Shown here: piece after piece, positions 1 through 64,000 of the stretch
Layout: the number at the start of each line of letters is the position of its first letter
Numbering within the stretch: position 1 is the stretch's first letter
Assembly: GCA_038998335.1 (NCBI GenBank)
Contig: JAVZHQ010000001.1
Location: 672,609-736,608 of the forward strand
Source: Candidatus Aenigmatarchaeota archaeon
GTDB lineage: Archaea; Aenigmatarchaeota; Aenigmatarchaeia; CG10238-14; SCSR01
Length of the DNA stretch: 64,000 nt
Direction of reading: 5' to 3'
The notes under the pieces: model-generated
Databases searched by the model: none
The model's input: the letters and a program-made list of their open reading frames with translations, nothing else
What the model was told of the DNA's origin: nothing
Position numbers and translations under genes: made by a program

Positions 1-82
1 AGCCTATGTAAGTTATTAGAAGGGAAATCGCTACTATCGCTATTAGGATATAAGCTATTGTGCTTAAAGCTATACCTTTCAT
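1..82 (-). CDS. Partial gene (N-terminus only, runs off window start): class III signal-peptide pilin-like protein (MKGIALSTIAYILIAIVAISLLITYIG...)
   Basis: ATG at 82..80 forms an ATGA overlap with the TGA stop (81..79) of the upstream ORF; MKG followed by >20 hydrophobic residues, same pattern as the mini-pilins at 16.2-17.4 kb. Confidence 0.4.
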   Translation of the reverse strand, partial: MKGIALSTIAYILIAIVAISLLITYIG

Positions 83-474
83 TCAAACTCGACCAAACTT
101 ATTTCTTCCCCTGTATAATTGTATCTAACTTTAATCGTATAATTTTGATCTTTTTCTAAAAAATCGAAATAAGCTTTGACTGGAATTAAAAAAAAGCTTT
201 CTATTTCGCTTTTCTCTATTTTTTCTGAGCTACTTATTCTTACGATATAACAATCGTCATTATAAACATCCTTGCCAAAATCGTGCTTGCTCCAACAATT
301 TTCTACACAAACTTTTAAAGAAGTTAAGATTTTATACTTACTTCCTGTTAAAAATTCTTCGCAAGTTTTTGAAGGGGAATATAAAAATGAGATATAGATA
401 TAAACAGCAAATACCGCTACCATAATCAAAATCATGCTCATTAAAATTTTTCCTGTTTCCATATCATCAACCAA
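79..474 (-). CDS. Small membrane protein (131 aa), N-terminal hydrophobic helix; possible pilin-like/minor pilin
   Basis: ORF track; N-terminal TM segment ILMSMILIMVAVFAVYIYISF; 8-nt overlap with upstream TadC/FlaJ-like gene. Confidence 0.35.
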   Translation of the reverse strand: MVDDMETGKILMSMILIMVAVFAVYIYISFLYSPSKTCEEFLTGSKYKILTSLKVCVENCWSKHDFGKDVYNDDCYIVRISSSEKIEKSEIESFFLIPVKAYFDFLEKDQNYTIKVRYNYTGEEISLVEFE

Positions 475-2542
475 GCTCGATTGAAATTCCTAAACTGTAA
501 AATAGGAGTAGGCCAAAGAAAGAAACCATTCCATATACAAGAATTGCAGTAATCAAAGTTTTTCCTATTGTGTAATCCCTTGCAACTTTATCAAAACCGT
601 TTTCTATTCCGCTTAAAAGCATAGCAAGTAAAGCAACAGTTTCAACAGTATAAATGCCTATTGCCGCTTGAAGGACTGTAAGAGGAACTAATTCTTTAAA
701 ACTTCCTATTAGAATGTTTATAAAATTCTCTCCTCCTGTTAAAACGCCAAAACCGAGACTTTTCTCTATTTCTGCAAGCTTATCGGCAAGAATTCTCAAA
801 ACATTTATTATAAAAATTGTTAGAGAACCTATTATCCCACAAATAAGCGGAACTACAAAACTTGCTTGAAGCCTTATTGCGGATCTTGTGTTTTCTAACA
901 ATTCTCTTATCTTTAATTCGATAGAATGAACGTTATCCAAGTAGTTTGCTATTGTTCTTGCTATAACTCCTAGCAAAACTGTGCTTTTTTCGGAAGCGTC
1001 AGACAAAACCTTCATTATATCCTCTATAAGGCGAGAAGGAAAGTACCTTAAAATTCCATGCTTTTCGTCGAACAAAGCCTTTCTAAAAGTCATACCAAAA
1101 TTCCTTATGTTTATCAAAAGTTTTGTTAGGAATGAATGAATTGCCCTTTTCTGCATCCCAAGCTTTTGATACTCTTCTAAGCTTTTGTTTATCGCAACTT
1201 CTATAGGCATTCCTTCTGATAAAAAATTACCAAGAGTTACTAAGCCTGTTCTAAACTCGTCTTCTATGTTTTTAATCTGGTTTCTTATTTTTACTCTTTG
1301 GAAACTTCTAAAGTAAAAATAAGAAATTACCATAGCAGCAAAACCTGCTGTTATAGAAAAGGTTGAAAGCAAATTTTCTAAGTTCATCTCTGCTTCTTTT
1401 TTCAAAATAGCTTCTTTGGCTGTTTCTGATGCTACTGAAAGGGAAGTATAAAGGTCAATAAAGTGGAAAATTCCGTAAAGCATCATAAGCAAGCCTATAA
1501 GAAAAGAGAAGAAAATTATTGGGATATAAAGATTAGTTTTTCCTAACTTTAAAACAAAAAAATTCTCTCTTGGTAGTTCAGGGTGTTTAGAAATGTCTGG
1601 TGAAATAAAAGCTCCTGGTCTTTTCTTAAGTATTCTGTGGATGAAAAATAGGTTTAACAGCGGTAAAAGAACTGTATAACCTAAGATTAGCTGAAAAACA
1701 TTTACTTGCTGATGTAAAAAGATTGCTACCATAGGAAACATAACTATTCCAAGAGCTGGAAGCATTATGCCAAAAAGATGGATCAACATTAAAGGAGAGG
1801 AAATTTCCTCAACATAGAGTTTCATTCTTTCATGAGTTGATTCAAGAATATAACTTAAAGCTTTTCTTAAAGTTGCCTCTCTTCTTTCTTCTGTAGCTTC
1901 TCTTAAAGTTCCGTACAATAAATTTACCGAGCGAACAAAATCTTCGTTCCAAATTGCCCATTTTGGCATGTAATAACTTAAGGCTTCTTCAACTGTTGTA
2001 TACTTTCCAACTTGCAAATCCCACATAGCTTTTTTCATATCGTTTGTTATTGGCCCAGAAATGTGAGTAGTTACAAAGTTTACTGCACCTTCAAAAGTTG
2101 GATTAAGTTTTAAATAAATAACCATGTACAAGATTATTTTTATTGATTCATCCCCTGCCTGAATCCTAATAACTTGGGAAAGAAATGAAGGGTAAGTCAA
2201 GATGTACCAAAAGATTATAAAAGGTAAAATTGAAAGAAAAATTAAGGTTACAAAATCTTGAATTATCAAGGAAAACAAGGCAAAAACTATAAAGGAAAGG
2301 ATAAGAGCAAGGATTGAAGAAGAAAATACTCCTTCTGGGCTTGCTACGAGAGAAGAAAATGCTATATCTGTTTTAAGTTTTTCTTCCAAACTTTTTGGAG
2401 GTTTTATCCTTAACTTTTCTCCTATTTTACAAAACTTTTCGTAAAAAGTTTGTGGCTTTCTTGTTTTTTGCTCAGCTAGAAGGAAATCCAAATATTCCTT
2501 GGAAAAATACTTTTTTTCCTCTTCTTTTTTCTTTCTTATCAT
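467..2542 (-). CDS. TadC/FlaJ-family (T2SS-F domain) polytopic membrane protein, paralog of 17441..19486
   Basis: Multiple TM blocks; colinear similarity to 17441..19486 (IWDLETQRYFSVDDAL vs MWDLQVGKYTTVEEAL; FDEKIGAIKAYPSDLI vs FDEKHGILRYFPSRLI; GIENGEDRVGE vs GIENGFDKVAR). Longest ORF starts TTG at 2545; ATG at 2542 used. Confidence 0.6.
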   Translation of the reverse strand: MIRKKKEEEKKYFSKEYLDFLLAEQKTRKPQTFYEKFCKIGEKLRIKPPKSLEEKLKTDIAFSSLVASPEGVFSSSILALILSFIVFALFSLIIQDFVTLIFLSILPFIIFWYILTYPSFLSQVIRIQAGDESIKIILYMVIYLKLNPTFEGAVNFVTTHISGPITNDMKKAMWDLQVGKYTTVEEALSYYMPKWAIWNEDFVRSVNLLYGTLREATEERREATLRKALSYILESTHERMKLYVEEISSPLMLIHLFGIMLPALGIVMFPMVAIFLHQQVNVFQLILGYTVLLPLLNLFFIHRILKKRPGAFISPDISKHPELPRENFFVLKLGKTNLYIPIIFFSFLIGLLMMLYGIFHFIDLYTSLSVASETAKEAILKKEAEMNLENLLSTFSITAGFAAMVISYFYFRSFQRVKIRNQIKNIEDEFRTGLVTLGNFLSEGMPIEVAINKSLEEYQKLGMQKRAIHSFLTKLLINIRNFGMTFRKALFDEKHGILRYFPSRLIEDIMKVLSDASEKSTVLLGVIARTIANYLDNVHSIELKIRELLENTRSAIRLQASFVVPLICGIIGSLTIFIINVLRILADKLAEIEKSLGFGVLTGGENFINILIGSFKELVPLTVLQAAIGIYTVETVALLAMLLSGIENGFDKVARDYTIGKTLITAILVYGMVSFFGLLLFYSLGISIELG

Positions 2543-2599
2543 CAATTAATTTTTGGCTTTTTCTTGAATTAAATTTAAAAAAAGAAAGAAAAGAAGACA

Positions 2600-2881
2600 T
2601 TACTTTGCTAAAGTAATGTCTATGGTTGAAACATTCACTTTTGTTTTGTCTTCTAGTTCTCTTTCCTCTGTTCCTATCTCTATTGATTTTATTTTCACTC
2701 CTTCGACAAACCTTCTTCTTACTATTTCTGCAACGTCTACTGCTCTACTAATAGCTTTTCCTCTTGCCTTTATGTGAACCTCTGGCTTTCCGTCAGAGAA
2801 CTGAGTTATTACTCCTAACACATAAGCCATACTTGGTTTGCATTCGGTCGATGCTGCTTTGACAGCATCAATGTCCGACAA
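2600..2881 (-). CDS. albA: Alba (Sso10b-family) DNA/RNA-binding chromatin protein
   Basis: 93 aa; core [23 protein letters not shown] matches the Alba signature (IKARGRAISKAVDxxEIVR); start codon is TTG at 2881 (internal ATG would truncate the fold). Confidence 0.85.
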
Positions 2882-2923
2882 AGATTACATTGTCCTCAGT
2901 TTTTTCCTGTTTTTCTACCATTT

Positions 2924-3712
2924 CTATTCACCTCCTATTAATCTGTTTAATTTTTCCATTTTTTCCGGATAGTTAAAGCCTACAAGCTCCGAAAATCTCT
3001 TCATGGACTTATGGCTTATTACTAGCTCGTATTTTGGATTTTTTCCAAAACTATTCTTAGGTAATATTTTGTAAATAAACGATCTAATTCCTAAGGAAAA
3101 CAAAAGTTTTTGAATACCTTCGATTAGTTTTTTATCTGAATTGTAAATAACTATTTTATAGTTTCTTTTATATTTTTGTCTATTCTTATCGAAACTTTTA
3201 AATATAGTTACAGAACCTTCTGCGTCAGCAACACCTCTTATAAAACTTACAATTTCTTCATCAGTCCTCAAAGAAGATAAATCTAAAAATTTGAACAACT
3301 TTACCGCTTCTATAGAGTTTAAAAATATATACCATAAAAAGTTTCCATTACCGGTCCTGTATTTTTTAATCGTAACATTTAACCCGCTCCAGTTTTTAAG
3401 CTTTTCTTTCAATATTTGGGCGAATTCTTGGTTAGAAGTAGTTATATGAATGAAATTTTTTGCGATGTGTCCATTACCTTTTATCACACCAAACAGATAT
3501 GCTAACTCTGGACTCATACTTTTAGAAATAAGCTTTTTTGATTTTTTTTCACTGATTTTCTTTTTAGTTTCTTCAGTATGATGCTTACCCAACATAGGTC
3601 TTGGGTGTGTATGTACCTTACCACATTTTTTACATAAACAAAAATTATAACCACGAAAACTTGGAATCTTACTAACTAGTTTTCCAGGCGTTTCTGAGAT
3701 TTCTGTTTCCAT
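2924..3712 (-). CDS. Free-standing LAGLIDADG-type homing endonuclease-like protein with N-terminal Cys/His cluster and NUMOD3-like motif
   Basis: Two LAGLIDADG-type motifs (LAYLFGVIKGNG and FIRGVADAEGSV); GKHHTEETKKKISEKKSKK resembles a NUMOD3 DNA-binding motif; CLCKKCGKVHTH putative Zn site; ORF track start is GTG at 3721, ATG at 3712 used. Confidence 0.7.
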   Translation of the reverse strand: METEISETPGKLVSKIPSFRGYNFCLCKKCGKVHTHPRPMLGKHHTEETKKKISEKKSKKLISKSMSPELAYLFGVIKGNGHIAKNFIHITTSNQEFAQILKEKLKNWSGLNVTIKKYRTGNGNFLWYIFLNSIEAVKLFKFLDLSSLRTDEEIVSFIRGVADAEGSVTIFKSFDKNRQKYKRNYKIVIYNSDKKLIEGIQKLLFSLGIRSFIYKILPKNSFGKNPKYELVISHKSMKRFSELVGFNYPEKMEKLNRLIGGE

Positions 3713-3791
3713 TAAATACACACCCTGTGTTAGTTATTGAAATACTGTTAAACTTATTTTAATTTAGAGAAATATCTTTAAAAGCTTTTTC

Positions 3792-6700
3792 TTAATAGTA
3801 GTATTCTTCTTCTGGTTTTTTCCAGAGTTTTATCTTAAGATAACCAAACTTCCATAAAACTATGAAAATTCCAGCAACTACCCCAACAACCACTAAGATT
3901 ATTAAAATTGTTGAAAAGTCTGATGATGGTTTTATAAACCTTTGAAGTAATTCGTCTACAATTTGCCTTAAAGTTTGATACCTCCTATTAGCTTCATTAT
4001 ACTTTGATAAAGCAGTTGAATAATCTCCTTGATTTAGAGCATTCTTGGCTTCATTCAATAAGTTTTTAATTTGGCCGAGCTCTGACCATAATGTTGAGTT
4101 AACTTTATCTCCCAAACTTTCCATATCCTTTTCTAAGGAGCTTACTCTTGAGGTAAGGTTATTTATTTTGCTTTCCAATTCTTTTTGGGTTTGAGGACAA
4201 TCTTGAGAACAAGTTATTTCTTCACCAGGTTCACAAATTTTATTACCACAATAAAATCCTGGACAATCAGAGCAGCTCGGATAACTTTCTCCTTCTTCAC
4301 AGATTCCATTATTGTTGCATGTAACTGAAGGACAATCTCTTGGGCAAGTTGTTCTATTCTCGTCTATATTGCAAACGCCGTCACCACAATAACAATCTTT
4401 TGGACAAGAAGTTGAATTTTCTTCTACATCGCATACCCCATTTCCACATTTTTGCTCTACGCATAAGTTTAACGCTCTGTCACAAACTTTTCCTGTAGGA
4501 CAACCACAATCTAAACAACAATTATCTTTGTTTTCTCCTTTTGAAGATTCACACTTTCCATCCCCGCAAGAAGGTAAAATAGAAGTTACTTTTACTTTTA
4601 AACTTACTGTTTTTATCCCAGCATCACTTTCTATTCTAACATAACCTTCATATTCTCCTGTTCTAAACAAAGTGCCGATTATAGAATAAGTTTTTGATTT
4701 TGAAGGTTGAATAGTATCAGTACCATAAAAGTTTGTACTTGTGTTTTCCACTCCATAAACTTCTATGCTGTAAATAGTTACTGCTACCTTTCCGTTGTTT
4801 GTTAAAGTAATCTTTTGTTCAAACCTTTGACCAGAGACTGCTACAATTGAAATTTCTAAAGGCGAGACAGAAATTTTTGGTGTTTCTTTTATTGAAATAG
4901 AAACTGGTATGCTTATTGTTTTTCCAGCATATTTTACAAAAATTTTTCCGTTGAAATTCTTTTCACCGATTTCAAAAGTTAAAGAAACATTTTGGCTTTC
5001 ACCAACTTTAAGTTCTCTCTCAAAACTTATGCTGGTAAATTGTTTGATTTCATCTGAAGCTTCTACAAGCAAATCAGTTATATCGGAATTACCGATATTT
5101 TTTAAAGTTATGTTTGTTTTAAAAGTTTTATTTGGGTAGGATTCGCCAGAAATTGCTGAAGGAGTAACGTTAAGTAAAAAGTTTGGCTTTTCAAGACCGA
5201 AAGCTAGAACTTTTCCTCCTGTTGATTTACCACTAGCCAAAATCTCAACAAAAAATTGATCTAAATCTAAGCCAATAATTTCTGCCTGAAAATTTGTGCC
5301 ATAGTTTGTGAAATCTCCTTGTTTATATAAAGACAGATCGAAAACTTTCCATACTCTGTAACTAAGGTTTGCGTTTTGATCGCTAGAGGAAACCAATAAA
5401 GCTAATCTTTTTTGGTCTTTGTTCCAATCAGTTTGCTTCACATCTATAATAATTTCTCCAGGGACTATCAGTCCGTCCATTCTTTCAACAAGATTGTTGC
5501 TGACAACTTCTCTTGCGCTAATTTTAACTCCGGAAATTTGTATATTGTCAAATGGGATGTTATAGCTTTTTGGTAATTTTTCATTTATCACCCAGAACTT
5601 TCCGACATTAAGGTAAAGATTTGGAAAATAAGAAAAAGAGTATTGAGTTGTTGTATATCCTGGATAAGTGTAAAGAAAAGAAGTGGTAGAAGGTGTTAGA
5701 GGATTTCCAGATGAATCTTTTACATCAAGAAAAAGAAAAAATTCTTTTTCCTTGGTTGGCCATTCAGGTAAAAGTTTCCAGTTGATTGAATAGCTACCAT
5801 AATTTTCGTTAAGGATGTTTAAACCATAAGCAAAAACAAAAATTGAAGCGTTAAGGCTTGGTGGACTAGCTGAAACTTCGTAAGTATAAACACCAAGCTT
5901 TTCAGGAGCAACAAAACAAGTTTGGTTTATACAAACTGAGCCTGAAAAAGTGCAAGTACACATGAGATTGCCTGTTGAAATATCCTTTATTTTAGCTGTC
6001 TTACCTTCGCAATTATCGCCTTGAATAATTGCTTTTACTGTCTCACCCTTTCTTACTGCAGGAGTTCCTGAAAGAGTTCCTAATAATTGAAAGCTAGTAA
6101 TGTTACAAGGCAATGGTGGCAAAACTTTAACATAAGAAAAACAAGCAGTAGATTTTGGTTCTGAACCAATCTGGTACGGAATTGCAACTTTAAAGTAGGT
6201 TTCAATTTCTTTTTGAACAGTTGGATAATAACATTCTAAGCTTATTCCGTCTCTTGATAGACCTTGGTCAACTAAGTTGTCAACTGTTACTACTTCTTCT
6301 TCAAGATAATCAGCACACTGCTTATGTAGTTTATTATAAGTAATCACGCTTCTCCAAGTAATTGAAGTATCTTTTCCATTTTTCAGCTTGAGTGTAAAGT
6401 TTGCTTTTCTATCACTATAAACTGTTTTGCTAGAAGGCTCTATAACACAATAAGGTTCGTTTGGTATATCTTTAACTTCTATCTTAAATATCGGGGAGAA
6501 GACATCTCTGTTTTTATTTCTTAGGTGAATTCTGCAGGTCCAGTTTCCTGCTTTGTCGACAAATATTTTTCCTGTGTAGGTTTCTTTTATTTGATCCTCC
6601 ATAGTACTTGAAACACAAGGAGTTGACGGCCTTCCTACATAAGGATCACATTCGTCTATCCAACCTCTAACATCATTTTCATCTGGTGGAACTATACCTG

Positions 6701-8702
6701 GCGGAAAACAATGAAGATTTGTATGGCACCTATATTGTTCCCTACCACACTTTTCCGGACTTTCTAAGGTTTCCCAGAGTTGCCAAGTTACTGTCACTAA
6801 ACTATTGACTATTACTCCTGTTGGAGGATACTCTATCCTCCCTATAGAAAATGGCTCTGAAATATTAATAGTTATTGGTGCAGGACCTTCCTGCCCGGTT
6901 ATATTGATTGTTCTTGCTAGAGCATCATCCCACCATTCGTCTATCCTTCCATCTTTGTCTGCATCAAAATTTGAAATTCTCGTATGAGCCCAAATCATAA
7001 CTCTTTGATTTCCTGTTGTTATAGGATAGAAGGAAGCTGGAAGTTTGCATCGAACAGTTATATTTTTCTGTGGTGTTAAAGCTATTTCAGAAGTTAAAAC
7101 TTCACAGGTTGCACCTTCTGGACAACTTCCTCTTTCGTTTGCACAACCTCCTCTATTGTTTTTAGCATCAAAGTAAAGGTCTACTCTTCCTTTTCCGTCT
7201 CTAGTTTCCCATGGATTGTTAAAATCAGAAACGTTCCAAAATTCTACTCCCACAAACCAATCTGTTTGCTCCTTTGAACCAACATTTTTAATAACAATGT
7301 TTACAGTTATATTATAATTCTGAAAGACTTGAGCTGTTCCTTGAGTAATTTTGTTTACAGAAACTTCTTCTATCCATGAATCATACATAACGTTACATTC
7401 ACACTCACTAGAGTTTTTATTTTTATATTCCCTTACTTGGTAAGCTGAAGAATATTTTTCATACTTGTAGTACTCTGGCTTAGAACATTTTACTGGGTTT
7501 TCTGTGTTGTCAGGATAAACTCCAGTAAAGTAAGAGCAATCTACATGATACTTACAATTGTTATCACATGAATAGGGATTTTGGGACCAACCAGGAGGTT
7601 TTTCGTCACAGGCTTCATCAGCACCACATGCAAACTCGCATTGAGCTCCACCATTATTACAGTTTCTTTCTGTACCTCCACTACAAACTGTACAATTCAC
7701 GCATTTTTTTGTTGTATTATCACATCTCCATTTTCCACCTGACCAAATACAATGATTATTATCATCGCAAGGACAATCTTCACGATTTTGTTTACATACA
7801 CCAGTTTTTTTGCAACAGTAATAACCTGAAGCACAATCAGAGTCAGATTGGCAAGAAGTTAAACAATTACCATTTCTACAGGCATAAGGCGAACAATCTG
7901 TTGAATATAGAAAACAAGTTTCTCCACATTTTTTTCTAACAGTTCCATCGCATGTACTATAACCTACAGGTTTTTCATCACATTCCTCACTCGCACCACA
8001 AGCTGACTCACATACAATCTCAACATTACAACCAACTGTTTCACAATCCCAAATCCCTGTAAATTCTATGCAACTTTTAGGAGTACCATAACATCTTTTG
8101 TATTGATTTGAATATTTACACCCTGCTAATTCGCATCTTTCCTTTCTTGTCTGTTCATCAGAAATTTCATTATAGGAGTCACATGACTTAGGAGTACCTT
8201 TACAAATTAAAGAAGAGGGAGGATGGTACAGCCCATTCCTGTCACCAAATTTCTTCCATTGATAGGAACCTAGACATTCGATGCACTGCTTTTCGCTTTT
8301 ATCCCATACGCCCATGTATTTGTGTTCTTTACATCCCCAGTCCCAATAATCTATACTGACTACGCAAGGCTCACCATTCCATTTATTGACATCTGGGCAC
8401 CTATACTCTTCACAAGCACAAGTGTTTGGTACTTCTTCTGGTGGGATGCCATCAGGACAACTACTCATACCATAGTAAATATAACCTTCACACCATTCTC
8501 CAAAATCCTGGCACTCGTTATTTTTATTTATTAAACATCTAGAAGTTCCTGAAAGATCGATTACTGCTTCGAAACAATAACCACAACCTAACACACCTAT
8601 CCAGTCCCCAGCGCATCTATAGTGACAACCAGCCCTCGCATCAGTAAATAGAACTAAAAAAGTTAAGAAAAACGATAATAAAACTATTTTATACCATTTC
8701 AT
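3792..8702 (-). CDS. Giant (~1636 aa) cysteine-rich secreted surface protein with N-terminal signal peptide, tandem Cys repeats, coiled coil and C-terminal TM anchor
   Basis: Signal peptide MKWYKIVLLSFFLTFLVLFTDARAG; >100 Cys in EGF/laminin-like spacing; five ~21-aa CGxGxC..CPxDC repeats (nt ~4194..4568); heptad-rich segment then TM ILIILVVVGVVAGIFIVLW and cytoplasmic tail KKPEEEYYY; many N-x-S/T sequons. Longest ORF starts TTG at 8714. Confidence 0.75.
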   Translation of the reverse strand: MKWYKIVLLSFFLTFLVLFTDARAGCHYRCAGDWIGVLGCGYCFEAVIDLSGTSRCLINKNNECQDFGEWCEGYIYYGMSSCPDGIPPEEVPNTCACEEYRCPDVNKWNGEPCVVSIDYWDWGCKEHKYMGVWDKSEKQCIECLGSYQWKKFGDRNGLYHPPSSLICKGTPKSCDSYNEISDEQTRKERCELAGCKYSNQYKRCYGTPKSCIEFTGIWDCETVGCNVEIVCESACGASEECDEKPVGYSTCDGTVRKKCGETCFLYSTDCSPYACRNGNCLTSCQSDSDCASGYYCCKKTGVCKQNREDCPCDDNNHCIWSGGKWRCDNTTKKCVNCTVCSGGTERNCNNGGAQCEFACGADEACDEKPPGWSQNPYSCDNNCKYHVDCSYFTGVYPDNTENPVKCSKPEYYKYEKYSSAYQVREYKNKNSSECECNVMYDSWIEEVSVNKITQGTAQVFQNYNITVNIVIKNVGSKEQTDWFVGVEFWNVSDFNNPWETRDGKGRVDLYFDAKNNRGGCANERGSCPEGATCEVLTSEIALTPQKNITVRCKLPASFYPITTGNQRVMIWAHTRISNFDADKDGRIDEWWDDALARTINITGQEGPAPITINISEPFSIGRIEYPPTGVIVNSLVTVTWQLWETLESPEKCGREQYRCHTNLHCFPPGIVPPDENDVRGWIDECDPYVGRPSTPCVSSTMEDQIKETYTGKIFVDKAGNWTCRIHLRNKNRDVFSPIFKIEVKDIPNEPYCVIEPSSKTVYSDRKANFTLKLKNGKDTSITWRSVITYNKLHKQCADYLEEEVVTVDNLVDQGLSRDGISLECYYPTVQKEIETYFKVAIPYQIGSEPKSTACFSYVKVLPPLPCNITSFQLLGTLSGTPAVRKGETVKAIIQGDNCEGKTAKIKDISTGNLMCTCTFSGSVCINQTCFVAPEKLGVYTYEVSASPPSLNASIFVFAYGLNILNENYGSYSINWKLLPEWPTKEKEFFLFLDVKDSSGNPLTPSTTSFLYTYPGYTTTQYSFSYFPNLYLNVGKFWVINEKLPKSYNIPFDNIQISGVKISAREVVSNNLVERMDGLIVPGEIIIDVKQTDWNKDQKRLALLVSSSDQNANLSYRVWKVFDLSLYKQGDFTNYGTNFQAEIIGLDLDQFFVEILASGKSTGGKVLAFGLEKPNFLLNVTPSAISGESYPNKTFKTNITLKNIGNSDITDLLVEASDEIKQFTSISFERELKVGESQNVSLTFEIGEKNFNGKIFVKYAGKTISIPVSISIKETPKISVSPLEISIVAVSGQRFEQKITLTNNGKVAVTIYSIEVYGVENTSTNFYGTDTIQPSKSKTYSIIGTLFRTGEYEGYVRIESDAGIKTVSLKVKVTSILPSCGDGKCESSKGENKDNCCLDCGCPTGKVCDRALNLCVEQKCGNGVCDVEENSTSCPKDCYCGDGVCNIDENRTTCPRDCPSVTCNNNGICEEGESYPSCSDCPGFYCGNKICEPGEEITCSQDCPQTQKELESKINNLTSRVSSLEKDMESLGDKVNSTLWSELGQIKNLLNEAKNALNQGDYSTALSKYNEANRRYQTLRQIVDELLQRFIKPSSDFSTILIILVVVGVVAGIFIVLWKFGYLKIKLWKKPEEEYYY

Positions 8703-9690
8703 TTTTAACACCAATCAAAATAATCCGATTATCATAAGAATAGTAAAATACGACATTTTTACCGTTTCTCGCTATTACCGAATTTTCACATTTTTTGCAT
8801 GGAGTTTGTGTTAATTTAGTTTTATCAACTGGTATGACAACAAATTTATTTAGGAAATTACCACAAACTTCATATTGGCAGTCGATTTTATAACCTGCAA
8901 ACTCTTTATCAAAATAATAAAGTAGTGTTAAATTTGCTCCTTCGCAGAAAGAGGATACCTCTACATATTTATTAAATTCTAAATTATCTATCGGACAATT
9001 AAAAACTTTTCTAAAAGATAATTCAGCTCTATCTTTTTCTTGAAGATTGTCTATCAAGATAGGTGGATATAAAGAATAGGTACCCATGTCTACCCATATC
9101 TTATAATTTCCATCAGTACACTTTACAACCAAGACAATAGTTGTAAAGTTTTTAATGTATGAGGAAAAATCGATAGAATGATTTTTAATTTCACAAGTAG
9201 AAAAAGATGGATATTTTTCTTTTATCTCTCTAAAAAGATAATCTAAAAAATTACTTTCTGAAACTTTTTTAAGCAAATTTGATTGGAAATCAAAAATAAA
9301 TGTCTTCAATTTATTTTCATAGACGCAATAAAATGATAATTGATATTCATTCTCGTATTCTTTTGAATCATAAAATTTACAATTTTCCAATTCTTCCCAT
9401 ACTTCTGGTTCTTCCCAAAGAAAGCTCCATCCATTCAGCTTGTAACTAATATTTCCACTTTTATACTCTGTATAGAAAGGCCTTCCGTTACAAACAAGCC
9501 AAAATTCACCATTATCGCCAAAACCATTTATTTTTTCTTTGACAATCTTACAAAATTCCAACTTTTCTTCAAGTAAATTTATCACTCTATTTCTAATATT
9601 ATTTGGAACTACTAAAAAGTACCAATAACAAATCACGATAATGACTATACCAAGTATTAAGAAAATCAAAGTTAATATCTTAATATTCAT
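8689..9690 (-). CDS. Membrane-anchored (N-terminal TM) Cys-containing extracellular protein, 333 aa, unknown function; co-transcribed with giant surface protein
   Basis: ATG start; N-terminal TM LILGIVIIVICYWYFLVV; stop overlaps start of 3792..8702 gene by 14 nt. Confidence 0.45.
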   Translation of the reverse strand: MNIKILTLIFLILGIVIIVICYWYFLVVPNNIRNRVINLLEEKLEFCKIVKEKINGFGDNGEFWLVCNGRPFYTEYKSGNISYKLNGWSFLWEEPEVWEELENCKFYDSKEYENEYQLSFYCVYENKLKTFIFDFQSNLLKKVSESNFLDYLFREIKEKYPSFSTCEIKNHSIDFSSYIKNFTTIVLVVKCTDGNYKIWVDMGTYSLYPPILIDNLQEKDRAELSFRKVFNCPIDNLEFNKYVEVSSFCEGANLTLLYYFDKEFAGYKIDCQYEVCGNFLNKFVVIPVDKTKLTQTPCKKCENSVIARNGKNVVFYYSYDNRIILIGVKNEMV

Positions 9691-9774
9691 AATCCTTCAA
9701 TTTAATTTTTCATTTTTAGTCATATAAAAATTGCAGTTTTATAATTTCTCAAAACCAATTTTAAATTAGAGAAA

Positions 9775-11109
9775 ATGGCAAAATGCCCTTATTGTGGTTC
9801 AGAAAAAACCACATCTTACAAAACACCAGAAGGAGAAAAGGGTCATTATTGCTATGATTGCAAAAGAGAATTTAAAACTATAGGAGATAAAATTCTAACC
9901 GGAATTTTTAAAAAGAAAGAAACAAAAAAAGAAGGCGAGGAAGGAAAAAAGAAAGAGAAAAGAACTTCTATAATTCCTGCTTTGTTTCTTTTAGCTGCTC
10001 TTGTAATAACTTTTCTTGTTCCTCTTGACCATACAACAAAAACTCTTATTGTTGCAGCAATGGGTATATTTGTAATGGTGGTTTATGGTTTTTTCAGTCT
10101 TGCAAGCTTTGGGTTTATAATCTTAATAATTTACTTGGTTTTTAACTTGCCAGTAGTACATGCTGAACTTGAAAAATATGAAGTTTATGAGCATTTTAAA
10201 AGAATTCAGCAAGAGTTTTGCATAGGCACTTGCATTTTATCAAATGCTTTTTATACAAGAGCAGACCCAAGGGCTTATTGTGAATCTCAATGTGGAGTTG
10301 TTCAAATAAGTAAAGTAGCAGGAGCTTGCACAGAATGCTTAACTTATGAAAAGTATGAAAGAATATACCCTGCAAGAGAAGGTTCTTCTGAAATCGTTGA
10401 TATAAACTTGAAAATGGCAAAATCGAACACGATAGCAAAAAATGTTTGGGTTGAAGTCTTTACTGATAAAGAAAATTTACCTGCAGAAATAAGTAAATGC
10501 AGCTTTAGCGAAACTTGCGAGCTTAGAAGTGAGGAAGAAAAAAGAGTAATAGCTACTTTTAATGAGAATGATGTGAAATGTGAAGGCTCTTTTTTCAAGT
10601 ACAGAATAAAAGTTGGCTATGATTTTGAAACAAAATCAGACAACTCTTTTGATTTGGTAAAAGAGTTTACAGGAACTATAACTGAAATTAAAAGTCCATC
10701 CTCAGAAGGGCCTTTAAGCGTAAGTATAGGAGGGCAAAAATACTATGTAGTTGGAGAAGATGATTATGCCTATATTTCAATATATGTTTCAAACGAAGGA
10801 AAAGGTTCTGTTAAAATTAAAGAGATAAAAGTTTATCAAATTCCACCATACGGACAAGAAGAATTAAGCTTTACTTATGATTGTACAAAAGGCTATATTT
10901 TCAGTAAAGCCGATTACTATTATTCAGAAAAAACTTTAACTGTTAGTGGAACTATTTCTTCACTTGGAAAAAATGAAAAGGATGCTATAATTTGCAAGTT
11001 TTCACTTCCTAGCGACATTCCTTCTTCAAGGCTAACTTACAGTTTTAAAGCAGAAGTAAGTTATTCTTATGAGCTAGAGAATAGCTACAGTATACCATGC
11101 AAAAAATAG
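9775..11109 (+). CDS. Membrane protein with N-terminal cytoplasmic zinc ribbon (CPYCG..17..CYDCK), 2-3 TM helices and a large Cys-rich, beta-rich extracellular domain
   Basis: CxxC..CxxC at residues 4-29; Lys/Glu linker; TM segments IIPALFLLAALVITFLV / LIVAAMGIFVMVVYGFF / FIILIIYLVFNL; ATG start. Confidence 0.5.
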   Translation: MAKCPYCGSEKTTSYKTPEGEKGHYCYDCKREFKTIGDKILTGIFKKKETKKEGEEGKKKEKRTSIIPALFLLAALVITFLVPLDHTTKTLIVAAMGIFVMVVYGFFSLASFGFIILIIYLVFNLPVVHAELEKYEVYEHFKRIQQEFCIGTCILSNAFYTRADPRAYCESQCGVVQISKVAGACTECLTYEKYERIYPAREGSSEIVDINLKMAKSNTIAKNVWVEVFTDKENLPAEISKCSFSETCELRSEEEKRVIATFNENDVKCEGSFFKYRIKVGYDFETKSDNSFDLVKEFTGTITEIKSPSSEGPLSVSIGGQKYYVVGEDDYAYISIYVSNEGKGSVKIKEIKVYQIPPYGQEELSFTYDCTKGYIFSKADYYYSEKTLTVSGTISSLGKNEKDAIICKFSLPSDIPSSRLTYSFKAEVSYSYELENSYSIPCKK

Positions 11110-11110
11110 T

Positions 11111-11494
11111 TTAGCAACCACAAGCTTGTGCACATTTTTGGTAATCGGTATAACCTGCATATCTACAAACCTCATCCATAGTAACTTTTCCGTCAATTTC
11201 GCCTAAAATACCATCTATACATCTCGTGTTTGGGATTAAAGCTAGAGGAACTGTGTAATTTACATTTGACTTACCGTCAGACTTGCAATTAGTTGACCAA
11301 GCTTTACATGCTGTTTTAAAGATTGTTTCAGGATCAGAACAAGGTGGACAGCATACGATGTACCACCACCAGATAGCCCCTATAAAGAAAACTAAACATA
11401 TAACAAAAATAAAACAATAGAAAATCTTAAGAATAGTTTTTACTCTGTTGTGCAAATGAAAAGGTGCTAACCTCCACAACATTTTTGTCGGCAA
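11111..11494 (-). CDS. Cys-rich membrane-anchored protein with EF-hand-like Ca-binding loop, paralog of 11467..11781
   Basis: TM ILKIFYCFIFVICLVFFIGAIWWWYIV then CCPPCSDPE...ALIPNTRCIDGILGEIDGKVTMDEVCRYAG aligning with neighbour; N-terminus/start uncertain (28-nt overlap with upstream gene). Confidence 0.4.
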   Translation of the reverse strand: MPTKMLWRLAPFHLHNRVKTILKIFYCFIFVICLVFFIGAIWWWYIVCCPPCSDPETIFKTACKAWSTNCKSDGKSNVNYTVPLALIPNTRCIDGILGEIDGKVTMDEVCRYAGYTDYQKCAQACGC

Positions 11495-11781
11495 TCTGAT
11501 ACTCCAGCATAACTACAGGCTTCTTCCATTGTTACCTTACCATCACCATCAATATCTACACATCTTGTGTCTGGAATTAAAGCTGGAGGAACTATGTAAT
11601 CAGCTGGGTTATCCTGACAGTGGGAAGTTGCCCAACCTCTACAGGCTTGGGTAATGACATACTCTGGATCAGGGCAATGTGGGAAAAACCACAGATACCA
11701 AACAACTACTGCAAGCAAAACAACTACTGCAATTATCAGAATCACAAGATATTCAACTGGTAAAGCAATTCCTTTGCTCAT
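11467..11781 (-). CDS. Pilin-like (class III signal peptide) Cys-rich protein with canonical EF-hand/dockerin-like loop DIDGDGKVTMEE
   Basis: MSKG|IALPVEYLVILIIAVVVLLAVVVWYLWFF (KG then hydrophobic helix with Glu); C-terminal domain with 9 Cys and 12-residue DxDxDGxVxxxE loop. Confidence 0.5.
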   Translation of the reverse strand: MSKGIALPVEYLVILIIAVVVLLAVVVWYLWFFPHCPDPEYVITQACRGWATSHCQDNPADYIVPPALIPDTRCVDIDGDGKVTMEEACSYAGVSDCRQKCCGG

Positions 11782-11812
11782 AAAATAAATTTCGATTTTT
11801 TTATTCTTAAAG

Positions 11813-12277
11813 CTAAGCTTTTATTTCATAAGCTATCTCAGAAACAGTCTCGGCAGAAAAGTCAAGCATACCAGCTTGAGAATATTTTTCAGCGGAAAAT
11901 TTTAATCTTACGATAACTTTTGTCAAATCGGAATTGAAATCCAGAGAAATCTTTTCCAACTTAATTGAAGATTCTAATGGTATAGGATCAAAATTTTCGT
12001 TCAATCTTTCTAAAAAGGTTTGCCTTAAGCTATCATCGTTTTTCAAATCATCAAATGTTATGCCCATATCTGAAAGTGTTTTTTCAAAAGAAAACTTTAA
12101 AGCTTGTTTAGCGTTTAGCTTTGCAAACTCTATTTTATTTATAAGGTTGTAAACTCTAGAAACATAGTCAGAAAATTCGCATTCTTGGCTAAGCCTGCTT
12201 GCAAGGAAAAAATCAACTAAAACAAAAATTACTAGCACCACAACAAAACCAGCAAGATATTTTACGTATCCTTTCAT
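11813..12277 (-). CDS. Pilin-like protein (class III signal peptide-like N-terminus), 154 aa
   Basis: MKG|YVKYLAGFVVVLVIFVLVDFFL; in-operon position, 4-nt gap to next gene. Confidence 0.45.
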   Translation of the reverse strand: MKGYVKYLAGFVVVLVIFVLVDFFLASRLSQECEFSDYVSRVYNLINKIEFAKLNAKQALKFSFEKTLSDMGITFDDLKNDDSLRQTFLERLNENFDPIPLESSIKLEKISLDFNSDLTKVIVRLKFSAEKYSQAGMLDFSAETVSEIAYEIKA

Positions 12278-12281
12278 TCTT

Positions 12282-12833
12282 TCACCCTGTAACCAAAATT
12301 ACTTTTAACTTTTGAAGGTTTGGTAAAGTTAAAGTAGTGTATGAAGAATACCTTCCACCAAACTGAAAGTAAGTTAGCATACTTCCAAGGTTGCAAGGGT
12401 TATACTCTTTAGTTTCTATTTCAGAATTGCCAAATTCAAGGATATTCTCCTCTTCGTTTCTCACAGCAAGGTAATAATCCCTATTCGGAATGATTGTTTC
12501 CATCTTGGTTCTAATTAATTCTTCTAAATCAATTTCATTATTATCAACAACAATTCTTTTACTTTTTTCAAGAGCACCATAAGCCAAAAGCTCTTGAACT
12601 TGCTTGTTTGTTTTTGTTTCAGTTGAACCTAAAAGAGTGAACAAAGCATGGTCTGAGGTTAAAGGGGTGTGAAGCGGGCTTAAAGTAACTTTAACTGTTA
12701 CTGGAGCATGTAACCAGCCGTGAGTAAGTCCGGAAACATACTGCCAGCCCCATAAAAAGTTTGGCAAAAGCATAAGTATTATGAAGCATGTTAGTACTAC
12801 TATCGCAAAAAGAATAGCCTCAGTTACAGCCAT
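12282..12833 (-). CDS. Pilin-like / pilus-associated protein with N-terminal hydrophobic helix, 183 aa
   Basis: MAVTEAILFAIVVLTCFIILMLL N-terminus; tight operon spacing. Confidence 0.4.
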   Translation of the reverse strand: MAVTEAILFAIVVLTCFIILMLLPNFLWGWQYVSGLTHGWLHAPVTVKVTLSPLHTPLTSDHALFTLLGSTETKTNKQVQELLAYGALEKSKRIVVDNNEIDLEELIRTKMETIIPNRDYYLAVRNEEENILEFGNSEIETKEYNPCNLGSMLTYFQFGGRYSSYTTLTLPNLQKLKVILVTG

Positions 12834-12837
12834 TCCT

Positions 12838-13269
12838 CTAATAAATTCCCACCTCCATTCTTCCTTCTACAAACTTATCAGGATATTTTATTAAAACAGG
12901 GTAGGATAAAGTATCTTCTATCTCAAAACCTTTTGAGCCTATAACCCAATGGCCGTTCTCACTGTCTGTAATTTCGACATAGAAGTTTTTCTTGAAAGAA
13001 ATGCTGCAGCTAGGATTTGAATCTAGTTTGCTTTTATCAAAAACTCCACGCCAGTTATTGCCGTTTTCCTTATAAACCAAGCATTCATGATTTAAAAGAT
13101 TCTCCATCAAATCTATAAGATATCTCGCATCTTCTCTTGCCTCAAAAGTTACTTGGTATTGCATAACCCCTAACAAACAGCCTAGAATTGTCATGGTCAG
13201 AAGAAGAAAAGAAATAACTTTAAGCATAACCTCTGGTGGAATTGAAACCTGACCTTTCAGGAAAGCCAA
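12838..13269 (-). CDS. Pilin-like protein (class III signal peptide-like: KGQ then hydrophobic helix), 143 aa
   Basis: MAFLKG|QVSIPPEVMLKVISFLLLTMTILGCLLGV. Confidence 0.45.
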   Translation of the reverse strand: MAFLKGQVSIPPEVMLKVISFLLLTMTILGCLLGVMQYQVTFEAREDARYLIDLMENLLNHECLVYKENGNNWRGVFDKSKLDSNPSCSISFKKNFYVEITDSENGHWVIGSKGFEIEDTLSYPVLIKYPDKFVEGRMEVGIY

Positions 13270-13721
13270 ATTTTATCACCTTCTTTTCTTGAACTAATAA
13301 AAAGGCCTTGCTCAGTGCAATATTTGTCAAACTTTTCAACGTTGATGTAATTCGGCTTAACTATAACAAAAGTAATTTCGGAAGTTTCCTTAATAATCAT
13401 TTCAGGACCTTCACCTTCCTCTGGCTCTATTTTCACTCCACCAGGAACTTTAAACTTTACTTTTTCTTCACTTATGTTAACAGTACATTTTGATAAACCT
13501 TTAACTCTAAATTCGAAAGAAAAGTTTCCATAAAAGCTTGAAGAAGCAGAAATTAAAGAGCTTAACCTTTGAGCGTTAGCCCTTGCATCGTAAAAACCCA
13601 TGCTTGTGGCTATTCCTACTCCACCGTAAAGAATAACATAAATCAAGACTAAAGCAACTATTATTCCGCCAATGAACATCATAAAATAGGTTGTGAATAA
13701 GGAACCTTTTACCATGAGCAT
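13257..13721 (-). CDS. Pilin-like protein (class III signal peptide-like), ~154 aa from internal ATG
   Basis: Longest ORF (to 13880) overlaps upstream gene by 172 nt; internal starts ATG 13721/13715 give M(LM)VKG|SLFTTYFMMFIGGIIVALVLIYVIL immediately after the upstream stop (13709..13711). Confidence 0.45.
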   Translation of the reverse strand: MLMVKGSLFTTYFMMFIGGIIVALVLIYVILYGGVGIATSMGFYDARANAQRLSSLISASSSFYGNFSFEFRVKGLSKCTVNISEEKVKFKVPGGVKIEPEEGEGPEMIIKETSEITFVIVKPNYINVEKFDKYCTEQGLFISSRKEGDKIWLS

Positions 13722-15910
13722 TCGCCAAAATTGCTTGCCCCCATTATATTTTGAGGAATGTAAGGATAGTTTACAACCAGGTCTCTTGTTACATCTATAA
13801 ATAACCTTACAGCATTTCCTAAGAATCCGCACACTGATTTTATCTTGTCGGCATCCGGCACTAGCCCAAGAGTTAAACATTTAACTATATCCATCCAATT
13901 TAAAGCTATTTCGGTAGGTAAGAATAAACTGCAAACTATAGCTGTAATGCAATCACCAAACCAAGCAGCAGCTTCTGCACCTACATAAAAATTAACAACT
14001 CCTTCTGTAGCATAGCAGTAATTCGGAACATCCTTAAACTCTTCTGGTTTTGTTTCGTCTGTGCAAAGAATCGGTTTGACATAAACAGTATCAGGCTCAT
14101 TACCACTAACATAAAGACGTAATTTTGCAAAGCAGGGACTTACCAAATAAAATCTGGGGTTTGATGCAACCACAGAATTTCTTTCTAATTTAATATTTTT
14201 AATTCCCCTTTCTTTGCAACTTTCTGGAAGAGGAAGTCTTGTGACATGATACCCTTTTTGCAAACAAATATAACCTTCTCCACAATAAGTTCCTGTTGTT
14301 GTATAATAAGAAATTTGTTTATCCCAATAAGTTGCACCTATAGGAGTATACATGTCTTGAAAACGAAGCCAAATATAGCCATAAGGTTCTAATTTTTCTT
14401 TTACACCTTCTACAAGATGGTATAAAGTTCCTTTTTTCGCATGAAAAAGATACTTTGCTTCTTTTGGGTCATTAGGTACTTCTTTAAGGTATTCCATAAA
14501 TTTATCACCAAGAACTTCATCAGAAGATAAACCATAATTTTTTATCAAACCTAAAAGTTTAGAATCCTTTGGCATAAGCAGAACACTTCCATCATCAGCC
14601 ATATGCCTTAGCTTTTCGGCAAATTCTATCATAAATTTTTGGGCCTCTTTTTTTGAAGTAACATCAACAGGAAGACCTTCTTTCATCATAGTCTCAACAA
14701 CTTCCCAAGATAATTCTTCATCGTATTTACCAACATACTCTAATTGATTGGCAAGAGTATGCAAACCTTTACCAGCCATAGCCTCGTCCCCAAAAGCTTC
14801 ACCAATTCTTGCTTTTAAAGAATTCCAACCTTCAGAAATTCTTTCCTTGATTCTTTGTCTTAAACTATTTTCGTCTATTTCTATATCCCCACTCTCTGTA
14901 AATATAACTCCGGCTAGATTTTCTGTCCCACCACGCTCTCCAGCTAATATGTATAAAGCATCTTTTACTTCCTTCCCTTCATTTGTACTGATATCAACAA
15001 CCCATTTAACTCCAACTTTTTTAACTTTACCTTGAGTCTGTAGGTCATACATTACACTTTCGAAACCTTCGTCTGCTGTTTCTTCATAAACTCTTGAAAA
15101 TTCTTCTGCAAGCTTCATTGACCTTGAAATTCTTGCTCTTTCAGCAAGTTTTGAAACAGCTTTTGGAATAATTATACTTGCTGTCCTTAAAGCTGGATAA
15201 ACCCATGCAGCATAATAAGCACATTCTCCCAAAGTTAAATCTGTTAATGAAAGACAAACTAATGTTGTAGCTATAGTAACTTCTGCAAAATGTTTAGCCT
15301 CTGTGATGATTACTTTTCCTGCTTTAACCACTATCTTACCAGAGTCTATTAATTTTTTAATTTTTTCATGAGCTACTTTAAAAGCTTCTATTCTTCCTGC
15401 TGCTTTTCCAAATGCATCTTTTATCTTGCTATAACCTGGGCTCATTCCTAGATATAGCATATCTATAGTAAGAGTTACCATCATGTTAGAAGTCCAGGGT
15501 GTGTCTTCTGACCAAGGAATAACCAAAGCTGAAATTGGATCTTGAACTCTTACATTATTAATATAAGTTTCCCACATAGACCATGAATACGAAGGAAATT
15601 CCTCATAATAAACATAAAAGTAAGGATCTGAACCTAAGTTTGCTCCTGAAATTCCTAAGAACTGATGAGTTAAACCTTTTAATCCTGTACTTTGGGCAAG
15701 CATAAAGTTTGTGTAGGCTTCGCCATTTTGACAAGCCAGATCTAAAGCATTGTAAAGTTTTGCAAAATTTTGATCTGCTATATTTTCATAGTAATTCTGA
15801 AAAAGGAATAGATAAATTGCAAAAGCTATTCCTATAGCTATTAACAAGCCTGCCAAAAACTTTAGCATTTGAGCACTTATAGTTAAACCTTTCATTTTAT
15901 ACAACCACAA
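13709..15910 (-). CDS. Large (733 aa) protein with class III signal peptide-like N-terminus; candidate pilus tip/minor pilin-adhesin
   Basis: MWLYKMKG|LTISAQMLKFLAGLLIAIGIAFAIYLFLF then ~700 aa soluble domain with several Cys; in pilus operon. Confidence 0.5.
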   Translation of the reverse strand: MWLYKMKGLTISAQMLKFLAGLLIAIGIAFAIYLFLFQNYYENIADQNFAKLYNALDLACQNGEAYTNFMLAQSTGLKGLTHQFLGISGANLGSDPYFYVYYEEFPSYSWSMWETYINNVRVQDPISALVIPWSEDTPWTSNMMVTLTIDMLYLGMSPGYSKIKDAFGKAAGRIEAFKVAHEKIKKLIDSGKIVVKAGKVIITEAKHFAEVTIATTLVCLSLTDLTLGECAYYAAWVYPALRTASIIIPKAVSKLAERARISRSMKLAEEFSRVYEETADEGFESVMYDLQTQGKVKKVGVKWVVDISTNEGKEVKDALYILAGERGGTENLAGVIFTESGDIEIDENSLRQRIKERISEGWNSLKARIGEAFGDEAMAGKGLHTLANQLEYVGKYDEELSWEVVETMMKEGLPVDVTSKKEAQKFMIEFAEKLRHMADDGSVLLMPKDSKLLGLIKNYGLSSDEVLGDKFMEYLKEVPNDPKEAKYLFHAKKGTLYHLVEGVKEKLEPYGYIWLRFQDMYTPIGATYWDKQISYYTTTGTYCGEGYICLQKGYHVTRLPLPESCKERGIKNIKLERNSVVASNPRFYLVSPCFAKLRLYVSGNEPDTVYVKPILCTDETKPEEFKDVPNYCYATEGVVNFYVGAEAAAWFGDCITAIVCSLFLPTEIALNWMDIVKCLTLGLVPDADKIKSVCGFLGNAVRLFIDVTRDLVVNYPYIPQNIMGASNFGECSW

Positions 15911-16200
15911 TGTCTAAAAAACTCTTCTGCACTATAGCCTGCATCACTTCTTATTTGATCTAAAGAACAACCATAAACATCGTTAATCATCTTTATATCA
16001 TCCTCATCCATATCACGATCATTATCAACATCGCATCCTCTGTTCCTCAATTCCAAACATCCTAACTCAACCAAAGAACCACAACCTGTTTGAGGAGGAA
16101 AAAGGTACAAATAAGCTATTATCGAAACCAAAACTATAAGAGCAACTATAACTATTACTGCAGTGTTTACAGGTAAACTAATCCCCTTGATTTCCACCAC
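15892..16200 (-). CDS. Pilin-like Cys-rich protein with acidic EF-hand-like loop (DVDNDRDMDEDD)
   Basis: MVEIKG|ISLPVNTAVIVIVALIVLVSIIAYLYLF; C-terminal domain with 7 Cys and DxDxDxD loop. Confidence 0.45.
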   Translation of the reverse strand: MVEIKGISLPVNTAVIVIVALIVLVSIIAYLYLFPPQTGCGSLVELGCLELRNRGCDVDNDRDMDEDDIKMINDVYGCSLDQIRSDAGYSAEEFFRHCGCIK

Positions 16201-16339
16201 CTTTTATCAAATCCCAGAACAGTTTTGTAAGATCTTCAGCCCATTTTTTTCCTGCGGTTAAGAAAATTAAAGCAACAAGAAGAATTATTGCAAAAGCTAC
16301 TATCATTACCACAACTTTAAAGCTTATTTTTCCTTTCAT
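16178..16339 (-). CDS. Unannotated mini-pilin (53 aa, below ORF-track cutoff): MKGKISFKVVVMIVAFAIILLVALIFLTAGKKWAEDLTKLFWDLIKGGGNQGD
   Basis: Hand translation, ATG 16339..16337, stop TAG 16180..16178; class III-like MKG + hydrophobic helix; 3' end overlaps start of 15892..16200 in another frame. Confidence 0.4.
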   Translation of the reverse strand: MKGKISFKVVVMIVAFAIILLVALIFLTAGKKWAEDLTKLFWDLIKGGGNQGD

Positions 16340-16346
16340 CCTAATT

Positions 16347-16472
16347 CTACCCTGGTGGGTTATATCTCCACTCCCAAAAACTTGGAAGTCTTAAAACAAC
16401 AAAAACTATGACAAAAAGAATAATCGCTGCTATTATTATTCCAATTATCAGCCATAGCATATCCTCGTCCAT
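16347..16472 (-). CDS. Possible 41-aa single-TM micro-protein (MDEDMLWLIIGIIIAAIILFVIVFVVLRLPSFWEWRYNPPG)
   Basis: Hand translation only; sits between mini-pilin genes; no further support. Confidence 0.2.
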   Translation of the reverse strand: MDEDMLWLIIGIIIAAIILFVIVFVVLRLPSFWEWRYNPPG

Positions 16473-16491
16473 TATAATCCTTAATTTTTAG

Positions 16492-16683
16492 CTACAACGT
16501 GCTACAATCAAAGTTCGGATCTGAAACTTTTCTTATAAGGCATTCTATATACTTCCCCACATTAAACAAATTGCTCAAAGCTTCAGCTCCGTAACCTCTC
16601 ACATAAAGTGCAAAAACTACAATTATTAACAAAATTATAACAGTAACTACTACTGCTATTATCACGTTCATCGGTAGTTCCAT
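16492..16683 (-). CDS. Small single-TM protein (63 aa), possible minor pilin
   Basis: MELPMNVIIAVVVTVIILLIIVVFALYV; in tandem small-gene array. Confidence 0.35.
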   Translation of the reverse strand: MELPMNVIIAVVVTVIILLIIVVFALYVRGYGAEALSNLFNVGKYIECLIRKVSDPNFDCSTL

Positions 16684-16692
16684 AATTAATAT

Positions 16693-16905
16693 TTATCCTC
16701 TTGTAAATATATCGCATACGCCTGCTATAGGGTTTCCCTTACCAAAAACTTGCTCAAAAACTTGTTTACAAAGAACAACAGCACCCTCAGCTAAATTTCT
16801 TCCTGTAACTAAACTAAAAACAAGAACTGAAACTATAATAATCGCAATAATTGCTACAATTATTCCTACTATAACCTTCCAGCTTAGTTGTATAGCTCCT
16901 TTCAT
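16693..16905 (-). CDS. Mini-pilin (70 aa), class III signal peptide-like
   Basis: MKG|AIQLSWKVIVGIIVAIIAIIIVSVLVF; C-terminal CDIF motif shared with 17089..17316. Confidence 0.55.
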   Translation of the reverse strand: MKGAIQLSWKVIVGIIVAIIAIIIVSVLVFSLVTGRNLAEGAVVLCKQVFEQVFGKGNPIAGVCDIFTRG

Positions 16906-16906
16906 T

Positions 16907-17086
16907 TTACTTCCTTTCCGTGATTTTTTTCCAAAGTTCTACTAAATCCCTAATCGTAATGTTTTTAAAAAAATTAACTATCTCGTCAGAAAGTCCTGTA
17001 GTAAAAAGCAAGATTATCAAAAAAGCAGCTATAGAAGCTATTATAATCAAAAGTACTTTCCAGTTAAGCTCTATTACACCTTTCAT
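16907..17086 (-). CDS. Mini-pilin (59 aa from MKG start), class III signal peptide-like
   Basis: Internal ATG 17086 gives MKG|VIELNWKVLLIIIASIAAFLIILL; the first 30 nt are identical to the 5' end of 17089..17316; the longest ORF would overlap the upstream stop. Confidence 0.55.
   Translation of the reverse strand: MKGVIELNWKVLLIIIASIAAFLIILLFTTGLSDEIVNFFKNITIRDLVELWKKITERK
17057..17086. repeat. 30-nt segment identical to 17287..17316 (5' ends of two tandem mini-pilin genes)
   Basis: tttccagttaagctctattacacctttcat in both; encodes MKGVIELNWK. Confidence 0.7.
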
Positions 17087-17088
17087 TC

Positions 17089-17316
17089 TTATCCTTGCGG
17101 ACATTCTTGAAATATATCACAAATTCTAAGAGCACTTGCTCCATACCCCAAAAACTGCAACTTGCTAATCAAAAGCAAGCATCCTTCCCTTGCCCCTGCA
17201 CTCAAAGCACAAGTGTTAATCATTCCAAAAAGTATCAAAATAACTATTAGTAAGAGAATTATACCTGAAATTAAAAATACCAAGATTTTCCAGTTAAGCT
17301 CTATTACACCTTTCAT
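17089..17316 (-). CDS. Mini-pilin (75 aa), class III signal peptide-like
   Basis: MKG|VIELNWKILVFLISGIILLLIVILILF; ATGA overlap with upstream 43-aa gene. Confidence 0.55.
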   Translation of the reverse strand: MKGVIELNWKILVFLISGIILLLIVILILFGMINTCALSAGAREGCLLLISKLQFLGYGASALRICDIFQECPQG

Positions 17317-17444
17317 ACAAACTCAACTTTTATTGGAATTATTTTCATGTAAAAGACTGCGATGAAAACAAAAATTAAGATTATAGCCAAGCCTATAACT
17401 ATCCAAAGCAATGTTTGAACATGACTTTCTAACACACCTTTCAT
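17313..17444 (-). CDS. Unannotated mini-pilin (43 aa): MKGVLESHVQTLLWIVIGLAIILIFVFIAVFYMKIIPIKVEFV
   Basis: Hand translation; ATG 17444..17442 overlaps TGA stop of TadC/FlaJ gene (ATGA) and its own TGA overlaps next ATG (ATGA). Confidence 0.4.
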   Translation of the reverse strand: MKGVLESHVQTLLWIVIGLAIILIFVFIAVFYMKIIPIKVEFV

Positions 17445-19486
17445 CTTGGCGCACCCAAAAGCAAAACTTTTAGTATATCACCAAAAACTAAGTAAGTTAC
17501 AAACAAAACAATTACATAAACAATTGTTGAAACTAAGGTAATTTTTCCTATCAAGTTAACTTCGCCTACACGGTCTTCCCCATTTTCTATTCCGTTAACG
17601 AACATCCCTATTAAAAATGATGTTTCTATAACATAAATTCCTAATACAAGCTGGAAAATATCTGGAGAAATCCCTATTCCACCCCTCCAAAGTTTTAATA
17701 AAAAGCTTGCTGAACCAGGAACTTCAACGTTAGACATACTTCCAAACTGCAGAGAAAGAATAGCCAAAATGTTAATAACTATAACTGCCATCGCAACAGT
17801 TACTCCTGCAACCAAAGGAGCCAGGAAAAAACCTAGAAACTTCATGCTAGTTGCTGCCTCGCTTAAAATTTCCTGAATTTGTTCTTCTACTTGGTGCATC
17901 CCTTTCAAGTATCTTGAAATTGTCAAAGAACTTGTTGCAACAGCATTATAACCTTTTCTTGATGCATCAACTATTATTTTCATCACAGAGTAAATCAAAT
18001 CAGAAGGGTAAGCTTTTATAGCTCCTATCTTTTCGTCAAAAACAGATTTTTCAAAAGTCAAACCAAAGAGCTTTATGTTTCTTATTATCTTTTCGTAAAA
18101 GTTTGCTATTTCCATTTTCTTAAGGTTAAGCTTAGCCTTTTCTAGAGCAAACTCTATGGAATGGCCTGACTTAATTTGATGACCCAACTGGAATAAAGCT
18201 TCTCTGAATTCTCTTTCTAAGTTTTTAACCTTTTCTCTCAACTTGAGCTTTGGTTGACTAACCAAAAGACATGCAAAACCAATAGAAATTCCTATTCCTA
18301 AAATTATCGAAGAAGAAGAGATTGTAGGAGTTAAAGTATCAGTAATAACTTTTTTGCATTCATCAGAGCTCAGCTCTAAACCTTTAGGCTTAGAAGCGTT
18401 AAAACCAACAACCTGCCATTCTCTACAAAGAGATGAAAGTGTAGTATAATGATAAAGCATGGGTGCACCAAAAATTAAGAAGGCAAGAAGTATAGGAAAA
18501 ATTATCGTCAAGACCGAAATTTCAATTTTATTTTTTCCGATTTCTATCACTAAGCTATGGGCGCTTCCCTTTATTTGAGGCTGGGAAGTTGCTGGTGGTT
18601 TTCTTTCTAAAGTCTGATTCATTAACCAATAAAGAAGTAAAGGTAGAGCAACATCATAACCCAAAATTAAAAACCAAACGTTAAAAATTCCTTGCATAAA
18701 TATCATAACTATAGGGAAAATTATCAAAGCTATGACTGGTAGAATTATTCCTAAGGAATAGATTAGCATAACTGGCATTCTTAAGCCTAAAGCATAATGT
18801 TTCATTCTTTCAACAGTCCCGTTTAGCAAAACGTCTATTGCTTCATCAATTAAAGCAAGTCTTTGCTCACCAAGCTGGGAAGTAGAACTTTGGAGTATTT
18901 TAACAGTTTCAACAAACTCCTCGTTTTCTTTTCCCCATTTTTCAAGAAAATCGTCTAAAGCGTCATCAACAGAAAAATATCTTTGAGTTTCTAAGTCCCA
19001 AATTATTTTCTTTAAGTCTAAACCTATAACACCTCTTGAGTTTTCTGCCGCAAACCTTACCGCATTCTCTAGGTTAGAAGTTTCTCTCAAGGCAACTGCC
19101 ATGTAAAGAGTTGCCAAAATCATTTCAGTAGAAGCCCTTGCTCTTATTACTTTAACTTTTAAAAAAGGGTAATTGTACAAATAGAATAAAAAGAAAAGGA
19201 AGAGAAAAATTAAGCCAGCTAGTGCTATTGCATTTATTAAACCAAGCAATAAAAGAACAATTAAAACTGGAAAAACGATTAAGAACAAAACAGTAACTAA
19301 AGAGACTGGACCAGAAGGAGAAATGTTCAAATAGCAAAACCTTATTGCAGATTCAAACCTTTGTTCAGTTTCTTTACTTGCTCTAACCTTTAAAATTTTT
19401 TCAGCAAAGTTACAAGCTTTTTCATAAAGAGAAAGTTGTGGCTTCACGCTTTTTAAAAACTCTTGATACTCTTTTGAAATCATCAT
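17441..19486 (-). CDS. Type IV filament platform protein, TadC/FlaJ (T2SS-F) family, 681 aa
   Basis: Polytopic membrane protein with two cytoplasmic helical domains, immediately downstream of and overlapping (ATGA) the FlaI/VirB11-type ATPase; canonical operon partner. Confidence 0.7.
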   Translation of the reverse strand: MMISKEYQEFLKSVKPQLSLYEKACNFAEKILKVRASKETEQRFESAIRFCYLNISPSGPVSLVTVLFLIVFPVLIVLLLLGLINAIALAGLIFLFLFFLFYLYNYPFLKVKVIRARASTEMILATLYMAVALRETSNLENAVRFAAENSRGVIGLDLKKIIWDLETQRYFSVDDALDDFLEKWGKENEEFVETVKILQSSTSQLGEQRLALIDEAIDVLLNGTVERMKHYALGLRMPVMLIYSLGIILPVIALIIFPIVMIFMQGIFNVWFLILGYDVALPLLLYWLMNQTLERKPPATSQPQIKGSAHSLVIEIGKNKIEISVLTIIFPILLAFLIFGAPMLYHYTTLSSLCREWQVVGFNASKPKGLELSSDECKKVITDTLTPTISSSSIILGIGISIGFACLLVSQPKLKLREKVKNLEREFREALFQLGHQIKSGHSIEFALEKAKLNLKKMEIANFYEKIIRNIKLFGLTFEKSVFDEKIGAIKAYPSDLIYSVMKIIVDASRKGYNAVATSSLTISRYLKGMHQVEEQIQEILSEAATSMKFLGFFLAPLVAGVTVAMAVIVINILAILSLQFGSMSNVEVPGSASFLLKLWRGGIGISPDIFQLVLGIYVIETSFLIGMFVNGIENGEDRVGEVNLIGKITLVSTIVYVIVLFVTYLVFGDILKVLLLGAPR

Positions 19487-21723
19487 TTCAACCTAGATTT
19501 TAACCATTCCAACCATTTCTCATAAATCATCTTTGAATCCAAAGCACCAACTTCTTGCCTAACTTGCTCAGAAATTATGTGAAATGCATCGTTAGCGTCG
19601 CAAACAAAGTCTGCTTCAAGAATTTCTGGCTTGTTTAACCTTTCTGCATACTCAACTAAAGTCTGCTTAATTTTTGCTCTTAGTAAAATATTATCCCAAA
19701 CATCATCCCATCTTCCGTGCCATTCCCTTACTCTTTTAGCAATTTCGTTCAAAACATAGGATTCTCCATCTATTAAAGTATCAGTTGGTTTAAGTTTGTC
19801 TTCTTTTGCTGAGTATTGCATCAACGGAACAAAACCTCCCTCATCTAAAGGATCCTGCTTCCAATGTTTTCTCACTTCTGTTAATTCAACGACTCTTCTG
19901 AATCTATGTAAGCCATCAGGAGAGCGAAGCATGTTACAAATTGTGATTAAATCGATTGCCTTAAAGCTGGTTGGAGCTACACCCAAATCATGAACTACTC
20001 TGTCATAAACTCCGTAAGGAGACTCGCCGTGAATTGTTCCTGCAACAACATTAGCTAAAGCACCGATCCTCATTGCCTCAAAAAGAACTGTACTCTCTAC
20101 TGAGCGTACTTCTCCTACTATCAAGCAAGAATCTCCCAACCTTAAAGCAGTCCTTAAGGCTTCGTCAGCAGGTACTTCAGTTTCAACTCTTGTTATTACA
20201 GAGCGAGATTTTAGCCTTTCAATGTTATATCCTAGCTGTCTTAAATGAGATACAGGAAGCTCCAAAGTATCCTCTTGTATAATAATCCTAAACTTTCTCA
20301 TTATCTCCAAAAGTAAGGAAGAAAGTAATGAAGTTTTTCCTGAACTTCTTCCTCCTGCTATAAGAATTGCTCTTCCTCCATCAACAACAAAACTCATTAG
20401 TCCTGCGTACAAAGGATCAAACATTCTTGCCTTCAAAAACAAAGGGAATGTCCAGGGCCTTTCCCTATGCCTTCTGAAAGCAAAGGCTAAACCTTCAGGG
20501 CTTAAAGTTCTTGTTATTGCTGCAACTCTTGCCCTTCCTCCTGGAACTTCTAACTCGCAATCTAAAACTGGGTTTGCCTCGTCTAAAGGCCTACCAGAAT
20601 AAAGCCTAAAACGAGTTGCCCATGCTTCTGCATCTTCCTTAGTTGGTATTAAATTTGTTTCACATTCTTCAAAATCTGAGTGAAAAATAAAAATTGGTGT
20701 TAAGCCTATGGGTGAATTTATGTAAATGTCTTGGATTTTCTCATCGCTCAACAAAAGCTCGAGTACACCAAAACCTGCTGTGTAACGCGCTAAAAGCATT
20801 GCAAGCTCTTCAATTTCCTCTGGATTTAAATCCAAATTCATGCTTCTTCCAATTTCTCTAACCAAATCCTTTCCTATGTTGAAGAAAATTTCCCTTGCTT
20901 TTTGTGGTTCAGTAATTTCTGTTTCTGTAGGCTTATGAGCAGCTAGATAATTTTTTGTTCTGTCAAGAACCATAAACTTTTTCTCGTTTAGCTTGAATTC
21001 CGGAGGTGTTATATGGTAGAGCAGCCTAACTTTTCCTGGAACTTTGAAAATTTCAACCACAACATTTCCTGGTAAGTAGTACTTATCTAAAAGCTGACCT
21101 TCCCTTGGAGGAAGAAGCATAAAGCGAGTAAGCATAAAGTTTGGTTTTGTTAATGGATGGAAAATTTGCCTGTAAATTTTTCTATCCCCTGGTTTATAGC
21201 CTTCTAGCTTTTCTTTTGCCATTTTTATTAGCTTGCAAGAAGAAAGAATTTTTTCTATAGGCAATAAAGCATTTTCTAGGTAATGGGTATAACACTTTTT
21301 CATTTCTGGTGGAGCTTTTTCTTCGTTTATTTTTGCTGCTAAGATCATTTTTTGTAGTCTTAAATAAGCTGCAACAGGATCTTTTCTCAAAAGCTCAAGA
21401 ATTAGAAATTGCAAGGCAGAAAACCTTTTTGAGAATAAATTCTCACAACCAGGACAAACAAGTTTTTCCATGGTTAAAAACTTCTCCTCGTTTAAAATTT
21501 TGTTGTAAGCTTCTGCTATTTCTCTTAAAATTTTTACTTGCTCAAAGTCATATTCATTTTCCCTAGTTTCTGCAAGTATTATCCTTTCAACATTTTTTAC
21601 TTCTAAAAGTTTGTCTATGGTTTTTGCCATACAAGCTTGAAAATCCTCTATGCTTGAACCATAAATACAGCCCAAGCAATTTACTCTTAAAGTATTCTCC
21701 CTAAGCTCGTAATCGCAGACCAA
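19483..21723 (-). CDS. Type IV filament assembly ATPase (FlaI/TadA/VirB11/GspE superfamily) with ~300-aa N-terminal extension
   Basis: Walker A GGRSSGKTSLLSSLL; family-typical IVGEVRSVE box and ALANVVAGTIHGESPYGVYDRV His box region; start is TTG at 21723 (next ATG at ~21630). Confidence 0.85.
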   Translation of the reverse strand: MVCDYELRENTLRVNCLGCIYGSSIEDFQACMAKTIDKLLEVKNVERIILAETRENEYDFEQVKILREIAEAYNKILNEEKFLTMEKLVCPGCENLFSKRFSALQFLILELLRKDPVAAYLRLQKMILAAKINEEKAPPEMKKCYTHYLENALLPIEKILSSCKLIKMAKEKLEGYKPGDRKIYRQIFHPLTKPNFMLTRFMLLPPREGQLLDKYYLPGNVVVEIFKVPGKVRLLYHITPPEFKLNEKKFMVLDRTKNYLAAHKPTETEITEPQKAREIFFNIGKDLVREIGRSMNLDLNPEEIEELAMLLARYTAGFGVLELLLSDEKIQDIYINSPIGLTPIFIFHSDFEECETNLIPTKEDAEAWATRFRLYSGRPLDEANPVLDCELEVPGGRARVAAITRTLSPEGLAFAFRRHRERPWTFPLFLKARMFDPLYAGLMSFVVDGGRAILIAGGRSSGKTSLLSSLLLEIMRKFRIIIQEDTLELPVSHLRQLGYNIERLKSRSVITRVETEVPADEALRTALRLGDSCLIVGEVRSVESTVLFEAMRIGALANVVAGTIHGESPYGVYDRVVHDLGVAPTSFKAIDLITICNMLRSPDGLHRFRRVVELTEVRKHWKQDPLDEGGFVPLMQYSAKEDKLKPTDTLIDGESYVLNEIAKRVREWHGRWDDVWDNILLRAKIKQTLVEYAERLNKPEILEADFVCDANDAFHIISEQVRQEVGALDSKMIYEKWLEWLKSRLK

Positions 21724-21775
21724 GATTATCTCCTTTATTTAAATTTATCTTTTTCCTTTCACAAATTCTTTATTA

Positions 21776-22171
21776 ATGGCAGAAGAAAAGCCAATACCTA
21801 TTAGGCCAATTATAAACGAGATTGTTAGAAGGTTGAACGAAAGCGAAAGAAGAATAAGGGATATGGAAATAAGAATGGAAAGAATTGAAACAACTCTTTC
21901 TACAATAGAAGAAAAGCTACTCAACCAACTAAACGATTTAAAAATAGATGTAACAAAAGTTGGAAAGAAGCTTGAAAGTTTTGTTGAAAAAATTAATTTT
22001 TACGAAAGCGAGATTTTAAGGCTAAACAAGGAATTGGCAAAAGCTGCAACTAAGGCTGATTTGAAAAAAGTTGAAACTTATGTTGAGATTTTAAACCCAG
22101 TAACTTCTAAGTTTGTCACGAGAGAAGAAATGGAAAGAGCTTTAGAAGAAATTAAGAAGAAGAGGTTTTAA
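21776..22171 (+). CDS. Coiled-coil protein, 131 aa, unknown function
   Basis: ATG start; heptad-rich, charged; divergent from pilus operon. Confidence 0.45.
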   Translation: MAEEKPIPIRPIINEIVRRLNESERRIRDMEIRMERIETTLSTIEEKLLNQLNDLKIDVTKVGKKLESFVEKINFYESEILRLNKELAKAATKADLKKVETYVEILNPVTSKFVTREEMERALEEIKKKRF

Positions 22172-22212
22172 GCTTATTATTTTAAAAAAACAAAAAATAA
22201 TTTAGTGGTTTA

Positions 22213-22884
22213 ATGCCTGTCCCTTTAACAAAAAAAGAAGAGGTTTTACCAAAACCTTCTGTTTTAAGTAGAATAGAGGAACTTTCTTCTCGTGGTTTGT
22301 CAGAAATTGAAATTATCGATACTTTGAGAAAAGAAGGTTACTCTCCTGACGAGATAGATAAAGGCTTGACAGAAGCTTTGAAGTTTAGTGCTACTCAACC
22401 AAAAGCTCCACCTCTACCAAAACCAAAAGAAGAACCGAAAAAGCTTCCTTCGCCGCCTGAACCACCAAAACTTCCTGCAAGCTTACCTGCTCCTCTTGAG
22501 CTTCCTTCAGAACCTGTACCGCAAATTCCTGAAATTTCTGTTCAGCAAGATTATTTTTATCCTGAATATACTACTGAAGAATATATCGACTACATGATAA
22601 AAGAAAAGACAGAAGAGCTTAACAGAAAAATAAGTGAGTTTATGCTTAAACAGAAAGAATTAGAAGCAAAGATTTTAAGCTTACATGAAAAGTTGAGCGA
22701 AGTTTCTCAAACAAAAGTTACCGAGCAGCAACTAATAGGGACAAAAATAGATTCTTTAAAAGAAATTGTAGAAGAAATGAATATAAGAGTTGAGAGTTTG
22801 GAAAAAGCTTTTAAGGAAACACTACCTGCACTAATCGAAAGCATAAGGGCTTTAAGCGAACTAACACAAAAACTTAAAGTTTAA
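22213..22884 (+). CDS. Protein with small N-terminal domain, Pro-rich linker (PLPKPKEEPKKLPSPPEPPKLP) and C-terminal coiled coil, 223 aa
   Basis: ATG start; composition/pattern only. Confidence 0.45.
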   Translation: MPVPLTKKEEVLPKPSVLSRIEELSSRGLSEIEIIDTLRKEGYSPDEIDKGLTEALKFSATQPKAPPLPKPKEEPKKLPSPPEPPKLPASLPAPLELPSEPVPQIPEISVQQDYFYPEYTTEEYIDYMIKEKTEELNRKISEFMLKQKELEAKILSLHEKLSEVSQTKVTEQQLIGTKIDSLKEIVEEMNIRVESLEKAFKETLPALIESIRALSELTQKLKV

Positions 22885-22885
22885 A

Positions 22886-23107
22886 CTATTCGAACATCTC
22901 GTAAATTTTTAATCTAGCAAGATCTTCGATTGCTTTTTCTCTTCCTTCTCTGAGAATTTTTATTTTCCTTTCTAAAGCATCCACAACATTATCTTGAGCT
23001 TGAGGAATGTAACTTGCTGTCTGTGCTTCATAACTTGCTAACAATCCTAACAATTTTGATACATGCTCTTTTGATTTGTTAAGATACTTATCTCTCATAT
23101 TCACCAC
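22886..23107 (-). CDS. Small helical hypothetical protein (73 aa)
   Basis: ORF track only. Confidence 0.3.
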   Translation of the reverse strand: MVNMRDKYLNKSKEHVSKLLGLLASYEAQTASYIPQAQDNVVDALERKIKILREGREKAIEDLARLKIYEMFE

Positions 23108-23140
23108 TTAAAAGTAATAAGAATAGAAAAGTATTTAAAT

Positions 23141-23836
23141 CTATAACTCATGGCTTGTTTTTAAACTTCTCATTTGCTCCCTTACTGTATCTAGTCTATC
23201 TTTAAGGGTTTGAATTTTTTTATTAATCTTATTCATTTTATCAGCAGCTCGAGGGTCGCCAGGTTTTATGTTTGAAAGTTCCTCATAAAGCCTTGCTATT
23301 TCCATGGTTAATATCTTTTCTTCTTTGCTTAGCCTGCCCATGCTTTTTCTATAATACTTGTAAAGATCTGCTCTACTTCCCCATTTTCTTAAGTAGGCCA
23401 AAGAATACAACGCCCATCCTCCTATAAATAAAATAAGAAATATCGTGTAAGCTGCAACAGTACCAAGAGCCATTGTGATATAAACATAAGTTATGAAAGC
23501 CTTGCTTGGCAAAGTACTGAAAGCAAAGGCAAAAGCTACTACTATTTCTATAGCAGGAGTTCTCCAGAAAATTCTTAATTGCCTTAAAATTCCTAGAATA
23601 ATAGCATAAAGAGCGAGAAAAGGAACCATGAAGTTAAAAATAAAGTTCCTAATGTTTTGAGTAGGCATCCATTCCTCTGGCAAACCAAAAACTTTTGTCC
23701 AAAAATATTCAACACTCCAAAAGTCGCCATATTCTTGTGCTTTTACTGAAACTGCTAAAGATGAGAAAAAAATTAAAAAAAGAAATAATAAGCATAGTTT
23801 TTTACTCATCCTTATCAATATTATTTTCTTTTTCAA
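23141..23836 (-). CDS. Membrane protein of local paralog family (signal peptide + F-x-F-x-x-P-F-L motif + 3-4 TM) with C-terminal cytoplasmic coiled coil
   Basis: NFIFNFMVPFLALYAIILGIL motif; C-terminal KINKKIQTLKDRLDTVREQMRSL coiled coil. Confidence 0.5.
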   Translation of the reverse strand: MKKKIILIRMSKKLCLLFLFLIFFSSLAVSVKAQEYGDFWSVEYFWTKVFGLPEEWMPTQNIRNFIFNFMVPFLALYAIILGILRQLRIFWRTPAIEIVVAFAFAFSTLPSKAFITYVYITMALGTVAAYTIFLILFIGGWALYSLAYLRKWGSRADLYKYYRKSMGRLSKEEKILTMEIARLYEELSNIKPGDPRAADKMNKINKKIQTLKDRLDTVREQMRSLKTSHEL

Positions 23837-23895
23837 AAATTTAAATCATGTTCAAATTTCATTAGCATCTGAAAAACTTAAGAAAAATTAACGAA

Positions 23896-24633
23896 ATGTT
23901 TAAATTTCTTTATTTTATAACCATCATTATGCCGAAATCTTTAGTTCAGGAAATGTTCCAAGAAGCAAAAAAGTTTGTTAGGTTACATAACAAAAAGGGA
24001 GCAAGTGATGTAGAAATCAACGAAATTCTCAGAAAAAAACCTTTTGTCCAAGGAGAGTTTATTATAGATACTGTGGTAGAAGTTAATTCTAAGTATCTTG
24101 AGAAAATCGGGGTTTCAGAAAGAAGTTATGATTACAAAAGTTTGCAACAAGCAACTAAGGAATGGAAAAAGGTTATTAGAGAAAGAGAAGGCTTAGTTCC
24201 TTCTGCCAATACTTATCCTTGGTATTTTGGTTCGACAAAACTTAATCGTAAAATTTCCTTAACAGATAAAAAAATAGAAAATTTTGGAAAAAAATACAAA
24301 CTTGAATGTGTTTATTGCACAGAAAAGGATAAATGGGGCGAGAAACAAATAAGCCACGTTTGCTTAGTCAGTCCTTTAATCGATTTGGATGAAGCAACCC
24401 TTTATACTACTGGATACTATGTAGGAACAACTTTAGATTTGAACGAAACTAGAGATGGAAAATTGTACGAAAGTATAGGGAAGGAAATTTATGGTTTGAA
24501 AGAGAAGACTTGGGTTCTGGGAAGAAAAATAAACTCTCTTAGAAGAAGGTGGAGAGGATACTGGGAAGAAATAGACAGAAGGATGGACGAAGCTTTAGAT
24601 GCATCTTCTATAGATTCCTTTGAAGAAGAGTAA
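23896..24633 (+). CDS. Hypothetical protein 245 aa (possible Cys/His metal site CVYCTEKDKWGEKQISHVC)
   Basis: ORF track; no recognisable family. Confidence 0.4.
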   Translation: MFKFLYFITIIMPKSLVQEMFQEAKKFVRLHNKKGASDVEINEILRKKPFVQGEFIIDTVVEVNSKYLEKIGVSERSYDYKSLQQATKEWKKVIREREGLVPSANTYPWYFGSTKLNRKISLTDKKIENFGKKYKLECVYCTEKDKWGEKQISHVCLVSPLIDLDEATLYTTGYYVGTTLDLNETRDGKLYESIGKEIYGLKEKTWVLGRKINSLRRRWRGYWEEIDRRMDEALDASSIDSFEEE

Positions 24634-24646
24634 CGTAAAAAGTTAA

Positions 24647-25276
24647 TTACACAGCACCTGTGGCCATTTCTCTCTGTTTTCTTTCTATAAATTGAAGTTC
24701 GGCTTGTATTGCATCTATTTGTGATTTTAAGTCTGCTGCTTTCTTCCATTGTCTAGCTTGTACTGCTTTTTGATGCTCTATTAAGAGTTGTTGTAATTTT
24801 TGTGTGAGCTCTGCAACAGATTTAGTTGTAGTAAGAACAAGAAACTTTTCAGGTTTTTTGAGAAACCTTTTTGTCATAACAGCAGAACCAACAATAAATA
24901 TAACTGTCCATACAATAATGGAATACATACCTAAAATCCCAAACATACCCCAAATAAACCATCTAAGCGGGGTTGCCATCAGCACTCCAACCCAAGATAA
25001 AGCTATTAATAAGTTAAGGTTTTTATCAGTAACAAACCAGCCTGTGGCCATATTAATTATTGCTAACACCATAGCAGTTGAACCTATAAGAGGAAGCATA
25101 AACATCCATATAAAATTAGGAAAGAATAGATCCTCTGCCGGAAGACCCGTGATATCAGAAAGGTACTGAACTAAACTCTTTCCTTCCCAATAGATTGGCA
25201 CAAAATTTACTGCAGCACCAATAACAAAAAGGATAATTGCCAAATAAACTAAAGTTCTAGTTTGTCCTTTTCCCAT
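24647..25276 (-). CDS. Membrane protein of local paralog family with C-terminal coiled coil
   Basis: FFPNFIWMFMLPLIGSTAMVLAII motif; C-terminal QKLQQLLIEHQKAVQARQWKK..IQAELQFIERKQREM. Confidence 0.5.
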   Translation of the reverse strand: MGKGQTRTLVYLAIILFVIGAAVNFVPIYWEGKSLVQYLSDITGLPAEDLFFPNFIWMFMLPLIGSTAMVLAIINMATGWFVTDKNLNLLIALSWVGVLMATPLRWFIWGMFGILGMYSIIVWTVIFIVGSAVMTKRFLKKPEKFLVLTTTKSVAELTQKLQQLLIEHQKAVQARQWKKAADLKSQIDAIQAELQFIERKQREMATGAV

Positions 25277-25367
25277 AAATTTTATTTGAACTTTTAAATT
25301 TATATTCTTGACAATCCACTTTTAGAGAAGCGAAGATTTAAAAAATTTTTTAAACATTAATTAATCG

Positions 25368-26042
25368 ATGAGCATATACGAAAAAGAAAGTGCAATAGAT
25401 AGATTTGAAACTCATATAAGACTATTAAGCGAGGATTTGGACTTTCTTCCAGAAACTATAAGCAGCTTTAGCGAGCTTGCTGAATACTTTCCGGATTTGA
25501 AAAATAGAGAAGAATATAAAAGAGTTGAAGAAATTTTAAACTCACTAGCAAACCCATTAAAAAGAATTGGTTACAAACTTTACATAAAAAATTTAAACAA
25601 GTATGCAGGAAGACTTGTTGCATCTGCTAAGGAAAAGATAGAAGAATTAAGAAAATATGAGAAGCCTGTGGAAATCAAGAAAGAAGTAATAGCGGTTAAA
25701 ATTCCCCCTTCCCCTTGGTATAAGGTAATAGAAGATGTAAACAAACTTTCAGATAGTATGTGGATAGATAGAACAATAATCAGAAACGTAATCCCAATGT
25801 TTGAAGACCTTATTGCTGACCTGCAAGATTTGGGAGCTCCAAAAGAGTTTTACGAAGATTTAAACCAACACTTGGAATATTTATTGTCAGTGGAAGATGC
25901 AGAATTAACAATTCCTCAATTTAAAAAACTTACCCCTAGCTATATTTCCAAAGACAGACAATTGAGAAAATTGCTTACGCAAATAAAACATTACGCAGAA
26001 AGGAAAATTGAGAAAGAGAAAAGAAAAGAAATGCTATTATAA
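25368..26042 (+). CDS. Hypothetical soluble protein, 224 aa
   Basis: ORF track only. Confidence 0.4.
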   Translation: MSIYEKESAIDRFETHIRLLSEDLDFLPETISSFSELAEYFPDLKNREEYKRVEEILNSLANPLKRIGYKLYIKNLNKYAGRLVASAKEKIEELRKYEKPVEIKKEVIAVKIPPSPWYKVIEDVNKLSDSMWIDRTIIRNVIPMFEDLIADLQDLGAPKEFYEDLNQHLEYLLSVEDAELTIPQFKKLTPSYISKDRQLRKLLTQIKHYAERKIEKEKRKEMLL

Positions 26043-26073
26043 TTTATTTCTGCTTAACTAACAAAAATTAATT

Positions 26074-26562
26074 ATGAGTATCTTTGATTTTTTGGCTCAA
26101 GAATCTTTACAATCAATTTTTTACAATTTTTTCCTTCCTTTTATAGTTATGTTTGCAATTCTTTTTGGATCTTTGGAAGGAATAAGAATTTTCAACAGAA
26201 AAATTAACTTGATTCTTTCCTTAGCAATAACTTTTGCTGCAGCTTATGGTGGAGCTTTTTCATTTTTCTCTCAATATCTTTTGATTCTCGGCCCTTACAC
26301 TGCTTTTGGAGCTTTCATACTAGTTTTCTTTGTTGGTGTTTTAATCTGGGCATTTGGAAGAGGAAAAGAAATCTATTATGAGAGTGCAGCTCCACACAAA
26401 AAACTAGAAAAAATAAACAAGGAAATAGAAAAGCTTTATGAAAAGTATAGAAGAGAAAACAATCCAGAGAAAAAAAGAGCCATAGACAGGCAAATAATTG
26501 AACTTGAAAGAATGAGAGAACATTTGAGAAGGGAAGTAGAATCAAGAAGTTTATATTCTTAA
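26074..26562 (+). CDS. Membrane protein of local paralog family with C-terminal coiled coil, 162 aa
   Basis: FYNFFLPFIVMFAILFGSLEGIRIF motif; KKLEKINKEIEKLYEKYRREN tail. Confidence 0.5.
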   Translation: MSIFDFLAQESLQSIFYNFFLPFIVMFAILFGSLEGIRIFNRKINLILSLAITFAAAYGGAFSFFSQYLLILGPYTAFGAFILVFFVGVLIWAFGRGKEIYYESAAPHKKLEKINKEIEKLYEKYRRENNPEKKRAIDRQIIELERMREHLRREVESRSLYS

Positions 26563-26580
26563 CAAAACAAATTTTAAATA

Positions 26581-27126
26581 ATGGCAGATTTGTTTACGCC
26601 AATAATTGAACAGTTAGACAAATTGGGTTTTTTCAATTTTTTCTTTCCTTGGCTTGTGACTCTTGCTATAATGTACGCTATCTTACAGAAATCAAAAATC
26701 TTAGGAGAATCTGTTTTAATAAATGGTATTGTAGCTTTAAGCATAGCTTTTCTTGTTTTTGCTTTTCCTGTTCTTTCTGGCGTAAGCCTTTCACTTCCTT
26801 TAAGCATGCTTTTTACCCAAACATTTTCTATTTTATTGTTTTTCTTTGTTGGTTTCTTGCTAGCAAGTTTGTTTTACCCAAACTTAACCCAATTCCTTAT
26901 CCAACAATTCACAAGAAGAACAACTTTGTATGCTATGATTGCTTTGGGTATAGCTTTGTTTATTACTAGCGGTTTAATCGGAACTTTTTGGTCGCAAACA
27001 ACTAAGCCTCCTGAACCTGGTAAAGCTGTTTTGCCACCAGATGTTGTTTATTTAACAGTAGGTATAATATTATTTGTAGTGGTTTTAATCATAGCAGGCT
27101 CTGTAGCAAGGATGGGAGGAAGTTAA
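26581..27126 (+). CDS. Membrane protein of local paralog family (tandem copy 1 of 3), 181 aa
   Basis: MADLFTPIIEQLDKLGFFNFFFPWLVTLAIMYAILQKSKILGES; 5-6 TM. Confidence 0.5.
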   Translation: MADLFTPIIEQLDKLGFFNFFFPWLVTLAIMYAILQKSKILGESVLINGIVALSIAFLVFAFPVLSGVSLSLPLSMLFTQTFSILLFFFVGFLLASLFYPNLTQFLIQQFTRRTTLYAMIALGIALFITSGLIGTFWSQTTKPPEPGKAVLPPDVVYLTVGIILFVVVLIIAGSVARMGGS

Positions 27127-27678
27127 ATGGCAGACCCTTTCACAACAGTAATTTTAAAGTTGAAAGGAACAGGTTTTTTTGAGTTTATGCTACCTTTCAT
27201 GCTTACCTCTGCAATTTTCTATGGTTTGCTAAGAAAATCACAAATATTTGGAGACCCAGACAAAAACATTGCTGTTAACGCTGTAGTTGCCTTAACAGCA
27301 GGTTTTATGGTTTGGGCTTATCCTATTCTTGCAGGAGTAAGCTTTATGGACAAGCTTCCTGTTTTTTTTGCTCAAGCAATGAGTGCAATGCTTGTTGTTC
27401 TAGTTGGTTTACTAACAACAAGCATGTTTTTGCCTCCTGATTTACCAAGCAAGTTAGAAGCAAAATTGGGAGGTAGAGCTTTTGGTATAATTTTGATAGC
27501 AGGAATTTTGATAGGCGGAGGAATTTTGGTAGCTAGCGGTTTAATAAACGTTTTCTTCCCTGCAGGAGGTTTAGAGATTACAGGACTTTCTGAAGATACT
27601 ATTTTAACAATAGCTATAGTAATTCTCTTTTTCATAACTATTCTTGTGATGGTTTGGGGTGGAGGAGGTAAGAAATAA
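27127..27678 (+). CDS. Membrane protein of local paralog family (tandem copy 2 of 3), 183 aa
   Basis: MADPFTTVILKLKGTGFFEFMLPFMLTSAIFYGLLRKSQIFGDP. Confidence 0.5.
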   Translation: MADPFTTVILKLKGTGFFEFMLPFMLTSAIFYGLLRKSQIFGDPDKNIAVNAVVALTAGFMVWAYPILAGVSFMDKLPVFFAQAMSAMLVVLVGLLTTSMFLPPDLPSKLEAKLGGRAFGIILIAGILIGGGILVASGLINVFFPAGGLEITGLSEDTILTIAIVILFFITILVMVWGGGGKK

Positions 27679-28250
27679 TGGACTATTATGGAATTACAGA
27701 ATTTTTGAAGAACATAGGAGTTTTTGAGTTTTACTTGCCTTTTGTCATACTTTTTGGTTTGCTTTTTGGTTTGCTAGAAAAATCAAAAATAATTCCTGAA
27801 AGAAGGATAAACATAATAATAGCATTAGCCTCTGCCTTTTTCATAATGGCGTATACTCCTGCTGGCATAACTCTAACTCAATTCTTCTCAAACTTTTTCG
27901 CTAACGTTGCAGTTGTAATGGTTACTCTTCTTTCCTTTGTGCTAATGATTTATCTAATAATACCCATAACAGGAAGAAAAGAACCAGAATTTCCTAAAGC
28001 TGCTAAGTACATAGCTTTCTTAATAGCCTTAATAGTAGTTGGAATTTTCTTAACATCAGGTGGCTTATCCATATTTTTACCGCAGCTTGCCGAAACAACA
28101 GTTCCTATTCCTGGCTTAGAAATAGATCCTCAAGACTTAGTCATAATCATCTTGATTGCCATAACAATCTTGGTAATTTACTTTGTAAGTAAGGGTGAAA
28201 AAGAAGAGAAAAAAGAGGGTAAAGTCTTTAAGTTTGTTCAAGAGGATTAG
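27678..28250 (+). CDS. Membrane protein of local paralog family (tandem copy 3 of 3), 190 aa
   Basis: MDYYGITEFLKNIGVFEFYLPFVILFGLLFGLLEKSKIIPERR. Confidence 0.5.
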   Translation: MDYYGITEFLKNIGVFEFYLPFVILFGLLFGLLEKSKIIPERRINIIIALASAFFIMAYTPAGITLTQFFSNFFANVAVVMVTLLSFVLMIYLIIPITGRKEPEFPKAAKYIAFLIALIVVGIFLTSGGLSIFLPQLAETTVPIPGLEIDPQDLVIIILIAITILVIYFVSKGEKEEKKEGKVFKFVQED

Positions 28251-28840
28251 ACAGTTATTCTATTCAATTCACTTTCTAGACTTTCTGCTCTTGCAATTTC
28301 TTTGTTGAACGGTTCTAATTTAGCTTGTTTTTCCTCTTCAAGTTCCTCTTCTAGTTGTGTTTTTATTATTTGATGTGCACCTTTGTAAATCTTAAGCATG
28401 TCTCTTGCAAAAGCTCTTGTTATTCTTGCGTATTTTTTGATTGGCTCTAAAGCAGCTATTAGGTGATCATAACCATTTCTAATATCCTCAACAGTTGTTT
28501 GTTGCTTCTTTCTAATAAGGTTATTCTCATAAACCTGAATAGCTTTCATAAACTCCTTCGAAGCCTCAGCAAATTGTATAGGAGGTTTATAAGGCTGCCT
28601 TACAACTCTTTTTTCTCCTGTTCTAGGATCTTCTATCTCAACCATTTCAGCATATAGGTCAGTAGCACCAAAATGAAGAAGTACTCTTAACCACTTTTCA
28701 TAAGAGTCGAAAATAGAATACTTTTTCCCTGTTTCATCCTTAACTTCATCAGCAAAGTATTGTTTAATATAATGCTTAAGTTGTCCACCAACTTCTATCA
28801 AATCTAGCAAGTTGTAAGTTTCTCCTATTTCTTGTGTCAT
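28247..28840 (-). CDS. Hypothetical soluble protein, 197 aa
   Basis: ORF track only. Confidence 0.4.
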   Translation of the reverse strand: MTQEIGETYNLLDLIEVGGQLKHYIKQYFADEVKDETGKKYSIFDSYEKWLRVLLHFGATDLYAEMVEIEDPRTGEKRVVRQPYKPPIQFAEASKEFMKAIQVYENNLIRKKQQTTVEDIRNGYDHLIAALEPIKKYARITRAFARDMLKIYKGAHQIIKTQLEEELEEEKQAKLEPFNKEIARAESLESELNRITV

Positions 28841-28876
28841 ATTTAATTGTTACCACTAACTAGTATTTAAAGATTT

Positions 28877-29641
28877 CTATTCTTCACTATATAATAGTAA
28901 AAACTCTTTTTCAGTAAAGTGCAAAATCCCTGGAAATATTATGACCGCAGGTATTTCTATATCTTTTTTTATTAAATTCTTTATTTTACCAAAAACAATT
29001 AAAGGCTTTTCGCTTCCTGCTTTCGAAAAAATTATTGCTTCTGATTCTTCAGAAATCACTCCTTCTTTCCTTTTTTTCTCGATTTCAAGTAGAATTTTTA
29101 ACCCTTCTCTTGGTTCCATATACCTTTTTTCCTCTGCCAAAACGTCTAGCAAGCATAAAGTATGTAAACCTCTAGCTTTATTCATTTTTATAACCTCATA
29201 AACAGATTCAGGAAGCTTTCCTTTTGTTCTTTCAAGAAAAGGAATAGTAACATAAGGTCCAAACTTTTGTAAGTGTAAACCAGTTTCTCCTATAGCTGAA
29301 ATTATAGAAGCGTTATGGATGACTTTTGTTTCTATTCCAAGCTTTTTTGCTTCTAGCATTAGAGAAGAATGAGTTGTTTGAACTAAGGCATCGCCTTGAA
29401 CGAACAAAATCACTTTTTGGTTTTTTGCAATTTCGAGAATTCTTTCGGAATTTTCTTCCAAATCTTTTCTTTCCAAAACTTCAATTTTCTTTCCAACAAG
29501 CTTTTCCAAGTTTTCTATGCTTCCATACCATTTGCTGGTATAAAGCTCGATAAAAATTTTGTCTGCACTTTTTGCTTCTTCTATTTCTCTTAAGCTTAAG
29601 TCCTTTTCGTCATACAAACCTAAACCAGCTAGTATTAACAT
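28877..29641 (-). CDS. dphB: Diphthine synthase (EF-2 diphthamide biosynthesis methyltransferase)
   Basis: MLILAGLGLYDEKDLSLREIEEAK...FVQGDALVQTTHSSL..VIHNASIISAIGETGLHLQKFG closely matches archaeal DphB/Dph5 (GLGLYDE, PGDPLVATTH, H.ASI.SA.G.TGL). Confidence 0.9.
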   Translation of the reverse strand: MLILAGLGLYDEKDLSLREIEEAKSADKIFIELYTSKWYGSIENLEKLVGKKIEVLERKDLEENSERILEIAKNQKVILFVQGDALVQTTHSSLMLEAKKLGIETKVIHNASIISAIGETGLHLQKFGPYVTIPFLERTKGKLPESVYEVIKMNKARGLHTLCLLDVLAEEKRYMEPREGLKILLEIEKKRKEGVISEESEAIIFSKAGSEKPLIVFGKIKNLIKKDIEIPAVIIFPGILHFTEKEFLLLYSEE

Positions 29642-30502
29642 CTATACCACAACACAATTTTTAATTAGTTCGTAAGCATTCTTTGCTTTTTCCTCAAGTT
29701 TAATCTTTAAAAAAGCTGCTTTTCCGCCATAAACTTTTGTTGAGGAAATTGTTAAAATTTTTCCTTTATGATTAACTTTTGCTCCCTCAAAAGGAGGTTG
29801 ATGGCTTCTTATCAAAGTTTTAACCTTTAAAATTTCCAGGCATTTTTCTGTTATGTCTTGTCCAAAAAGATAACCAATTCCTCTGTTAAAGTTTGGAATA
29901 AATCCTTGAATCTCGTAAGGATCGTTCCATAAAATTTCTATCAAGTCAGACTTTTCTGGGAAATTTTCCTTTGCTTTTTCTATGTCTTTAAAAGAAGAAA
30001 GGCTTACCGGAAAGCCTGCATGAAGAAAAATATATTTTTCAGGAAGAATTGCTCCTAATTGTAGCTTATCAAAAAGTTTGTAAAGTTTTCTGTAGATGTT
30101 TTCACCTTCTTTTCCATATTTTTCACACAACCTGAAAGGCAGATCATGAGGAGAAAAATCAACATATTGAGGAGCTTCATGATTTCCCCTTAACAAAAAA
30201 ACCCTTTCTGGATATTTTGCTTTCAAACTTAAAACAGTGTAAAAAACTTCTGGAGAATTTTCTCCTCTATCGCCATAATCCCCAAGAAAAAGGAAAAAAT
30301 CTTTTTTTAAATTACTTTTCTTAAGTATAGAGCAAAGACTTTCAAAATCTCCGTGCAAATCACCTATAGCTATCAAACTACCTTTTGAAGGTAAGTAGCA
30401 AAGGCTTTTCTCTTCCAAAACTTCTGAAGCTTTTTCTATAACTTCTATCATTTCTTGAAAAGAAGCTCTTCTAGCTTTTTCGAAAATTTCATCTATTTCC
30501 AT
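29642..30502 (-). CDS. PPP-family Ser/Thr protein phosphatase (metallophosphoesterase)
   Basis: GDLHGDF, GDYGDRGENS, RGNHE signature motifs. Confidence 0.8.
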   Translation of the reverse strand: MEIDEIFEKARRASFQEMIEVIEKASEVLEEKSLCYLPSKGSLIAIGDLHGDFESLCSILKKSNLKKDFFLFLGDYGDRGENSPEVFYTVLSLKAKYPERVFLLRGNHEAPQYVDFSPHDLPFRLCEKYGKEGENIYRKLYKLFDKLQLGAILPEKYIFLHAGFPVSLSSFKDIEKAKENFPEKSDLIEILWNDPYEIQGFIPNFNRGIGYLFGQDITEKCLEILKVKTLIRSHQPPFEGAKVNHKGKILTISSTKVYGGKAAFLKIKLEEKAKNAYELIKNCVVV

Positions 30503-30555
30503 GTTTATAGATTGGAGAAAAAATTAAAATTTGTTATAGCTGGCTAAATATAATT

Positions 30556-31419
30556 ATGGTAATTCCTTTAATAGAAAAGTTAAAAGAAATTTTTAAAGAG
30601 AAATTAACAGAAGAGGAAATGAAGCTTTTACCTTCTAGCTTTGATATAATTGGTTCAAGAGAAAAAGCTGTAGCTATAGTTGAAATTCCTGAAGAGCTTA
30701 AGGATAAACAAGAAATAATAGCAAAAGCTATAATGAAACTTCATAAAAACGTGAAAACTGTTTTGAAAAAGGCTTCTGAAAGGAAAGGCAAGCTAAGGAT
30801 AAGAGAATATGAGTTAATAGCTGGCGAAACTAATACAGAAGTTTTACATAAGGAATATGGATACTTGCTAAAGCTTGACCCTCAAAAAGTTTATTTCTCG
30901 CCAAGAGAGGCTACAGAAAGACAAAGAATTGCAGAACAAGTTAAACCTAGTGAAAATGTTTTAGTTATGTTTAGTGGAGTTTGTCCTTATCCTTTGGCTA
31001 TATTCAAAAAACAACCAAAAGTGAATAAAATTGTTGCTGTTGAAATTAACCCTGATGCACATAAGTATGCAGAAGAAAATGTTAAATTGAACAAAGCTGA
31101 GAAAAAGGTTTTCCCTGTTTTAGGCGACGTAAAAGAAGTTTGTCCAAAATATTACGGAAAATTTGATCGCATAGTAATGCCTTTGCCCTTAGGGGCTGAA
31201 AGTTTTCTTGACATTGCTATTAAATGCTTAAAGTCTCAAGGCGGAATCGTTCATTTTTACAATTGGGGTAGTGAGGATGATTTATACTCAAGAGCTTTAA
31301 GCTTAATAGAGAAACACGCAAGAAAGCTAAGGAAAAAAGTTGAAATTTTGAATAAAAGAAAAGTTCTACCTTATGCTCCAAAAAAGTATAAGGTTTGTAT
31401 AGATTTTAAGGTAGTTTGA
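30556..31419 (+). CDS. trm5: tRNA (m1G37) methyltransferase Trm5 / Taw2-like class I SAM methyltransferase
   Basis: SFDIIGSREKAVAIVEIP, KVYFSPREATER, VLVMFSGVCPYPLAI, VAVEINPDAHKYAEENVKLN pattern typical of Trm5/TYW2. Confidence 0.6.
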   Translation: MVIPLIEKLKEIFKEKLTEEEMKLLPSSFDIIGSREKAVAIVEIPEELKDKQEIIAKAIMKLHKNVKTVLKKASERKGKLRIREYELIAGETNTEVLHKEYGYLLKLDPQKVYFSPREATERQRIAEQVKPSENVLVMFSGVCPYPLAIFKKQPKVNKIVAVEINPDAHKYAEENVKLNKAEKKVFPVLGDVKEVCPKYYGKFDRIVMPLPLGAESFLDIAIKCLKSQGGIVHFYNWGSEDDLYSRALSLIEKHARKLRKKVEILNKRKVLPYAPKKYKVCIDFKVV

Positions 31420-32171
31420 TGGTAGTTTGTGTAATTCATGCAGGTGGAAAAGGAGAAAGACTTTTACCTTTAACTTTAACAACACCAAAACCTTTGATAG
31501 AAATTGGTCTAGAGAAAAAACCTTTGATTTACTGGAGCATGCTTCCTGCCATAAGCTATGGAATAAAAAAGTTTGTTATAACAACGAATTACTTAAGCGA
31601 GAAAATTGAAGAGTATTTTAAGAGAGAAGAATGGAAGGATTTTGAAATAGTAATTTATAGAGAAAAAGAAAAATTAGGAAGTGCAGGAGCAACAAAGTAT
31701 TGCATAGAAGAAGGAATCCTAGACAAAAAAGAAACTGTTCTTATGCAAAATGCTTCTGACATAACAAGAAATTTTATAGCAGAACTTCTTAAATATCACA
31801 AAAAACAGGAAGAAAAAGGTTTCGAGTTAACAATAGTATGCGCTGAAAGATGCGTGATACCTTCCAGCAAAGTAGAATATAATATAAAAACAGGAAAAGC
31901 TTTAAGCTTGAAAAGAAAGCCAATTCATGTTTGGGATAAGGGAAGTGCAAGCCATACAGGAAGTTTTGTTTTTAGCCCAAAAGCTTTAGGAAAGTTTGAG
32001 AACGTTAAAATACCTTCAAACCCTGAGGATAGTGTTGTTCAAGATTTGATAGAAGAAGGGAAAGCTTGTGTTTATGTTACTGATACATGGATACCGATAA
32101 AATATTATTCAGATATAGAAGAAGCAAATAAAATTGATTTAAGAGAATTTATACTTGGAAGGCAGGGGTAG
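31419..32171 (+). CDS. Sugar-phosphate nucleotidyltransferase (NDP-sugar pyrophosphorylase)
   Basis: VIHAGGKGERLLPLTLTTPKPLIEIG N-terminal motif; longest ORF begins TTG at 31416, ATG 31419 gives ATGA overlap with trm5 stop; stop codon lies inside 5' end of tRNA-Leu. Confidence 0.7.
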   Translation: MVVCVIHAGGKGERLLPLTLTTPKPLIEIGLEKKPLIYWSMLPAISYGIKKFVITTNYLSEKIEEYFKREEWKDFEIVIYREKEKLGSAGATKYCIEEGILDKKETVLMQNASDITRNFIAELLKYHKKQEEKGFELTIVCAERCVIPSSKVEYNIKTGKALSLKRKPIHVWDKGSASHTGSFVFSPKALGKFENVKIPSNPEDSVVQDLIEEGKACVYVTDTWIPIKYYSDIEEANKIDLREFILGRQG

Positions 32172-32247
32172 CCAAGTCTGGTCAAAGGCGCAGGCTTCAG
32201 GAGCCTGTGGCTTAGTGCCTTCCTGGGTTCAAATCCCAGCCCCTGCA
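32162..32247 (+). tRNA. tRNA-Leu (anticodon CAG), class II with long variable arm; no encoded CCA
   Basis: Acceptor GCAGGGG/CCCCTGC + discriminator A; D-arm GCC..GGC; anticodon stem CAGGC/GCCTG loop TTCAGGA; 15-nt variable arm; T-arm CTGGG-TTCAAAT-CCCAG. Confidence 0.85.
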
Positions 32248-32316
32248 CTAATTTAATTTAAAAGAGTTAAGATTATGATCATGCACCAAAGATTAAGAAA
32301 GTTTTAAAAAGTAGCT

Positions 32317-32817
32317 CTAGATTAAATCGACCATATAGTCATATTTGTACTCTTCTATGATTGAAGATGTTTCGTAATCCTTAATTATTCCAGGAAACTT
32401 CTTCCTAATTTCACTTATTATTTCATCGAAATGTTTGAGATTTTTAGCAGCGATGTTTATTATGAAATCCCATTTTCCTGTAGTTTTTGCTACATACACT
32501 ATATTTGGGTGTGTAATTAAAAATGAAATAAAGGATTTTTCAAGTTCTTCGGTCAGGTTAGAAAGAGTTATATTAACGAAGGCATACACAGGATAACCTA
32601 AAATTAAGGGATTTAAAACAGTATGAAAAAATCTTATTACTTTAAGTTTTTCCATTCTTCTAATCCTGTATAAGATTGTATCTCTTTGGATACCAGTCTT
32701 TAAGGAAATATCACTAATTGGAAGCCTTGCATTCTTGTCCAATACTTTTAATATTTTTTTATCCTTTTCGTCAAGCTTAACCACTCTACCGGGTTCTGTT
32801 AAGTAATCTTTTTGCAT
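32317..32817 (-). CDS. lrp: Lrp/AsnC-family transcriptional regulator
   Basis: N-terminal HTH LDEKDKKILKVLDKNARLPISDISLKTGIQRDTILYRIRRMEKLKVI and C-terminal RAM-like domain. Confidence 0.85.
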   Translation of the reverse strand: MQKDYLTEPGRVVKLDEKDKKILKVLDKNARLPISDISLKTGIQRDTILYRIRRMEKLKVIRFFHTVLNPLILGYPVYAFVNITLSNLTEELEKSFISFLITHPNIVYVAKTTGKWDFIINIAAKNLKHFDEIISEIRKKFPGIIKDYETSSIIEEYKYDYMVDLI

Positions 32818-32922
32818 ATTTTCTTATTTAAAAAAATAAATTGATAAATATTTCGTTTTATAAGAAAAAATTTTTAGAAAAATTTATTAATTAAAAAAAT
32901 GCTTTTTTAAAAGGCGAATAAC

Positions 32923-33309
32923 ATGAGCAGAAGAAGAGAAAGAATAAGATTATCTTCAGGTGTAGAATGGTATTTAGAAGAAAACAGTACTCGAAGAGAA
33001 AACTGTCTAGCCATTTTAGCACGCAGAACGGAAAACTGTTTGTTTGAATTAACACCAGCTACTATTTGGGAAGAGTTAATGAAGAATAGCAAGTATGCTA
33101 ATGTTTATAATCTCTCAAGCAGACCAATTGAAAATGAAGAAAGCGTAGCCTATATGCTATTTGACCTACCTCCAGAATTTTCTAGGCAGTTGCTTCAAAG
33201 ATATAGAAAAAAAGGATACTTGGAAAGAAAAGATGTAGAAGAAGTATACAATTCTGTTTGTAAATCCCAACACAAAAAAGTCTTCTTTAAAAATTCAGAA
33301 ATCGTTTAG
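32923..33309 (+). CDS. Hypothetical protein 128 aa (Arg-rich N-terminus, internal RRENCLAIL/RRTENCLFEL repeat)
   Basis: ORF track only; weak. Confidence 0.3.
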   Translation: MSRRRERIRLSSGVEWYLEENSTRRENCLAILARRTENCLFELTPATIWEELMKNSKYANVYNLSSRPIENEESVAYMLFDLPPEFSRQLLQRYRKKGYLERKDVEEVYNSVCKSQHKKVFFKNSEIV

Positions 33310-33560
33310 AGTTAGCTTGTTATCTAATACTGGAGCGCTGAAAAGATGAGTTCAGAAACATGTTCATATCTAAATTTATTTAAAAGCTGTAATTTCCTTT
33401 ATTAAATTTAAACTTTATCCGAAAACTTTAAAAGAAAGAAACCAGCACAACTTCCTTAAAAACTTATCGGTTAATTTTATATTCTCGATTTTTTATGCTG
33501 TTAATAATAGATGATTCCTTTGATTTAAAAGGATGAAAAAAATCCTTAGGAGGCGAAAAA

Positions 33561-33620
33561 ATGCCAAAGAAAAAGAAGGAAGAACCAAAACCTGAGGAGC
33601 AAACAACTCCTCCTGCCTAA
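33561..33620 (+). CDS. Possible 19-aa micro-ORF (MPKKKKEEPKPEEQTTPPA) with strong Shine-Dalgarno
   Basis: GGAGG at 33549..33553, 7 nt before ATG; stop codon inside a hairpin followed by T-run. Confidence 0.2.
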   Translation: MPKKKKEEPKPEEQTTPPA

Positions 33621-33657
33621 GTTATAGGCAGCCTTTTTTTCTTTTTTATTTTTTTAA
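33613..33657 (+). terminator. Hairpin (CTGCCT-aagttat-AGGCAG) followed by 24-nt T-rich run; intrinsic-terminator-like
   Basis: Stem 33613..33618 / 33626..33631, T-run 33634..33657. Confidence 0.35.
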
Positions 33658-33672
33658 AACCAATATCATATA

Positions 33673-34857
33673 ATGTTAGACATTTACCAAGCTTCCATGA
33701 TAATTTTTTTTGTTATACTTGCGATTTGGGCATACTTTGACAGGAAGAATATTGAGTTTAAGTATATAATTCTTCTTAGAAAAACCAAGAAAGGGTTAAA
33801 AATTTTGGACAAGATTGCTAGTTTTAAAAGATTCTGGAAGGTTGTTGGAGCAATAGCAATAGTTTCTTGCTTTTTAATGATGGTTGATGGACTAAGAGGT
33901 ATTGTTATAGCATCTTTTATGATAATTTCTGGGCAAATAAAGGAATCCCTAGGAGGTTTAGTTTTACCAGTTCCAAGTGCTACTCCTGTTTTTGGCCCAG
34001 GCTTCATAGGTTTGCCTTTTCTTTTCTGGATAATTATTTTGCCAACAATTTTATTCCCTCACGAGATTGCCCATGGAATAATGTGCAGGCTTGAGAAAAT
34101 TAAGATAAAGTCTATGGGAGTAATATTGCTTCTTGTTTTACCAGGAGCTTTTGTTGAACCTGATGAAGATGAAATAAAAAAATCAAGGCTTATAACCAAG
34201 CTAAGAATATTTAGTGCAGGAAGTTTTGCAAACCTTTTAGTTGCTTGCTTAATTTTTACTCCTTTTTTTGGAATTGGATTACTTCCAAATCTTATCTGGT
34301 CTAATATAGCTACAGGCTACTTAAAAATAACTGAGGTTAATTCAACTTCACCTGCTGGAAGGGCTGGTTTAGAATCAGGAATGATAATAACAGAAATTAA
34401 CGGGAATAAAGTGGAAATAAGTTATCTTGATTTTCTATCAGCTAACTATTTGACAAAATATATCAAAAAAATAAAAGCTGGGGATACGATAAACATTACT
34501 GCCAACGGAAAGTTATACGAAATTCCTGTAGAAGAAATAAAAATAAACAATGTAACAAGACTTTTTATAGGAATTAATAATGAAAATGTTTTGCCTGATC
34601 CAAAATGCGATGAAGCAACTTTTTACTTTGTTTCTAACCTTTTTACCTGGATGTGGATCTTAAATTATGCTGTTGCTGTTTTCAACATTTTACCGGTTTA
34701 TCCTTTGGATGGTGGCTTAATTCTTAAGTCATTAACTGAGAAAATTTCAAAAAAATATTCAGACCAAATCGTAATCTCAATCACAACATTAGTTTCCCTA
34801 CTTGTTTTATTCACGATAATAGGTCCTTACATCATGAGAGTACTTCAGTTTTTCTAA
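33673..34857 (+). CDS. Site-2 protease (M50 family intramembrane metalloprotease) with PDZ domain
   Basis: HEIAHGIM (HExxH) in TM helix, multi-TM, central PDZ-like region, C-terminal LPVYPLDGG (LDG motif). Confidence 0.8.
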   Translation: MLDIYQASMIIFFVILAIWAYFDRKNIEFKYIILLRKTKKGLKILDKIASFKRFWKVVGAIAIVSCFLMMVDGLRGIVIASFMIISGQIKESLGGLVLPVPSATPVFGPGFIGLPFLFWIIILPTILFPHEIAHGIMCRLEKIKIKSMGVILLLVLPGAFVEPDEDEIKKSRLITKLRIFSAGSFANLLVACLIFTPFFGIGLLPNLIWSNIATGYLKITEVNSTSPAGRAGLESGMIITEINGNKVEISYLDFLSANYLTKYIKKIKAGDTINITANGKLYEIPVEEIKINNVTRLFIGINNENVLPDPKCDEATFYFVSNLFTWMWILNYAVAVFNILPVYPLDGGLILKSLTEKISKKYSDQIVISITTLVSLLVLFTIIGPYIMRVLQFF

Positions 34858-35395
34858 CCTCAAAATTCCTTATAGGATAAACTTTTCTTGCTTCCTGCAT
34901 AACTCTGTTTTTTATTGAATTGTCTATGAGCTTTTTAACAAATTCAGAAATCTTTGATTTTTCCACTTCTTCTTTTATTATCTCACTGATCTTCTTTCTC
35001 ATAAACTTTTTTGTCTTGCTGTTTATTTTCCTTGAAACTATGGCTAAACCTTTTACCCTTATTTTAACTCCATCGCTAGTGGTTAAGTCTTGAATTGTAT
35101 CTATCCTCCTTATTTTCCTCAATACAAGCCTTGAAATGTAATCGCGCAAACATTCAGAACCGTCAAAATCGGCAAAAGCCTTTTCTCCTTCAACCCTTTT
35201 TATCTTGAAAGTAAACTTCATATAATATTTTGACAAATCGTTTGTTAGCTCGACTAAATTGATTGTTATTCTTCTCCCTATCAAAGAATTTGGCTCTTCT
35301 GCTAAAGTTTTCCCTATTTCCTTATTTTCTAGGTAATCAGGAGCTATTACTGCAAACCAATGCTTTGCCTTAGCTTTTTTCACCAAGCGCTTCAC
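34832..35395 (-). CDS. rps3ae: 30S ribosomal protein S3Ae (eS1)
   Basis: KHWFAVIAPDYLENKEIGKTLAEEP..GRRITINLVELTND..KFTFKIKRVEG..VRKTEVL matches archaeal S3Ae; GTG start. Confidence 0.85.
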   Translation of the reverse strand: MKRLVKKAKAKHWFAVIAPDYLENKEIGKTLAEEPNSLIGRRITINLVELTNDLSKYYMKFTFKIKRVEGEKAFADFDGSECLRDYISRLVLRKIRRIDTIQDLTTSDGVKIRVKGLAIVSRKINSKTKKFMRKKISEIIKEEVEKSKISEFVKKLIDNSIKNRVMQEARKVYPIRNFEVRKTEVLS

Positions 35396-36734
35396 CCAAT
35401 AACTTTTCTATTGTTTCTATAAATTTTTCTTCTTTTCCCTTTGGTATTATTCCACCTGCTGCTTTTTGATGGCCTCCACCTTCTCCCTCAAGCTGTGAAG
35501 TCGAAACTCTAATAATTTCTTTAAGGTTTATCGAGTTAAAAAGCTTCGGTATTCTTGCCGAAATTTTTACTTCATCATCAGAGTAAGCTAAACCAAACAA
35601 TGGCTTGCTATCTACTAAGGAAGAATTTAAAAGTATTGAAGTTATTGTTCCTATGAGAGTGTCTGGGATTTTATCTTTTGCTATCAAAAAGTTTGCGTGC
35701 TTTTTCTTGATTATAGGGTTTTCTTCCTTTATCCAAGCTAAAATCCTGCTTATTTCTTTTCTGTATTCTTCGAATATTTTCAAGGCTTCTTCTAAGGCTT
35801 CTTTATTTCTTAAACAAACTTTTATCGCTATATCTGTTCTTCCTAGCCTTCCGCAAGCGTTTATTAAAGTTGCAAACTCTCTTGCGTCTTGAATTTCTTC
35901 AGGCCTTTCAACCAAAGTGTAAATATCGCCAAAAATGTCTTCCGCGTTTTCAAGTTTAAACCTTTCGGCTATTAAAGCAGAAGCAAGCTTTCTTTGCTCT
36001 TCCATGCTTAAATCTTTAAGCTTTCTCCATTTTCCGTTTTCTTTCAAAGGAATCCCTATTTCAGACAAAAGTTGAACTGCATTGGATTCTGAGCCACTTA
36101 TTCCTGGGATGTAAGGATCAAAGGAAAGTTCTAAGGCTTTGTGAATAGCTCTTGTGTTTCTTCCGTAAAGTCTTAAACCTTTTGTTATTCTTACTTTCCC
36201 AAGGTTTTCCGCTTCTTCTAAAACTTTTTTTGCTAAACCTTTAAGCTCCCATTTTTCATCAATCATATCACCAATTGCTCCAACTATAGCTAAATCTATA
36301 AGCTCAGAATTTCTTATATCAAAAAATTTCGCAAAGAAATAACAAACTATTGATGTTGACACTTCTTCTTCTCCAAAAAGAATTGGGTTTAAATGATAAA
36401 GGTTAAAATGAGAAAAATCTTTTGGTTGATGATGATCTATAACAAAAACTTGAGTTTTTTCCAAAAATTTTTTTAACAAGTCAAGCTGCCCGCTACCCAA
36501 ATCAAGAAAAAGCAAAATTGTTTTCTCATCAAAATCAAGTTTTTCAACTTCCTTTGCAGTAAGCTGCTTGATTATTCTTAAAATAAAGTTTTTATTTTCT
36601 CTTAGAAGCATTTTAGCTATAATCGAAGCAGAAGTTAAGCCATCGCAATCAAAATGAGAAATTATAGCTACACTTTTCTCTTTTATCATCCCTTTAAAAA
36701 CTTTAGAAAACCTCTCAACATTTTCTAAAAACAA
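35370..36734 (-). CDS. DHH-family phosphoesterase, archaeal RecJ-like (GAN/HAN-type) nuclease
   Basis: DHH motif region VAIISHFDCDGLTSASI, DHHA1 GGGHQKAAGG; conserved position between rpS15 and rpS3Ae; TTG start (ATG 45 nt downstream). Confidence 0.75.
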   Translation of the reverse strand: MFLENVERFSKVFKGMIKEKSVAIISHFDCDGLTSASIIAKMLLRENKNFILRIIKQLTAKEVEKLDFDEKTILLFLDLGSGQLDLLKKFLEKTQVFVIDHHQPKDFSHFNLYHLNPILFGEEEVSTSIVCYFFAKFFDIRNSELIDLAIVGAIGDMIDEKWELKGLAKKVLEEAENLGKVRITKGLRLYGRNTRAIHKALELSFDPYIPGISGSESNAVQLLSEIGIPLKENGKWRKLKDLSMEEQRKLASALIAERFKLENAEDIFGDIYTLVERPEEIQDAREFATLINACGRLGRTDIAIKVCLRNKEALEEALKIFEEYRKEISRILAWIKEENPIIKKKHANFLIAKDKIPDTLIGTITSILLNSSLVDSKPLFGLAYSDDEVKISARIPKLFNSINLKEIIRVSTSQLEGEGGGHQKAAGGIIPKGKEEKFIETIEKLLGEALGEKS

Positions 36735-36738
36735 GCGA

Positions 36739-37164
36739 TCACTTCTGCACCAAAAGCTTTGCTTCTTCCGGAGAATACTTCCAATCTTTTGGCAAAATTC
36801 CTTTTCTTATGTAATACTTTGCTAACTTTCTTATTCTTGATTCTAAAAGTTGCAAACCTCTTAAAGAATGTTTATCAGCTTTATTCTTTTCTAAATGCTC
36901 TCTAAGTTTTACTGCCCTTCTAAAAAGACTTAGTAAATCTTCTGGATAAGAAGGATAAAGCTTATGCTCTTTCATTATTTGCGTTATGCTTTTTCCTGTT
37001 ATTGCTTTAACGTCAGGAATTCCGTACTGATCTCTTAAGATTAATCCTATTTTTGCAGAGGTGTTTCCTTCCTTAGCCAATTTTACTACCAATTCTTCAA
37101 CTTCCTCTTTCTTAAGCTTGACCCATTTTGGAACAAATCTTATTGGTAAGCGTTTAGAAGCCAT
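36739..37164 (-). CDS. rps15: 30S ribosomal protein S15 (uS15 / S13e)
   Basis: [75 protein letters not shown]; longest ORF starts GTG at 37173, ATG at 37164. Confidence 0.9.
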
Positions 37165-37169
37165 ATAAA

Positions 37170-37409
37170 TCACTTAAAGACCCAGATAAAAATCAAAGTC
37201 ACTGTTGAGAGAAAACTTAAAGAAGCTCCTACCATAGCTAAAATCGCAGGAAAACCTTGAGGTGAAACTATTGTTAAGCCTATGCCTAAGCTAAAGAAAA
37301 TTGCTCCTAAAAATATCAACAATATCGAAATGTTTTCTGCAGTTTCAATTCTATTCTTTCCCTTTATTTTTTCTTTCCATATATCTTGCACGCCTTTCAA
37401 TTTCTTCAA
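37170..37409 (-). CDS. Small 2-TM membrane protein (79 aa), doubtful
   Basis: ORF track; 59-nt overlap with bud32 3' end. Confidence 0.3.
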
Positions 37410-37992
37410 CCTTCCTCAAAACTTTTTCTGCATCCTTATATTCTTTTTTATAACCTTTAACTATATTATTCCAGCAAAGCTTTAAAACTTTAAAATGAGC
37501 TGATTTTATAGCTTCATAAAGCAAGTTTAGATCAACACCAAAATCTTCTATTCTTTTTGAAAAATCTCCTAGGCTAAAATCTAAAAAATAAATTTTATCG
37601 TCTTTTAAAATCATGTTGCTTGTTGTTAAATCGCCATGAACGATTCCAGAAGAATGAAGCTTTCCTATTAATTTACCGAGCTCAAAGCAAACTTTTTCTA
37701 TTTCTTCTTTTTTTGCTGAGTTTAAAAACTCTTTAAGCCTTATTCCTTCTATAAATTCCATTATTATCTTATGATTTTTCTCGTCAACAAAAAGAACTTG
37801 TGGAGTTGCTATTCCTATGCTTCTTGCTTCTCTCAAAAGACTGACTTCTTTTCTTGTCCTCACTTTTCTCAATTTTGTATCTATTTCTTCAATTCTGTAT
37901 TTTTTCTCTATTCTTTCCTTGACTAAAACCTTCTTTCCTTCAAAATAATCAAGATAAAGAATTGCCTCTGCTCCTCTGTAGATAATTTCCAT
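37351..37992 (-). CDS. bud32: Bud32 atypical protein kinase (KEOPS complex, RIO-like)
   Basis: 213 aa; RGAEAILY, VLVKERIEKKYR, catalytic loop HGDLTTSNMIL, FLDFSLG. Confidence 0.8.
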   Translation of the reverse strand: MEIIYRGAEAILYLDYFEGKKVLVKERIEKKYRIEEIDTKLRKVRTRKEVSLLREARSIGIATPQVLFVDEKNHKIIMEFIEGIRLKEFLNSAKKEEIEKVCFELGKLIGKLHSSGIVHGDLTTSNMILKDDKIYFLDFSLGDFSKRIEDFGVDLNLLYEAIKSAHFKVLKLCWNNIVKGYKKEYKDAEKVLRKVEEIERRARYMERKNKGKE

Positions 37993-38001
37993 AGAATCAG
38001 C

Positions 38002-41000
38002 TTAAGGGTCTTTTAAACCATTTTCTGTAATCTTAAAAACACATTCTCCTTCTGGTAAATCAGGAGCATCTACTAATCTAGCAATTCTTGCCCCTTCTTT
38101 TCCTCTTCTCAAGTAAATTCTATAAGTTGAGTTATGAACTAAATAACCGTTTGCCAAGAAGTTTGCGCAATCTGTTTCTATATCTATTAATTTTTCATTG
38201 TTTTGCAACTTTTTTATCGAGTAAATTTTTTCGAAGTTTAAGCCTAATAAACTACCAAAGATTTTGTTCACTTCTTCATACTTCTTACACAATTCTTCAA
38301 GCTCAGGATAGCTAACGTTATTTTCTAAATGCTTGAAATCATAGCTTATTCCAATTTCTTTAAGTAGTTGCATGAGCTTTTTCCTTTTCAAAGGAATTTT
38401 TTCTTCTTTTCTTAGCTTTCTATCTTCAAGCTTTTTGTTTTTTCTAGAAGATGTGAAACCAATCTCTTTAAACTTGTTTGGATTAACCATCAACCTATAA
38501 TATATTCCATGCTTATTTCGAACTATAGAGATAGTTGAATGAATACCAAGTCTTAATAGCAAAAGTTTAACGAAAACAAGGAAATCCTTATCTTTCATCG
38601 TTAAGTTAGCCATGCTGTTTATGCTTCCTTCTGCGTCAAACAAACCTTTAACAAAAGCTTTAATTACGCTTTTTCTTTCAAAGAACAACTCATAAATATT
38701 CTCAATTAGAAACTTGAAAACATTAGCTACATACTTGTTTGCAAACTTGAGCTCAAAACAATTTTTATTCTTAACCTTTGAAATTTTTGGTTCTACGTTA
38801 AAAACACTTTTGAACAAGCTAGCATAAAACTCTAGAACTTCCTTATTTTCATCTTTTATTTGGATAGAATTGTTATAAAAGTCCTTAGAACCATCGCCGA
38901 CAAAATATCCTAAAATCTGAGCTAGCTCTTCTGTCAGCTCTCTAACTTCTTTAACATCCTTATGCTTAACTGTTTCTTTAACTTCATACTCAATTTTTCC
39001 TATAAACCTTTCGATTCTTCTTATAATCTTTAAGGAAGTTGGAAGTGAAGAGTTTAAAATTCCTCTAAGATGTCTAGCTCCTATTCCTAAAAAGTTTTTG
39101 CATTCAGCATTATGCTTAATTGAGAAGATTTGTTGAAGTCTTTTTTTAACTTTCTCTGGGTTTTTGATTACGTATACCTTTTCTGGATTAAACTTCTTTA
39201 TCTTAAGCTTTTTCTCAGGAACATCGATTAATTTTGGAAGAATAAGATAATCTCCAGTTTTTAAATCCTTACTTTTAACTTCTTTAAAACCTTCTTCTGT
39301 AAAGATAAAAACAGTATGGTCTGGTGAAACTCGAAGGTTATGATTAATTTCTAATATTGTTGGCCTTTCAGTTTCAACTTTTTCCACAACTTTATAAAAT
39401 CTAAAACCATCTTTATAACCAAGTATATTCATAGGATTATGAACATCTTTTATCTTCTTCATTCCTTCGTTTGTTACTATTAAAGAGTTAGAATCCACAC
39501 AAAGATGCCCAAGCACATGACCCCCTACAGGAGCTGTTGGGTCGCCAAATAAAACATCAGGCCTTGCCATTACCTGATTGGTAATATAAACTGCTAAATT
39601 GTAAGCATCAGCAAGCTTTTGTAAATGATGCAAATGTTTGTTTAATTTTTGCTGTCTTTCAGCAAGCTCTCCTCTTCCTATGAATTCTGCTCTGAAATGA
39701 GAAGTAAGAGAATTATGAACCAAAAAACCGTTAGCTACATAACACTCATAGCCTGGTACTGTCATATCATAAACAAAAGTTGGTAGTTTTTTCAGTTCTT
39801 TTACTTTTTTTATCTTGAAAAAACCTAAGTTAGAGTTAACTATTTTCTTCAAGAATTCTAATTCTTTACAACTTCCAATTTTTTCAAAATTCTCTATAAG
39901 TTTTTTGAGAGTAGGTCTTTGTGGATAGTAGAATTTTCTGTAGGTTGAAAGCCCAAAACCAAATTTATTTTGAACCGTATAAACTGAAACTCCAAGTTTT
40001 TTTGCTATAACTTCTATTACATCCATAGAAATAGGAATAGGATCTTTGTGTAAGAATTTCTTATTTAAGAATTCAACCATTTTATTGAGCTTAGCGAGCT
40101 TCTTTTTGTGATTAAAACTAATGAATTTTTGAAAATTCATTATACTTTGACAATCTATTATTCTAATTTCATAAGTTTTTCCCCAACGATTCTTACAGGT
40201 CTTAATTTCTGTACTTTCTATACCAAACCTTAATAATGCATACTTTACTTGTTCTACTAATTTTTTACTTGCAGAAGCAAATATGATATGATGGATTCTG
40301 GCCTTTCTGGTAATTTTTTCCTTCCCTCTTCTGAAAATGGTATTATAAGGCTTTCCAAAATATACCGAACCTTCTGCATCAAATAAACCTCTCAAAAAGG
40401 CTCCTAATTCTTCATCAGTAGAAGTTAGAATTTCCTTTGGAATTTCTTTTTCTTTTGAACTTTTTCTTAAACCCAAACTCGTAAGAAATTCTATAAGTTT
40501 AACAGAATTTATATCGAAATAATAACAATTTTTGTTCTTAGCTCTTTTAATAGGCCTTGGAGAGAAAGAAAGTTTTCTAGCCAGAAAATGGTAATATTTT
40601 AAGAGTGTTTTGTTACTGTCCCAAAAATCTATCTTATTCCTACTTATCCCACCATCTCCCAAGAAATAACCTATAAACTCTAGCCATTCCTTCCCCAAAA
40701 ATTTTTTCCCTTTAACCTCTAATTTTTTAATTCCAACAACATAATCTCCTCTTTTTAACTCTTTAGCAAATTTCTCTTTTATCCCATCTTCATCTAAAAC
40801 AAAAAACCTATGGTTTGGTGTAACTTTAATCTTTCTCGTACCAACATCTATTTCTACCATCTTTTCAGGTAGCTTCTTGTATAAAGCTGAAACAAAAGCT
40901 GGTTCTTGAGAAAAATTGTTTAGGTCAACTGATAATAACGGATTTTCTGACATGACTTGTATTGGTTTAACGATATGACCATTAGCTGTTATTATATTTG

Positions 41001-42861
41001 TTTCAGGATGCACGCAATCGATGACTATTAAACCAATGTTTTTCTCTTCTATTAGTTCGTTAGCCTTTTCTACTAAAAGCATTTGATGCTCTGCGTTAAA
41101 AGCTCTTGCAACGAAAATGTTTTTAAGTGTTTCTTGTGGTTCAAGCTTTAAAGCTTTTGCTATGTTTAAAATTCTAGAAGGCGAAAAAGTATTTTCTGTA
41201 TCTATCCACAAACAGCTTCTTTTAAGTCCACCTTTTTCTTCAGGAAGTTGAACGTTAACTGCAAGCTGAAAGCCTAGTTGTGTCTTTCCTGAGTTATGAG
41301 AAACTAAACTGTTTGCTATAAAATTGTGTGTTCCTGGCACTTCTAGATCATAGACCTTTCCGTCGGGAGTAGAAATTTCAGAAATGTTAACCACTTTAAG
41401 ATAGTTAGAACGTGGAAGATTTCTTTCTCTTTTATAGCTTTTTACAACTTCAATTATTCTATCCTTTAACCTTATCGAAAACTTTCCAATCTCTTCCAAG
41501 AAACGGATTATGGAGTTTCTATCCCTAATACATAGTCTTAAATAAGTTACTTCTTTACCATTCCTTTTAGTTTTTTCTTTGTTTATGCGTGAAAAAATGC
41601 CGAACTTAGCTAAAAGAAGTTGTACATCCTCTATCAACCTACAGCTAGAACTTCTAAGACTAACTTCCCTTGAATAGGCTGGTAAGGTATAAATGTAAGA
41701 TTTTATACCTTCTTTACAAACTCTTATATGTTTTCTTGTTCTTTCTCTCATATCCAATACTACACTACCTTCACCGTCAAACAAGGCTGATAAGAATCTT
41801 GCTATCACATCTTTTGGTGATTGAAAAATTTGCTCAGGCACGTGTTTTTCTGAAGAACGATTAAAAATTCCTTCAAATTGCCTTAGAAACTCTCCTACCA
41901 CAACAGAATTTATATCAACTATTTTTACTTTTTCTTCAGCCTTTCTTCTACTCGTATCTATACCAAAAACAGACTTAACCAAGTACTCAAACCTTTCGAT
42001 AATATCCTTGTTCTTATTGACAATAGAAACTCTGGAAATTGTATTGGTCTTGCTTTGTGTTTCTTTCCATCCTTCCGAGATTATAAAACCTAAAATTTCT
42101 GCAAGTTCTGGAGTTAAAAAGGATGGCAACTTTGGTTTAGATAACTTACTTATTGGAGTATTCTTAGCAAGTTTAATTTGAGTGTTTAGTCTAACGTATT
42201 CTTTTGGAAATATACAGTCTGAAACCATCAATACAGCATCACCAACATGCATATTTTCTGCATTTTTCCAACCAAAAGGAGTTAAAAGAGGATGATTTGG
42301 AGTTACCGATAAAGTAATGCCATTCTCGAACAAAATTTTCAAAACTTTCTCGCAAGAATACACATGTAATTTTGTAGCAACCGTTGGTTTGACAGACCCA
42401 TTTAAAGTTAATATGGGCAGCCTTATAGGATATACTCCTTCAGGAAGATTCTTAGCGATGGAAGAAATTGGTACAATTCTACCATCACCTAGAGTTATTT
42501 TAGTATTTCCTACCAAACATCCATAAGCCCCGTACGTTTCTGTTATGGCTTGAGTTTGAATTCCTCCTCCCAACAAATTGTCAAGATTCTTGCTTCCTGT
42601 TGTTATTCTTAAAGCCTTTTCCTTTCTTTCAAGAATTTTGTCAGCAGACTCAAAACCAATATCGAGCATTTGTCTTACTGCGTTTATTATCTTAGCAGCT
42701 TGACCCTCGCCAATTTCAGCTATTCTTGCAAGCTCAGAAGGAGAAGTTACAGCAATAACCATAGGGTCAACATAACCTACTTCCCTAAGCTTTTGAGCTA
42801 TTTTCTCTCCAACTCCAGGAATATCCTCAAGCTTAATTTCTTTCTTCATTCTTTTTCCCAT
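38002..42861 (-). CDS. radA: DNA repair and recombination protein RadA interrupted by three in-frame inteins (host extein ~318 aa; precursor 1619 aa)
   Basis: Extein: HhH N-domain, [17 protein letters not shown]|...|SGKTQ (Walker A split), LIVID|...|[31 protein letters not shown]|...|[29 protein letters not shown]; each insert starts with Cys and ends with HN followed by Ser. Confidence 0.9.
38131..39501 (-). mobile_element. RadA intein 3 (457 aa) in [15 protein letters not shown] region with LAGLIDADG endonuclease domain
   Basis: CVDSNSL...YLVHN then STYRIYL; [14 protein letters not shown] and [12 protein letters not shown] motifs. Confidence 0.85.
39712..41016 (-). mobile_element. RadA intein 2 (435 aa) after LIVID (Walker B region) with LAGLIDADG endonuclease domain
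   Basis: CVHPETNII...FLVHN then SLTSH; [12 protein letters not shown] and [12 protein letters not shown] motifs. Confidence 0.85.
41293..42519 (-). mobile_element. RadA intein 1 (409 aa) in P-loop (G114/S524 junction) with LAGLIDADG endonuclease domain
   Basis: CLVGNT...LVSHN; [13 protein letters not shown] and [12 protein letters not shown] motifs; boundaries checked codon-by-codon. Confidence 0.85.
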
Positions 42862-42894
42862 ATTTCTTTTCTTCTTATATTTAAATATATTCTC

Positions 42895-43905
42895 CTATCT
42901 TACTTCCTCGGGTGGTAAATTTATTTTCTCGATCAAATTTTTAATCTCTTGTTCAACATTCAACTCTTCAAAATCGTTAACTATTAACTCAAGCCTATCA
43001 AAAATTTTATTCTTCTTTATCCTTCCTCTTATTATAAGCTCCTTTCCCAAAAGTTTTTCCTCAACTGTTCTAAAACTTTCTTCTGAATTTTGAAGCTCTT
43101 TTGCGCTTAAACCTAAAAGCTTTTCTGCATTATCCCTAAAAAAAACTGTTCTTACAGTTGAAGTACCATCGTCAAGGATACAAGAAATTACAAGCTCTGG
43201 AACTGCTTCTACTTCACCATGCTCTTCACACTTGTTTTCCTCTATTGTTTCACTACAAACAGGACAAACATAAAAAAATAGCTTGTTTTTAAAAACATGA
43301 ACTATTGTTCCTTTAACCTCAAAATTTCCTGGTTTTATATCCTTAAGCAAAATTCTTTCTGTTTTTTTGAAAGAATTTAAAATTTCTTCTAGGCTTGGTA
43401 AATCTTCAGCTTCAACCTCCTTTATACTTCCATATCTTCCTAGGGAAATTTCAACATCACCAAAAATGTTTTCTTTTGCTATTCCATTTATTACTTGAAC
43501 TGCAATTCCAGGAGTTATTAATCCTTCTTCTATTATTTTTACTTGATCATTCCATAAAGGTAATCTTATAAAGCCTGTATTATCAGCAAGAAAAATGCTT
43601 GCAACTTTTCCTTCGTTACCATCAGCTCTTTTAAACTTGATTATTTCTGAAACCTTGAAAACCCTTCCTATTATGTTAACGTTTCTCATTCCAGCTACTA
43701 TGTTCTTTATTTCTAGTCTTCTTTTTCTTGGTTCAAGCTCAATTCCAAGCTCTCTTGCAACTAAGTAAGCTGCTCCTTCCCTAGAAATTAAACCAGAAAG
43801 CTCTTCTTGTTTAGAAAAAATCATTTTCTCTATTTCTTCCCTTGAAATGTTGCTTCTTTTAATTATTTCTTCCAAAATTTTCTCGTACTCTAGCATAAAA
43901 CTCAA
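42895..43905 (-). CDS. rpa: Replication protein A-like ssDNA-binding protein (OB folds plus C-terminal Zn ribbon)
   Basis: N-terminal winged-helix-like region, OB-fold segments, CPVCSETIEENKCEEHGEV Zn ribbon; immediately upstream of radA; TTG start (ATG at 43896). Confidence 0.7.
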   Translation of the reverse strand: MSFMLEYEKILEEIIKRSNISREEIEKMIFSKQEELSGLISREGAAYLVARELGIELEPRKRRLEIKNIVAGMRNVNIIGRVFKVSEIIKFKRADGNEGKVASIFLADNTGFIRLPLWNDQVKIIEEGLITPGIAVQVINGIAKENIFGDVEISLGRYGSIKEVEAEDLPSLEEILNSFKKTERILLKDIKPGNFEVKGTIVHVFKNKLFFYVCPVCSETIEENKCEEHGEVEAVPELVISCILDDGTSTVRTVFFRDNAEKLLGLSAKELQNSEESFRTVEEKLLGKELIIRGRIKKNKIFDRLELIVNDFEELNVEQEIKNLIEKINLPPEEVR

Positions 43906-43982
43906 ATAATTATTCTAAAGTAAAAGATAAATCTTTCGCTTAGCTTAAACTATTTTAAATTAAATTCTTTAATAAGGATAAA

Positions 43983-45347
43983 ATGAAAGTTTTATTAATA
44001 AACCCTCAGTTTGTTGAAGGTTATATACATTCTGCTAGATGGGATTCTTTAACAATTTCTGGAAGCCATTGGTATCCGATTTTTCTTGCGTATTGCACAG
44101 GACTTTTAGAAAAGTATGGACATGAATGTAAGTTAATCGATGCAGAAGCAGAAAATCTTAGCGACGAAGAGGTTGTAAAAATAGCTGAAAAATTTCAACC
44201 AGATTTTTCTGTTATTTATGTTTCTGAAAGAGGATTAAAACAAAACTCTGAATTGGCAAGAAAAATAAAAGAAATTACCGGAAGCAAAATAATTTTTGTT
44301 GGTCCTTGGTGTTCTATAGCAAAGAATGAAATGATGAAAATTAATTTTTTAGATCATATAATAGAGGGAGAGTTTGAATTCGTAGTTAAAAGTATAGTTG
44401 AAGGAAAAGAGAAGAGAAGATTCATCATTTCCTCAAGGCTGACAAAAGAACAAATCGATGAACTACCATGGGTAACAAAAGTTTATAAAAAGCACTTAAA
44501 CATAAAAAATTATAAAGTAAGCTCGCTATGGTATCCTTTTGTTGATTTGTTCACAGGAAGAAAATGTTATTGGGGGAAATGCACCTTTTGCCTTTGGCCT
44601 TTCACTATTTTCAAAGGAGGGACTTATGTGTTAAGAGATATCGAGGATGTTTTAGACGAAATAGAATGGGTTTCAAAGAATCTTAATGTAAAAGAAGTTT
44701 TTATTCAAGACGATACACTTTCTGGGCCAAGAGCAAAGCAAATAGCAGAAGGTATACTTGAAAGAGGAATAAAAATAAACTGGTCTGCTTATGCGAGAGG
44801 GGATTTAAGCATGACTCCAGAAATTTTAAAGAAGATGAAAGAATCAGGATGCCATTGCTTACATGTTGGTTATGAAAGTGGAAATGATGAAATCCTTAGA
44901 AATGTAAACAAAGGAGTTACAGTTAAAGATTTGGAAAAATTCACGGAATGGGCAACAAAAGCAGGAATAGATATTCATGGTGATTTTATGATTGGTTTGC
45001 CAGGAGAGACAGAAGAAACTGCAAGAAAAACCATAGATTGGGCAAAAAGGCTTAACATAGTAACTTACCAGTTTGCGCCACCAAAACCTTATAAGTGCAC
45101 CCCTTACTGGGAATGGCTTGAGAAAAACAATTTGATAGACGAAAACGGAAATCCAAACCTTCCTAACATGAGTTATGAGAGAATGGTTGAGCTATGTAAA
45201 ATTGCTATGAAAGAGTGCTACTTTAACTTAGGGTTTGTTAGAAGAGTTATTTTCAAGCCAAAGGAAATTTCAAGACTCATGCGCTCAGCGTTTCATCTTT
45301 TACCTTATATTTTCTCAAAGAAAATGGATATACCGATGGGAGAATGA
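43983..45347 (+). CDS. B12-binding-domain radical SAM protein (class B-like) with non-canonical CX4CX2C cluster motif
   Basis: N-terminal MKVLLINPQF..Rossmann-like B12-type domain; CYWGKCTFC; ATGA overlap with downstream GT2. Confidence 0.6.
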   Translation: MKVLLINPQFVEGYIHSARWDSLTISGSHWYPIFLAYCTGLLEKYGHECKLIDAEAENLSDEEVVKIAEKFQPDFSVIYVSERGLKQNSELARKIKEITGSKIIFVGPWCSIAKNEMMKINFLDHIIEGEFEFVVKSIVEGKEKRRFIISSRLTKEQIDELPWVTKVYKKHLNIKNYKVSSLWYPFVDLFTGRKCYWGKCTFCLWPFTIFKGGTYVLRDIEDVLDEIEWVSKNLNVKEVFIQDDTLSGPRAKQIAEGILERGIKINWSAYARGDLSMTPEILKKMKESGCHCLHVGYESGNDEILRNVNKGVTVKDLEKFTEWATKAGIDIHGDFMIGLPGETEETARKTIDWAKRLNIVTYQFAPPKPYKCTPYWEWLEKNNLIDENGNPNLPNMSYERMVELCKIAMKECYFNLGFVRRVIFKPKEISRLMRSAFHLLPYIFSKKMDIPMGE

Positions 45348-46336
45348 AAGAAAAATCTGTAACTGTTTTAATAACTGTTAAAAATTCAAGAAGCACTATC
45401 AAGGATTGTATAGATTCTATTCTTAGATTAAACTACAAGAACTACAAGGTTTTTGTAGTTGATGCTTTTTCAATAGACGGAACTTATGAAATACTTAAAA
45501 GTTATGGCAAAAAGATAAAAGTTGAGCAGTATAAAGGAAACCCACCAAAAGCTTATAACTATGCTATTAAAAAAATAAACACAGAATTTACCGCTTTTAC
45601 TGATGGGGATTGTGTAGTTGATAGAGATTGGCTTAAAAATCTTGTTTCATCTTTCGAATCGGAAGAAATTGGAGCAGTCGTAGGCTTTTGCAAAACTCCA
45701 GAAAAGGTAAATTTTTTACAAAAGCTTATTGGGGTAGAGTTGGAAGCTAGGTTTAAAAAATTTCCAAAGTTTATTTCTAGAGGCCCTACTATGAATCTTT
45801 GTGTTAGAACCAATATCGCTAAGAATTTAAAATTTGATGAAAATTTGGATGTGAGCTACGATGCAGATTTTGGTTATAGAATGATTGAAAAAGGAAAAAA
45901 GATTGTTTATCAACCAAAAGCAATCGTTTACCATTACCATAGAGCAAGTTTAAAAGGATTTTTCAAACAACAACTAACTTATGGAAAATTCGTTCCCTTG
46001 CTTTATTTAAAGCACAGGAAAATGGTAAAAGGAGATCATATTTCTAAACCTTCAATGATGGTTCAACCTTTTATCTTTTACTTTGCAATTTTATTTTTAA
46101 TTCTATCTTTCTTCTTTTCTAATTTTTTAGAGTTGAGCATAGCCATTTTTACACTTTTATTCTTAATATATCTCTTTGATTTCTTAGAACTTAAAACAAA
46201 AAAAGTTTATTTTTTCCCTTATCTTTTTATCTTCTTTTTAAGAACACTTGCTTGGTCTCTTGGCCTAGCTTTAGGATTAAAAATAGTTTTAGATTTTTTA
46301 GGAAAAAATAAATTAAAACAAAAAAGATATTTATGA
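45344..46336 (+). CDS. GT2-family glycosyltransferase with C-terminal TM anchor region
   Basis: VLITVKNSRSTIKDCIDSIL..YKVFVVDAFSIDGT, DGDCVVD (DxD) motifs. Confidence 0.75.
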   Translation: MKEKSVTVLITVKNSRSTIKDCIDSILRLNYKNYKVFVVDAFSIDGTYEILKSYGKKIKVEQYKGNPPKAYNYAIKKINTEFTAFTDGDCVVDRDWLKNLVSSFESEEIGAVVGFCKTPEKVNFLQKLIGVELEARFKKFPKFISRGPTMNLCVRTNIAKNLKFDENLDVSYDADFGYRMIEKGKKIVYQPKAIVYHYHRASLKGFFKQQLTYGKFVPLLYLKHRKMVKGDHISKPSMMVQPFIFYFAILFLILSFFFSNFLELSIAIFTLLFLIYLFDFLELKTKKVYFFPYLFIFFLRTLAWSLGLALGLKIVLDFLGKNKLKQKRYL

Positions 46337-47406
46337 AAGTTTTACTTACTCATGAGCTTTTTTTACCAGACCATCCAATTGGCGGAGAATTAGCTGTTTA
46401 TGAGATTGCAAGAAGGTTAAAAGAAAGAGGAATAGAAATAACTGTATTAACAACAGGAAATCCAAAGATAAAAGAATACAAGGGAATACCAACGATTCGC
46501 ATTCCTGTTCATAGGTATATGATGAATCTTGCTTTACCTTTTATATTGAAGTATGCAAAAAAAGTTGATTTAATTCAAACGAACAATTATAATGCTTGTT
46601 TTCCGTCTTGGGTTGCTGCAAAAATTCTTAAAAAACCTGTGGTTTGTATAGTTCATGGGATGTATGGTAATGGTTGGATCGAGATGAGAGGCCATATTCT
46701 AGGAAGGATTTCAAAAATAGTAGAAAAAATTCAGATAATTCCTAGCTATGATAAAGTAATTTTTTTGAGCGAGTATGCAAGAAGAGAAGGAATAAAACAA
46801 GGAGTTAAACCGGAAAGAACAGAAGTTTTATTGCCAGGATTACTTAAAAAAGTAAGTTATAAAAAAACAAAAAAAGAGCCTTTTGTCTTGTTTGTTGGAA
46901 GAATAGCAAAACAAAAAGGAATAGATTATTTGATTGAAGCGGCAAGGAAATTGCCAGAAATAAAGTTTGTTGTTGTTGGTAAAGGAGAAGAGGAAAGAAG
47001 AATTAAAAGCATTAGCCCTGAAAACGTTGAGTTTTTAGGTTTTGTTAGCGATGAAAAACTTGCTGAACTTTACTCTAAAGCTTTAGTTTTTTGCTTGCCT
47101 TCTGTTGGAGAAGGATTTGGTTTTGTTTTGTTGGAAGCTATGGCTTCAGGCTGTGCAATAGTCTCTACTGTCCCTTTGGATTTTTATGGTATGCATGTAA
47201 AGTTTGGTAATGTAGAAGAGTTGGCTAACTCGATTAAGTGCTTGATTGAGAATAAGGAAAAAGCAAGAAAAATGGGAAAGAAGAATAAAGAAAAAGTTAG
47301 AGTATATGATTGGGATGTTTTTATAAATAGGTTGATTGAAATTTACAAAGAAGTTTTACAAAAGAAGTTAAGTATTAACTCAAAAATTTCTTTTTTGCGG
47401 CTATAA
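46333..47406 (+). CDS. GT4-family glycosyltransferase
   Basis: EGFGFVLLEAMASGCAIVST (E-x7-E region). Confidence 0.8.
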   Translation: MKVLLTHELFLPDHPIGGELAVYEIARRLKERGIEITVLTTGNPKIKEYKGIPTIRIPVHRYMMNLALPFILKYAKKVDLIQTNNYNACFPSWVAAKILKKPVVCIVHGMYGNGWIEMRGHILGRISKIVEKIQIIPSYDKVIFLSEYARREGIKQGVKPERTEVLLPGLLKKVSYKKTKKEPFVLFVGRIAKQKGIDYLIEAARKLPEIKFVVVGKGEEERRIKSISPENVEFLGFVSDEKLAELYSKALVFCLPSVGEGFGFVLLEAMASGCAIVSTVPLDFYGMHVKFGNVEELANSIKCLIENKEKARKMGKKNKEKVRVYDWDVFINRLIEIYKEVLQKKLSINSKISFLRL

Positions 47407-47584
47407 CATCTTCTCCTAGAATTGTTTTTCTTCCTGCATGCCTTGCTAATAAAGCTGCCTCTTTCGCTACCTCATAGACCTTTTCTTCCATAATTCTTGC
47501 AAATTCTTCCATGGCTCCTTTCGAAACCCTTTTTGCTCCTGCTTTTTTCAAAATTCTTTCAAACGGAGCTGCTGAAAAAGTCAT
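47375..47584 (-). CDS. Archaeal histone (HMf-type histone fold)
   Basis: 69 aa; ..AGAKRVSKGAMEEFARIMEE...EAALLARHAGRKTILGEDVIAAKKKF matches HMfB (AGAERVS...KLARHAGRKTIKAEDI); 32-nt convergent overlap with GT4 3' end. Confidence 0.9.
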   Translation of the reverse strand: MTFSAAPFERILKKAGAKRVSKGAMEEFARIMEEKVYEVAKEAALLARHAGRKTILGEDVIAAKKKFLS

Positions 47585-47594
47585 ATTCTCACTA

Positions 47595-49736
47595 TTAAAA
47601 TATTACTTTATAGATTTTTAATTCTGCGTTTCCATAAACATACTCAAAATGCTTTAAGCCTTGGCCATTCCAGAAGAACATTCTTGTGAATAAACAATCT
47701 CTAACTTTTGGAGGCATAAAAATAACATAGCTATAACTTGAATCAACCCAAAGCAAACCATTAATTAATTGAGCGTTAGTCTGATTTGCATAACTAACAT
47801 ACTTATAGCCTTGATAAGTAGGATAATAAATTTCTTCGATTAAGTATCTGTTATTTAATATTGGATAAAGAGTGCAATTTTCTCCTGCTAAACATTGACT
47901 AAAAGATTTTCCTGGAGAAGGAGTTAAAGCAACACCAATGTCTCTACTGAAATAGTAGAGTGGGTTTCCGGAAGGATCAAAATCAGAGAAAGTAGTTTGC
48001 CAGAAGCACCAGACATAAGTGTTAGCAGGCTCAACATAGCAAGCTCCGGGTGAGCCTGGAGGAGCTCTAAAGCCGCCAAAGAAATTCATCCAAACATATT
48101 TCCCAATCAAATCAGCGCTTGCTATTATGTACATATCGCTAACAGGGTTGCAAGCATCTTTCGGAACTTTATCGCCAAAAGCTTTTTTTACCTTTTCACA
48201 ATCTTCAAAACTTAATTCCTTGTATTTTTTAAGAATGTCAATTGCTTCTTCTTCACTTGAAGTTGAAAAAATTCTTCCCATGTCTTGAATTCTTATGTTA
48301 TGGTTATAAGGGATACACATTCCTGGAGTACAATGTGCTCCATCTGCATGAACTTTTAAAGGCTTACCTTTATCGTAAGAATAACCTGCAATTATATGAC
48401 CAGGATCCCACCAGGTCACTATCAAAGAATCTTTGTCTGCGTTTTTAACTAACCAGTCTAAAGCGTTAATCCAATTTTGGCTTATTTCCATCCCTCTCGA
48501 AGCGTTACCTACTTGAATTGCGGTAGAAACAAAAATTAAAGAAAGAATTGCTATTGCTCCAAAGATTGTTGCTCCAATAAAATCTCTTTTCAAATATTTT
48601 ACTAAATTTCCTACAACATAGCCTGCTGTCGCAGCTGCTGCAACTGAAAAAGAAAGCGCAAACCTTATTCCGCTTAAAATCATGTAAAAAGTTGCGAAGT
48701 ACCATAAAATTAGAAAAATTTCTGTAAGTTCAAGCTTGGATTTTCTGTAAAGTTTAAGGATCAGTAAAGGAATAATTAACAAAGAAATAAGAAATGGAGC
48801 GTAGCCTATTCTTCCTACGATTTCTAAAAATCCTGAAGGTGAGAAAACGTTTATTCTTTGAAGTTCTGCTACCGAAATGTTAACTAGCAAACCTCTGCTA
48901 GGGTCCATAAAACCAAGCATCACAAAAAACGCAGAGAGTATGTTACCCCAACCCAAAAGAAATGCTACGATGTTTGTTGGAATTAAGATTATGAAATAAG
49001 GAATTAAAAGACCTTTAATTTCTTGAATCGGCTTTCCTATCTCGATTATCAATTTTCTTTGATGTATCATTTCCTCTATGATTCTGAAAAAGAAAAGAAA
49101 CACTAAGCAAGCAGTAAGAAGAATTAAAATAAACCAACCTCCACCCCAGTTCCAAACAAAAAGTAGGTTAGAAACTATTGCGAAAATGTAAAAAGGGATT
49201 GATTTTTTCTTCAGGGCAAGGAAAATTGACAGAACGCAAAGAAAAGTGTAAAAAACTACTACAGGATCGTTATCACAATAACCTGCCATACTTACGCCAA
49301 TAAAAGTTGGAGTTAGAACAGCAAACAAAGCAGTAGCCAAGCCTCCCCATTTATTTGACAAAGATTTACCTAAAAGAAAAGCTACGATTGCTCCTAAAAC
49401 AACCATTATCAAAGGGGAAATTTTAGCTATGTAAATAAAGGAAATGCTACCAAATAAAAATTGTGCAATTTTGTAAAATAAGATCATTGTGTACATAAAA
49501 CCTAATTGGAAGTCAAAAGGTCTTCCTGGAGGATAATAACTCTGAATATCCCATTTTAAAGGGAAAAAATTATTTTCCATTATTAATAGGGAATATCTAT
49601 AGTACCACCAAGGATCGTAATCTAAAATTGTCTGAGCATCTAAGGTAGAAAGTCTGACATAAACTGAAAGATAAATGATTAAAAATAACACAAAAAAAAC
49701 TATCAAATTTTTTATTACAGAATCTCCGATTAACAT
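47595..49736 (-). CDS. aglB: Archaeal oligosaccharyltransferase AglB (STT3 family)
   Basis: 713 aa, ~13 N-terminal TM helices, WWDxG-type motif (TWWDPGHIIAGY), C-terminal soluble domain. Confidence 0.8.
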   Translation of the reverse strand: MLIGDSVIKNLIVFFVLFLIIYLSVYVRLSTLDAQTILDYDPWWYYRYSLLIMENNFFPLKWDIQSYYPPGRPFDFQLGFMYTMILFYKIAQFLFGSISFIYIAKISPLIMVVLGAIVAFLLGKSLSNKWGGLATALFAVLTPTFIGVSMAGYCDNDPVVVFYTFLCVLSIFLALKKKSIPFYIFAIVSNLLFVWNWGGGWFILILLTACLVFLFFFRIIEEMIHQRKLIIEIGKPIQEIKGLLIPYFIILIPTNIVAFLLGWGNILSAFFVMLGFMDPSRGLLVNISVAELQRINVFSPSGFLEIVGRIGYAPFLISLLIIPLLILKLYRKSKLELTEIFLILWYFATFYMILSGIRFALSFSVAAAATAGYVVGNLVKYLKRDFIGATIFGAIAILSLIFVSTAIQVGNASRGMEISQNWINALDWLVKNADKDSLIVTWWDPGHIIAGYSYDKGKPLKVHADGAHCTPGMCIPYNHNIRIQDMGRIFSTSSEEEAIDILKKYKELSFEDCEKVKKAFGDKVPKDACNPVSDMYIIASADLIGKYVWMNFFGGFRAPPGSPGACYVEPANTYVWCFWQTTFSDFDPSGNPLYYFSRDIGVALTPSPGKSFSQCLAGENCTLYPILNNRYLIEEIYYPTYQGYKYVSYANQTNAQLINGLLWVDSSYSYVIFMPPKVRDCLFTRMFFWNGQGLKHFEYVYGNAELKIYKVIF

Positions 49737-49754
49737 AAATTATTATTCCTTCGT

Positions 49755-50471
49755 TTAAATATTAAAATCCTTTATTTTTCTAATTCGCATCGTTAGAAAT
49801 GCAGTATAGCATGGAAATAACTCAGAAAAAATTTTATTAAGAGTTGGTGGTAAAAAGAGAAAACCGTAACCTTTCAACTTTTCAAGCTTAAAACCATAAA
49901 CTTGAGCCAAATCTTTAAGTGAAGAAATAGTGAAAGCTTTCATATGGCTTGGCCAACTTAGTTTTGTGCCCCTCAAAAAATTTCCAAGCTGTACGTCAGT
50001 TAAATGAAGAGTAGTTGGTTGTTGTCCTAGCAATATGAAAAAAATGTTATGAATTGAAGATAAATTTGGAACCGAAATAACAGCGTAACCATCTTTCTTT
50101 AACACCCTATTTACCTCCTTAAAAAAGTTTGGAGTATTCCAAAGATGTTCTAAAACCTGGTTTGCTGAAACTACATCAAAAAAATTGGAAGGATAAGGAA
50201 ATTTATGATTTAAATCGCTGATTTTAACTTTTATACCTTTTTTTCTCGCAACATTAGCGCTCTTTTTATCCAATTCAATACCATAAAGATTGGTTGAATT
50301 TAAAGTTTGTCCTATTTTAAGAGTTAAACTACCATTACTACAACCTAAATCTAAAATTTTTGGATCTTTCTTTTCTTTAATAAAAAATGATAAGAAAAAT
50401 TCTTGATTTTGTTTATAGAGGAAGTCCGAAACAACAAAAAATTTGCATTTTTCCCAATCTTTCTTTAGCAT
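49755..50471 (-). CDS. Class I SAM-dependent methyltransferase
   Basis: ILDLGCSNGSL motif I, VISVPNL region. Confidence 0.65.
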   Translation of the reverse strand: MLKKDWEKCKFFVVSDFLYKQNQEFFLSFFIKEKKDPKILDLGCSNGSLTLKIGQTLNSTNLYGIELDKKSANVARKKGIKVKISDLNHKFPYPSNFFDVVSANQVLEHLWNTPNFFKEVNRVLKKDGYAVISVPNLSSIHNIFFILLGQQPTTLHLTDVQLGNFLRGTKLSWPSHMKAFTISSLKDLAQVYGFKLEKLKGYGFLFLPPTLNKIFSELFPCYTAFLTMRIRKIKDFNI

Positions 50472-51394
50472 TTTAATCCTTTATAAAAATTTACAGTTCT
50501 TTCTATAGCTTCCTTTATGCTTACTTTTTGTTCCCATCCAAGCCTCTTAATTTTATTAACATCGAGAAGCATTAAATGAACATCACCTTTCCAACCAGCT
50601 TTTCCACCAGTAAATTTAAATTTTGGTTTTAAATTCATTTTTTCACAAACTATTTCAGCTATTTCCTTAACAGTTATCCAATCTTCAGAACCTATGTTAA
50701 AAATTTCTAGCTTTTTGGAAGATTTTCTTGCTCCGATTAGCATAGCATCTATACAATCACTTATATAAATGTAAGATTTTTTTTGTTTACCATTTCCTAG
50801 AATTTCTAATTCGTTTGGATTTTTCTTTAATTTGTTAAAAAAATCAAAAATTACTCCGTGAGAAGACCTTGGACCAATAACGTTTGCTAACCTAAAAATT
50901 ACAGATTTAAAACCAAAAGTATTACAATAAGCAGAAATTAAAGCTTCGCAAGCTAATTTTGTTGCTCCATATAAGGAAATCGGTTCAAGAGGAGAATTTT
51001 CTGGGGTTGGTATTTTTTTAGCTAACCCGTAAACTGTTGAAGAAGAAGTAAAATAAATTTTTTTCACGTCATTTTTTCTCATAGCTTCTAAAACATTATA
51101 AGTTGCTAAAAAATTTTGTTCTATATCTATTTTTGTATTTTTTAAAGCAGCTCTCACATCAGGATTGGCAGCCAAATGCCAAACTTCTTCTACATTTTTA
51201 AAATAACTATCAATGCTATCCTTAACTATATCCACTTTAAAAAATTTGAATTTTGAATTGGTTAAGTTGTGTTGAATGTTTTCTTTTTTACCTGTACTTA
51301 GATTATCTAAGACTATTATTTCGTTATTCTTTAAAAGAACATCAACTAAATGTGAACCAATAAAGCCTGCCCCGCCTGTAATTAAAATTTTCAT
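50465..51394 (-). CDS. NAD-dependent sugar epimerase/dehydratase (UDP-glucose 4-epimerase-like, SDR)
   Basis: MKILITGGAGFIGSHL, YxxxK (YGATKLACE); longest ORF extends to TTG 51499 but canonical N-terminus starts at ATG 51394. Confidence 0.8.
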   Translation of the reverse strand: MKILITGGAGFIGSHLVDVLLKNNEIIVLDNLSTGKKENIQHNLTNSKFKFFKVDIVKDSIDSYFKNVEEVWHLAANPDVRAALKNTKIDIEQNFLATYNVLEAMRKNDVKKIYFTSSSTVYGLAKKIPTPENSPLEPISLYGATKLACEALISAYCNTFGFKSVIFRLANVIGPRSSHGVIFDFFNKLKKNPNELEILGNGKQKKSYIYISDCIDAMLIGARKSSKKLEIFNIGSEDWITVKEIAEIVCEKMNLKPKFKFTGGKAGWKGDVHLMLLDVNKIKRLGWEQKVSIKEAIERTVNFYKGLKC

Positions 51395-51499
51395 AATAAA
51401 ATAAAGTTTAAGAACATATTTAAAAGGAGATGAATAAATCTTAAAAAATAAGTTTACTGGTTTTAAATTTTTCTTAACACAATAACTAACTCTTGACAA

Positions 51500-51640
51500 G
51501 GAAAGAATATCGGAATTTCCTCGTAAATAAACGGAAGTTTATTAGCAAACCATTCTAAGAATTTTCCGTATGTTGAAGCTAATACTTTACCCCTTAGGTT
51601 TATTTCCTTTAACTTGATTTTTCATTTCTGTTTTAGTTTC
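51500..51640 (-). pseudogene. Fragment of a methyltransferase paralog 3' end (duplicate of 51726..52379 C-terminus)
   Basis: 83-nt perfect repeat (51524..51606 = 51787..51869); flanking bases still translate to homologous residues (KEINLRGKVLASTYGKFLEWFANKLPFIYEEIPIFFPCQELVIVL vs ...IYEQVPVFFPIPDLVVIM). Confidence 0.5.
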
Positions 51641-51725
51641 TCTAAATTTTTAGTTATACCGCTTGTTAAAAATAATAAGAAAGCTAAAGTAGACAGAAGA
51701 AGAAAACTATTTTTGGTAGATGTAA

Positions 51726-52379
51726 TTAAATTTTTTTCATTATTACTACCAAATCAGGAATTGGGAAAAATACAGGAACTTGTTCATAAATAAACGGAAG
51801 TTTATTAGCAAACCATTCTAAGAATTTTCCGTATGTTGAAGCTAATACTTTACCCCTTAGGTTTATTTCTTTTCTTTGCCAATCATGATATTCAAATTTT
51901 CTCTTTAAAATTTTAAAATGAAAACCAAAGTCGATAAAAAATTTATTGTTTTTTTCAAAGTATTCGAAAGTCTCGTAAGAAATAAAATGTTTATGTGTGG
52001 GATCTCTAAATGAACCTTTATGCTTAAAATGAGGTAATCTTGCAAACAAAAGTCCTTGGGGTTTTAAAACTCTATGAATTTCTTTCATTACCGATACTAA
52101 ATCACTAGCGTGCTCTAGAAAATGAGAAGCAAAAACAATGTCATACTCGTTAGATTTAGCAAATTCCCAAGGGATTTTATCCAAATCGTAGTTTATATCT
52201 GCGGGTGAATACTTATCTACCGATATTATTCTTATTTTGTTTTTAAACTCGATAAAATCTTTAAGATAGGTATACAAATATTCATTTGTTACTTTGAACT
52301 TACCACTACCTATGTCCAACACTTTCATATATTTTTTCATGTTGTCTTGCAAAATTTTCCCATGTAAATTTTTTTGCAT
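51726..52379 (-). CDS. SAM-dependent methyltransferase (type 11-like)
   Basis: VLDIGSGKF, DIVFASHFLEH, LKPQGLLF motifs. Confidence 0.6.
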   Translation of the reverse strand: MQKNLHGKILQDNMKKYMKVLDIGSGKFKVTNEYLYTYLKDFIEFKNKIRIISVDKYSPADINYDLDKIPWEFAKSNEYDIVFASHFLEHASDLVSVMKEIHRVLKPQGLLFARLPHFKHKGSFRDPTHKHFISYETFEYFEKNNKFFIDFGFHFKILKRKFEYHDWQRKEINLRGKVLASTYGKFLEWFANKLPFIYEQVPVFFPIPDLVVIMKKI

Positions 52380-53316
52380 ATTTCATACCTTCTTTAGCTA
52401 TATATTTATATTTTTTCTTGTCTTCTGTAAGTTCTAAAATTTTCTTTACCATATCCGTTGGGTCCTTACAGGCAATAGCTTTTTTCCTCGTTTCTTTAGG
52501 TATTTTTGCGTCTCTAAGAATTAAAGTTGGAATACCGCAAGCCTGTGCCTCAATAATTGGAAGACCAAATCCTTCGTACAAGGAAGGAAAAATAAAAAAA
52601 TCAAATGAATTGTATAAATCGACGAGTTTTTCTTCCTCTATATTACCAAGAATTACTATATCTTTCAGGTTTTTTGGTATTTGCTTATCTATATATGTTT
52701 GAAAAAACGCAGGAGAAGTACCACCTGCTAAAATTAATTTACAGTCTATTTTCTTTTTAAGTATCTTAAATACTTCTATTGCCTTATCAACACCCTTTCT
52801 GATCGAAAAATTAGAAAAGAAACCTAAAGTAACTTTCTCTTTTTCTATGCGTTTTGGTTTGAATTTTTTATCTACACCAGGAGGAATTATAATAGATTTA
52901 CGATTGAAATATTTTTTGACTTCTTCAGCAGTTTGTGAAGAATTTGCAATTATAATCTTACATTTTGAGGCCAATCTCCACATCGCTTTTGTATAAAACT
53001 CTGAAATAGAAGAGAACTTATACCTAAATTTTTTGCCAAACTCAAAAGGAATAAAATCATGAAAGGTAACTATGGTTTTTTTCCAAGGGATAAATGGTAG
53101 AAAAGAAGCACTTTCTGGAACAAGGGAATGGACTATATCTGAAGTGCTCAGTAACTCTTTTAAAGGAACTTTAATTAAATTATCCCAAATTAAAGGTAAA
53201 TCTCCATAAACCTCAAAGATTTCTTCATACTTTACTCTTTTAATAAGCTCTGAGGAAATTCGAGCTATTCCTTTAAATTTTGGGACATCTAAACTAGGAA
53301 CGATAAGAAGAACCAC
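52306..53316 (-). CDS. GT4-family glycosyltransferase
   Basis: EGFGLPIIEAQACGIPT. Confidence 0.75.
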   Translation of the reverse strand: MVLLIVPSLDVPKFKGIARISSELIKRVKYEEIFEVYGDLPLIWDNLIKVPLKELLSTSDIVHSLVPESASFLPFIPWKKTIVTFHDFIPFEFGKKFRYKFSSISEFYTKAMWRLASKCKIIIANSSQTAEEVKKYFNRKSIIIPPGVDKKFKPKRIEKEKVTLGFFSNFSIRKGVDKAIEVFKILKKKIDCKLILAGGTSPAFFQTYIDKQIPKNLKDIVILGNIEEEKLVDLYNSFDFFIFPSLYEGFGLPIIEAQACGIPTLILRDAKIPKETRKKAIACKDPTDMVKKILELTEDKKKYKYIAKEGMKYAKKFTWENFARQHEKIYESVGHR

Positions 53317-53460
53317 TATATCACCTTAATAAATATTTTATTCCAAACAAAACTCCAAGAGTTTGACCTATTACTCTTAAAAAATAGAAAAAAATACCTT
53401 TTGACTTTAAAGCTTCTTGTTCAGGCCATCTGCTTTCTCTGCTTATCTTGAATTTAAAGG

Positions 53461-55206
53461 GTGGGTTTAAAAATAAAACTTTCATTTTCTCTACCTAAAC
53501 TTTATAATAATAAAGGAGTAGAATTTAAAAAGATAAACTTGAAGGAAATAGAACTAACAATAGAGACAAAACATTTAAGAATTATTTCTTTGTTTGGAAT
53601 TTTGATAGCTTTGTTAGTAGCTGAAATAGTTTGGCCTTGGAATACGCCAATAAACTTTGGTGACGAAGGCTACCATACAATACTTATTCAATGGCTCTCT
53701 AACAAAAAAGAATTTCCAGTTTGGACTCCTTTCTTTTCTACAGAAACAACAAAAAGTGGGATAACAGGAGCTTATCTTTACCATCTAGCAACTGCTGGTT
53801 TTATGCTTTTTGGTTTTCAAGAAGGTTTTGTTAGGTTTATAGTTCCTTTTTGTGCCATTCTTTCAGGCTTAGCTGTTTTTGTCCTTGCAAAAAGGATTTT
53901 TAACGAAAACGTTGGCTGGTTTGCTGCAATTATTTTAGTAACATTTCCTTCTTTCGTAACCTATTCAGTTTTTCTTTATAGAGATGCCTTCTTTACTTTT
54001 TACCTAACAGTTTTCTTCCTAACTTTCATTCTGGCCATAAAAGAAAATAGCAAAAAGTATTGGCTCTTATCTGGAGTCTTTGGAGCATTTACCATATTCT
54101 CAAAAACTGCAGGTTTCGGGATTTTATTCTTCGTTGCTTTTGTTTTTCTTTATGAGATTTTTACAGAAAAGAAATTTTTCCAAACTTTTAAAAAGTACCT
54201 GATTTGGTTTGGTGTCGTGATTTTAATTCTAGCTTTGCCATACTTAAGAAACATTTATTATTTTAAAAGTCTTTGCTACTATCCTTATTACCCAAGCTTT
54301 TTCGACAAGTTTCCTTTACTTAACAATAAAGGTTGTAACATAGATTTATATGAGGAAAAGCATCAGTTTGCAGGAAGGGTTGAGCAGGTAGGAACAGAAG
54401 CAAATGTTTTTGCTATTGGCTTAACTTCTTATCTTGAATTTGCATACGGAAATCTTTTTATCTTATTTTTCCCTTTCTTGGCAGGGGTTTTTCTCCTTTA
54501 CTTTTGGAGAAAAAAAACTGACATTCTAGTTTTGTTGATTTTGCTAAGCTTAATTCCAATATTTTTCATTTCAGTAGGAAGGGCTGAAGACACAGCAAGG
54601 TATACTTTAGGATGGGCTCCAATAATAGCTTTAGTTTCTGGCCTTTGGTTCGATGAAGCAAACAAATTCTTGAATAAATATTACAAGTATCTTGGAGTTA
54701 TTGTTTTTGTTTTAGTCTTGATTTATTCGATTTGGGGTTTAAGATTTTTAGGAATAAGTGGTTATGGTTTTCTTGACAGAGTTAATGTTTTACTTCAGGT
54801 CAGACAATTTTCTTCTTTATTCTTTGATGCTTGTAAATGGGTAAAAGAAAATTTGCCAGAAAACGTTAGACTTATGACAATTTGGTGTTATAGGGCTGTG
54901 TATAATTGTCAAAGAAACGCCGCGGGTAATCTTGCAGATATTGCCCTAAGCAAAGATTTAAACACTACTTTAGAAGCAGCAAAAGCTAATGGTATAACTC
55001 ATATTTTCATTCAAAAGTTTAGCATCGATCCAGCAAACAAACATTACTTGGAGCATTATGACTTAGAGTTTGTTCAGTTTTTAGAAGCTAACCCAGAACA
55101 TTTTGTTAAAGTTTATGAGAATGGTCCTTCCTTACAAGAATGCCAACTCTACTGGCAAAGGGGCTATCAGTGTGATGGAAATATAATTTATGAAATTAAG
55201 TATTAG
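53461..55206 (+). CDS. Polytopic membrane protein, probable GT-C fold glycosyltransferase (ArnT/PMT-like)
   Basis: ~12 TM helices, 581 aa, first extracytoplasmic loop with DEGYH; start uncertain (GTG at 53461, no early ATG). Confidence 0.45.
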   Translation: MGLKIKLSFSLPKLYNNKGVEFKKINLKEIELTIETKHLRIISLFGILIALLVAEIVWPWNTPINFGDEGYHTILIQWLSNKKEFPVWTPFFSTETTKSGITGAYLYHLATAGFMLFGFQEGFVRFIVPFCAILSGLAVFVLAKRIFNENVGWFAAIILVTFPSFVTYSVFLYRDAFFTFYLTVFFLTFILAIKENSKKYWLLSGVFGAFTIFSKTAGFGILFFVAFVFLYEIFTEKKFFQTFKKYLIWFGVVILILALPYLRNIYYFKSLCYYPYYPSFFDKFPLLNNKGCNIDLYEEKHQFAGRVEQVGTEANVFAIGLTSYLEFAYGNLFILFFPFLAGVFLLYFWRKKTDILVLLILLSLIPIFFISVGRAEDTARYTLGWAPIIALVSGLWFDEANKFLNKYYKYLGVIVFVLVLIYSIWGLRFLGISGYGFLDRVNVLLQVRQFSSLFFDACKWVKENLPENVRLMTIWCYRAVYNCQRNAAGNLADIALSKDLNTTLEAAKANGITHIFIQKFSIDPANKHYLEHYDLEFVQFLEANPEHFVKVYENGPSLQECQLYWQRGYQCDGNIIYEIKY

Positions 55207-55214
55207 TGGGGGTT

Positions 55215-56207
55215 ATGAGCGATTCAATCCTTATCAATTTATTTTTGTTGATAATTTCTACTTCTTTTTTTGCAACGTTTTTCCTTACAAAATTGTGGAT
55301 AAGAATTGCTAAAAAATCAAGGCTTGCAGGAAAAGATTTAAACAAGTATAACAAACCTGAAATTCCTGAAGCTGGGGGAATAGCTTTTGTTATTGGAACA
55401 ACATTTGCAATTCTTCTTTACATTTTCATAAAAACTTTTTACTTGTTATCAACATCAAACTTGGTTGAAATTTTAGCTGTTCTTTTAACTTTGCTTTTAG
55501 CTGGATTTCTCGGGTTTATTGATGACATTTTGGGTTGGAAGAAAGGTTTAGCCCAATGGCAAAAACCTTTGCTTACCATTCCAATAGCTATTCCTTTGAT
55601 GGTAATTAACGCTGGAAATTCAGTTATGAGCATTCCTTTTTTTGGACGGGTAGATTTTGGAATTTTATATCCTCTTTTAATAGTTCCTGTAGGAATTGTA
55701 GGTGCTGCTAACGGCTTTAACATGCTCGCAGGCCTTAATGGATTAGAAGCTTCTATTGGTTTAATAATTCTTAGCACCTTAGGAGTTTTTACTTGGCTTT
55801 TAAATTCTTTATGGGTTGCTACAATTGCTTTTTCGGCAGTTTTTAGCTTAATCGCTTTCTTGATTTTTAACAAGTATCCTGCGAAAGTATTCCCTGGTAA
55901 CACTCTTACTTATGCTACAGGAGCTTTAATCGCTTGCATAGCAATCTTGGGAAACATGGAAAAAATAGCTGTTTTTCTCTTTATTCCTTACTTTCTTGAG
56001 TTTTTGATAAAAGCAAAGAATAAGTTTAAAACTGAATGTTTTGGTATACCACAAAAAAACGGAAGCTTAAAAGCTCCTGAAAGAATAGGCTCTTTAACTC
56101 ATGTTTTTCTAAAATTTGTTAGAAGCGAAAAAGGAGTTGTTTTTTCTATTGTAACAATAGAATTACTACTTGTTTTTCTAGCCTTTATTTTCTTCAAGCC
56201 GTTTTGA
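55215..56207 (+). CDS. Polyprenyl-phosphate sugar-1-phosphate transferase (MraY/WecA/AglH family)
   Basis: GFIDDILG and NGFNMLAGLNGLEA motifs; ~10 TM; longest ORF begins GTG 55206, ATG 55215. Confidence 0.75.
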   Translation: MSDSILINLFLLIISTSFFATFFLTKLWIRIAKKSRLAGKDLNKYNKPEIPEAGGIAFVIGTTFAILLYIFIKTFYLLSTSNLVEILAVLLTLLLAGFLGFIDDILGWKKGLAQWQKPLLTIPIAIPLMVINAGNSVMSIPFFGRVDFGILYPLLIVPVGIVGAANGFNMLAGLNGLEASIGLIILSTLGVFTWLLNSLWVATIAFSAVFSLIAFLIFNKYPAKVFPGNTLTYATGALIACIAILGNMEKIAVFLFIPYFLEFLIKAKNKFKTECFGIPQKNGSLKAPERIGSLTHVFLKFVRSEKGVVFSIVTIELLLVFLAFIFFKPF

Positions 56208-57698
56208 TAAAAAGCTTGCAAGTTTAAAGAAAAGGTTTTTGAAAAAAGGCGATCTTCTTCCTAAATAGTTTAGAATTCTAACTTCTTCTTTTTGGTAGAA
56301 TTTAAGAGGAATAAGTAAAAGGAAGTAAAGTAAGCCTGAAAAAACAAGAACCGAAAGCTTTAGGTAAACTCTCAGGAAAAATATTTCTGAAGATAGGAGC
56401 AAAAGTGCAAACGCAGAAGAAGCTAAGATAATCTTCATAAAAGGTTTTGCTAATTGTTTTACTCTAAGCAGTTTTTTAACGAAAGCATAGGTTACAAACA
56501 AATAGAAAAGCATAGAAAGAAAGTAAGCTAAAGCTAGGCCCCAAGAAGAGAAAAGGTATGTTAAAGGTATAGCTAATGAAAGGAACAAAGAAGTAAAAAT
56601 AAGTGAAACATTTCTTGCAAGTTCTGTTTTTTTAATTCCATACAAACAAGTCAGGAAAAAGTTTCCAACACCAAAGAGTATAGAAGCCAAAGTAAGAATT
56701 GGTAAGAATTCAGAAGATTGAAGATAACTTTTACCAGCAAAAAATAGCACAAGCTCTTTTGAAAATATGGAAAAAACAAGAACAGAAGGAATGGAAAACA
56801 AAAGAATGTAGCGAGTAACTATGCTTGTTAAGTAAGATTGCTTTTGCTCTTTTCCTTTAACAACAGAAAGCTGGGAAATTATTGGGAAAAAAGAGGCAGA
56901 AAAAATGTTTGGGATTAGAGTTATGACAAAAGAAGCTGTTAAGGCTGTACCAAAAATTCCTGTTGCCTCTGGATTCTGAACAAAAGTTAAGATTACATAC
57001 TGAGAGTTGTTTATGAACAAAGAGAAAATTCCCATAAAAAATGCTGGTAAAGCATAATTTTTAAGTATAAATTTTTTGTCTATGGAATTGGAAGAAAAAA
57101 ACCATTTCTTTTCAAACCTTATAAAAAATCCTATTACATAGCTTAAGGCAAAGGGAATTAAAGCTCCTAGATAGCCAAAACCTAGGAAAAGAAGTAGAAA
57201 AGTGAGTAAAAATTTTAGGAAGTAGCTTACAGCATCTGAAACAAAATATTTTTTCATGTTTTGTAAACCGTAAAGAAGAGAGCCAGAAATTCCGTAGATT
57301 ATTATTAGAAAGATAGAGATTAAAGCTAAAGCAAAAGAATCAAAAGGAAGCTTGAAAATTGAAGGAAAAGATAAATAGAAAAATGATATTGCTGCTAAGA
57401 AAAAGAGAAAAAGAATAGACGAAACAATAAGAGAAAATTTAAGCAATGTGCTAATTTTATCAAATTGTTTCTTTTGATAATATTCCGAAATAAGCTTTAC
57501 GTTTGCTGTTCCAAAACCCAGAAAACAAATGTTTGAAGCTAGTAGAGAAAAGTTGGTAGCTGTCGCTGCTATTCCATATTCTCCTGGAGGTAAAAACCTC
57601 CACATTGTTAGGACATAAAAAAGGCTGAACAAGTTTATTGAAAACAACTGTAAGAAAAGGTAAAAAGCGTTTGAAAAAAGTTTTTTTTCTTCTTTCAT
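56178..57698 (-). CDS. Polysaccharide biosynthesis flippase (MOP/Wzx-like, AglR-type)
   Basis: 506 aa, ~14 TM helices, in glycan cluster. Confidence 0.6.
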   Translation of the reverse strand: MKEEKKLFSNAFYLFLQLFSINLFSLFYVLTMWRFLPPGEYGIAATATNFSLLASNICFLGFGTANVKLISEYYQKKQFDKISTLLKFSLIVSSILFLFFLAAISFFYLSFPSIFKLPFDSFALALISIFLIIIYGISGSLLYGLQNMKKYFVSDAVSYFLKFLLTFLLLFLGFGYLGALIPFALSYVIGFFIRFEKKWFFSSNSIDKKFILKNYALPAFFMGIFSLFINNSQYVILTFVQNPEATGIFGTALTASFVITLIPNIFSASFFPIISQLSVVKGKEQKQSYLTSIVTRYILLFSIPSVLVFSIFSKELVLFFAGKSYLQSSEFLPILTLASILFGVGNFFLTCLYGIKKTELARNVSLIFTSLFLSLAIPLTYLFSSWGLALAYFLSMLFYLFVTYAFVKKLLRVKQLAKPFMKIILASSAFALLLLSSEIFFLRVYLKLSVLVFSGLLYFLLLIPLKFYQKEEVRILNYLGRRSPFFKNLFFKLASFLSKRLEENKG

Positions 57699-57854
57699 CC
57701 TTATTCACTATAAATCTTAAACCTTTCTTTTGTCGTTTTTTAAGTAGATGCTTCTAACTCTTGATTCCTCCTTTTTGGATAATTTTCTTACGTAAGATTT
57801 TTCATAAATTATTATTTATGATTTAAAATAGTTTTTAACATTCACTAATCATCC

Positions 57855-59174
57855 TTAAACCCATTCTAAGAGCCACTTCCAGAGAGGTAAACAAGCAATT
57901 GTTTTATTGTTAGTTTTAATTTCATCTTCATAGTCCCATGTTATTAACAATAAATTTTTGCATTTTAACTCATTACTCGCTCTTATTAAAGCATCAATCT
58001 CTCTTTTTTCAATTTCTCTTTTGTTAGAAGCATACGTTACTTGAATTAGTTTCTTAACATTCATGTTTTCTTTAACAACAAAATCTACTTCTCTTCCAGT
58101 ATAATCTTTCCAGTAGAATATTTCGATTAGTGGGTTTTCAACATGTTTTCTTAGCAGTTCAAGGAAGACAACATTTTCAATCAACCTTCCAATGTTTTCT
58201 GAAAACCTTAATCCCATAACGTTCGAAATCCCTGTATCTATGCAGTAAACCTTCCTAGGGGCCTTTTCTTGCATTTTAATAGATTTAGAAAACACTTTGA
58301 TGAAAAATATTAAAAAACTCGATTCAAGGTAGTAAGAAAACCTCTCTATCGTGCGCAAGGGCATACCTAAGAAGTTTTTAATTTTACCGAATGTTATGAG
58401 ATTAGAAATGTTTGTCACGTAGAATTTTGCAAGAGTTCTTAATTTTTCAACTTCCTTTATTTTAAATTTATTAACAATATCCCTTGTAAGTATATCCTCA
58501 TAATAATTCTGCAATATTTTGACTTTTTCTGTTTTCAAAACCACTTCAGGGAAACCTCCAAACTCTAAATACTCTCTAAGCAATTTCTTTATTTCAATTC
58601 TTTTAGCTAGAAGTTCAAGCCTATCCTTTATCTCCAAACCTTTGAAGTTCAAGAAAGACTTAAAATCGAGTGGAAAAACAAACAAAGAAAGATGCCTACC
58701 TGTTAAAAGAGTTGATAGCTCTTTCGTGGAAAGCTGAGAAGTTGAGCCTGAAACTACAAGAAATGCTTCTTTTTTTTCATGTAAACTCCTTACGAATTTT
58801 TCCCATTCCTTAACCTTATGAACTTCATCTAAAAATATGTACGGCTTTTCTTTTGTCTTTTTGATTCTTTCTAAATAAACTTCAAGTATTTGTTGCAAGA
58901 GTTGAAGCGAAAATTCTGTGAACCTCAAGTCCTCAAAATTAACTATTAAAGTATCTCTTGAGTCAATATTTTTTTCTCGAATTAAATAATCTACAAACTG
59001 TTTAAGGATTGTTGATTTTCCGCTTCTTCTTACGCCTATTACATCGACTATAAATCCTGTACTAACAAGTTTTTCCAGTCTTTTTAAATATTCAACACGC
59101 CTAATTCCAACATCTTGTTCCTTAACCCAAAAGTTCCAATCTAAAAGTATTGTCTCTATTTCTTCTTTTTTCAT
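57855..59174 (-). CDS. AAA-superfamily ATPase (DUF4143-type ATP-binding protein)
   Basis: Walker A GVRRSGKST, Walker B FLDEVH; architecture of common archaeal ATPase family. Confidence 0.65.
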   Translation of the reverse strand: MKKEEIETILLDWNFWVKEQDVGIRRVEYLKRLEKLVSTGFIVDVIGVRRSGKSTILKQFVDYLIREKNIDSRDTLIVNFEDLRFTEFSLQLLQQILEVYLERIKKTKEKPYIFLDEVHKVKEWEKFVRSLHEKKEAFLVVSGSTSQLSTKELSTLLTGRHLSLFVFPLDFKSFLNFKGLEIKDRLELLAKRIEIKKLLREYLEFGGFPEVVLKTEKVKILQNYYEDILTRDIVNKFKIKEVEKLRTLAKFYVTNISNLITFGKIKNFLGMPLRTIERFSYYLESSFLIFFIKVFSKSIKMQEKAPRKVYCIDTGISNVMGLRFSENIGRLIENVVFLELLRKHVENPLIEIFYWKDYTGREVDFVVKENMNVKKLIQVTYASNKREIEKREIDALIRASNELKCKNLLLITWDYEDEIKTNNKTIACLPLWKWLLEWV

Positions 59175-59203
59175 ACTTTTAAGTTAATGAGTTAATATAT
59201 TTA

Positions 59204-59231
59204 AATTTTAGCTCACAAGTGAGCTAAAATT
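59204..59231. promoter_or_regulatory. Perfect palindrome AATTTTAGCTCAC-AA-GTGAGCTAAAATT next to a TATA-like element upstream of the ATPase gene; candidate operator
   Basis: 13-bp arms, 2-nt spacer; centre ~43 nt upstream of ATG 59174; ATATAT at 59195..59200. Confidence 0.4.
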
Positions 59232-59364
59232 AATTTATAAGTACAACGTTCGTAAGTTTTGTTCTCTAACAAATGTAAACTCTAGGAAGATAAAATTTCC
59301 ATACAAATTTTTTAGTTACGTTTCTTTTTTTCTTTTTAAAAGATTGAAAAAAGTTTGTCTCTTC

Positions 59365-60474
59365 TTATTCACTATAACTCTTAAAAGTTTCTCTTATCAT
59401 TTTTTCTAAAGTAAAGTATTTTAAAACTCTTTTTCTTGCGTTTATTCCCATTCTTTTTCTTAATTCTTCGTTCTCTAAAAGGAAGAGAATTGCTTTCGCT
59501 AAAGCTTGAGGGTTTTTTGGCTCAACAACTAAGCCTGTTTTCATATGTTGATTAACCCAAGGTACTCCTGAACCTTTTAGGTTAGTTGAAATTACTGGCT
59601 TACCACAAGCCATCGCTTCAAGTTGAGAAATACCGAAAGCTTCTGACTTGTGAATAGAAGGGAGAATAAAAATATCGCACAAATTATAGTATTTAACTGC
59701 TTTTTTATCTGAAACTTTTCCGGTAAACTCAACAAAATTATTTATTCCTAAATTTTTTGCAAGCTTTTCTAGTTTTTTTCTTAGCTTACCTTCACCAACT
59801 ATTAAAAGTATAAAGTCTTTTCTTTTTTCAGAAATGATTTTTATCGCTTCCAAAAGATATTCCAAACCTTTGTAGGGAAAAAGCCTTCCCAAAAAAAGTA
59901 AAACATTCTTTTTTGGTTTTTTGACCTTAATTGGTTTAAATTTTCTCGTGTCAACACCTAAAGGAATTATTTTAACTTTTCTCTTAAACTTTTTAAGAAC
60001 AAGAGAACCTTCAACATAGTTTTGACTTGTAGCAATTATTTTTCTTGAAACTTTAAGTAAAGGAAAAAGGTAGATTCTTCGGAAAATTTCTCCCAAGAAA
60101 TGAAAGAAAGTGTAGTAGATTATATCTGAATGATACGTTACAACAATTTTTGCCTTCCTATAGACTAAAGAATAAAGAAATAAGTTGAATTCGAACCATG
60201 GATTTGGAATGTGCAAGTGAATTATGTCTGGGTTAATTTTTTTAATTAGACAAACAAAAGGTGGAGTAAAAGGTAAATGAAGATAGTAAAAAATTCTTGG
60301 CAAGCGAAAAACTTTTATTCCCTTAATTTTTTCATATTTGAATTTTTTGGAAGTATTTGAAACTACTACATAAACTTCATGTTTTTTACTTGCTTCTTTT
60401 GCTAAAATGTAAGTATAGTTTTCTATTCCCCCCTTTTCTGGATAAAAGTATTTACCCAAGTGTAAAATTTTCAT
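59365..60474 (-). CDS. GT4-family glycosyltransferase
   Basis: SEAFGISQLEAMACGKPVIST. Confidence 0.75.
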   Translation of the reverse strand: MKILHLGKYFYPEKGGIENYTYILAKEASKKHEVYVVVSNTSKKFKYEKIKGIKVFRLPRIFYYLHLPFTPPFVCLIKKINPDIIHLHIPNPWFEFNLFLYSLVYRKAKIVVTYHSDIIYYTFFHFLGEIFRRIYLFPLLKVSRKIIATSQNYVEGSLVLKKFKRKVKIIPLGVDTRKFKPIKVKKPKKNVLLFLGRLFPYKGLEYLLEAIKIISEKRKDFILLIVGEGKLRKKLEKLAKNLGINNFVEFTGKVSDKKAVKYYNLCDIFILPSIHKSEAFGISQLEAMACGKPVISTNLKGSGVPWVNQHMKTGLVVEPKNPQALAKAILFLLENEELRKRMGINARKRVLKYFTLEKMIRETFKSYSE

Positions 60475-60761
60475 ATTTGATTATTTTGTACAAATAAATA
60501 AAATGTTCATATACACAAACCAGAATCTCCCTATCTTGTATTCTTTAATTTTAAGGTCTACTTTCGTTAAAAGCTCACACATGCATTTGGGAGAGTAAAA
60601 CCTTATATGAAGAGTCTTAAAACAAAAAATCTAAAATAGGTTTATCTTTGAAATAACTTAAGGTAGAGGAAATAGGAATTGGTAGTAGTGGGTTAAAGAT
60701 TATTAAACTAATGTTTAACTCGTTTGAATTAATTTAACTTTATTTAAAATAAAATTTTATT

Positions 60762-61925
60762 ATGAAAATCTTAATGATTACTGAAAGTTTCCCACCAGAA
60801 ATGAGTGGTAGTGCTATTTATGCTTATGAAATGGCAAAAAGATTTGGAAAATTAGGTATTGAAACAACCATTATAACCAGGAAATTTGGTTCCAACTATA
60901 AAGATGAGAAGATAAAAAATGTAAAAGTAATAAGGATAAATGTTCCTTCGTATGAAGCAGCAGGTAAGAAAATAAATCTTAATAGATTTAGATTCATATT
61001 AGCTCTAATTAAAACAATTCTAGCTATTCATAAAAATTATGATATTATTCATTTACACTCTGGTCTAGCTTCTGAATGTGCTGCCTGGGCGCTCAAAAAA
61101 GTTTTTAGAGTAAAGACACCGATAGTAATGACTCTTCATGCTACTTTTGCTGGCTATTGGAAATTACTTTATCCTTTTCCTATCTACATTCTTTTTGATA
61201 GTATAAGCAAAGAATTGATAGCTGGTAGTAATTGTGATAGGTATTTTGTAGTGGACGATGGAATGGGTGGGGATGTATTTCTCAGAAAGAATGGCGTGTC
61301 GTCTAAAAAAATAAAAAAACATTTTCATGCTGTCGACACAAATATTTTCCGACCTATGAATATAAAGAAAAGTAAGAACACTATTGCCTACATAGGAAGA
61401 TTAGACCCTTTTAAAGGAGTAGATTTGGTTATAGAAGCTATGAAATTCCTACCAGAGCCAATAAAACTAGAAATATACGGAAATGGTCCTCTTAAAGAAA
61501 AACTTATTGACTTAACGAAAAAATTAAATCTTTCCAAAAGAGTAAAATTTCATAACTCAATACCACATAAAAAAATTCCTTACTACTTAAATAGATTTGA
61601 AATTTTAGTTCTTACTGACATAAGAGGAGAAAAAAATAGGAACGGATTAGGTTTGATTATGTGTGAAGCCATGGCATGTAAAGCTCTTTATTTGACTTCT
61701 TTTTTCCCCAGAAAAGAATGGAAATGTAAAACATGGATAAGTGTTTGTAAAAATGACCCAAAACAAATAGCAAATAAAATCTTAGAGTATTTCAAGAATA
61801 AGAAAAAATACGAAAGAATAAGAAAGAATGCAAGAAAAATAGCATTAAAATATTTCAGTTGGAATAAAATTATTAATCTTTATTTAAATGAATTTAGAGA
61901 ACTTAAAATTATAACATCATTATAA
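60762..61925 (+). CDS. GT4-family glycosyltransferase
   Basis: GT-B fold pattern, GLGLIMCEAMACKA. Confidence 0.7.
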   Translation: MKILMITESFPPEMSGSAIYAYEMAKRFGKLGIETTIITRKFGSNYKDEKIKNVKVIRINVPSYEAAGKKINLNRFRFILALIKTILAIHKNYDIIHLHSGLASECAAWALKKVFRVKTPIVMTLHATFAGYWKLLYPFPIYILFDSISKELIAGSNCDRYFVVDDGMGGDVFLRKNGVSSKKIKKHFHAVDTNIFRPMNIKKSKNTIAYIGRLDPFKGVDLVIEAMKFLPEPIKLEIYGNGPLKEKLIDLTKKLNLSKRVKFHNSIPHKKIPYYLNRFEILVLTDIRGEKNRNGLGLIMCEAMACKALYLTSFFPRKEWKCKTWISVCKNDPKQIANKILEYFKNKKKYERIRKNARKIALKYFSWNKIINLYLNEFRELKIITSL

Positions 61926-61945
61926 AAGTAATATGAAAAAAATTT

Positions 61946-62674
61946 TTATTGTTTTTTAATTGGTAAAGTACATCTAACCCATATCTCAGCACAATACTCA
62001 GGGGGTAATTGCTTACCTAATTCATAAAATGCATCTATAATTTTTGAGTTAAACATTTCCATTTGTTTATTAGAAAGTGGTTTAAAAAATATTCCGCCAA
62101 AGCTTTCTATTTTTAAACCGCTTTTAATTATATCTTTTCGAAGCATTTTTAAATCATAGTATCTTTTATGATTAACTGCAATATCTTGTTCGGTTAATTC
62201 GTGGAGATCTGAAATAACTCCCATAATCTTTCCAATCCGACGATGTATAGACTCTGCGTTTGGTACCACTATAACTATATAACCATCTTCATTAATAAAT
62301 TTCTTATATTTTTTAAGAATTGAAATTGGATCTTCTACATGTTCTAATATTCCTGACATTAGTATAGTATCGAAAAGATAAGTAGGATTAAAATCTTCAA
62401 AAAGAGAGATGAAAAATTTCACTTTATTTTTAAACAATGACACTCGTTTTTGGGCTCGCTCAACACGAATTTTAGAACCATCAACAGCCACTACCTCATT
62501 AAAATTTTTTAACAATTCCAACGTGATTAAACCGTCACCACATCCTAGCTCTAGAATTTTAGGACCTTTACATAGTTCAACAATAGTCCTAGCTCTATAT
62601 TTTATTAACATCTTGTTGAATCCCTCGTCATGTCTAACTTTTTTTGCGATTTCGTCTAATCGTTCTTTTAACAT
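61946..62674 (-). CDS. Class I SAM-dependent methyltransferase
   Basis: ILELGCGDGLITLEL, VIVVPN. Confidence 0.65.
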   Translation of the reverse strand: MLKERLDEIAKKVRHDEGFNKMLIKYRARTIVELCKGPKILELGCGDGLITLELLKNFNEVVAVDGSKIRVERAQKRVSLFKNKVKFFISLFEDFNPTYLFDTILMSGILEHVEDPISILKKYKKFINEDGYIVIVVPNAESIHRRIGKIMGVISDLHELTEQDIAVNHKRYYDLKMLRKDIIKSGLKIESFGGIFFKPLSNKQMEMFNSKIIDAFYELGKQLPPEYCAEIWVRCTLPIKKQ

Positions 62675-62764
62675 TTAAAATCTTCCTATAAATTTTTTTG
62701 GAATAATTATTTAAAATTTTATTAAAAGCATATCTTTATTTTTCAATTCACAAATAAGTAAAAT

Positions 62765-63760
62765 ATGAAAAAAGTAAGAGTTGCTGTTATTGGCGTTGGA
62801 AATATGGGAAAACATCATACCAGAATATATTCTAAATTGCCTAATGTGAAATTGGTAGCTGTTTCTGACATCAATAAAAATATTGGAGAAATGGTAGCAA
62901 AAAAATATGGTTGTAAATTTTATCGCGATTATAAAGAAATGTTAAAAAAAGAAGAAATAGACGCTGTATCAATTGCAACACCGACAACACTCCATAAGGA
63001 TATTGCTCTTGATGCCATAAACACTGACAAACATGTTTTAATCGAAAAACCTATCGCAGATACGGTAGAAAATGCAAAAAAAATTATTAAAGCAGCAAAG
63101 GAAAAAAATGTAAAATTGATGGTAGGACATATAGAAAGATTTAACCCAGCTGTCAGAAAGTTGAAGGAAATATTAAATAAAGGAAAATTGGGAGACATAA
63201 AAACAATTATTATAAGAAGAGTTGGTTTATTCCCACCCCAAATTAAAGACACTAATGTTATCATAGATCTTGCAGTACATGATATTGATATTTGCAATTA
63301 TTTACTTGGTAGAGAGCCAGTTGTACTCTATGCAACAGCTGGAAAAGCATTAACAAACAGACAGGAAGATTATGCAGATATTTTTTTAAGATATGGTACA
63401 ATAAATGTTTTTATTCAAGTAAATTGGATCACTCCGGTTAAAATTAGAAATCTATCAATAACTGGAACCAAGGGTTATGCTGAATTAAACTACATAACTC
63501 AAGACTTAAAAATTTATGAAAGCATTTTCGAAAAATCGAGAGACGAAACATTCGAAGAAATTGTTAAATTTGGACAACCCAAAGAAATTCATATTAGTGT
63601 AAATAAAAAAGAACCTTTAAAAGAAGAACTTAAATCCTTTATTTCTTATATAAATGGTGGTGTATGCGAAGCATCTGGTGAGGAGGCGTTAAAGGCTCTT
63701 GAAGTAGCCACTGAAATTATCAATTTCTATAGAAAACAAAAATTATTTCTTAAAAAATAA
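62765..63760 (+). CDS. Gfo/Idh/MocA-family NAD(P)-dependent sugar oxidoreductase (WbpB/UDP-GlcNAc 3-dehydrogenase-like)
   Basis: VAVIGVGNMGKHH Rossmann N-terminus, EKP motif (LIEKPIA), GHIERFNPAV. Confidence 0.8.
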   Translation: MKKVRVAVIGVGNMGKHHTRIYSKLPNVKLVAVSDINKNIGEMVAKKYGCKFYRDYKEMLKKEEIDAVSIATPTTLHKDIALDAINTDKHVLIEKPIADTVENAKKIIKAAKEKNVKLMVGHIERFNPAVRKLKEILNKGKLGDIKTIIIRRVGLFPPQIKDTNVIIDLAVHDIDICNYLLGREPVVLYATAGKALTNRQEDYADIFLRYGTINVFIQVNWITPVKIRNLSITGTKGYAELNYITQDLKIYESIFEKSRDETFEEIVKFGQPKEIHISVNKKEPLKEELKSFISYINGGVCEASGEEALKALEVATEIINFYRKQKLFLKK

Positions 63761-64000
63761 TTTTTATTAATTGTGAGATAGTATCAATAACCTTATCAGC
63801 TCCAAATTTTTTAGAATGCTCTTCATCAATATTTTTGGATAAAATTCCAACTGATTTAATGCCACAATTCTTTGCTGCCATAATGTCATATGGATGATCG
63901 CCAACAACAAGCGCTTGAGACGGTTTTACATTCAAGTACTCAAGAATTTTATGCAAACCTTCAGGGTGTGGTTTTTGACTTTTTACATCGTCCCTCGTAA
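63750..64000 (-). CDS. HAD-superfamily hydrolase, C-terminal part only (gene continues past window end)
   Basis: VVGDHPYDIMAAKNCG (HAD motifs III/IV); N-terminal DxD motif would lie beyond 64000. Confidence 0.5.
   Translation of the reverse strand, partial: TRDDVKSQKPHPEGLHKILEYLNVKPSQALVVGDHPYDIMAAKNCGIKSVGILSKNIDEEHSKKFGADKVIDTISQLIKIIF

Follow-up and report, generated by a model that had tools for sequence, protein, structure and literature searches.

Directly behind the genes for an assembly ATPase and a TadC-like platform protein, a Candidatus Aenigmatarchaeota archaeon, a tiny symbiont, carries a run of seven very short genes. Do these genes encode pilins, accessory membrane proteins or recent copies of one major subunit, or are they genes at all? 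DPANN archaea need physical contact with a host, for which type IV pili are prime candidates, and their pilins are mostly unannotated 'dark matter'. This archaeon is uncultured and known from metagenome-assembled genomes only; the analysis covered a stretch of 64,000 nucleotides of its DNA (the window). Our preferred reading, to which we assign a probability of roughly 0.6, is that the locus is a type IV pilus operon in which five of the seven mini genes, as we call them, encode class III signal proteins, likelier minor, priming or alternative pilins, and that the array includes old paralogues affected at their 5' ends by gene conversion. The tandem array itself, although uncharacterised, is an ordinary component of such an archaeal operon and not a recent gene burst. 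It is in line with existing knowledge of such loci, and seven genes annotated as 'hypothetical' are now placed in a pilus operon.

A type IV pilus-like operon and its seven mini genes

Positions 11111-21723 of the minus strand form a single type IV pilus-like operon of this DPANN archaeon, in the order assembly ATPase, TadC-like platform protein and ~15 small-to-large proteins, of which 11 have at their N-terminus a signal of class III (prepilin type) that is very short. The first gene (19483..21723, minus strand) encodes an assembly/secretion ATPase of 746 aa that matches Pfam T2SSE with E=2.8e-13 (49.7 bits, cut-off 24.9), and 79 related loci were identified for it, nearly all carrying an Aenigmatarchaeota label. 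Its stop overlaps the start of the gene for the TadC/FlaJ-like platform protein (17441..19486, minus strand; 681 aa, ~10 TM segments), and the stop of that gene in turn overlaps the start of the first mini gene. The window TadC alone gave weak matches to T2SSF (E=0.026, residues 127-258) and Spore_III_AB (E=0.0034, residues 411-555). We tested 39 full-length TadC homologues with identities of 32-90% to this protein (the one at 33% being the window's own second copy, TadC2), and 20 of them matched Pfam T2SSF at E<=0.01, the best at 7e-11. The ORF at 17441-19486 is polytopic, belongs to a family with T2SSF matches and lies beside the ATPase gene, as expected of a platform protein with two T2SSF repeats. 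The suggestion that the platform gene of another locus, L002, is an orthologue of the second TadC of the window (467-2545) was rejected, as this second TadC is ~31% identical to all. An SD-like motif lies 5' of 8 of 16 operon genes, compared with a background of 17% (P=0.002). Rfam and tRNA scans returned only a tRNA-Leu at 32162-32248, leaving the operon region free of RNA features.

All seven mini genes lie on the minus strand directly after the ATPase and TadC genes, encode 43, 75, 59, 70, 63, 41 and 53 aa, in that order, and are annotated by NCBI as hypothetical proteins (QXS48_01440-01470, within NCBI calls that run from QXS48_01440 to QXS48_01475). The first, g43 (17313..17444; QXS48_01440), begins MKG/VLESHVQTLLW, where the slash marks the predicted processing site, and has one TM helix. 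The 75-aa product of g75 (17089..17316) consists of MKG/VIELNWK, a TM helix and a Cys-containing helical C-terminus that ends in ...RICDIFQECPQG. The same MKG/VIELNWK and a TM helix, with no Cys, are found in g59 (16907..17086; QXS48_01450), a paralogue of g75 in its N-terminal part; an ATG further upstream, at 17104, could give it 65 aa, but NCBI takes the 59-aa version. The next gene, g70 (16693..16905), another paralogue of g75, encodes MKG/AIQLSWK, a TM helix and a Cys pair, with the C-terminal end ...GVCDIFTRG. Two single-TM proteins without [KR][GA] follow: g63 (16492..16683), starting MELPMNVII... and containing two conserved Cys, and g41 (16347..16472; QXS48_01465), with the acidic N-terminus MDEDMLWLII.... 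The last, g53 (16178..16339; QXS48_01470), has MKG/KISFKVVV, a TM helix and a short amphipathic tail.

Downstream of the array lies g102 (15892..16200, minus strand), which encodes 101/102 aa, a size more usual for pilins, with the N-terminus ..IKG/ISLPVN, a TM helix and a Cys-rich C-terminal domain; orthologues are present in three related loci, L077, L005 and L025. KG/IS is the UpsB-type processing site (PMC4371748, Table 1), and the same residues occur in g102. The remaining operon genes (11111..15895, minus strand) are seven in number and overlap or are separated by gaps of <=31 nt. Five of them (728, 152/154, 143, 154 and 104 aa) have an N-terminus of [KR]G plus a hydrophobic helix, which the other two (183 and 123 aa) lack; no Pfam family was matched by any of the seven.

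An earlier, sequence-only reading of this DNA had described at least six consecutive mini-pilins. All six ORFs that it listed exist and five of the array genes carry MKG and a helix, but g63 (and g41) lacks the signal motif, and the seventh mini ORF, g41, had been overlooked. The 43-aa and 53-aa genes (MKGVLESHVQ... and MKGKISFKVVV...), both with MKG and a hydrophobic helix, were found as described; they are not, however, hidden below an ORF cutoff, since the Logan gene caller and NCBI call all of the mini genes. ATGA overlaps are indeed present at both the TadC stop/g43 start and the g43 stop/g75 start, and the translational coupling proposed on these grounds fits, the overlapping stop/start junctions being kept in relatives as well. 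The array of MKG-plus-helix proteins had been confined to 16178-17444, but this type of N-terminus runs on to 11467.

Signal motifs, families and the probable role of the mini proteins

The archaeal class III signal consists of a charged residue at -2 and Gly, Ala or Ser at -1, followed by a hydrophobic domain (PMC4371748). This pattern is seen in g43, g75, g59, g70 and g53, as MKG plus a hydrophobic helix, and not in g63 and g41, whose products are conserved and cross the membrane once. A scan of the whole 64-kb window for M-x(0-8)-[KR][GA] followed by a hydrophobic helix returned 17 matches, compared with 0.35 per 64 kb of shuffled sequence, and 11 of the 17 fell in a single minus-strand block at 11467-17444. 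The scan found g102 and missed g63.

Two mini-gene families recur in the related loci. We assign g43 to a 'position-1' family that appears directly after TadC throughout Aenigmatarchaeota: a mini gene of 34-54 aa occupies this slot in 28 of 44 loci, and the family profile retrieved 27 clusters, all unnamed or hypothetical. To judge from the alignment, g75 and g70 belong to a 'position-2' family in the slot after the position-1 gene. We define this family by a length of 55-77 aa, [KR][GA], one TM helix, a C-terminal Cys-x(8-20)-Cys and a location second after TadC, and such a gene is present in 24 of the 44 loci. K2 and G3 are conserved at >=90% in the family; g75 and g70 align at K2, G3, C46 and C66, which are invariant or nearly so, and members with longer basic leaders still have [KR][GA] directly before the helix. 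The N-terminus alone is what g59 has in common with this family, as it lacks the Cys pair. A single-sequence search with g75 found only 3 relatives, and it took profiles to reach the wider family. With the position-2 profile, a word-indexed search returned 40 clusters (those with a name all from Aenigmatarchaeota, and no Pfam domain in any), and the full library of 1.84 billion proteins yielded 50 representatives. No description of the two Aenigmatarchaeota-wide mini families or of the seven-gene array was found in the literature searched. As markers of the slot after TadC across the phylum, the two small families could improve annotation.

Comparisons with known pilins returned no match. Pfam and NCBIfam scans of each mini protein and of 23 position-2 members hit no pilin family and gave noise-level TM-helix matches only, the sole match to a pilin model being that of g75 to Pilin_N at E=0.6; the NCBIfam models for archaeal pilin or archaellin N-termini gave none. 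When PDB sequences were searched with both family profiles, the matches, all at E>0.1, were to TM or helical proteins of no relation. For g75, AF2 predicts three helices (residues 2-31, 35-54 and 59-70) at moderate confidence (mean pLDDT 70). The long N-terminal helix of this model is compatible with a pilin but non-specific, and a Foldseek comparison of the model with the PDB gave nothing below E=8.9 and no pilin match. A scan of 40 window ORFs revealed no prepilin peptidase of the Peptidase_A24 type (PibD/FlaK/EppA), the polytopic ones being discarded as candidates on Pfam matches to glycosyltransferase 4, M50 protease, PMT_2, STT3/AglB and flippase, and the ORFs of the operon and its flanks matched no family. 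When the flanks of related loci were screened for at least 5 TM segments and a GxGD-like Asp motif, 10 ORFs with the motif emerged, which are candidates only.

The mini genes lie, as pilin genes would, in one operon with a T2SSE ATPase and TadC, with overlapping stop and start codons. We infer that the products with MKG are processed and assembled. Their MKG leader would be cleaved off by a prepilin peptidase whose gene lies in another part of the genome, and the hydrophobic N-terminal helix would remain embedded in the membrane until the ATPase/TadC machine pulled it out and packed it into the filament core. The mini proteins would thus be near all-helical subunits resembling Flp/Tad or EpdE pilins. 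Because ATGA overlaps link translation of the mini genes to that of the platform gene, and the mini genes co-vary with TadC as a swappable module, their products are likelier to be minor, priming or alternative pilins specific to the platform than a recently amplified major pilin. Tight coupling to a platform gene of low copy speaks for minor or priming subunits in particular.

The three-residue MKG leader is indistinguishable, on sequence alone, from a plain N-in membrane anchor, and the mini proteins might instead be uncleaved single-pass subunits that assist or stabilise the TadC platform. They would then be kept stoichiometric with it by translational coupling and stay outside the filament, and MK would reflect the positive-inside rule. 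Conservation of the ATGA/TGATG overlaps with TadC, which implies that they and a low-copy protein are made in about equal amounts, is consistent with such a role, as are the company that the mini genes keep with TadC in every module swap, the retention of g63 and g41 in the array without a signal motif, and the lack of detected homology to known pilins. The g53 orthologue of L077 points in the same direction. It has lost the ATG before KGK and begins MSFK, after the KG, so that this protein either dispenses with a cleavable leader or uses an ATT start. However, the positive-inside rule does not need the near-invariant G/A after K/R, which is the -1 determinant of the peptidase (PMC4371748), and leaders of variable length all finish in [KR][GA]. 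The same N-terminus is also found on downstream proteins of 101-728 aa that resemble pilins or adhesins, and elsewhere minor pilins, too, are encoded in operons beside the machinery (PMC4371748, PMC4858521). We consider a purely accessory role unlikely, if the most credible of the alternatives to small pilins.

A bolder version of the pilin reading, which we find decidedly doubtful, is that the position-1 and position-2 proteins are the actual building blocks of the filament and that the TadC and mini-pilin block is a swappable host-specificity cassette. If so, mature position-1 proteins of ~31-51 aa, essentially one helix, would be among the smallest pilins known, and the position-2 pilin would be a helix plus a disulfide-stapled tail. 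By recombination of this cassette at the ATPase stop, a DPANN episymbiont could then exchange the organelle with which it attaches and retain its motor.

Age and coding status of the mini genes

The sequence-only reading had also proposed a recent duplication and diversification of the major subunit, and the repeats on which it drew are real. The 5' ends of g59 (17057-17086, minus strand) and g75 (17287-17316) are identical over exactly 30 nt, encoding MKGVIELNWK, and not one base further on either side; the C-terminal CDIF said to be common to two neighbours is present in g75 and g70; and tandem duplication of major pilins is known (PMC4858521). A repeat search of the operon found nothing beyond this 5'-end repeat. 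However, nucleotide identity between the paralogues falls to only 44-53% straight after the first 30 nt (codon 10), and the same paralogue set is present in genomes whose ATPases are 81-93% identical, with six of the seven genes still present at 63%. CDIF holds the second Cys of the family-wide position-2 Cys pair, and no feature marks any mini protein as the major pilin. Nor was there any variation in copy number, which had been put forward as a check, in L077 and L005.

The 5' ends that encode the decapeptide agree at 30/30 positions in the window and 29-30/30 in L077, but at only 23-25/30 in L005. The different codons of L005 argue that the identity reflects local homogenisation and not a recent whole-gene duplication; given the same peptide, the chance of identical codon choice over 30 nt is 0.002. 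These nucleotide comparisons suggest that the identical 5' ends are best explained as a conserved decapeptide in which short-tract gene conversion has kept old paralogues alike. The idea of a major pilin gene that was recently amplified in tandem and diversified, which the synteny and nucleotide-identity profiles contradict, was rejected as very improbable.

All seven mini genes are genuine protein-coding genes under purifying selection. Their order is the same in L077, L005 and L025, and lengths, order and junctions are kept across the four genomes. Pooled dN/dS was 0.17-0.19 at a dS of ~0.8-1.4 (0.77-1.37), with values per gene of 0.05-0.50: 0.10-0.28 for g43, 0.05-0.09 for g75, 0.17 for g59, 0.35-0.46 for g70, 0.16-0.35 for g63, 0.05-0.24 for g41 and 0.23-0.50 for g53. 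Orthologues of g43, g59, g63, g41 and g53 are present in all three relatives, that of g53 beginning MKKA/ALSFKV... in L005 and MKG/FSFSTS... in L025. The 43- and 53-aa ORFs, whose absence or interruption in relatives had been named as grounds for doubt, are both present there, and no frame-disrupting indels were seen in orthologues of the mini genes. There is hardly any chance that the short ORFs, be it all of them or a few (g43, g41 and g53 above all), arose fortuitously in AT-rich DNA: the window has a GC content of 32% and an other-frame ORF within g41 is open in L077 too, but the annotated frames show dN/dS of 0.05-0.5 at high dS, four genomes agree in length, order and junctions, and the g43-type (position-1) and g75-type (position-2) families occur across the phylum, and this explanation was rejected.

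Related systems and exchange of the TadC module

The Epd pili of archaea are among the closest known systems, with major pilins of ~70 aa that have no globular domain (PMC4858521; bioRxiv 10.64898/2026.04.22.720090). In Methanococcus maripaludis, Epd (TFF 'system 1') comprises the major pilin EpdE (arCOG06620, ~70 aa) and the operon-encoded minor pilins EpdA-C. Like Epd, the window operon combines an ATPase and a TadC-type platform with several small class III-signal proteins, for which processing after KG is predicted here (PMC4858521; PMC4371748), and its predicted subunits of ~70 aa, like those of Epd, have no globular head (bioRxiv 10.64898/2026.04.22.720090). However, no sequence similarity to Epd was detected, Pfam models including Class_IIIsignal and Pilin_N giving nothing significant, and the mini proteins are without the +1 Gln of EppA substrates. 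The platform at this locus is one 681-aa gene, whereas that of Epd is made of two, and the mini genes come straight after the platform gene, whereas EpdE is encoded on its own.

Bacterial Flp/Tad pilins are likewise very short and essentially all-helical, and they are served by a TadA/TadBC-like assembly machine such as is predicted here; an Epd-like pilus of archaea is the proposed ancestor of the Tad system (PMC6668835). Flp pilins have a G/xxxxEY processing motif and a longer leader, whereas the mini proteins have an MKG leader and, in g43, g75 and g59, an acidic +3 residue. When the mini proteins were scanned against Pfam, Flp_Fap gave no match, and the organism is an archaeon. Haloferax volcanii PilA1-6 are paralogous pilins with a nearly identical H-domain and divergent C-termini (PMC4371748). 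Among the mini genes, too, there are paralogues with a common N-terminal module and divergent C-termini, but they share the first 10 residues only, sit within the machinery operon and are much smaller. In DPANN type IV pilus loci, a FlaI/TadC core is reported to be followed by unrecognisable 'dark matter' signal-peptide proteins that are predicted to be diverse pilins (PMC6393860). The layout of the window operon is the same as that of the 'dark matter' loci of Makarova, Wolf and Koonin 2019, a paper that makes the point as a general statement.

The related loci also revealed an exchange of genes. TadC and the pilin-like genes are swapped together, as one module, among strains with ATPases of 99% identity; the breakpoint is the ATPase stop codon, and the mini genes always move with TadC. 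In Pseudomonas aeruginosa, pilA allele islands exchange the pilin and accessory genes beside a conserved pilB. Here, too, pilin-like genes are replaced by recombination beside a conserved assembly ATPase gene, but the TadC platform gene swaps along with them and the stop codon of the ATPase gene is the breakpoint. This module swap is probably a more useful lead than the tandem array. The reassortment of a platform gene and pilin-like genes against a near-identical ATPase points to platform-pilin specificity and to surface variation in an episymbiont.

The mini gene array and its operon

The minus-strand array of very short genes downstream of a predicted platform gene is a conserved, old part of an Aenigmatarchaeota type IV pilus operon; its products already carry the annotation 'hypothetical protein'. 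The ATPase gene (19483-21723) encodes a T2SSE-family protein (Pfam, E=2.8e-13). The next product (17441-19486) has about 10 TM segments and weak direct Pfam matches; because 20 of 39 full-length members of its family match T2SSF (best 7e-11), we regard it as a TadC/FlaJ-type platform protein, here TadC. Behind it lie seven mini genes, named by length in amino acids: g43 (17313-17444), g75 (17089-17316), g59 (16907-17086), g70 (16693-16905), g63 (16492-16683; MELPMNV..., two conserved cysteines), g41 (16347-16472; MDEDMLW..., with an acidic N-terminus and a basic residue after the TM helix) and g53 (16178-16339). From the ATPase gene down to 11111 all genes are co-directional and overlap or are spaced by at most 31 nt, which fits a single operon. 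None of the downstream operon proteins matched a Pfam family, and none of the window ORFs that we scanned proved to be a Peptidase_A24 prepilin peptidase.

Every element described in the sequence-only reading, including the 43- and 53-aa ORFs, is present. The consecutive array stands, with g41 added as a seventh ORF, but g63 and g41 are without the MKG start. Nor are the short ORFs uncalled genes: each is predicted by the Logan gene caller and stands in NCBI as a 'hypothetical protein' (QXS48_01440 to QXS48_01475) in 4-5 MAGs.

Related loci with the ATPase gene (n=79) nearly all carry an Aenigmatarchaeota label. The exact window TadC protein occurs on public contigs up to 0.2-1 Mb, and the g43 protein is encoded on a 938,630-bp contig. 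Three loci from other genomes share the cassette type, with ATPase and TadC identities to the window of 93% and 90% (L077), 81% and 76% (L005) and 63% and 46% (L025). The seven mini genes keep their order in L077 and L005, and six are kept in L025. The ATGA overlap of the g43 stop and g75 start is present in all four genomes; that of the TadC stop and g43 start, likewise confirmed in the window, is ATGA in L077, TGATG in L025 and no overlap in L005. Of the 16 operon genes, 8 are preceded at 3-16 nt by an SD-like motif, compared with a background of 17% (P=0.002; window GC 32%). The dN/dS comparison across relatives that had been proposed as a check gave 0.05-0.50 per mini gene (Nei-Gojobori; g43 0.10-0.28, g41 0.05-0.24, g53 0.23-0.50). 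Since the pooled value is 0.17-0.19 at a dS of 0.77-1.37, the annotated frames are under strong purifying selection. The array is real and coding; gene order, dN/dS, SD-like motifs and junctions rule out chance ORFs.

Age of the paralogues

Recent duplication of the major subunit had been proposed from shared 5' ends and a shared CDIF motif. Both features were confirmed (17057-17086 equals 17287-17316 over exactly 30 nt; CDIF lies near the C-terminus of g75 and g70), but the paralogues are old: g75, g59 and g70 are only 44-53% identical over nt 31-105 in the window, L077 and L005, which carry the same set. The three genes have in common the decapeptide MKG(V/A)I(E/Q)L(N/S)WK. Over the first 30 nt, g75 and g59 agree at 30/30 in the window and g70 at 22/30, all three agree at 29-30/30 in L077, and in L005 agreement is 23-25/30 with the peptide unchanged. 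Within a genome the paralogues have the same synonymous states, and these vary from one genome to another (window GGT/CTT, L077 GGA/CTA); with window codon usage, identical independent encodings of the decapeptide have a probability of 0.002. The best reading is that short-tract gene conversion homogenised the 5' ends of old paralogues, together with selection on the N-terminal peptide. The g75/g70 split occurred after the divergence of L025 and before that of the window, L077 and L005. No feature marks any mini protein as the major subunit; with the genes so tightly coupled to that of the platform, minor, priming or alternative subunits are the likelier roles.

Nature of the mini proteins

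We scanned the whole window for M-x(0-8)-[KR][GA] with a hydrophobic helix after it. Eleven of the 17 matches form a single minus-strand block (11467-17444), against a shuffled-sequence expectation of 0.35 hits per 64 kb. The MKG-plus-helix theme thus exists as proposed but extends beyond 16178. Within the array, g63 and g41 (16347-16683) are conserved and lack [KR][GA]; g41 is probably inserted in the membrane the other way round. Further down the operon, tandem genes for 104- and 123-aa proteins (11111-11781, minus strand) have in common a Cys-rich C-terminal domain (..ALIP(D/N)TRC(V/I)D...DGKVTM(E/D)E(A/V)C..YAG) with a weak EF-hand-like match, and only the 104-aa protein has a clear signal, KG|IALPVEY; both are candidate conventional pilins.

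In 44 Aenigmatarchaeota loci whose downstream sequence was long enough, TadC is followed by a gene for a 34-54-aa [KR][GA] plus TM protein in 28, and the gene after that position encodes a 55-77-aa protein in 24. In family alignments g43 fits the position-1 family, and g75 and g70 fit the position-2 family, where K2, G3 and C46 are conserved at >=90% and C66 is invariant; judged by this alignment, CDIF is the surroundings of the second cysteine of a C-terminal Cys pair. Profile searches of 5.8 billion clusters returned 40 for position 2 and 27 for position 1, all unnamed or hypothetical, without a Pfam domain, and almost all Aenigmatarchaeota where an organism is named; the full 1.84-billion-protein library held only 50 representatives. 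The AF2 model of g75 has three helices (2-31, 35-54 and 59-70; pLDDT 70). Searches for a matching PDB sequence or fold came up empty, and the mini proteins therefore cannot be placed in a curated pilin family.

Archaeal signal processing calls for G/A/S at -1 and a charged residue at -2, as in KG|QV and KG|IS (PMC4371748), and [KR][GA] ahead of the helix matches this rule. From the signal motif, helix and operon context we infer that the mini proteins work like pilins, and the array plausibly encodes a group of very small pilin-like subunits. This agrees with the unrecognisable pilins reported in DPANN type IV pilus loci (PMC6393860) and with Epd major pilins, reported to be about 70 aa long and to have no globular head (PMC4858521; bioRxiv 10.64898/2026.04.22.720090).

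That the mini proteins are instead uncleaved single-pass partners of TadC seems unlikely to us. In favour of it, they are made in stoichiometric coupling with TadC, their genes are co-inherited with it, and g63 and g41 sit in the same array without the motif. The g53 orthologue of L077 (3865-4038) also fits such partners: the ATG before KGK is ATT, and the fifth codon, four codons downstream, has changed from ATA to ATG. Unless ATT serves as start, its product would begin MSFK, about the mature-protein start, and would amount to a putative prepilin that is naturally 'leaderless'. Against uncleaved partners, G/A at -1 is nearly invariant, and in some family members the basic leader is longer and yet closes with [KR][GA] directly before the helix, which is what one would expect if a peptidase cuts there, and not of a simple positive-inside anchor.

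Exchange of the TadC block and other features of the window

A module swap is a more promising lead than the mini gene array. The window and L002 (JAWBTW010000004.1, a hot-spring Candidatus Aenigmatarchaeota MAG) are 97% identical in DNA across the ATPase and upstream genes, and this identity breaks off at the ATPase stop codon, to within a few bases (19490); comparisons with L004 and L049 break at 19488 and 19490. Comparing window 9860-19490 with L002 8655-18221, and with L003, L004 and L049, we found that strains with ATPases 86-99% identical differ by block replacement of TadC and every pilin-like gene downstream of it. The L002 cassette has other mini genes (44 and 67 aa) and another pilin-like set, partly on the opposite strand. 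Protein identities of ATPase and TadC are 99% and 38% for window-L002, 81% and 76% for window-L005, and 89% and 87% for L002-L004; this incongruence indicates that TadC and its pilin-like genes reassort as a module against the ATPase, which suggests that the platform and pilin block may be a recombining specificity cassette. Such reassortment resembles the pilin-allele islands of Pseudomonas. It also resembles the high non-synonymous diversity reported for Nanoarchaeota FlaJ/TadC (PMC6142677).

A second TadC-like gene (467-2545, minus strand; 692 aa) encodes a protein that shares 33% identity with the first along its whole length and about 29-35% with the platform proteins of every related locus compared. 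No ATPase gene adjoins it within the window, which ends just past the downstream gene for a 131-aa TM protein (79-474, minus strand). A free-standing LAGLIDADG_3/NUMOD3 homing-endonuclease-like gene (2924-3721, E=2.4e-21) and an Alba gene (2600-2881, E=1.3e-19), both on the minus strand, lie next to each other at the far end of the region differing from L002. A very Cys-rich 1640-aa protein (3792-8714, minus strand) with a signal-like N-terminal helix, a coiled coil, a C-terminal TM anchor and a weak CARDB/Ig-like match is probably a giant surface protein; a 1619-aa ORF (38002-42861) looks similar to it. Three tandem paralogous genes (26581-28250, plus strand) encode 181-190-aa proteins with 5 TM segments each; near the ATPase of related loci, ORFs of ~180-220 aa that resemble them and also have 5 TM segments are numerous. 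One has a weak DUF2070 match. The g59 product carries an N-I-T sequon, kept as N-V-T in L077 and not in L005. The window also holds an N-glycosylation and surface glycan set (STT3/AglB, PMT_2, glycosyltransferase 4 and a Polysacc_synt flippase) at 47595-49736 (minus strand) and 53461-57698.

Follow-up and report, generated by a model that had tools for sequence, protein, structure and literature searches.

An unnamed family of small membrane proteins encoded beside a type-IV-filament ATPase in Aenigmatarchaeota

What are the six small membrane proteins, here called A to F, that are encoded together in a 64-kb stretch of DNA (the window) from an Aenigmatarchaeota archaeon? Aenigmatarchaeota are tiny, probably symbiotic DPANN archaea with small genomes, and the lineage is thought to depend on hosts. 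Cell-surface machines of DPANN archaea are presumed to mediate contact with the host, and most genes in Aenigmatarchaeota are unannotated. A preliminary description of this DNA proposed that A to F are paralogs of one family without a named domain, and that they form a diversifying membrane or envelope system next to a pilus locus.

All six ORFs were confirmed (Table 1). For A, a database model with the identical sequence (P0121, 222 aa) begins at an internal ATG at window position 23809, not at the TTG at 23836. Pairwise BLAST by itself is clear only inside two groups. In the first, D and E match at 82 bits and each of them matches F at about 44 bits. In the second, A and C match at 54 bits. 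A and B match at only 30 bits, and matches across the groups score 23-30 bits over about 40 residues. Profile comparisons unite the two groups and settle the relationship. With hhalign, a D/E/F profile (68 sequences) aligns to an A/B/C profile (26 sequences) with a probability of 95.3% (E = 2.4e-8) over 82 columns, which correspond to the first three transmembrane (TM) helices. Similarly, when searched against all ORFs of the window, an HMM built from D/E/F only picks up A (E = 1.2e-6) and C (2.1e-5), and an HMM built from A/B/C only picks up F (5e-9), E (9e-8), and D (5e-6). The most divergent paralog, B, is tied to the family only via A and the A/B/C profile. By these sequence comparisons, A to F are true paralogs of one unnamed family, as had been proposed. 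Neither HMM found a seventh member at E <= 10 among all ORFs in the window. The sequence motif that was said to be shared by all six is approximate: a proline and one phenylalanine are invariant, but the remaining positions are not.

Table 1. Features of the locus, with positions in the 64-kb window
Feature	Position	Strand	Length	Description
Paralog of the platform-like protein	467-2545	-		33% identical to the 17441..19486 product
Pilin-like N-termini	11111-16200			Noticed in translations only
Platform-like protein (TadC/FlaJ-like)	17441..19486	-	681 aa	Polytopic
Type-IV-filament secretion ATPase (GspE/FlaI/CpaF-type)	19483..21723	-	~745-746 aa	~300 extra N-terminal residues
CC131	21776..22171	+	131 aa	Soluble coiled-coil protein; first gene of the conserved CC131-CC223-D-E run
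CC223	22213..22884	+	223 aa	Three-helix N-domain, Pro/Gln-rich linker, coiled coil, C-terminal helix
Variable insert	22886..26042			Between CC223 and the C-D-E-F run; contains A, B, and soluble ORFs
Soluble ORF	22886-23107	-		Lineage-specific, in the insert
Paralog A	23141..23836	-	231 aa as listed; probably 222 aa from 23809	Signal-peptide-like N-terminus, ~30 extracellular residues with a GLPEEW motif, 3-TM core, cytoplasmic helical tail (predicted)
Soluble ORF	23896-24633	+		Lineage-specific, in the insert
Paralog B	24647..25276	-	209 aa	N-terminal anchor helix, 3-TM core, cytoplasmic helical tail (predicted)
Soluble ORF	25368-26042	+		Lineage-specific, in the insert
Paralog C	26074..26562	+	162 aa	N-terminal amphipathic helix, 3 TM, C-terminal helix-turn-helix hairpin (predicted); opens the tight C-D-E-F run
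Paralog D	26581..27126	+	181 aa	5 TM (predicted); conserved partner directly upstream of E
Paralog E	27127..27678	+	183 aa	5 TM (predicted); most conserved member
Paralog F	27678..28250	+	190 aa	5 TM (predicted), charged C-terminal tail; accessory paralog

We predicted the topology of these proteins from hydropathy, the positive-inside rule, and AlphaFold2 models of E (pLDDT 76.8, and about 90 for residues 1-60) and C (pLDDT 73, with helices at residues 3-9, 12-37, 42-58, 61-127, and 131-161). The core that is common to A to F is an N-terminal amphipathic helix followed by three TM helices (TM1-TM3). The amphipathic helix is predicted to lie outside and ends in a conserved glycine. TM1 carries a conserved proline, and a conserved basic cytoplasmic turn has the pattern LxKSxIF. 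D, E, and F are predicted to have five TM helices with the C-terminus inside. A, B, and C are predicted to have three TM helices, followed by a cytoplasmic helix-turn-helix tail. The N-terminus of A resembles a signal peptide (...SVKA|QE) and B has an N-terminal anchor. These predictions agree with the preliminary description, which had listed an N-proximal amphipathic segment with 3-5 TM helices, a cytoplasmic C-terminal coiled coil in three members, and a signal peptide in one. In an alignment of E proteins, conservation peaks in the cytoplasmic turn that follows TM1; the signatures of E are AIFYGLLRKSxIFG, where TM1 ends on the cytoplasmic side, and AAFMVWxYP, within TM2. Sequence comparison of the A/B/C tails with the coiled-coil proteins CC131 and CC223 gave no similarity.

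No named family accounts for these proteins. Family members are labelled hypothetical in every source, and no Pfam or NCBIfam model matches A to F above threshold, which bears out the earlier statement that there is no named domain. Solved structures gave no match to the family by sequence or fold, and a fold search with the E model gave none in PDB or BFVD. The only family that is matched recurrently, and below threshold, is DUF2070 (PF09843), in 10/69 close members and 21/64 remote members. These matches are always colinear, with residues ~12-170 aligned to profile positions ~38-175 (the entire 5-TM region). The best relative (P0019) reaches 27.1 bits and F reaches 20.0 bits, against a gathering threshold of 30; A, B, C, D, and E have no match. 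DUF2070 proteins are uncharacterised archaeal proteins of ~560 aa with a large C-terminal part, and only positions ~38-175 of 561 are matched. Family members are 160-230 aa long (170-210 aa for nearly all of 150 listed relatives) and do not have the remaining ~390 profile positions. We found no published study of DUF2070, whose function is itself uncharacterised.

We also compared the family with the membrane components of filament systems. Type IV pilins and archaellins (class III signal peptide) have a short basic leader ending in [KR]-[GA], a single hydrophobic helix, and a globular domain. The leader of the family is instead a 15-residue amphipathic helix that is neutral to acidic, the residue preceding the conserved glycine is T, L, I, or A and not K or R, and three to five TM helices follow with no globular domain. 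As for the platform proteins of type-IV-filament (TFF) systems (T2SSF/TadC/FlaJ, PF00482), A to F have no Pfam T2SSF match, and an hhalign comparison between the D/E/F profile and the platform family of this locus yields a probability of 0.2%. Prepilin peptidases (Peptidase_A24) have two catalytic aspartates, of which the second belongs to a GxGD motif. A to F have no Pfam or NCBIfam match to this family and no GxGD motif, and the only near-invariant aspartate (D157 of E) is in a predicted external loop. Known accessory proteins of pili and archaella show no sequence or fold similarity to the family. Another candidate was the Oxa1 superfamily (YidC/DUF106, Get1/CHD5, EMC3/TMCO1). The tail region of A and C has weak Pfam matches to CHD5/Get1 (E = 0.036) and EMC3_TMCO1 (E = 0.074), but these cover the tail only, at 13-14 bits against cut-offs of 27-29. 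As in these insertases, a TM helix of A and C runs into a cytoplasmic helical hairpin. However, the coiled coil of the insertases lies between TM1 and TM2, whereas the hairpin of A and C is C-terminal, and D, E, and F have none. The resemblance is of shape only.

The family is large and far from a local oddity, as it forms 2,323 clusters at 50% identity. Labelled sources are all Aenigmatarchaeota, except for a single "Micrarchaeota" genome and three contigs with odd labels, so we see the family essentially nowhere outside Aenigmatarchaeota. Throughout the phylum, D and E are conserved and occur as single copies. E proteins are ~45% identical across the phylum, as compared to ~60% for the ATPase, 55% for housekeeping enzymes, 32% for the platform protein, and ~26% for A. 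Loci have from 2 to 7 family members, and only the A/B/C/F-type copies vary in number; the A, B, and C types are patchy and poorly conserved. B is found in the closest relatives only, and C has orthologs at other loci.

This pattern bears on the proposal of a diversifying envelope system, which can be read as a surface system in rapid change, for instance for host recognition. The variable copy number, the patchy A/B/C types, and a host-dependent lineage fit that idea. But the adjacent D/E pair is conserved and does not diversify, and the parts that are predicted to be exposed are tiny (an N-terminal segment of 15-35 residues and short loops). Furthermore, the variable tails of A, B, and C are cytoplasmic by the positive-inside rule. 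The variation in the number of A/B/C/F-type copies stands, but we consider a surface system of this kind very improbable.

D and E have a conserved gene neighbourhood. D lies directly upstream of E at 59/67 loci, the gap between them being 0 nt both at the median and in the window, and F comes directly after E at 43/63 loci (median gap 11 nt). The CC131-CC223 and CC223-D gaps are each ~38 nt at the median. The genes for CC131 and the ATPase are divergent, ~40-50 nt apart across loci and 52 nt apart in the window. Of the species-representative loci anchored on E and with at least 9 kb upstream, 34/35 have the ATPase, CC131, and CC223 within 10 kb. If we anchor on the ATPase instead, 23/28 metagenome loci with at least 7.5 kb on the relevant side have at least one family member, and 21/28 have at least two; CC131 is present at 49/57 ATPase-anchored loci and CC223 at 37/42. 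In alignments, CC223 has a small conserved N-domain and a nearly invariant C-terminal helix (LPALIESVR), and searches with it returned only unspecific coiled-coil matches. The pilus locus noted earlier is relevant, but the linkage is specific to the ~745-aa ATPase and CC131/CC223, not to pilus loci generally.

Not all of the interleaved ORFs share this conservation. The two coiled-coil genes are conserved neighbours, but the insert is missing from most other loci, where CC223 adjoins D (gap of at most 120 nt in 20/29 loci). Homologs of the soluble ORFs at 23896 and 25368 are present only in loci L007, L008, and L010, the ORF at 28247 is seen in the closest relatives at most, and no homolog of the ORF at 22886 was detected at any locus examined. 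Because unrelated ORFs and opposite-strand paralogs lie between CC223 and D in the window and its relatives, co-transcription is not universal.

Could the adjacency simply be frozen gene order in the phylum? The family would then have an unrelated membrane job (a small channel, a transporter subunit, or membrane homeostasis). Diphthine synthase (Dph5) and Trm5, which have no role in pili, are equally syntenic on the other side (50/52 and 42/52 loci), so simple conservation of gene order explains part of the linkage signal. Also, one solitary family member adjoins a rhomboid protease and an amino-acid permease, and at some loci with the ATPase and the platform gene, no CC or family neighbours were detectable. 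The weak similarity that recurs is to the membrane region of DUF2070, a family not known to be linked to pili. On the other hand, the adjacency to the ATPase and CC223 outlasts rearrangement: in one clade (L064-L069/L075), the locus has lost its platform gene but CC131-CC223-D-E stay put, and a second clade has an inverted family block that still adjoins CC223. The packing with CC131/CC223 is tight and on the same strand, and neither sequence nor fold searches match the family to a transporter or channel. We consider an unrelated job unlikely, if a serious possibility.

From their sequences, the context genes appear to be type-IV-filament machinery, with a weak assignment for the platform. The ATPase matches Pfam T2SSE at 49.7 bits (the cut-off is 24.9), and its top PDB matches are afGspE (2OAP, 9e-24), followed by CpaF and FlaI. 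The 681-aa platform-like protein has weak matches to T2SSF (E = 0.026) and SpoIIIAB (E = 0.0034) at both expected repeats, and the top PDB match for its profile is GspF (E = 0.14).

These genes raise another alternative, that the ~745-aa ATPase uses D and E, joined by the A type in certain clades, as its membrane conduit or platform. CC131/CC223 would form a cytoplasmic ring for pilin-independent secretion or uptake, leaving the classical platform paralogs to the pilin genes. The ATPase is accompanied by the CC131/CC223/D/E genes more constantly (34/35 loci) than by the platform gene (27/35 loci). In the clade without a platform gene, an A-type member is on the other flank of the ATPase, so that only family members and coiled-coil genes flank it. 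There is also a precedent: in Thermoproteales subclade 4D, a TFF ATPase occurs with an unclassified 4-5-TM protein and without pilins (Makarova et al. 2016, PMC4858521). However, at most loci, including the window, the platform-like gene overlaps the ATPase gene and pilin-like genes are nearby. D/E/F also have no profile similarity to the platform family, and no substrate candidate is evident. We doubt that D and E are the conduit. Just as doubtful is the broader idea of a novel, self-sufficient translocation machine made up of the ATPase, both coiled-coil proteins, the D/E pair, and, in certain clades, the A type. In such a machine, this new polytopic family would replace or supplement the TadC/FlaJ platform, and the cargo carried across the membrane might be proteins, lipids, or DNA, not pilins.

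Because D and E are nearly always beside an unusual pilus-type motor ATPase and two coiled-coil proteins, we think that they are probably undescribed parts of that type-IV-filament machine. Our leading but tentative reading, from gene context, is that D/E, their paralogs, and the coiled-coil proteins are an accessory membrane subcomplex of a phylum-specific machine. Given the homology, architecture, distribution, and gene neighbourhood described above, we infer the following interactions and functions. Because their genes are translationally coupled, D and E would assemble into a membrane hetero-oligomer of fixed stoichiometry. With CC131 and CC223, which are cytoplasmic and co-transcribed, they may form an accessory scaffold or a stator-like subcomplex. 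This would dock on the ~745-aa ATPase, probably via its extra N-terminal region, and on the platform protein. F and the A/B/C types could be additional or interchangeable subunits of this complex that are specific to particular lineages; in the A/B/C types, the 3-TM core is fused to a coiled-coil hairpin of its own. The points for such a subcomplex are the homology and specificity of the family, the operon-like packing, the ATPase/CC linkage, the adjacency kept through rearrangements, the conservation of E, and the published precedents for accessory and 4-5-TM partners of such ATPases. The points against it are that the functional evidence is all gene context from one phylum, the synteny of Dph5/Trm5, the solitary member, the ATPase loci without the family, the interrupted CC223-D spacing in the window and its relatives, and the lack of similarity to known pilus or archaellum accessory proteins.

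The role of this subcomplex might be comparable to that of ArlX/ArlCDE and ArlF/G in the archaellum, or of PilMNO in bacterial pili. Like ArlX/ArlCDE, ArlF/G, and PilM/N/O, these are small membrane and cytoplasmic coiled-coil proteins that are encoded beside ATPase and platform genes. Unlike ArlF/G and PilN/O, which are bitopic with external globular domains, the family is polytopic with almost nothing outside the membrane. The literature leads us to expect that accessory proteins of filament machines are subsystem-specific and match extra ATPase domains. The partners in Thermoproteales subclade 4D (arCOG05557 and arCOG13890; PMC4858521), which we compared by description, are also small 4-5-TM proteins beside a TFF ATPase. 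As in subclade 4D, some loci have neither pilin genes nor a platform gene alongside; a difference is that most loci here also have a platform-like gene.

Six "hypothetical proteins" thus become a defined family that has a signature and a topology and consists of a core pair (D/E) and variable paralogs. In the genome, its fixed partners are an atypical type-IV-filament ATPase and the two coiled-coil proteins. The cytoplasmic LRKSxIFG turn of E, the LPALIESVR helix of CC223, and the N-domain of the ATPase are concrete targets. If the partnership is physical, then these proteins would be new accessory or platform-like subunits for the archaeal type-IV-filament repertoire. If it is not, the family would still rank with the best-conserved membrane proteins of the phylum that lack a name, and it would merit a family model.

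All six ORFs named in the preliminary description are present in the window, and C, D, E, and F lie head to tail, with spacings of 18 nt (C-D), 0 nt (D-E), and -1 nt (E-F). (The window, which is from a Candidatus Aenigmatarchaeota archaeon, is AT-rich, with about 32% G+C.) In the database model of an identical sequence, A starts at an internal ATG, at position 23809 of the window. Deposits from Aenigmatarchaeota MAGs include identical proteins for A and B and a 99% identical protein for E, all annotated as "hypothetical protein."

[quoted passage not shown]
Feature	Position	Strand	Basis
A	23141-23836	-	ORF call
B	24647-25276	-	ORF call
C	26074-26562	+	ORF call
D	26581-27126	+	ORF call
E	27127-27678	+	ORF call
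F	27678-28250	+	ORF call
First platform-like gene	467-2545	-	
Alba-like chromatin protein gene	2600-2881	-	
ORF adjoining the Alba-like gene	2924-3721	-	translation
Cys-rich 1640-aa protein	3792-8714	-	
First small Cys-containing protein	11111-11781	-	
Second small Cys-containing protein	15892-16200	-	
Second platform-like gene (681 aa)	17441-19486	-	
745-aa ATPase	19483-21723	-	
CC131 (coiled-coil protein)	21776-22171	+	
CC223 (coiled-coil protein)	22213-22884	+	
RadA/Rad51 recombinase gene	38002-42861	-	

In pairwise BLAST of the six proteins, the similarity is convincing only inside two groups: D/E/F (82 bits for D/E and about 44 bits for D/F and E/F) and A/C (54 bits). A/B reached 30 bits, and matches across the groups reached 23-30 bits. 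We therefore collected relatives for D/E/F and for A/B/C separately and compared the two profiles with hhalign, which aligned 82 columns spanning TM1 to TM3 (probability 95.3%, E = 2.4e-8). As an independent check, we ran group-specific HMMs against every ORF in the window. The HMM built from D/E/F types alone retrieved A (1.2e-6) and C (2.1e-5), and the HMM built from A/B/C types alone retrieved F, E, and D (5e-9 to 5e-6). Neither retrieved a further family member among the ORFs of the 64 kb, even at E <= 10. These results confirm that the six are one paralogous family, with B as the outlier. The shared motif that had been proposed is a fair description but a loose one, because only a proline and one phenylalanine are invariant in all six.

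Hydropathy, the positive-inside rule, and AlphaFold2 models of E (pLDDT 76.8, and about 90 across residues 1-60) and C (pLDDT 73) agree on a predicted topology for the family. An amphipathic helix of 12-15 residues, with a conserved glycine at its end, is predicted to lie outside the membrane. TM1 would contain FxFxLPF and be followed, at its cytoplasmic end, by a basic turn that is conserved (LxKSxIF); a conserved asparagine opens the predicted TM2, and TM3 comes after it. D, E, and F are predicted to have, in addition, a TM4 with Ser-Gly at its end, an external loop that is acidic and contains a near-invariant aspartate, TM5, and a short basic tail. In A, B, and C, TM3 instead runs on into a predicted cytoplasmic helix-turn-helix hairpin, which corresponds to the coiled coil that had been noted at the C-terminus of three members. 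A has a signal-peptide-like N-terminus (...SVKA|QE), in line with the signal peptide noted for one member, and B has an N-terminal anchor; both fit with the segment before TM1 being outside. Overall, the preliminary description was accurate.

The family does not correspond to any named domain: Pfam, NCBIfam, and PHROGs gave nothing at threshold for the six proteins or their neighbors, and matches to coiled-coil families (SMC, prefoldin, Snapin, and others) are compositional. The one recurrent signal is DUF2070 (PF09843), which is likewise an uncharacterized archaeal family. It appeared for 10 of the 69 close members scanned and for 21 of the 64 remote ones, always colinearly (the whole 5-TM region against profile positions ~38-175 of 561) and always below the 30-bit cut-off (27.1 bits at best). 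From these alignments, the membrane part of DUF2070 is probably a distant relative, and the signal does not amount to membership. We found no literature on DUF2070, and no description of the family in the literature on DUF2070, COG3356, or Aenigmatarchaeota pili.

Several other identities were rejected. Leader composition and the multi-TM architecture rule out pilins with class-III signals. A diverged fragment of a TadC-like platform protein is ruled out by hhalign (probability 0.2%), and a prepilin peptidase by the lack of the second conserved aspartate, the GxGD motif, and any profile match. For a YidC/Get1/EMC3-like (Oxa1-type) insertase, there were sub-threshold matches in the tail only, and the order of the elements is wrong. 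A viral or mobile origin has no support in PHROGs or BFVD.

At E <= 1e-3, an exhaustive profile search gave 2,323 clusters (at 50% identity), 542 of them with E <= 1e-10. Among the matches listed, nearly all relatives are 170-210 amino acids long. The labelled sources are all Aenigmatarchaeota, with four exceptions: a genome labelled Micrarchaeota whose locus organization is identical, and three contigs with odd labels (Heimdallarchaeota, Planctomycetota, and Calescibacterium). Among the minority of matches whose source names are known, we found no evidence of the family outside Aenigmatarchaeota. A third homolog search, seeded with remote members, returned 14 proteins and no new taxa, and a cluster look-up gave no new names. 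The family is real, specific, and unnamed. (One signal-peptide-bearing member from a metagenome, the 317-aa P0280, ends in a Peptidase_S74 intramolecular-chaperone domain, E = 8e-17. This domain normally drives trimerization, so the fusion hints at oligomerization, but one case is too little to build on. A second apparent fusion, in P0225, seems to be an assembly chimera.)

We then compared gene neighborhoods in 70 species-representative loci found through E, by calling ORFs and assigning them using the window's proteins. The recurring order is the platform-like and 745-aa ATPase genes (both -); CC131 and CC223 (both +); a variable segment; D, E, and in some loci F (all +); and diphthine synthase (-) and Trm5 (+). 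D lies immediately before E in 59 of 67 loci (median gap 0 nt), and F follows E in 43 of 63. Where there was enough upstream sequence, the ATPase, CC131, and CC223 were present in 34 of 35 loci and the platform gene in 27 of 35. CC223 abuts D in 20 of 29 loci, so A, B, and C, along with the soluble ORFs 23896 and 25368, are an insert in the window's lineage. Homologs of these two ORFs and of 28247 are confined to the closest relatives (L007, L008, and L010). Loci carry 2 to 7 family copies, and the window's six are near the top of this range. The preliminary description read them as a local, diversifying envelope system. That reading needs to shift, and we consider it very unlikely, because only very small parts of the proteins are exposed and the core D/E pair is conserved.

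The linkage also holds in reverse. In metagenome contigs anchored on the ATPase, CC131 was present in 49 of 57 loci and CC223 in 37 of 42; of 28 loci, 23 had one or more family members and 21 had two or more. It persists through rearrangements as well. One divergent clade has an inverted family block that still adjoins CC223. In another clade, CC131-CC223-D-E is kept, the platform gene is not adjacent, and an A-type member is on the other flank of the ATPase. D and E might then be an alternative platform or conduit in a pilin-independent machine, which we think improbable. (In this clade, which includes L064, L066, L067, L068, L069, and L075, the A-type member has 323 amino acids, its N-terminal membrane and external region is extended, and its gene is convergent with that of the ATPase; it is at 5640-6611 (+) in L068. 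No platform gene is next to the ATPase, and reverse gyrase is further upstream.)

There are counter-examples. A lone family member lies beside a rhomboid protease and a permease, and some ATPase-plus-platform loci have metabolic genes on the other side. In L136 (2000-8000), L130, and L141, whose ATPase is ~57% identical, form-III RuBisCO, AMP phosphorylase, and a beta-propeller protein replace the coiled-coil and family genes, so the module is not universal. (A promoter and terminator scan with bacterial models gave the same counts as shuffled sequences; these models are uninformative for this archaeon.)

The ATPase is of the GspE/FlaI/CpaF type (T2SSE, 49.7 bits; top PDB matches to afGspE, at 9e-24, CpaF, and FlaI). 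Its N-terminus is extended by about 300 residues, and its identity across the phylum is ~60%. The window's two platform-like paralogs (~690 aa, 33% identity) both have only weak T2SSF, SpoIIIAB, and GspF signals at the two expected repeats. By analogy, this layout resembles the two-platform layout described for archaeal type-IV-filament "system 1" and "4A" loci, some of them in DPANN archaea. CC223 has a small N-terminal three-helix domain (GFSExEIIDxLRKEGYSxxEID), conserved in its orthologs. A low-complexity linker and a coiled coil connect it to a C-terminal helix that is almost invariant (SLEKAFKExLPALIESVRxL, with LPALIESVR as its core). Both ends look like docking elements. There is no family model for either, and domain searches with CC223 gave only sub-threshold matches to generic trimeric coiled coils and small three-helix domains (RecX_HTH1/UBA-like), with no informative homolog. 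We found no sequence similarity of the A/B/C tails to CC131, CC223, or the interleaved ORFs.

Other genes of the window are also of interest. The two small proteins have a hydrophobic N-terminus like that of pilins, and their C-terminal part contains Cys and a DxDxDG loop that gives weak EF-hand matches; they are candidate pilins of the locus. The 1640-aa protein, with an N-terminal signal, a C-terminal anchor, and no Pfam domain at E <= 1e-5, may serve the pilus locus as its adhesin or surface protein. The free-standing ORF by the Alba-like gene looks like a LAGLIDADG homing endonuclease, judging from its translation. The radA gene (1619 aa) is multiply invaded by inteins, with three intein-splicing stretches and three LAGLIDADG endonuclease domains.

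The best-supported interpretation, which we hold tentatively, is that D and E would form a membrane hetero-oligomer and, with CC131 and CC223, an accessory subcomplex of the type-IV-filament machine of Aenigmatarchaeota. F and proteins of the A/B/C types would supply further subunits, or ones that can be exchanged. We favor this because the genes are packed as in an operon, the linkage is reciprocal and survives rearrangements, and the cytoplasmic turn of E is strongly conserved. It also fits with the view in the literature that additional domains in the ATPases are matched by accessory proteins specific to each subsystem, and there is precedent for unclassified 4-5-TM proteins as partners of such ATPases (PMC4858521). 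The main weakness is that all of the support comes from gene neighborhoods in a single phylum, in which two housekeeping genes show the same degree of synteny. An unrelated membrane function, with inherited synteny, is an unlikely alternative. The role of the family is predicted from context, and the family offers structure prediction and biochemistry a clear target in a group of archaea that is poorly understood.

Follow-up and report, generated by a model that had tools for sequence, protein, structure and literature searches.

The radA gene of an uncultivated archaeon of the Candidatus Aenigmatarchaeota (DPANN) carries three inteins, which make up 80% of the encoded precursor. The reading that we prefer, with a probability of roughly 0.88, is that this gene was invaded independently by three unrelated class-1 inteins with monomeric double-LAGLIDADG endonucleases, which would be spliced out to yield RadA and would spread by homing. 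The three-intein gene appears to be real and mobile and looks functional, and it is the most heavily invaded member of the RecA/RadA family among those found in database searches.

Structure of the radA gene and its spliced product

The radA open reading frame (38002..42861, minus strand) starts with ATG and encodes 1619 amino acids followed by a stop codon; it is uninterrupted, with neither a stop codon nor a frameshift within its 4860 nt. The precursor is composed of four extein segments and three inteins (I1, I2, and I3), listed here in the order of translation:

42520..42861, minus strand: extein 1, residues 1-114, with the N-terminal domain (HhH) and the initial half of the Walker A motif (GAYG)
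41293..42519, minus strand: intein 1 (I1), residues 115-523, 409 aa, YGAYG/CLVGN...LVSHN/SGKTQL
41017..41292, minus strand: extein 2, residues 524-615, 276 nt, from SGKTQ (the rest of Walker A) to Walker B (GLIVID)
39712..41016, minus strand: intein 2 (I2), residues 616-1050, 435 aa, LIVID/CVHPE...FLVHN/SLTSHF
39502..39711, minus strand: extein 3, residues 1051-1120, 210 nt, SLTSHF...GGHVLGHL
38131..39501, minus strand: intein 3 (I3), residues 1121-1577, 457 aa, VLGHL/CVDSN...YLVHN/STYRIY
38005..38130, minus strand: extein 4, residues 1578-1619, running to the C-terminus

All six extein/intein junctions are perfectly in frame, and the intein boundaries that had been mapped by hand in the original prediction proved to be exact, with coordinates, residues, and empty alleles in agreement. 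The inteins contribute 409+435+457 = 1301 of the 1619 residues, which leaves an extein of 318 amino acids, the length that had been expected for the spliced protein (~318).

Removal of the inteins restores both the Walker A motif (GAYG+SGKTQ) and the Walker B motif (GLIVID). The precursor is matched by the HMMs for Rad51/RadA, Intein_splicing, and LAGLIDADG_3, and the spliced extein scores 488 bits against the RadA equivalog model NF003301 of NCBIfam (cut-off 259; residues 6-317 on model positions 2-315 of 316) and 476 bits against TIGR02236 (cut-off 361). An HHH_5 domain is located at residues 10-63. When the deduced extein was aligned with intein-free RadA, the junctions lay where they had been claimed to lie and there were no gaps; the alignment with P. 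furiosus RadA (1pzn) passes through all three junctions without a gap, and those with the structures 2bke and 1t4g are gap-free as well. The family matches and the alignment to 1pzn establish the assignment made in the original prediction: judged by its sequence, the spliced product is an archaeal RadA, i.e., a recombinase of the RecA/Rad51 type, with a predicted strand-exchange activity. The gene looks single-copy in this genome. The other large open reading frames of the window (the whole stretch of 64 kb that was analyzed) were checked for inteins, and none were found.

Splicing and endonuclease signatures of the inteins

Each of the three inserts exceeds the gathering cut-offs of the intein and LAGLIDADG HMMs (35.8 bits in the case of PF14890), and the intein blocks A, B, F, and G were found in every one of them. 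All three begin with Cys, end with His-Asn, and are followed by a +1 Ser, as had been predicted, and Cys1 and the +1 Ser are kept in every same-site homologue. Both LAGLIDADG blocks are retained in each intein, which has two PF14528 matches (E from 1e-21 to 1e-24), and the catalytic acidic residues (Asp/Glu) are conserved in all six motifs (ISEG/DGEG in I1, LGDG/DAEG in I2, and VGDG/DAEG in I3). By these signatures, the three inserts are class-1 inteins, which are predicted to splice autocatalytically and to possess endonuclease activity.

I1 is inserted within the P-loop between G114 and S115. Its block B (TPNH) is located at 42292..42303, its C-terminus reads SHN, and its LAGLIDADG motifs are found at 42067..42105 (..ISEGW) and 41764..41805 (..FDGEGS); the profile matches are PF14890 with E=2e-17 (63.7 bits) and PF14528 twice with E=7e-24. 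It is 42-54% identical to same-site homologues and shares 98% of its amino acids with the intein of L057, a close relative. I2 follows immediately after the Walker B aspartate (D206|S207 in extein numbering). It has block B (TPNH) inside 40801..40824, the C-terminus VHN, LAGLIDADG motifs at 40648..40686 (..LGDGG) and 40366..40407 (..FDAEGS), and matches to PF14890 (E=1e-23, 83.8 bits) and twice to PF14528 (E=2e-21); it shares 54-70% identity with the homologues P0002, P0001, and P0003 at the same site.

I3 is inserted after GGHVLGH (L276|S277 in extein numbering). In its block B (SPDH, inside 39307..39330), Ser replaces Thr and the His is retained; the C-terminus is VHN, the LAGLIDADG motifs are located at 38887..38925 (..VGDGS) and 38623..38664 (..FDAEGS), and PF14890 (E=1e-14, 55.0 bits) and PF14528 (twice, E=4e-22) are matched. 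TIGR01445 and TIGR01443 match I1 and I2 but not I3 (at E<0.01). Inteins of the I3 type, most of them 393-496 aa long, were found in 15 other DPANN RadA genes, and the I3 alignment took in 15 same-site homologues. The identity of I3 to the homologues P0001-P0019 from the database does not exceed 44%, and that to a partial I3 in L004 is ~79%. At the sequence level it matches I-DmoI (E=5e-9) and PI-PkoII. An AlphaFold2 model built from a nine-sequence alignment has a mean pLDDT of 57 and a poor HINT part (pLDDT <50), and only its endonuclease core (pLDDT 63-91) was used; this core matched I-DmoI at TM 0.63-0.71 and also the TliVMA intein.

The three inteins share a pairwise identity of only ~27%, which points to independent origins. 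An origin by duplication from one another was considered and rejected at this level of identity, each intein being closest to same-site inteins elsewhere.

Occurrence of the inteins in related genomes

Near-identical relatives possess none or only one of the three inteins, which argues that the elements are mobile. The radA gene of L083 (P0038), a syntenic relative, has no intein, its extein is 98% identical at the amino acid level, and its upstream flank has ~96% nucleotide identity to the window. L057 is syntenic, with an upstream nucleotide identity of 96.8% and an extein 1 that is 97% nucleotide-identical, and contains I1 only; it lacks exactly the 1305 nt of I2 and the 1371 nt of I3. Across the comparisons with both relatives, the indels amount to exactly 1227, 1305, and 1371 nt, and the empty sites in L083 and L057 are contiguous. 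Other combinations were found in L002 (I2 and a degenerate I3), in L004, L005, and L050 (I3 alone), and in L001, in which I2 is accompanied by an intein at the K|T site of the P-loop; L003 is devoid of inteins, as are most Aenigmatarchaeota RadA genes. The K|T-site intein is present in several relatives (L001, P0007, P0012-18, and others) and never co-occurs with an intein at the G|S site, which lies 9 nt away. A search of a set of 5.8 billion proteins with the full precursor gave only 37 significant matches, because the word candidates were mostly intein and low-complexity words, and the intein-free alleles were found by the extein query only.

Substitution patterns and selection

Substitutions relative to L083 are concentrated within ±15 nt of the three insertion sites (16/90 versus 29/867; Fisher p=7e-7), and five of the six amino acid differences precede the I2 or the I3 site by no more than eight residues. 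No substitutions were seen around the I1 site, which is shared with L057. The clustering at the junctions would fit co-conversion and would equally fit a divergence of the target sites (immunity) in the empty alleles.

The dN/dS ratio of the extein is 0.058. For I1 in comparison with L057 it is 0.107 (0.10 for the endonuclease part) at unsaturated dS, and this is the only dN/dS comparison that provides firm ground. The values for I2 (~0.13; endonuclease part ~0.22) and for I3 (0.11 versus L004; endonuclease part ~0.08) are rough, since dS is saturated (at least 1); in the comparisons of I2 with L001 and L002 and of I3 with L002 and L050, it ranges from 1 to 5 and is undefined in one case. These ratios indicate purifying selection on the endonuclease domains, a selection that could partly reflect a structural need of this domain for folding or splicing. 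The ongoing homing postulated in the original prediction is thus supported at the level of sequence comparison by the precise indels separating alleles with no or one intein at ~96% upstream identity, by the site-clustered substitutions, and by the selection on the endonucleases. As a side observation, the synonymous divergence from L057 is 5.0% in I1 and 9.6% in the flanks (p=0.019), which hints at a recent spread of I1 and is too weak to rely on.

Proposed mechanism and alternative explanations

According to the class-1 mechanism, translation would give a precursor of 1619 aa. In this precursor, I1 splits Walker A (G|SGKT), I2 cuts Walker B off from the strand behind it (VID|S), and I3 parts the GGHxxGH segment behind L2 from the strand that follows. 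Self-excision of each intein would start with an N-S acyl shift at Cys1, continue with transesterification onto the +1 Ser, and be completed when the terminal Asn cyclizes with the help of the penultimate His and an O-N shift takes place; an ATP-binding RadA of 318 aa would require all three splicing events. As suggested by the comparison of alleles, each endonuclease would cleave radA alleles without inteins at the empty site specific to it, and the cut allele would receive the intein together with short flanking tracts through recombinational repair, which would account for both the presence/absence differences and the substitutions at the junctions. One might go further and regard the locus as a natural time series of invasion (0, 1, and 3 inteins among genomes with ~96% identity in the flanks), with two mutually exclusive P-loop inteins competing for a single homing site and a precursor that acts post-translationally as an AND-gate on recombination. 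Since homing needs the RadA recombinase itself, such a triple-gated precursor could tie the spread of the inteins to the repair capacity of the host; we regard this extended view as speculative and rather unlikely.

Alternatively, the inteins might be domesticated regulators, kept because conditional splicing gates RadA rather than mainly by homing, a view that is compatible with the preferred explanation. A precedent is the P-loop RadA intein of P. horikoshii, which splices conditionally, in dependence on extein, temperature, and single-stranded DNA (PMC4513877, PMC5790916), and all three inserts are located in ATPase or filament motifs, so that the precursor must be inactive. However, a beneficial regulator would be expected to be fixed, whereas each of the inteins is present in some near-identical genomes and absent from others, and RadA genes with inteins are the minority in the Aenigmatarchaeota; moreover, full endonuclease domains are conserved although regulation does not need them. 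As the main reason for the persistence of the inteins, regulation is therefore considered improbable.

We regard it as similarly improbable that the gene is decaying or dead, either because at least one intein is splicing-defective and radA a pseudogene or because the endonucleases are relics without activity, kept only since the loss of an intein needs a precise deletion. Endonuclease decay at the same site does occur in relatives: in P0001 and P0011, the inteins of the I3 type are degenerate, having lost the acidic residues and ~70-90 aa, which demonstrates that the test of the LAGLIDADG motifs can fail. Here, in contrast, I3 is of full length, the catalytic residues for splicing and for DNA cleavage are all present, the 4860 nt are open throughout, and the dN/dS ratios are low (0.08-0.22 for the inteins, besides that of the extein).

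An assembly chimera, in which strains carrying I1 or I2/I3 were joined via the short exteins (276 and 210 nt) and no molecule has all three inteins, is very unlikely. It is true that close strains with differing intein loads co-exist in related samples, that the identity to L057, 96.8% ahead of the I2 site, falls to 92% and then 86% behind it, and that the region is mosaic through recombination. However, an independent Logan assembly of SRR27170999, which probably shares the short-read data of the source assembly, contains the identical radA open reading frame on a 16.4-kb contig; gene and flanks are covered by 10,860 nt of this contig at 100% identity. In addition, the frame is kept across all six junctions, and L057 and L083 are mosaic relative to each other too, so that real recombination explains the identity steps.

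Significance and comparison with known inteins

It is textbook knowledge that LAGLIDADG inteins occupy the ATPase motifs of proteins for replication and repair, and nothing mechanistically new is therefore offered by the invasion of radA by three inteins, a well-known kind of selfish element. Its worth is that of a data point and a resource. The catalog of RadA insertion sites, which comprised two in a 2015 survey, is extended to seven or more in DPANN, including G|SGKT and the Walker B site D|S. The alleles with zero, one, and three inteins and the rival P-loop intein represent ready empty-site substrates and donors, which could be used to study homing, co-conversion, and interference between neighbors in a lineage without a genetic system. 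The three dissimilar +1 Ser inteins are candidate orthogonal splicing modules of possible interest for protein engineering.

The RadA intein of P. horikoshii and other Thermococcales (insertion point c1, GSGK|T) resembles I1 in its host protein, its location in Walker A, its class-1 chemistry, and a precursor that is inactive until splicing. I1 is inserted three codons upstream (G|SGKT) with Ser instead of Thr at +1, and it is only ~28% identical to K|T-site inteins; the P. horikoshii intein is a mini-intein of 172 aa that, unlike I1, lacks an endonuclease. I3 has a counterpart at insertion point e in the Nanoarchaeota archaeon SCGC AAA011-L22 (residues 278-774; Topilina et al. 2015, PMC4513877), which is likewise a DPANN intein of this size class at about RadA residue 277, a correspondence by coordinates only, and which has 497 aa compared to 457 aa in I3. 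PI-PfuI, PI-PkoII, the Tli and Pho VMA inteins, and I-DmoI, all of solved structure, share with the radA inteins the two-motif LAGLIDADG core, surrounded in the inteins by a HINT domain, and are matched in sequence and fold at an identity of only 16-25%. I2 and I3 differ from these endonucleases by extra segments of ~90-100 aa, one of which, in the I3-type inteins, has a conserved RQ(L/F)RR(I/V)LNQxYPT helix region.

With respect to intein load, M. jannaschii RFC has three inteins and Pyrococcus RNR two to three. Database searches revealed no other RadA with three inteins, the maximum being two, and in the open-access literature nothing specific was found on RadA inteins of DPANN or Aenigmarchaeota or on a three-intein RadA. 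The 2015 survey of RecA/RadA listed only two RadA insertion points and one intein per RadA, the sole two-intein entry being Thermobifida fusca RecA (PMC4513877). A 2023 survey covered DPANN with two genomes and found no multi-intein genes in them. The assertion that three inteins are at the high end of known loads thus holds for the RecA/RadA family, in which the published maximum is two, but not as a record for all genes: haloarchaeal MCM/CDC21 has four insertion sites, and genes with four sites or four inteins are known in other hosts (PMC10643990). These multi-intein genes of the MCM/CDC21 type resemble the radA gene described here in having unrelated, endonuclease-bearing inteins at different conserved ATPase motifs, combinations that are polymorphic between strains, and interference between neighboring sites; they differ from it in that here the inteins have entered the very recombinase, in a lineage of DPANN.

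The radA precursor and its three inteins

The radA gene of the window is a single open reading frame of 1619 codons with an ATG start (38002..42861, minus strand). It contains three in-frame inteins, whose junctions are indicated by a slash:

I1: 41293..42519, minus strand; residues 115-523 (409 aa); YGAYG/CLVGN...LVSHN/SGKTQL
I2: 39712..41016, minus strand; residues 616-1050 (435 aa); LIVID/CVHPE...FLVHN/SLTSHF
I3: 38131..39501, minus strand; residues 1121-1577 (457 aa); VLGHL/CVDSN...YLVHN/STYRIY

The inteins account for 1301 of the 1619 residues (80%) and leave an extein of 318 aa. Boundaries and sizes agree with the original prediction of a RadA carrying three full-size LAGLIDADG inteins, a reading that is real and supported as a whole.

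The concatenated extein matches the RadA equivalog NF003301 with 488 bits (cut-off 259; residues 6-317 on positions 2-315 of the 316-position model) and TIGR02236 with 476 bits, covers the entire Pfam Rad51 model and possesses the N-terminal HHH_5 domain. Its alignment with the RadA structures of P. furiosus (1pzn, E=3e-117), S. solfataricus (2bke) and M. voltae (1t4g) is gap-free at all three junctions. Removal of the inserts restores Walker A (GAYGSGKTQ), Walker B (GLIVID, followed by SLTSHFR) and the post-L2 segment ([16 protein letters not shown]), so that I1 lies within the P-loop, I2 behind the Walker B aspartate and I3 behind the GGHxxGH segment. Inteins usually inhabit conserved functional motifs, and each of the three insertion points is one.

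Splicing domains and endonuclease motifs

Each insert alone is recognized by the Pfam model Intein_splicing (I1, 63.7 bits; I2, 83.8 bits; I3, 55.0 bits; gathering cut-off 35.8) and contains two LAGLIDADG_3 matches (E 1e-21 to 1e-24). The TIGRFAM models of the N- and C-terminal splicing regions are matched by I1 and I2; I3 gave no match to them at E<0.01. In alignments with same-site homologues, Cys1, block B (TPNH in I1 and I2, SPDH in I3), the block F/G region with the terminal His-Asn, and the +1 Ser are kept in all three inteins. Likewise, both LAGLIDADG motifs retain the catalytic Asp/Glu and the glycine (ISEG and DGEG in I1, LGDG and DAEG in I2, VGDG and DAEG in I3), which bears out the predicted retention of both blocks in each intein. 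The I3 relatives in the homologous proteins P0001 and P0011 have lost the acidic residues and are ~70-90 residues shorter, indicating that decay happens at the I3 site and that I3 of the window has escaped it.

Sequence matches of the inserts in the PDB comprise the Tli and Pho VMA inteins, PI-PfuI, PI-PkoII and the Pho RadA mini-intein, with I-DmoI in addition for I3. In an AlphaFold2 model of I3 derived from nine homologues of the same site, confidence is confined to the endonuclease core (residues ~100-330, pLDDT 63-91). This core superimposes on I-DmoI with a TM score of 0.63-0.71 over 162-178 columns, and the whole model, with its HINT part at pLDDT <50, retrieves the TliVMA intein, PI-PfuI and PI-SceI. 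A conserved helical insert of I3 (residues ~100-190, window ~38930..39200), with the motif RQ(L/F)RR(I/V)LNQxYPT (in the window, [13 protein letters not shown]), separates the N-terminal splicing region from the endonuclease core. This insert is common to the homologues in P0005-P0019, is lacking in the shortened, degenerate copies of P0001, P0003 and P0011, and may represent an extra DNA-binding module.

The three inteins share only ~27-31% identity with each other in partial alignments, and each resembles its same-site counterparts in other metagenomic DPANN proteins far more closely (I1, 42-54% identity, five proteins; I2, 54-70%, three proteins; I3, 27-44%, fifteen proteins). Judged from their sequences, they are of independent origin.

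Relatives, gene order and intein loads

When the extein was searched against GTDB with one genome for each species, nearly all matches were Candidatus Aenigmatarchaeota MAGs, followed by Micrarchaeota, Nanoarchaeota and Pacearchaeota, and radA was uninterrupted in most of them. Among the 120 best extein matches in a set of 5.8 billion proteins, 118 are intein-free (308-334 aa) and two are 485-aa proteins with mini-inteins. The window and its relatives have a common gene order, composed of an RPA-like OB-fold protein, radA, a Bud32/RIO-type kinase, a small ORF and ribosomal protein S15.

Intein content of radA in related loci
L083 (GCA_044343525.1): no inteins, all three sites contiguous; 96.1% nt identity over 4.8 kb upstream
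L057 (isolate JZ-1_201709_bins_53): I1 only; 96.8% nt identity from the RPA gene through extein 2
L001 (syntenic): unrelated 505-aa intein at GSGK/TQ, plus I2; I1 and I3 absent
L002 (syntenic): I2 and a degenerate I3
L003 (syntenic): no inteins
L004, L005, L050 (radA homologues): I3 only

The L083 extein is 98% identical to that of the window at the amino acid level (6 differences). The radA gene of L057 lacks exactly 1305 nt (I2) and 1371 nt (I3), and its I1 is 98% (aa) and 97.7% (nt) identical to that of the window. The GSGK/TQ intein of L001 occupies the published Pho RadA site. In L002, whose RadA is P0001, Walker A reads APYGCGKTQ and is free of inteins, with Cys, an unusual substitution, where the I1 site has its +1 Ser. 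Public data provide another twenty RadA proteins with inteins, one or two in each, and seven distinct insertion sites are used among these RadA proteins (G114/S, K117/T, D/T ~145, x/T ~148, N/S ~181, D206/S and 276/S277).

Several other features of the region were recorded. A DHH/DHH-CID/DHHA1 protein (Cdc45/RecJ/GAN-like; 35370..36734, minus strand) is encoded downstream of S15, as in L057, L083 and L084; it is absent there in L001 and L003, where S3Ae directly follows S15. About 1.1 kb (32252..33410) directly 3' of tRNA-Leu(CAG) (32162..32248), with an apparent helix-turn-helix regulator ORF (32317..32817) and small ORFs, is missing from the otherwise 95% identical L057, which makes it an indel beside a tRNA gene. 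A 1640-aa ORF (3792..8714, minus strand) with a hydrophobic and Cys-rich N-terminal start, a single C-terminal transmembrane segment (residues 1600-1621) and no Pfam match at E<=1e-5 probably encodes a giant surface protein.

Probable mobility of the inteins

The window extein differs from the empty allele of L083 at 45 of 957 nt, and these differences cluster at the junctions: 16 of 90 nt within ±15 nt of the three sites vs 29 of 867 elsewhere (17.8% vs 3.3%, Fisher p=7e-7), an enrichment which persists at ±30 and ±45 nt. The junction changes are mostly three bases apart, at third codon positions, and five of the six amino acid differences lie upstream of the I2 or I3 site, at most 8 residues away. 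Compared with L057, which also carries I1, the window has zero differences next to site 1, and the clusters recur at sites 2 and 3. At site 3, GGHVLGH is common to intein-bearing alleles (window, L002, L005) and GGNVLAHM to empty ones. Such clustering would be expected from co-conversion of flanking DNA during homing and, equally, from selection for cleavage-resistant empty sites.

Low dN/dS values throughout indicate constraint on the evolution of the host protein and of each of the three endonuclease domains (exteins of window and L083, 0.058 at dS 0.20; I1 vs L057, 0.107 at dS 0.078, with 28 nt and 8 aa differences, endonuclease part 0.10; I2 vs L001, 0.13, endonuclease part 0.22, at a saturated dS of 1.2-1.6; I3 vs L004, 0.11, endonuclease part 0.08, at dS about 1.1). 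Synonymous divergence from L057 is somewhat lower in I1 than in its flanks (5.0% vs 9.6% of synonymous codons, p=0.019), which weakly suggests that I1 spread recently. Presence and absence among relatives, junction clusters and dN/dS values together provide good comparative evidence that these inteins are, or recently were, mobile, and in this form the predicted ongoing homing is supported.

A strain chimera, in which the window radA was joined from different strains during assembly, is conceivable, as the region itself is a recombination mosaic among co-occurring Aenigmatarchaeota strains. Upstream of radA, the window, L057 and L083 are all 94-99% alike. From 37722 down to ~36370, the sequences of L057 and L083 show no difference (100% identity; 99.3% in the final 150-nt bin, which reaches 36223), and the window differs by ~4-24% from both over 36223..37722, a stretch covering the kinase 3' end, S15 and the start of the DHH gene. 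Against a chimera, the exact 1619-aa protein is encoded on a 16.4-kb contig of the independent Logan assembly of run SRR27170999, and the 10,860 nt retrieved from it match the window at 100% identity; both assemblies probably draw on one set of reads.

Proposed splicing and homing mechanism

Going by the established behaviour of class-1 inteins and LAGLIDADG endonucleases, the precursor would be unable to bind ATP or to build an active filament, because the Walker A, Walker B and GGHxxGH regions are each interrupted. Excision of each intein would start with an N-S acyl shift at Cys1, proceed by transesterification onto the +1 Ser and be completed by Asn cyclisation and an O-N shift, the 318-aa RadA being the expected product of three successful splicing events. 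At the DNA level, each endonuclease would be expected to cut its cognate empty site, and repair from an intein-bearing copy would install the intein; specific to this case, the repair step would itself be RadA-dependent.

The P-loop insertion points G114/S115 and K117/T118 are only 9 nt apart (window 42520..42531 / 41278..41292). Both are used among relatives (including L001, L057 and the proteins P0001-P0020), and double occupancy was found in none of 21 intein-bearing RadA genes. At this distance insertion at either point destroys the target of the other, which fits the mutual exclusivity and suggests exclusion through target-site destruction. This also fits the published interference between neighbouring MCM inteins (PMC10643990).

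Comparison with known RadA inteins

The survey of Topilina et al. (2015; PMC4513877) has two insertion points for RadA, c1 at the P-loop end (Thermococcales, A. profundus) and e (a Nanoarchaeota single-cell genome, intein at residues 278-774), with one intein per RadA throughout, and nine archaeal RadA inteins were counted by Novikova et al. (published online November 2015; PMC4760082). By position and size, the I3 site is most probably point e. The G/SGKT and Walker B D/S sites are absent from the 2015 lists (PMC4513877, PMC4760082) and are also occupied in several metagenomic proteins that lack annotation. With I3 as the query, an exhaustive HMMER search against 1.84 billion cluster representatives yielded 26 proteins at E<=1e-30, the longest of which (1391 aa) corresponds to two inteins, and a second three-intein RadA was not found among the matches listed, the cluster representatives and the best 80 loci. 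The predicted position at the high end of known intein loads is fair for the RecA/RadA family; three inteins are no record across all genes, since those of other hosts, e.g. haloarchaeal MCM, reach three or four inteins or sites (PMC10643990). Inteins have invaded the window radA, a recombinase gene of a DPANN lineage, to an unusual extent, which is useful to the specialist rather than surprising.
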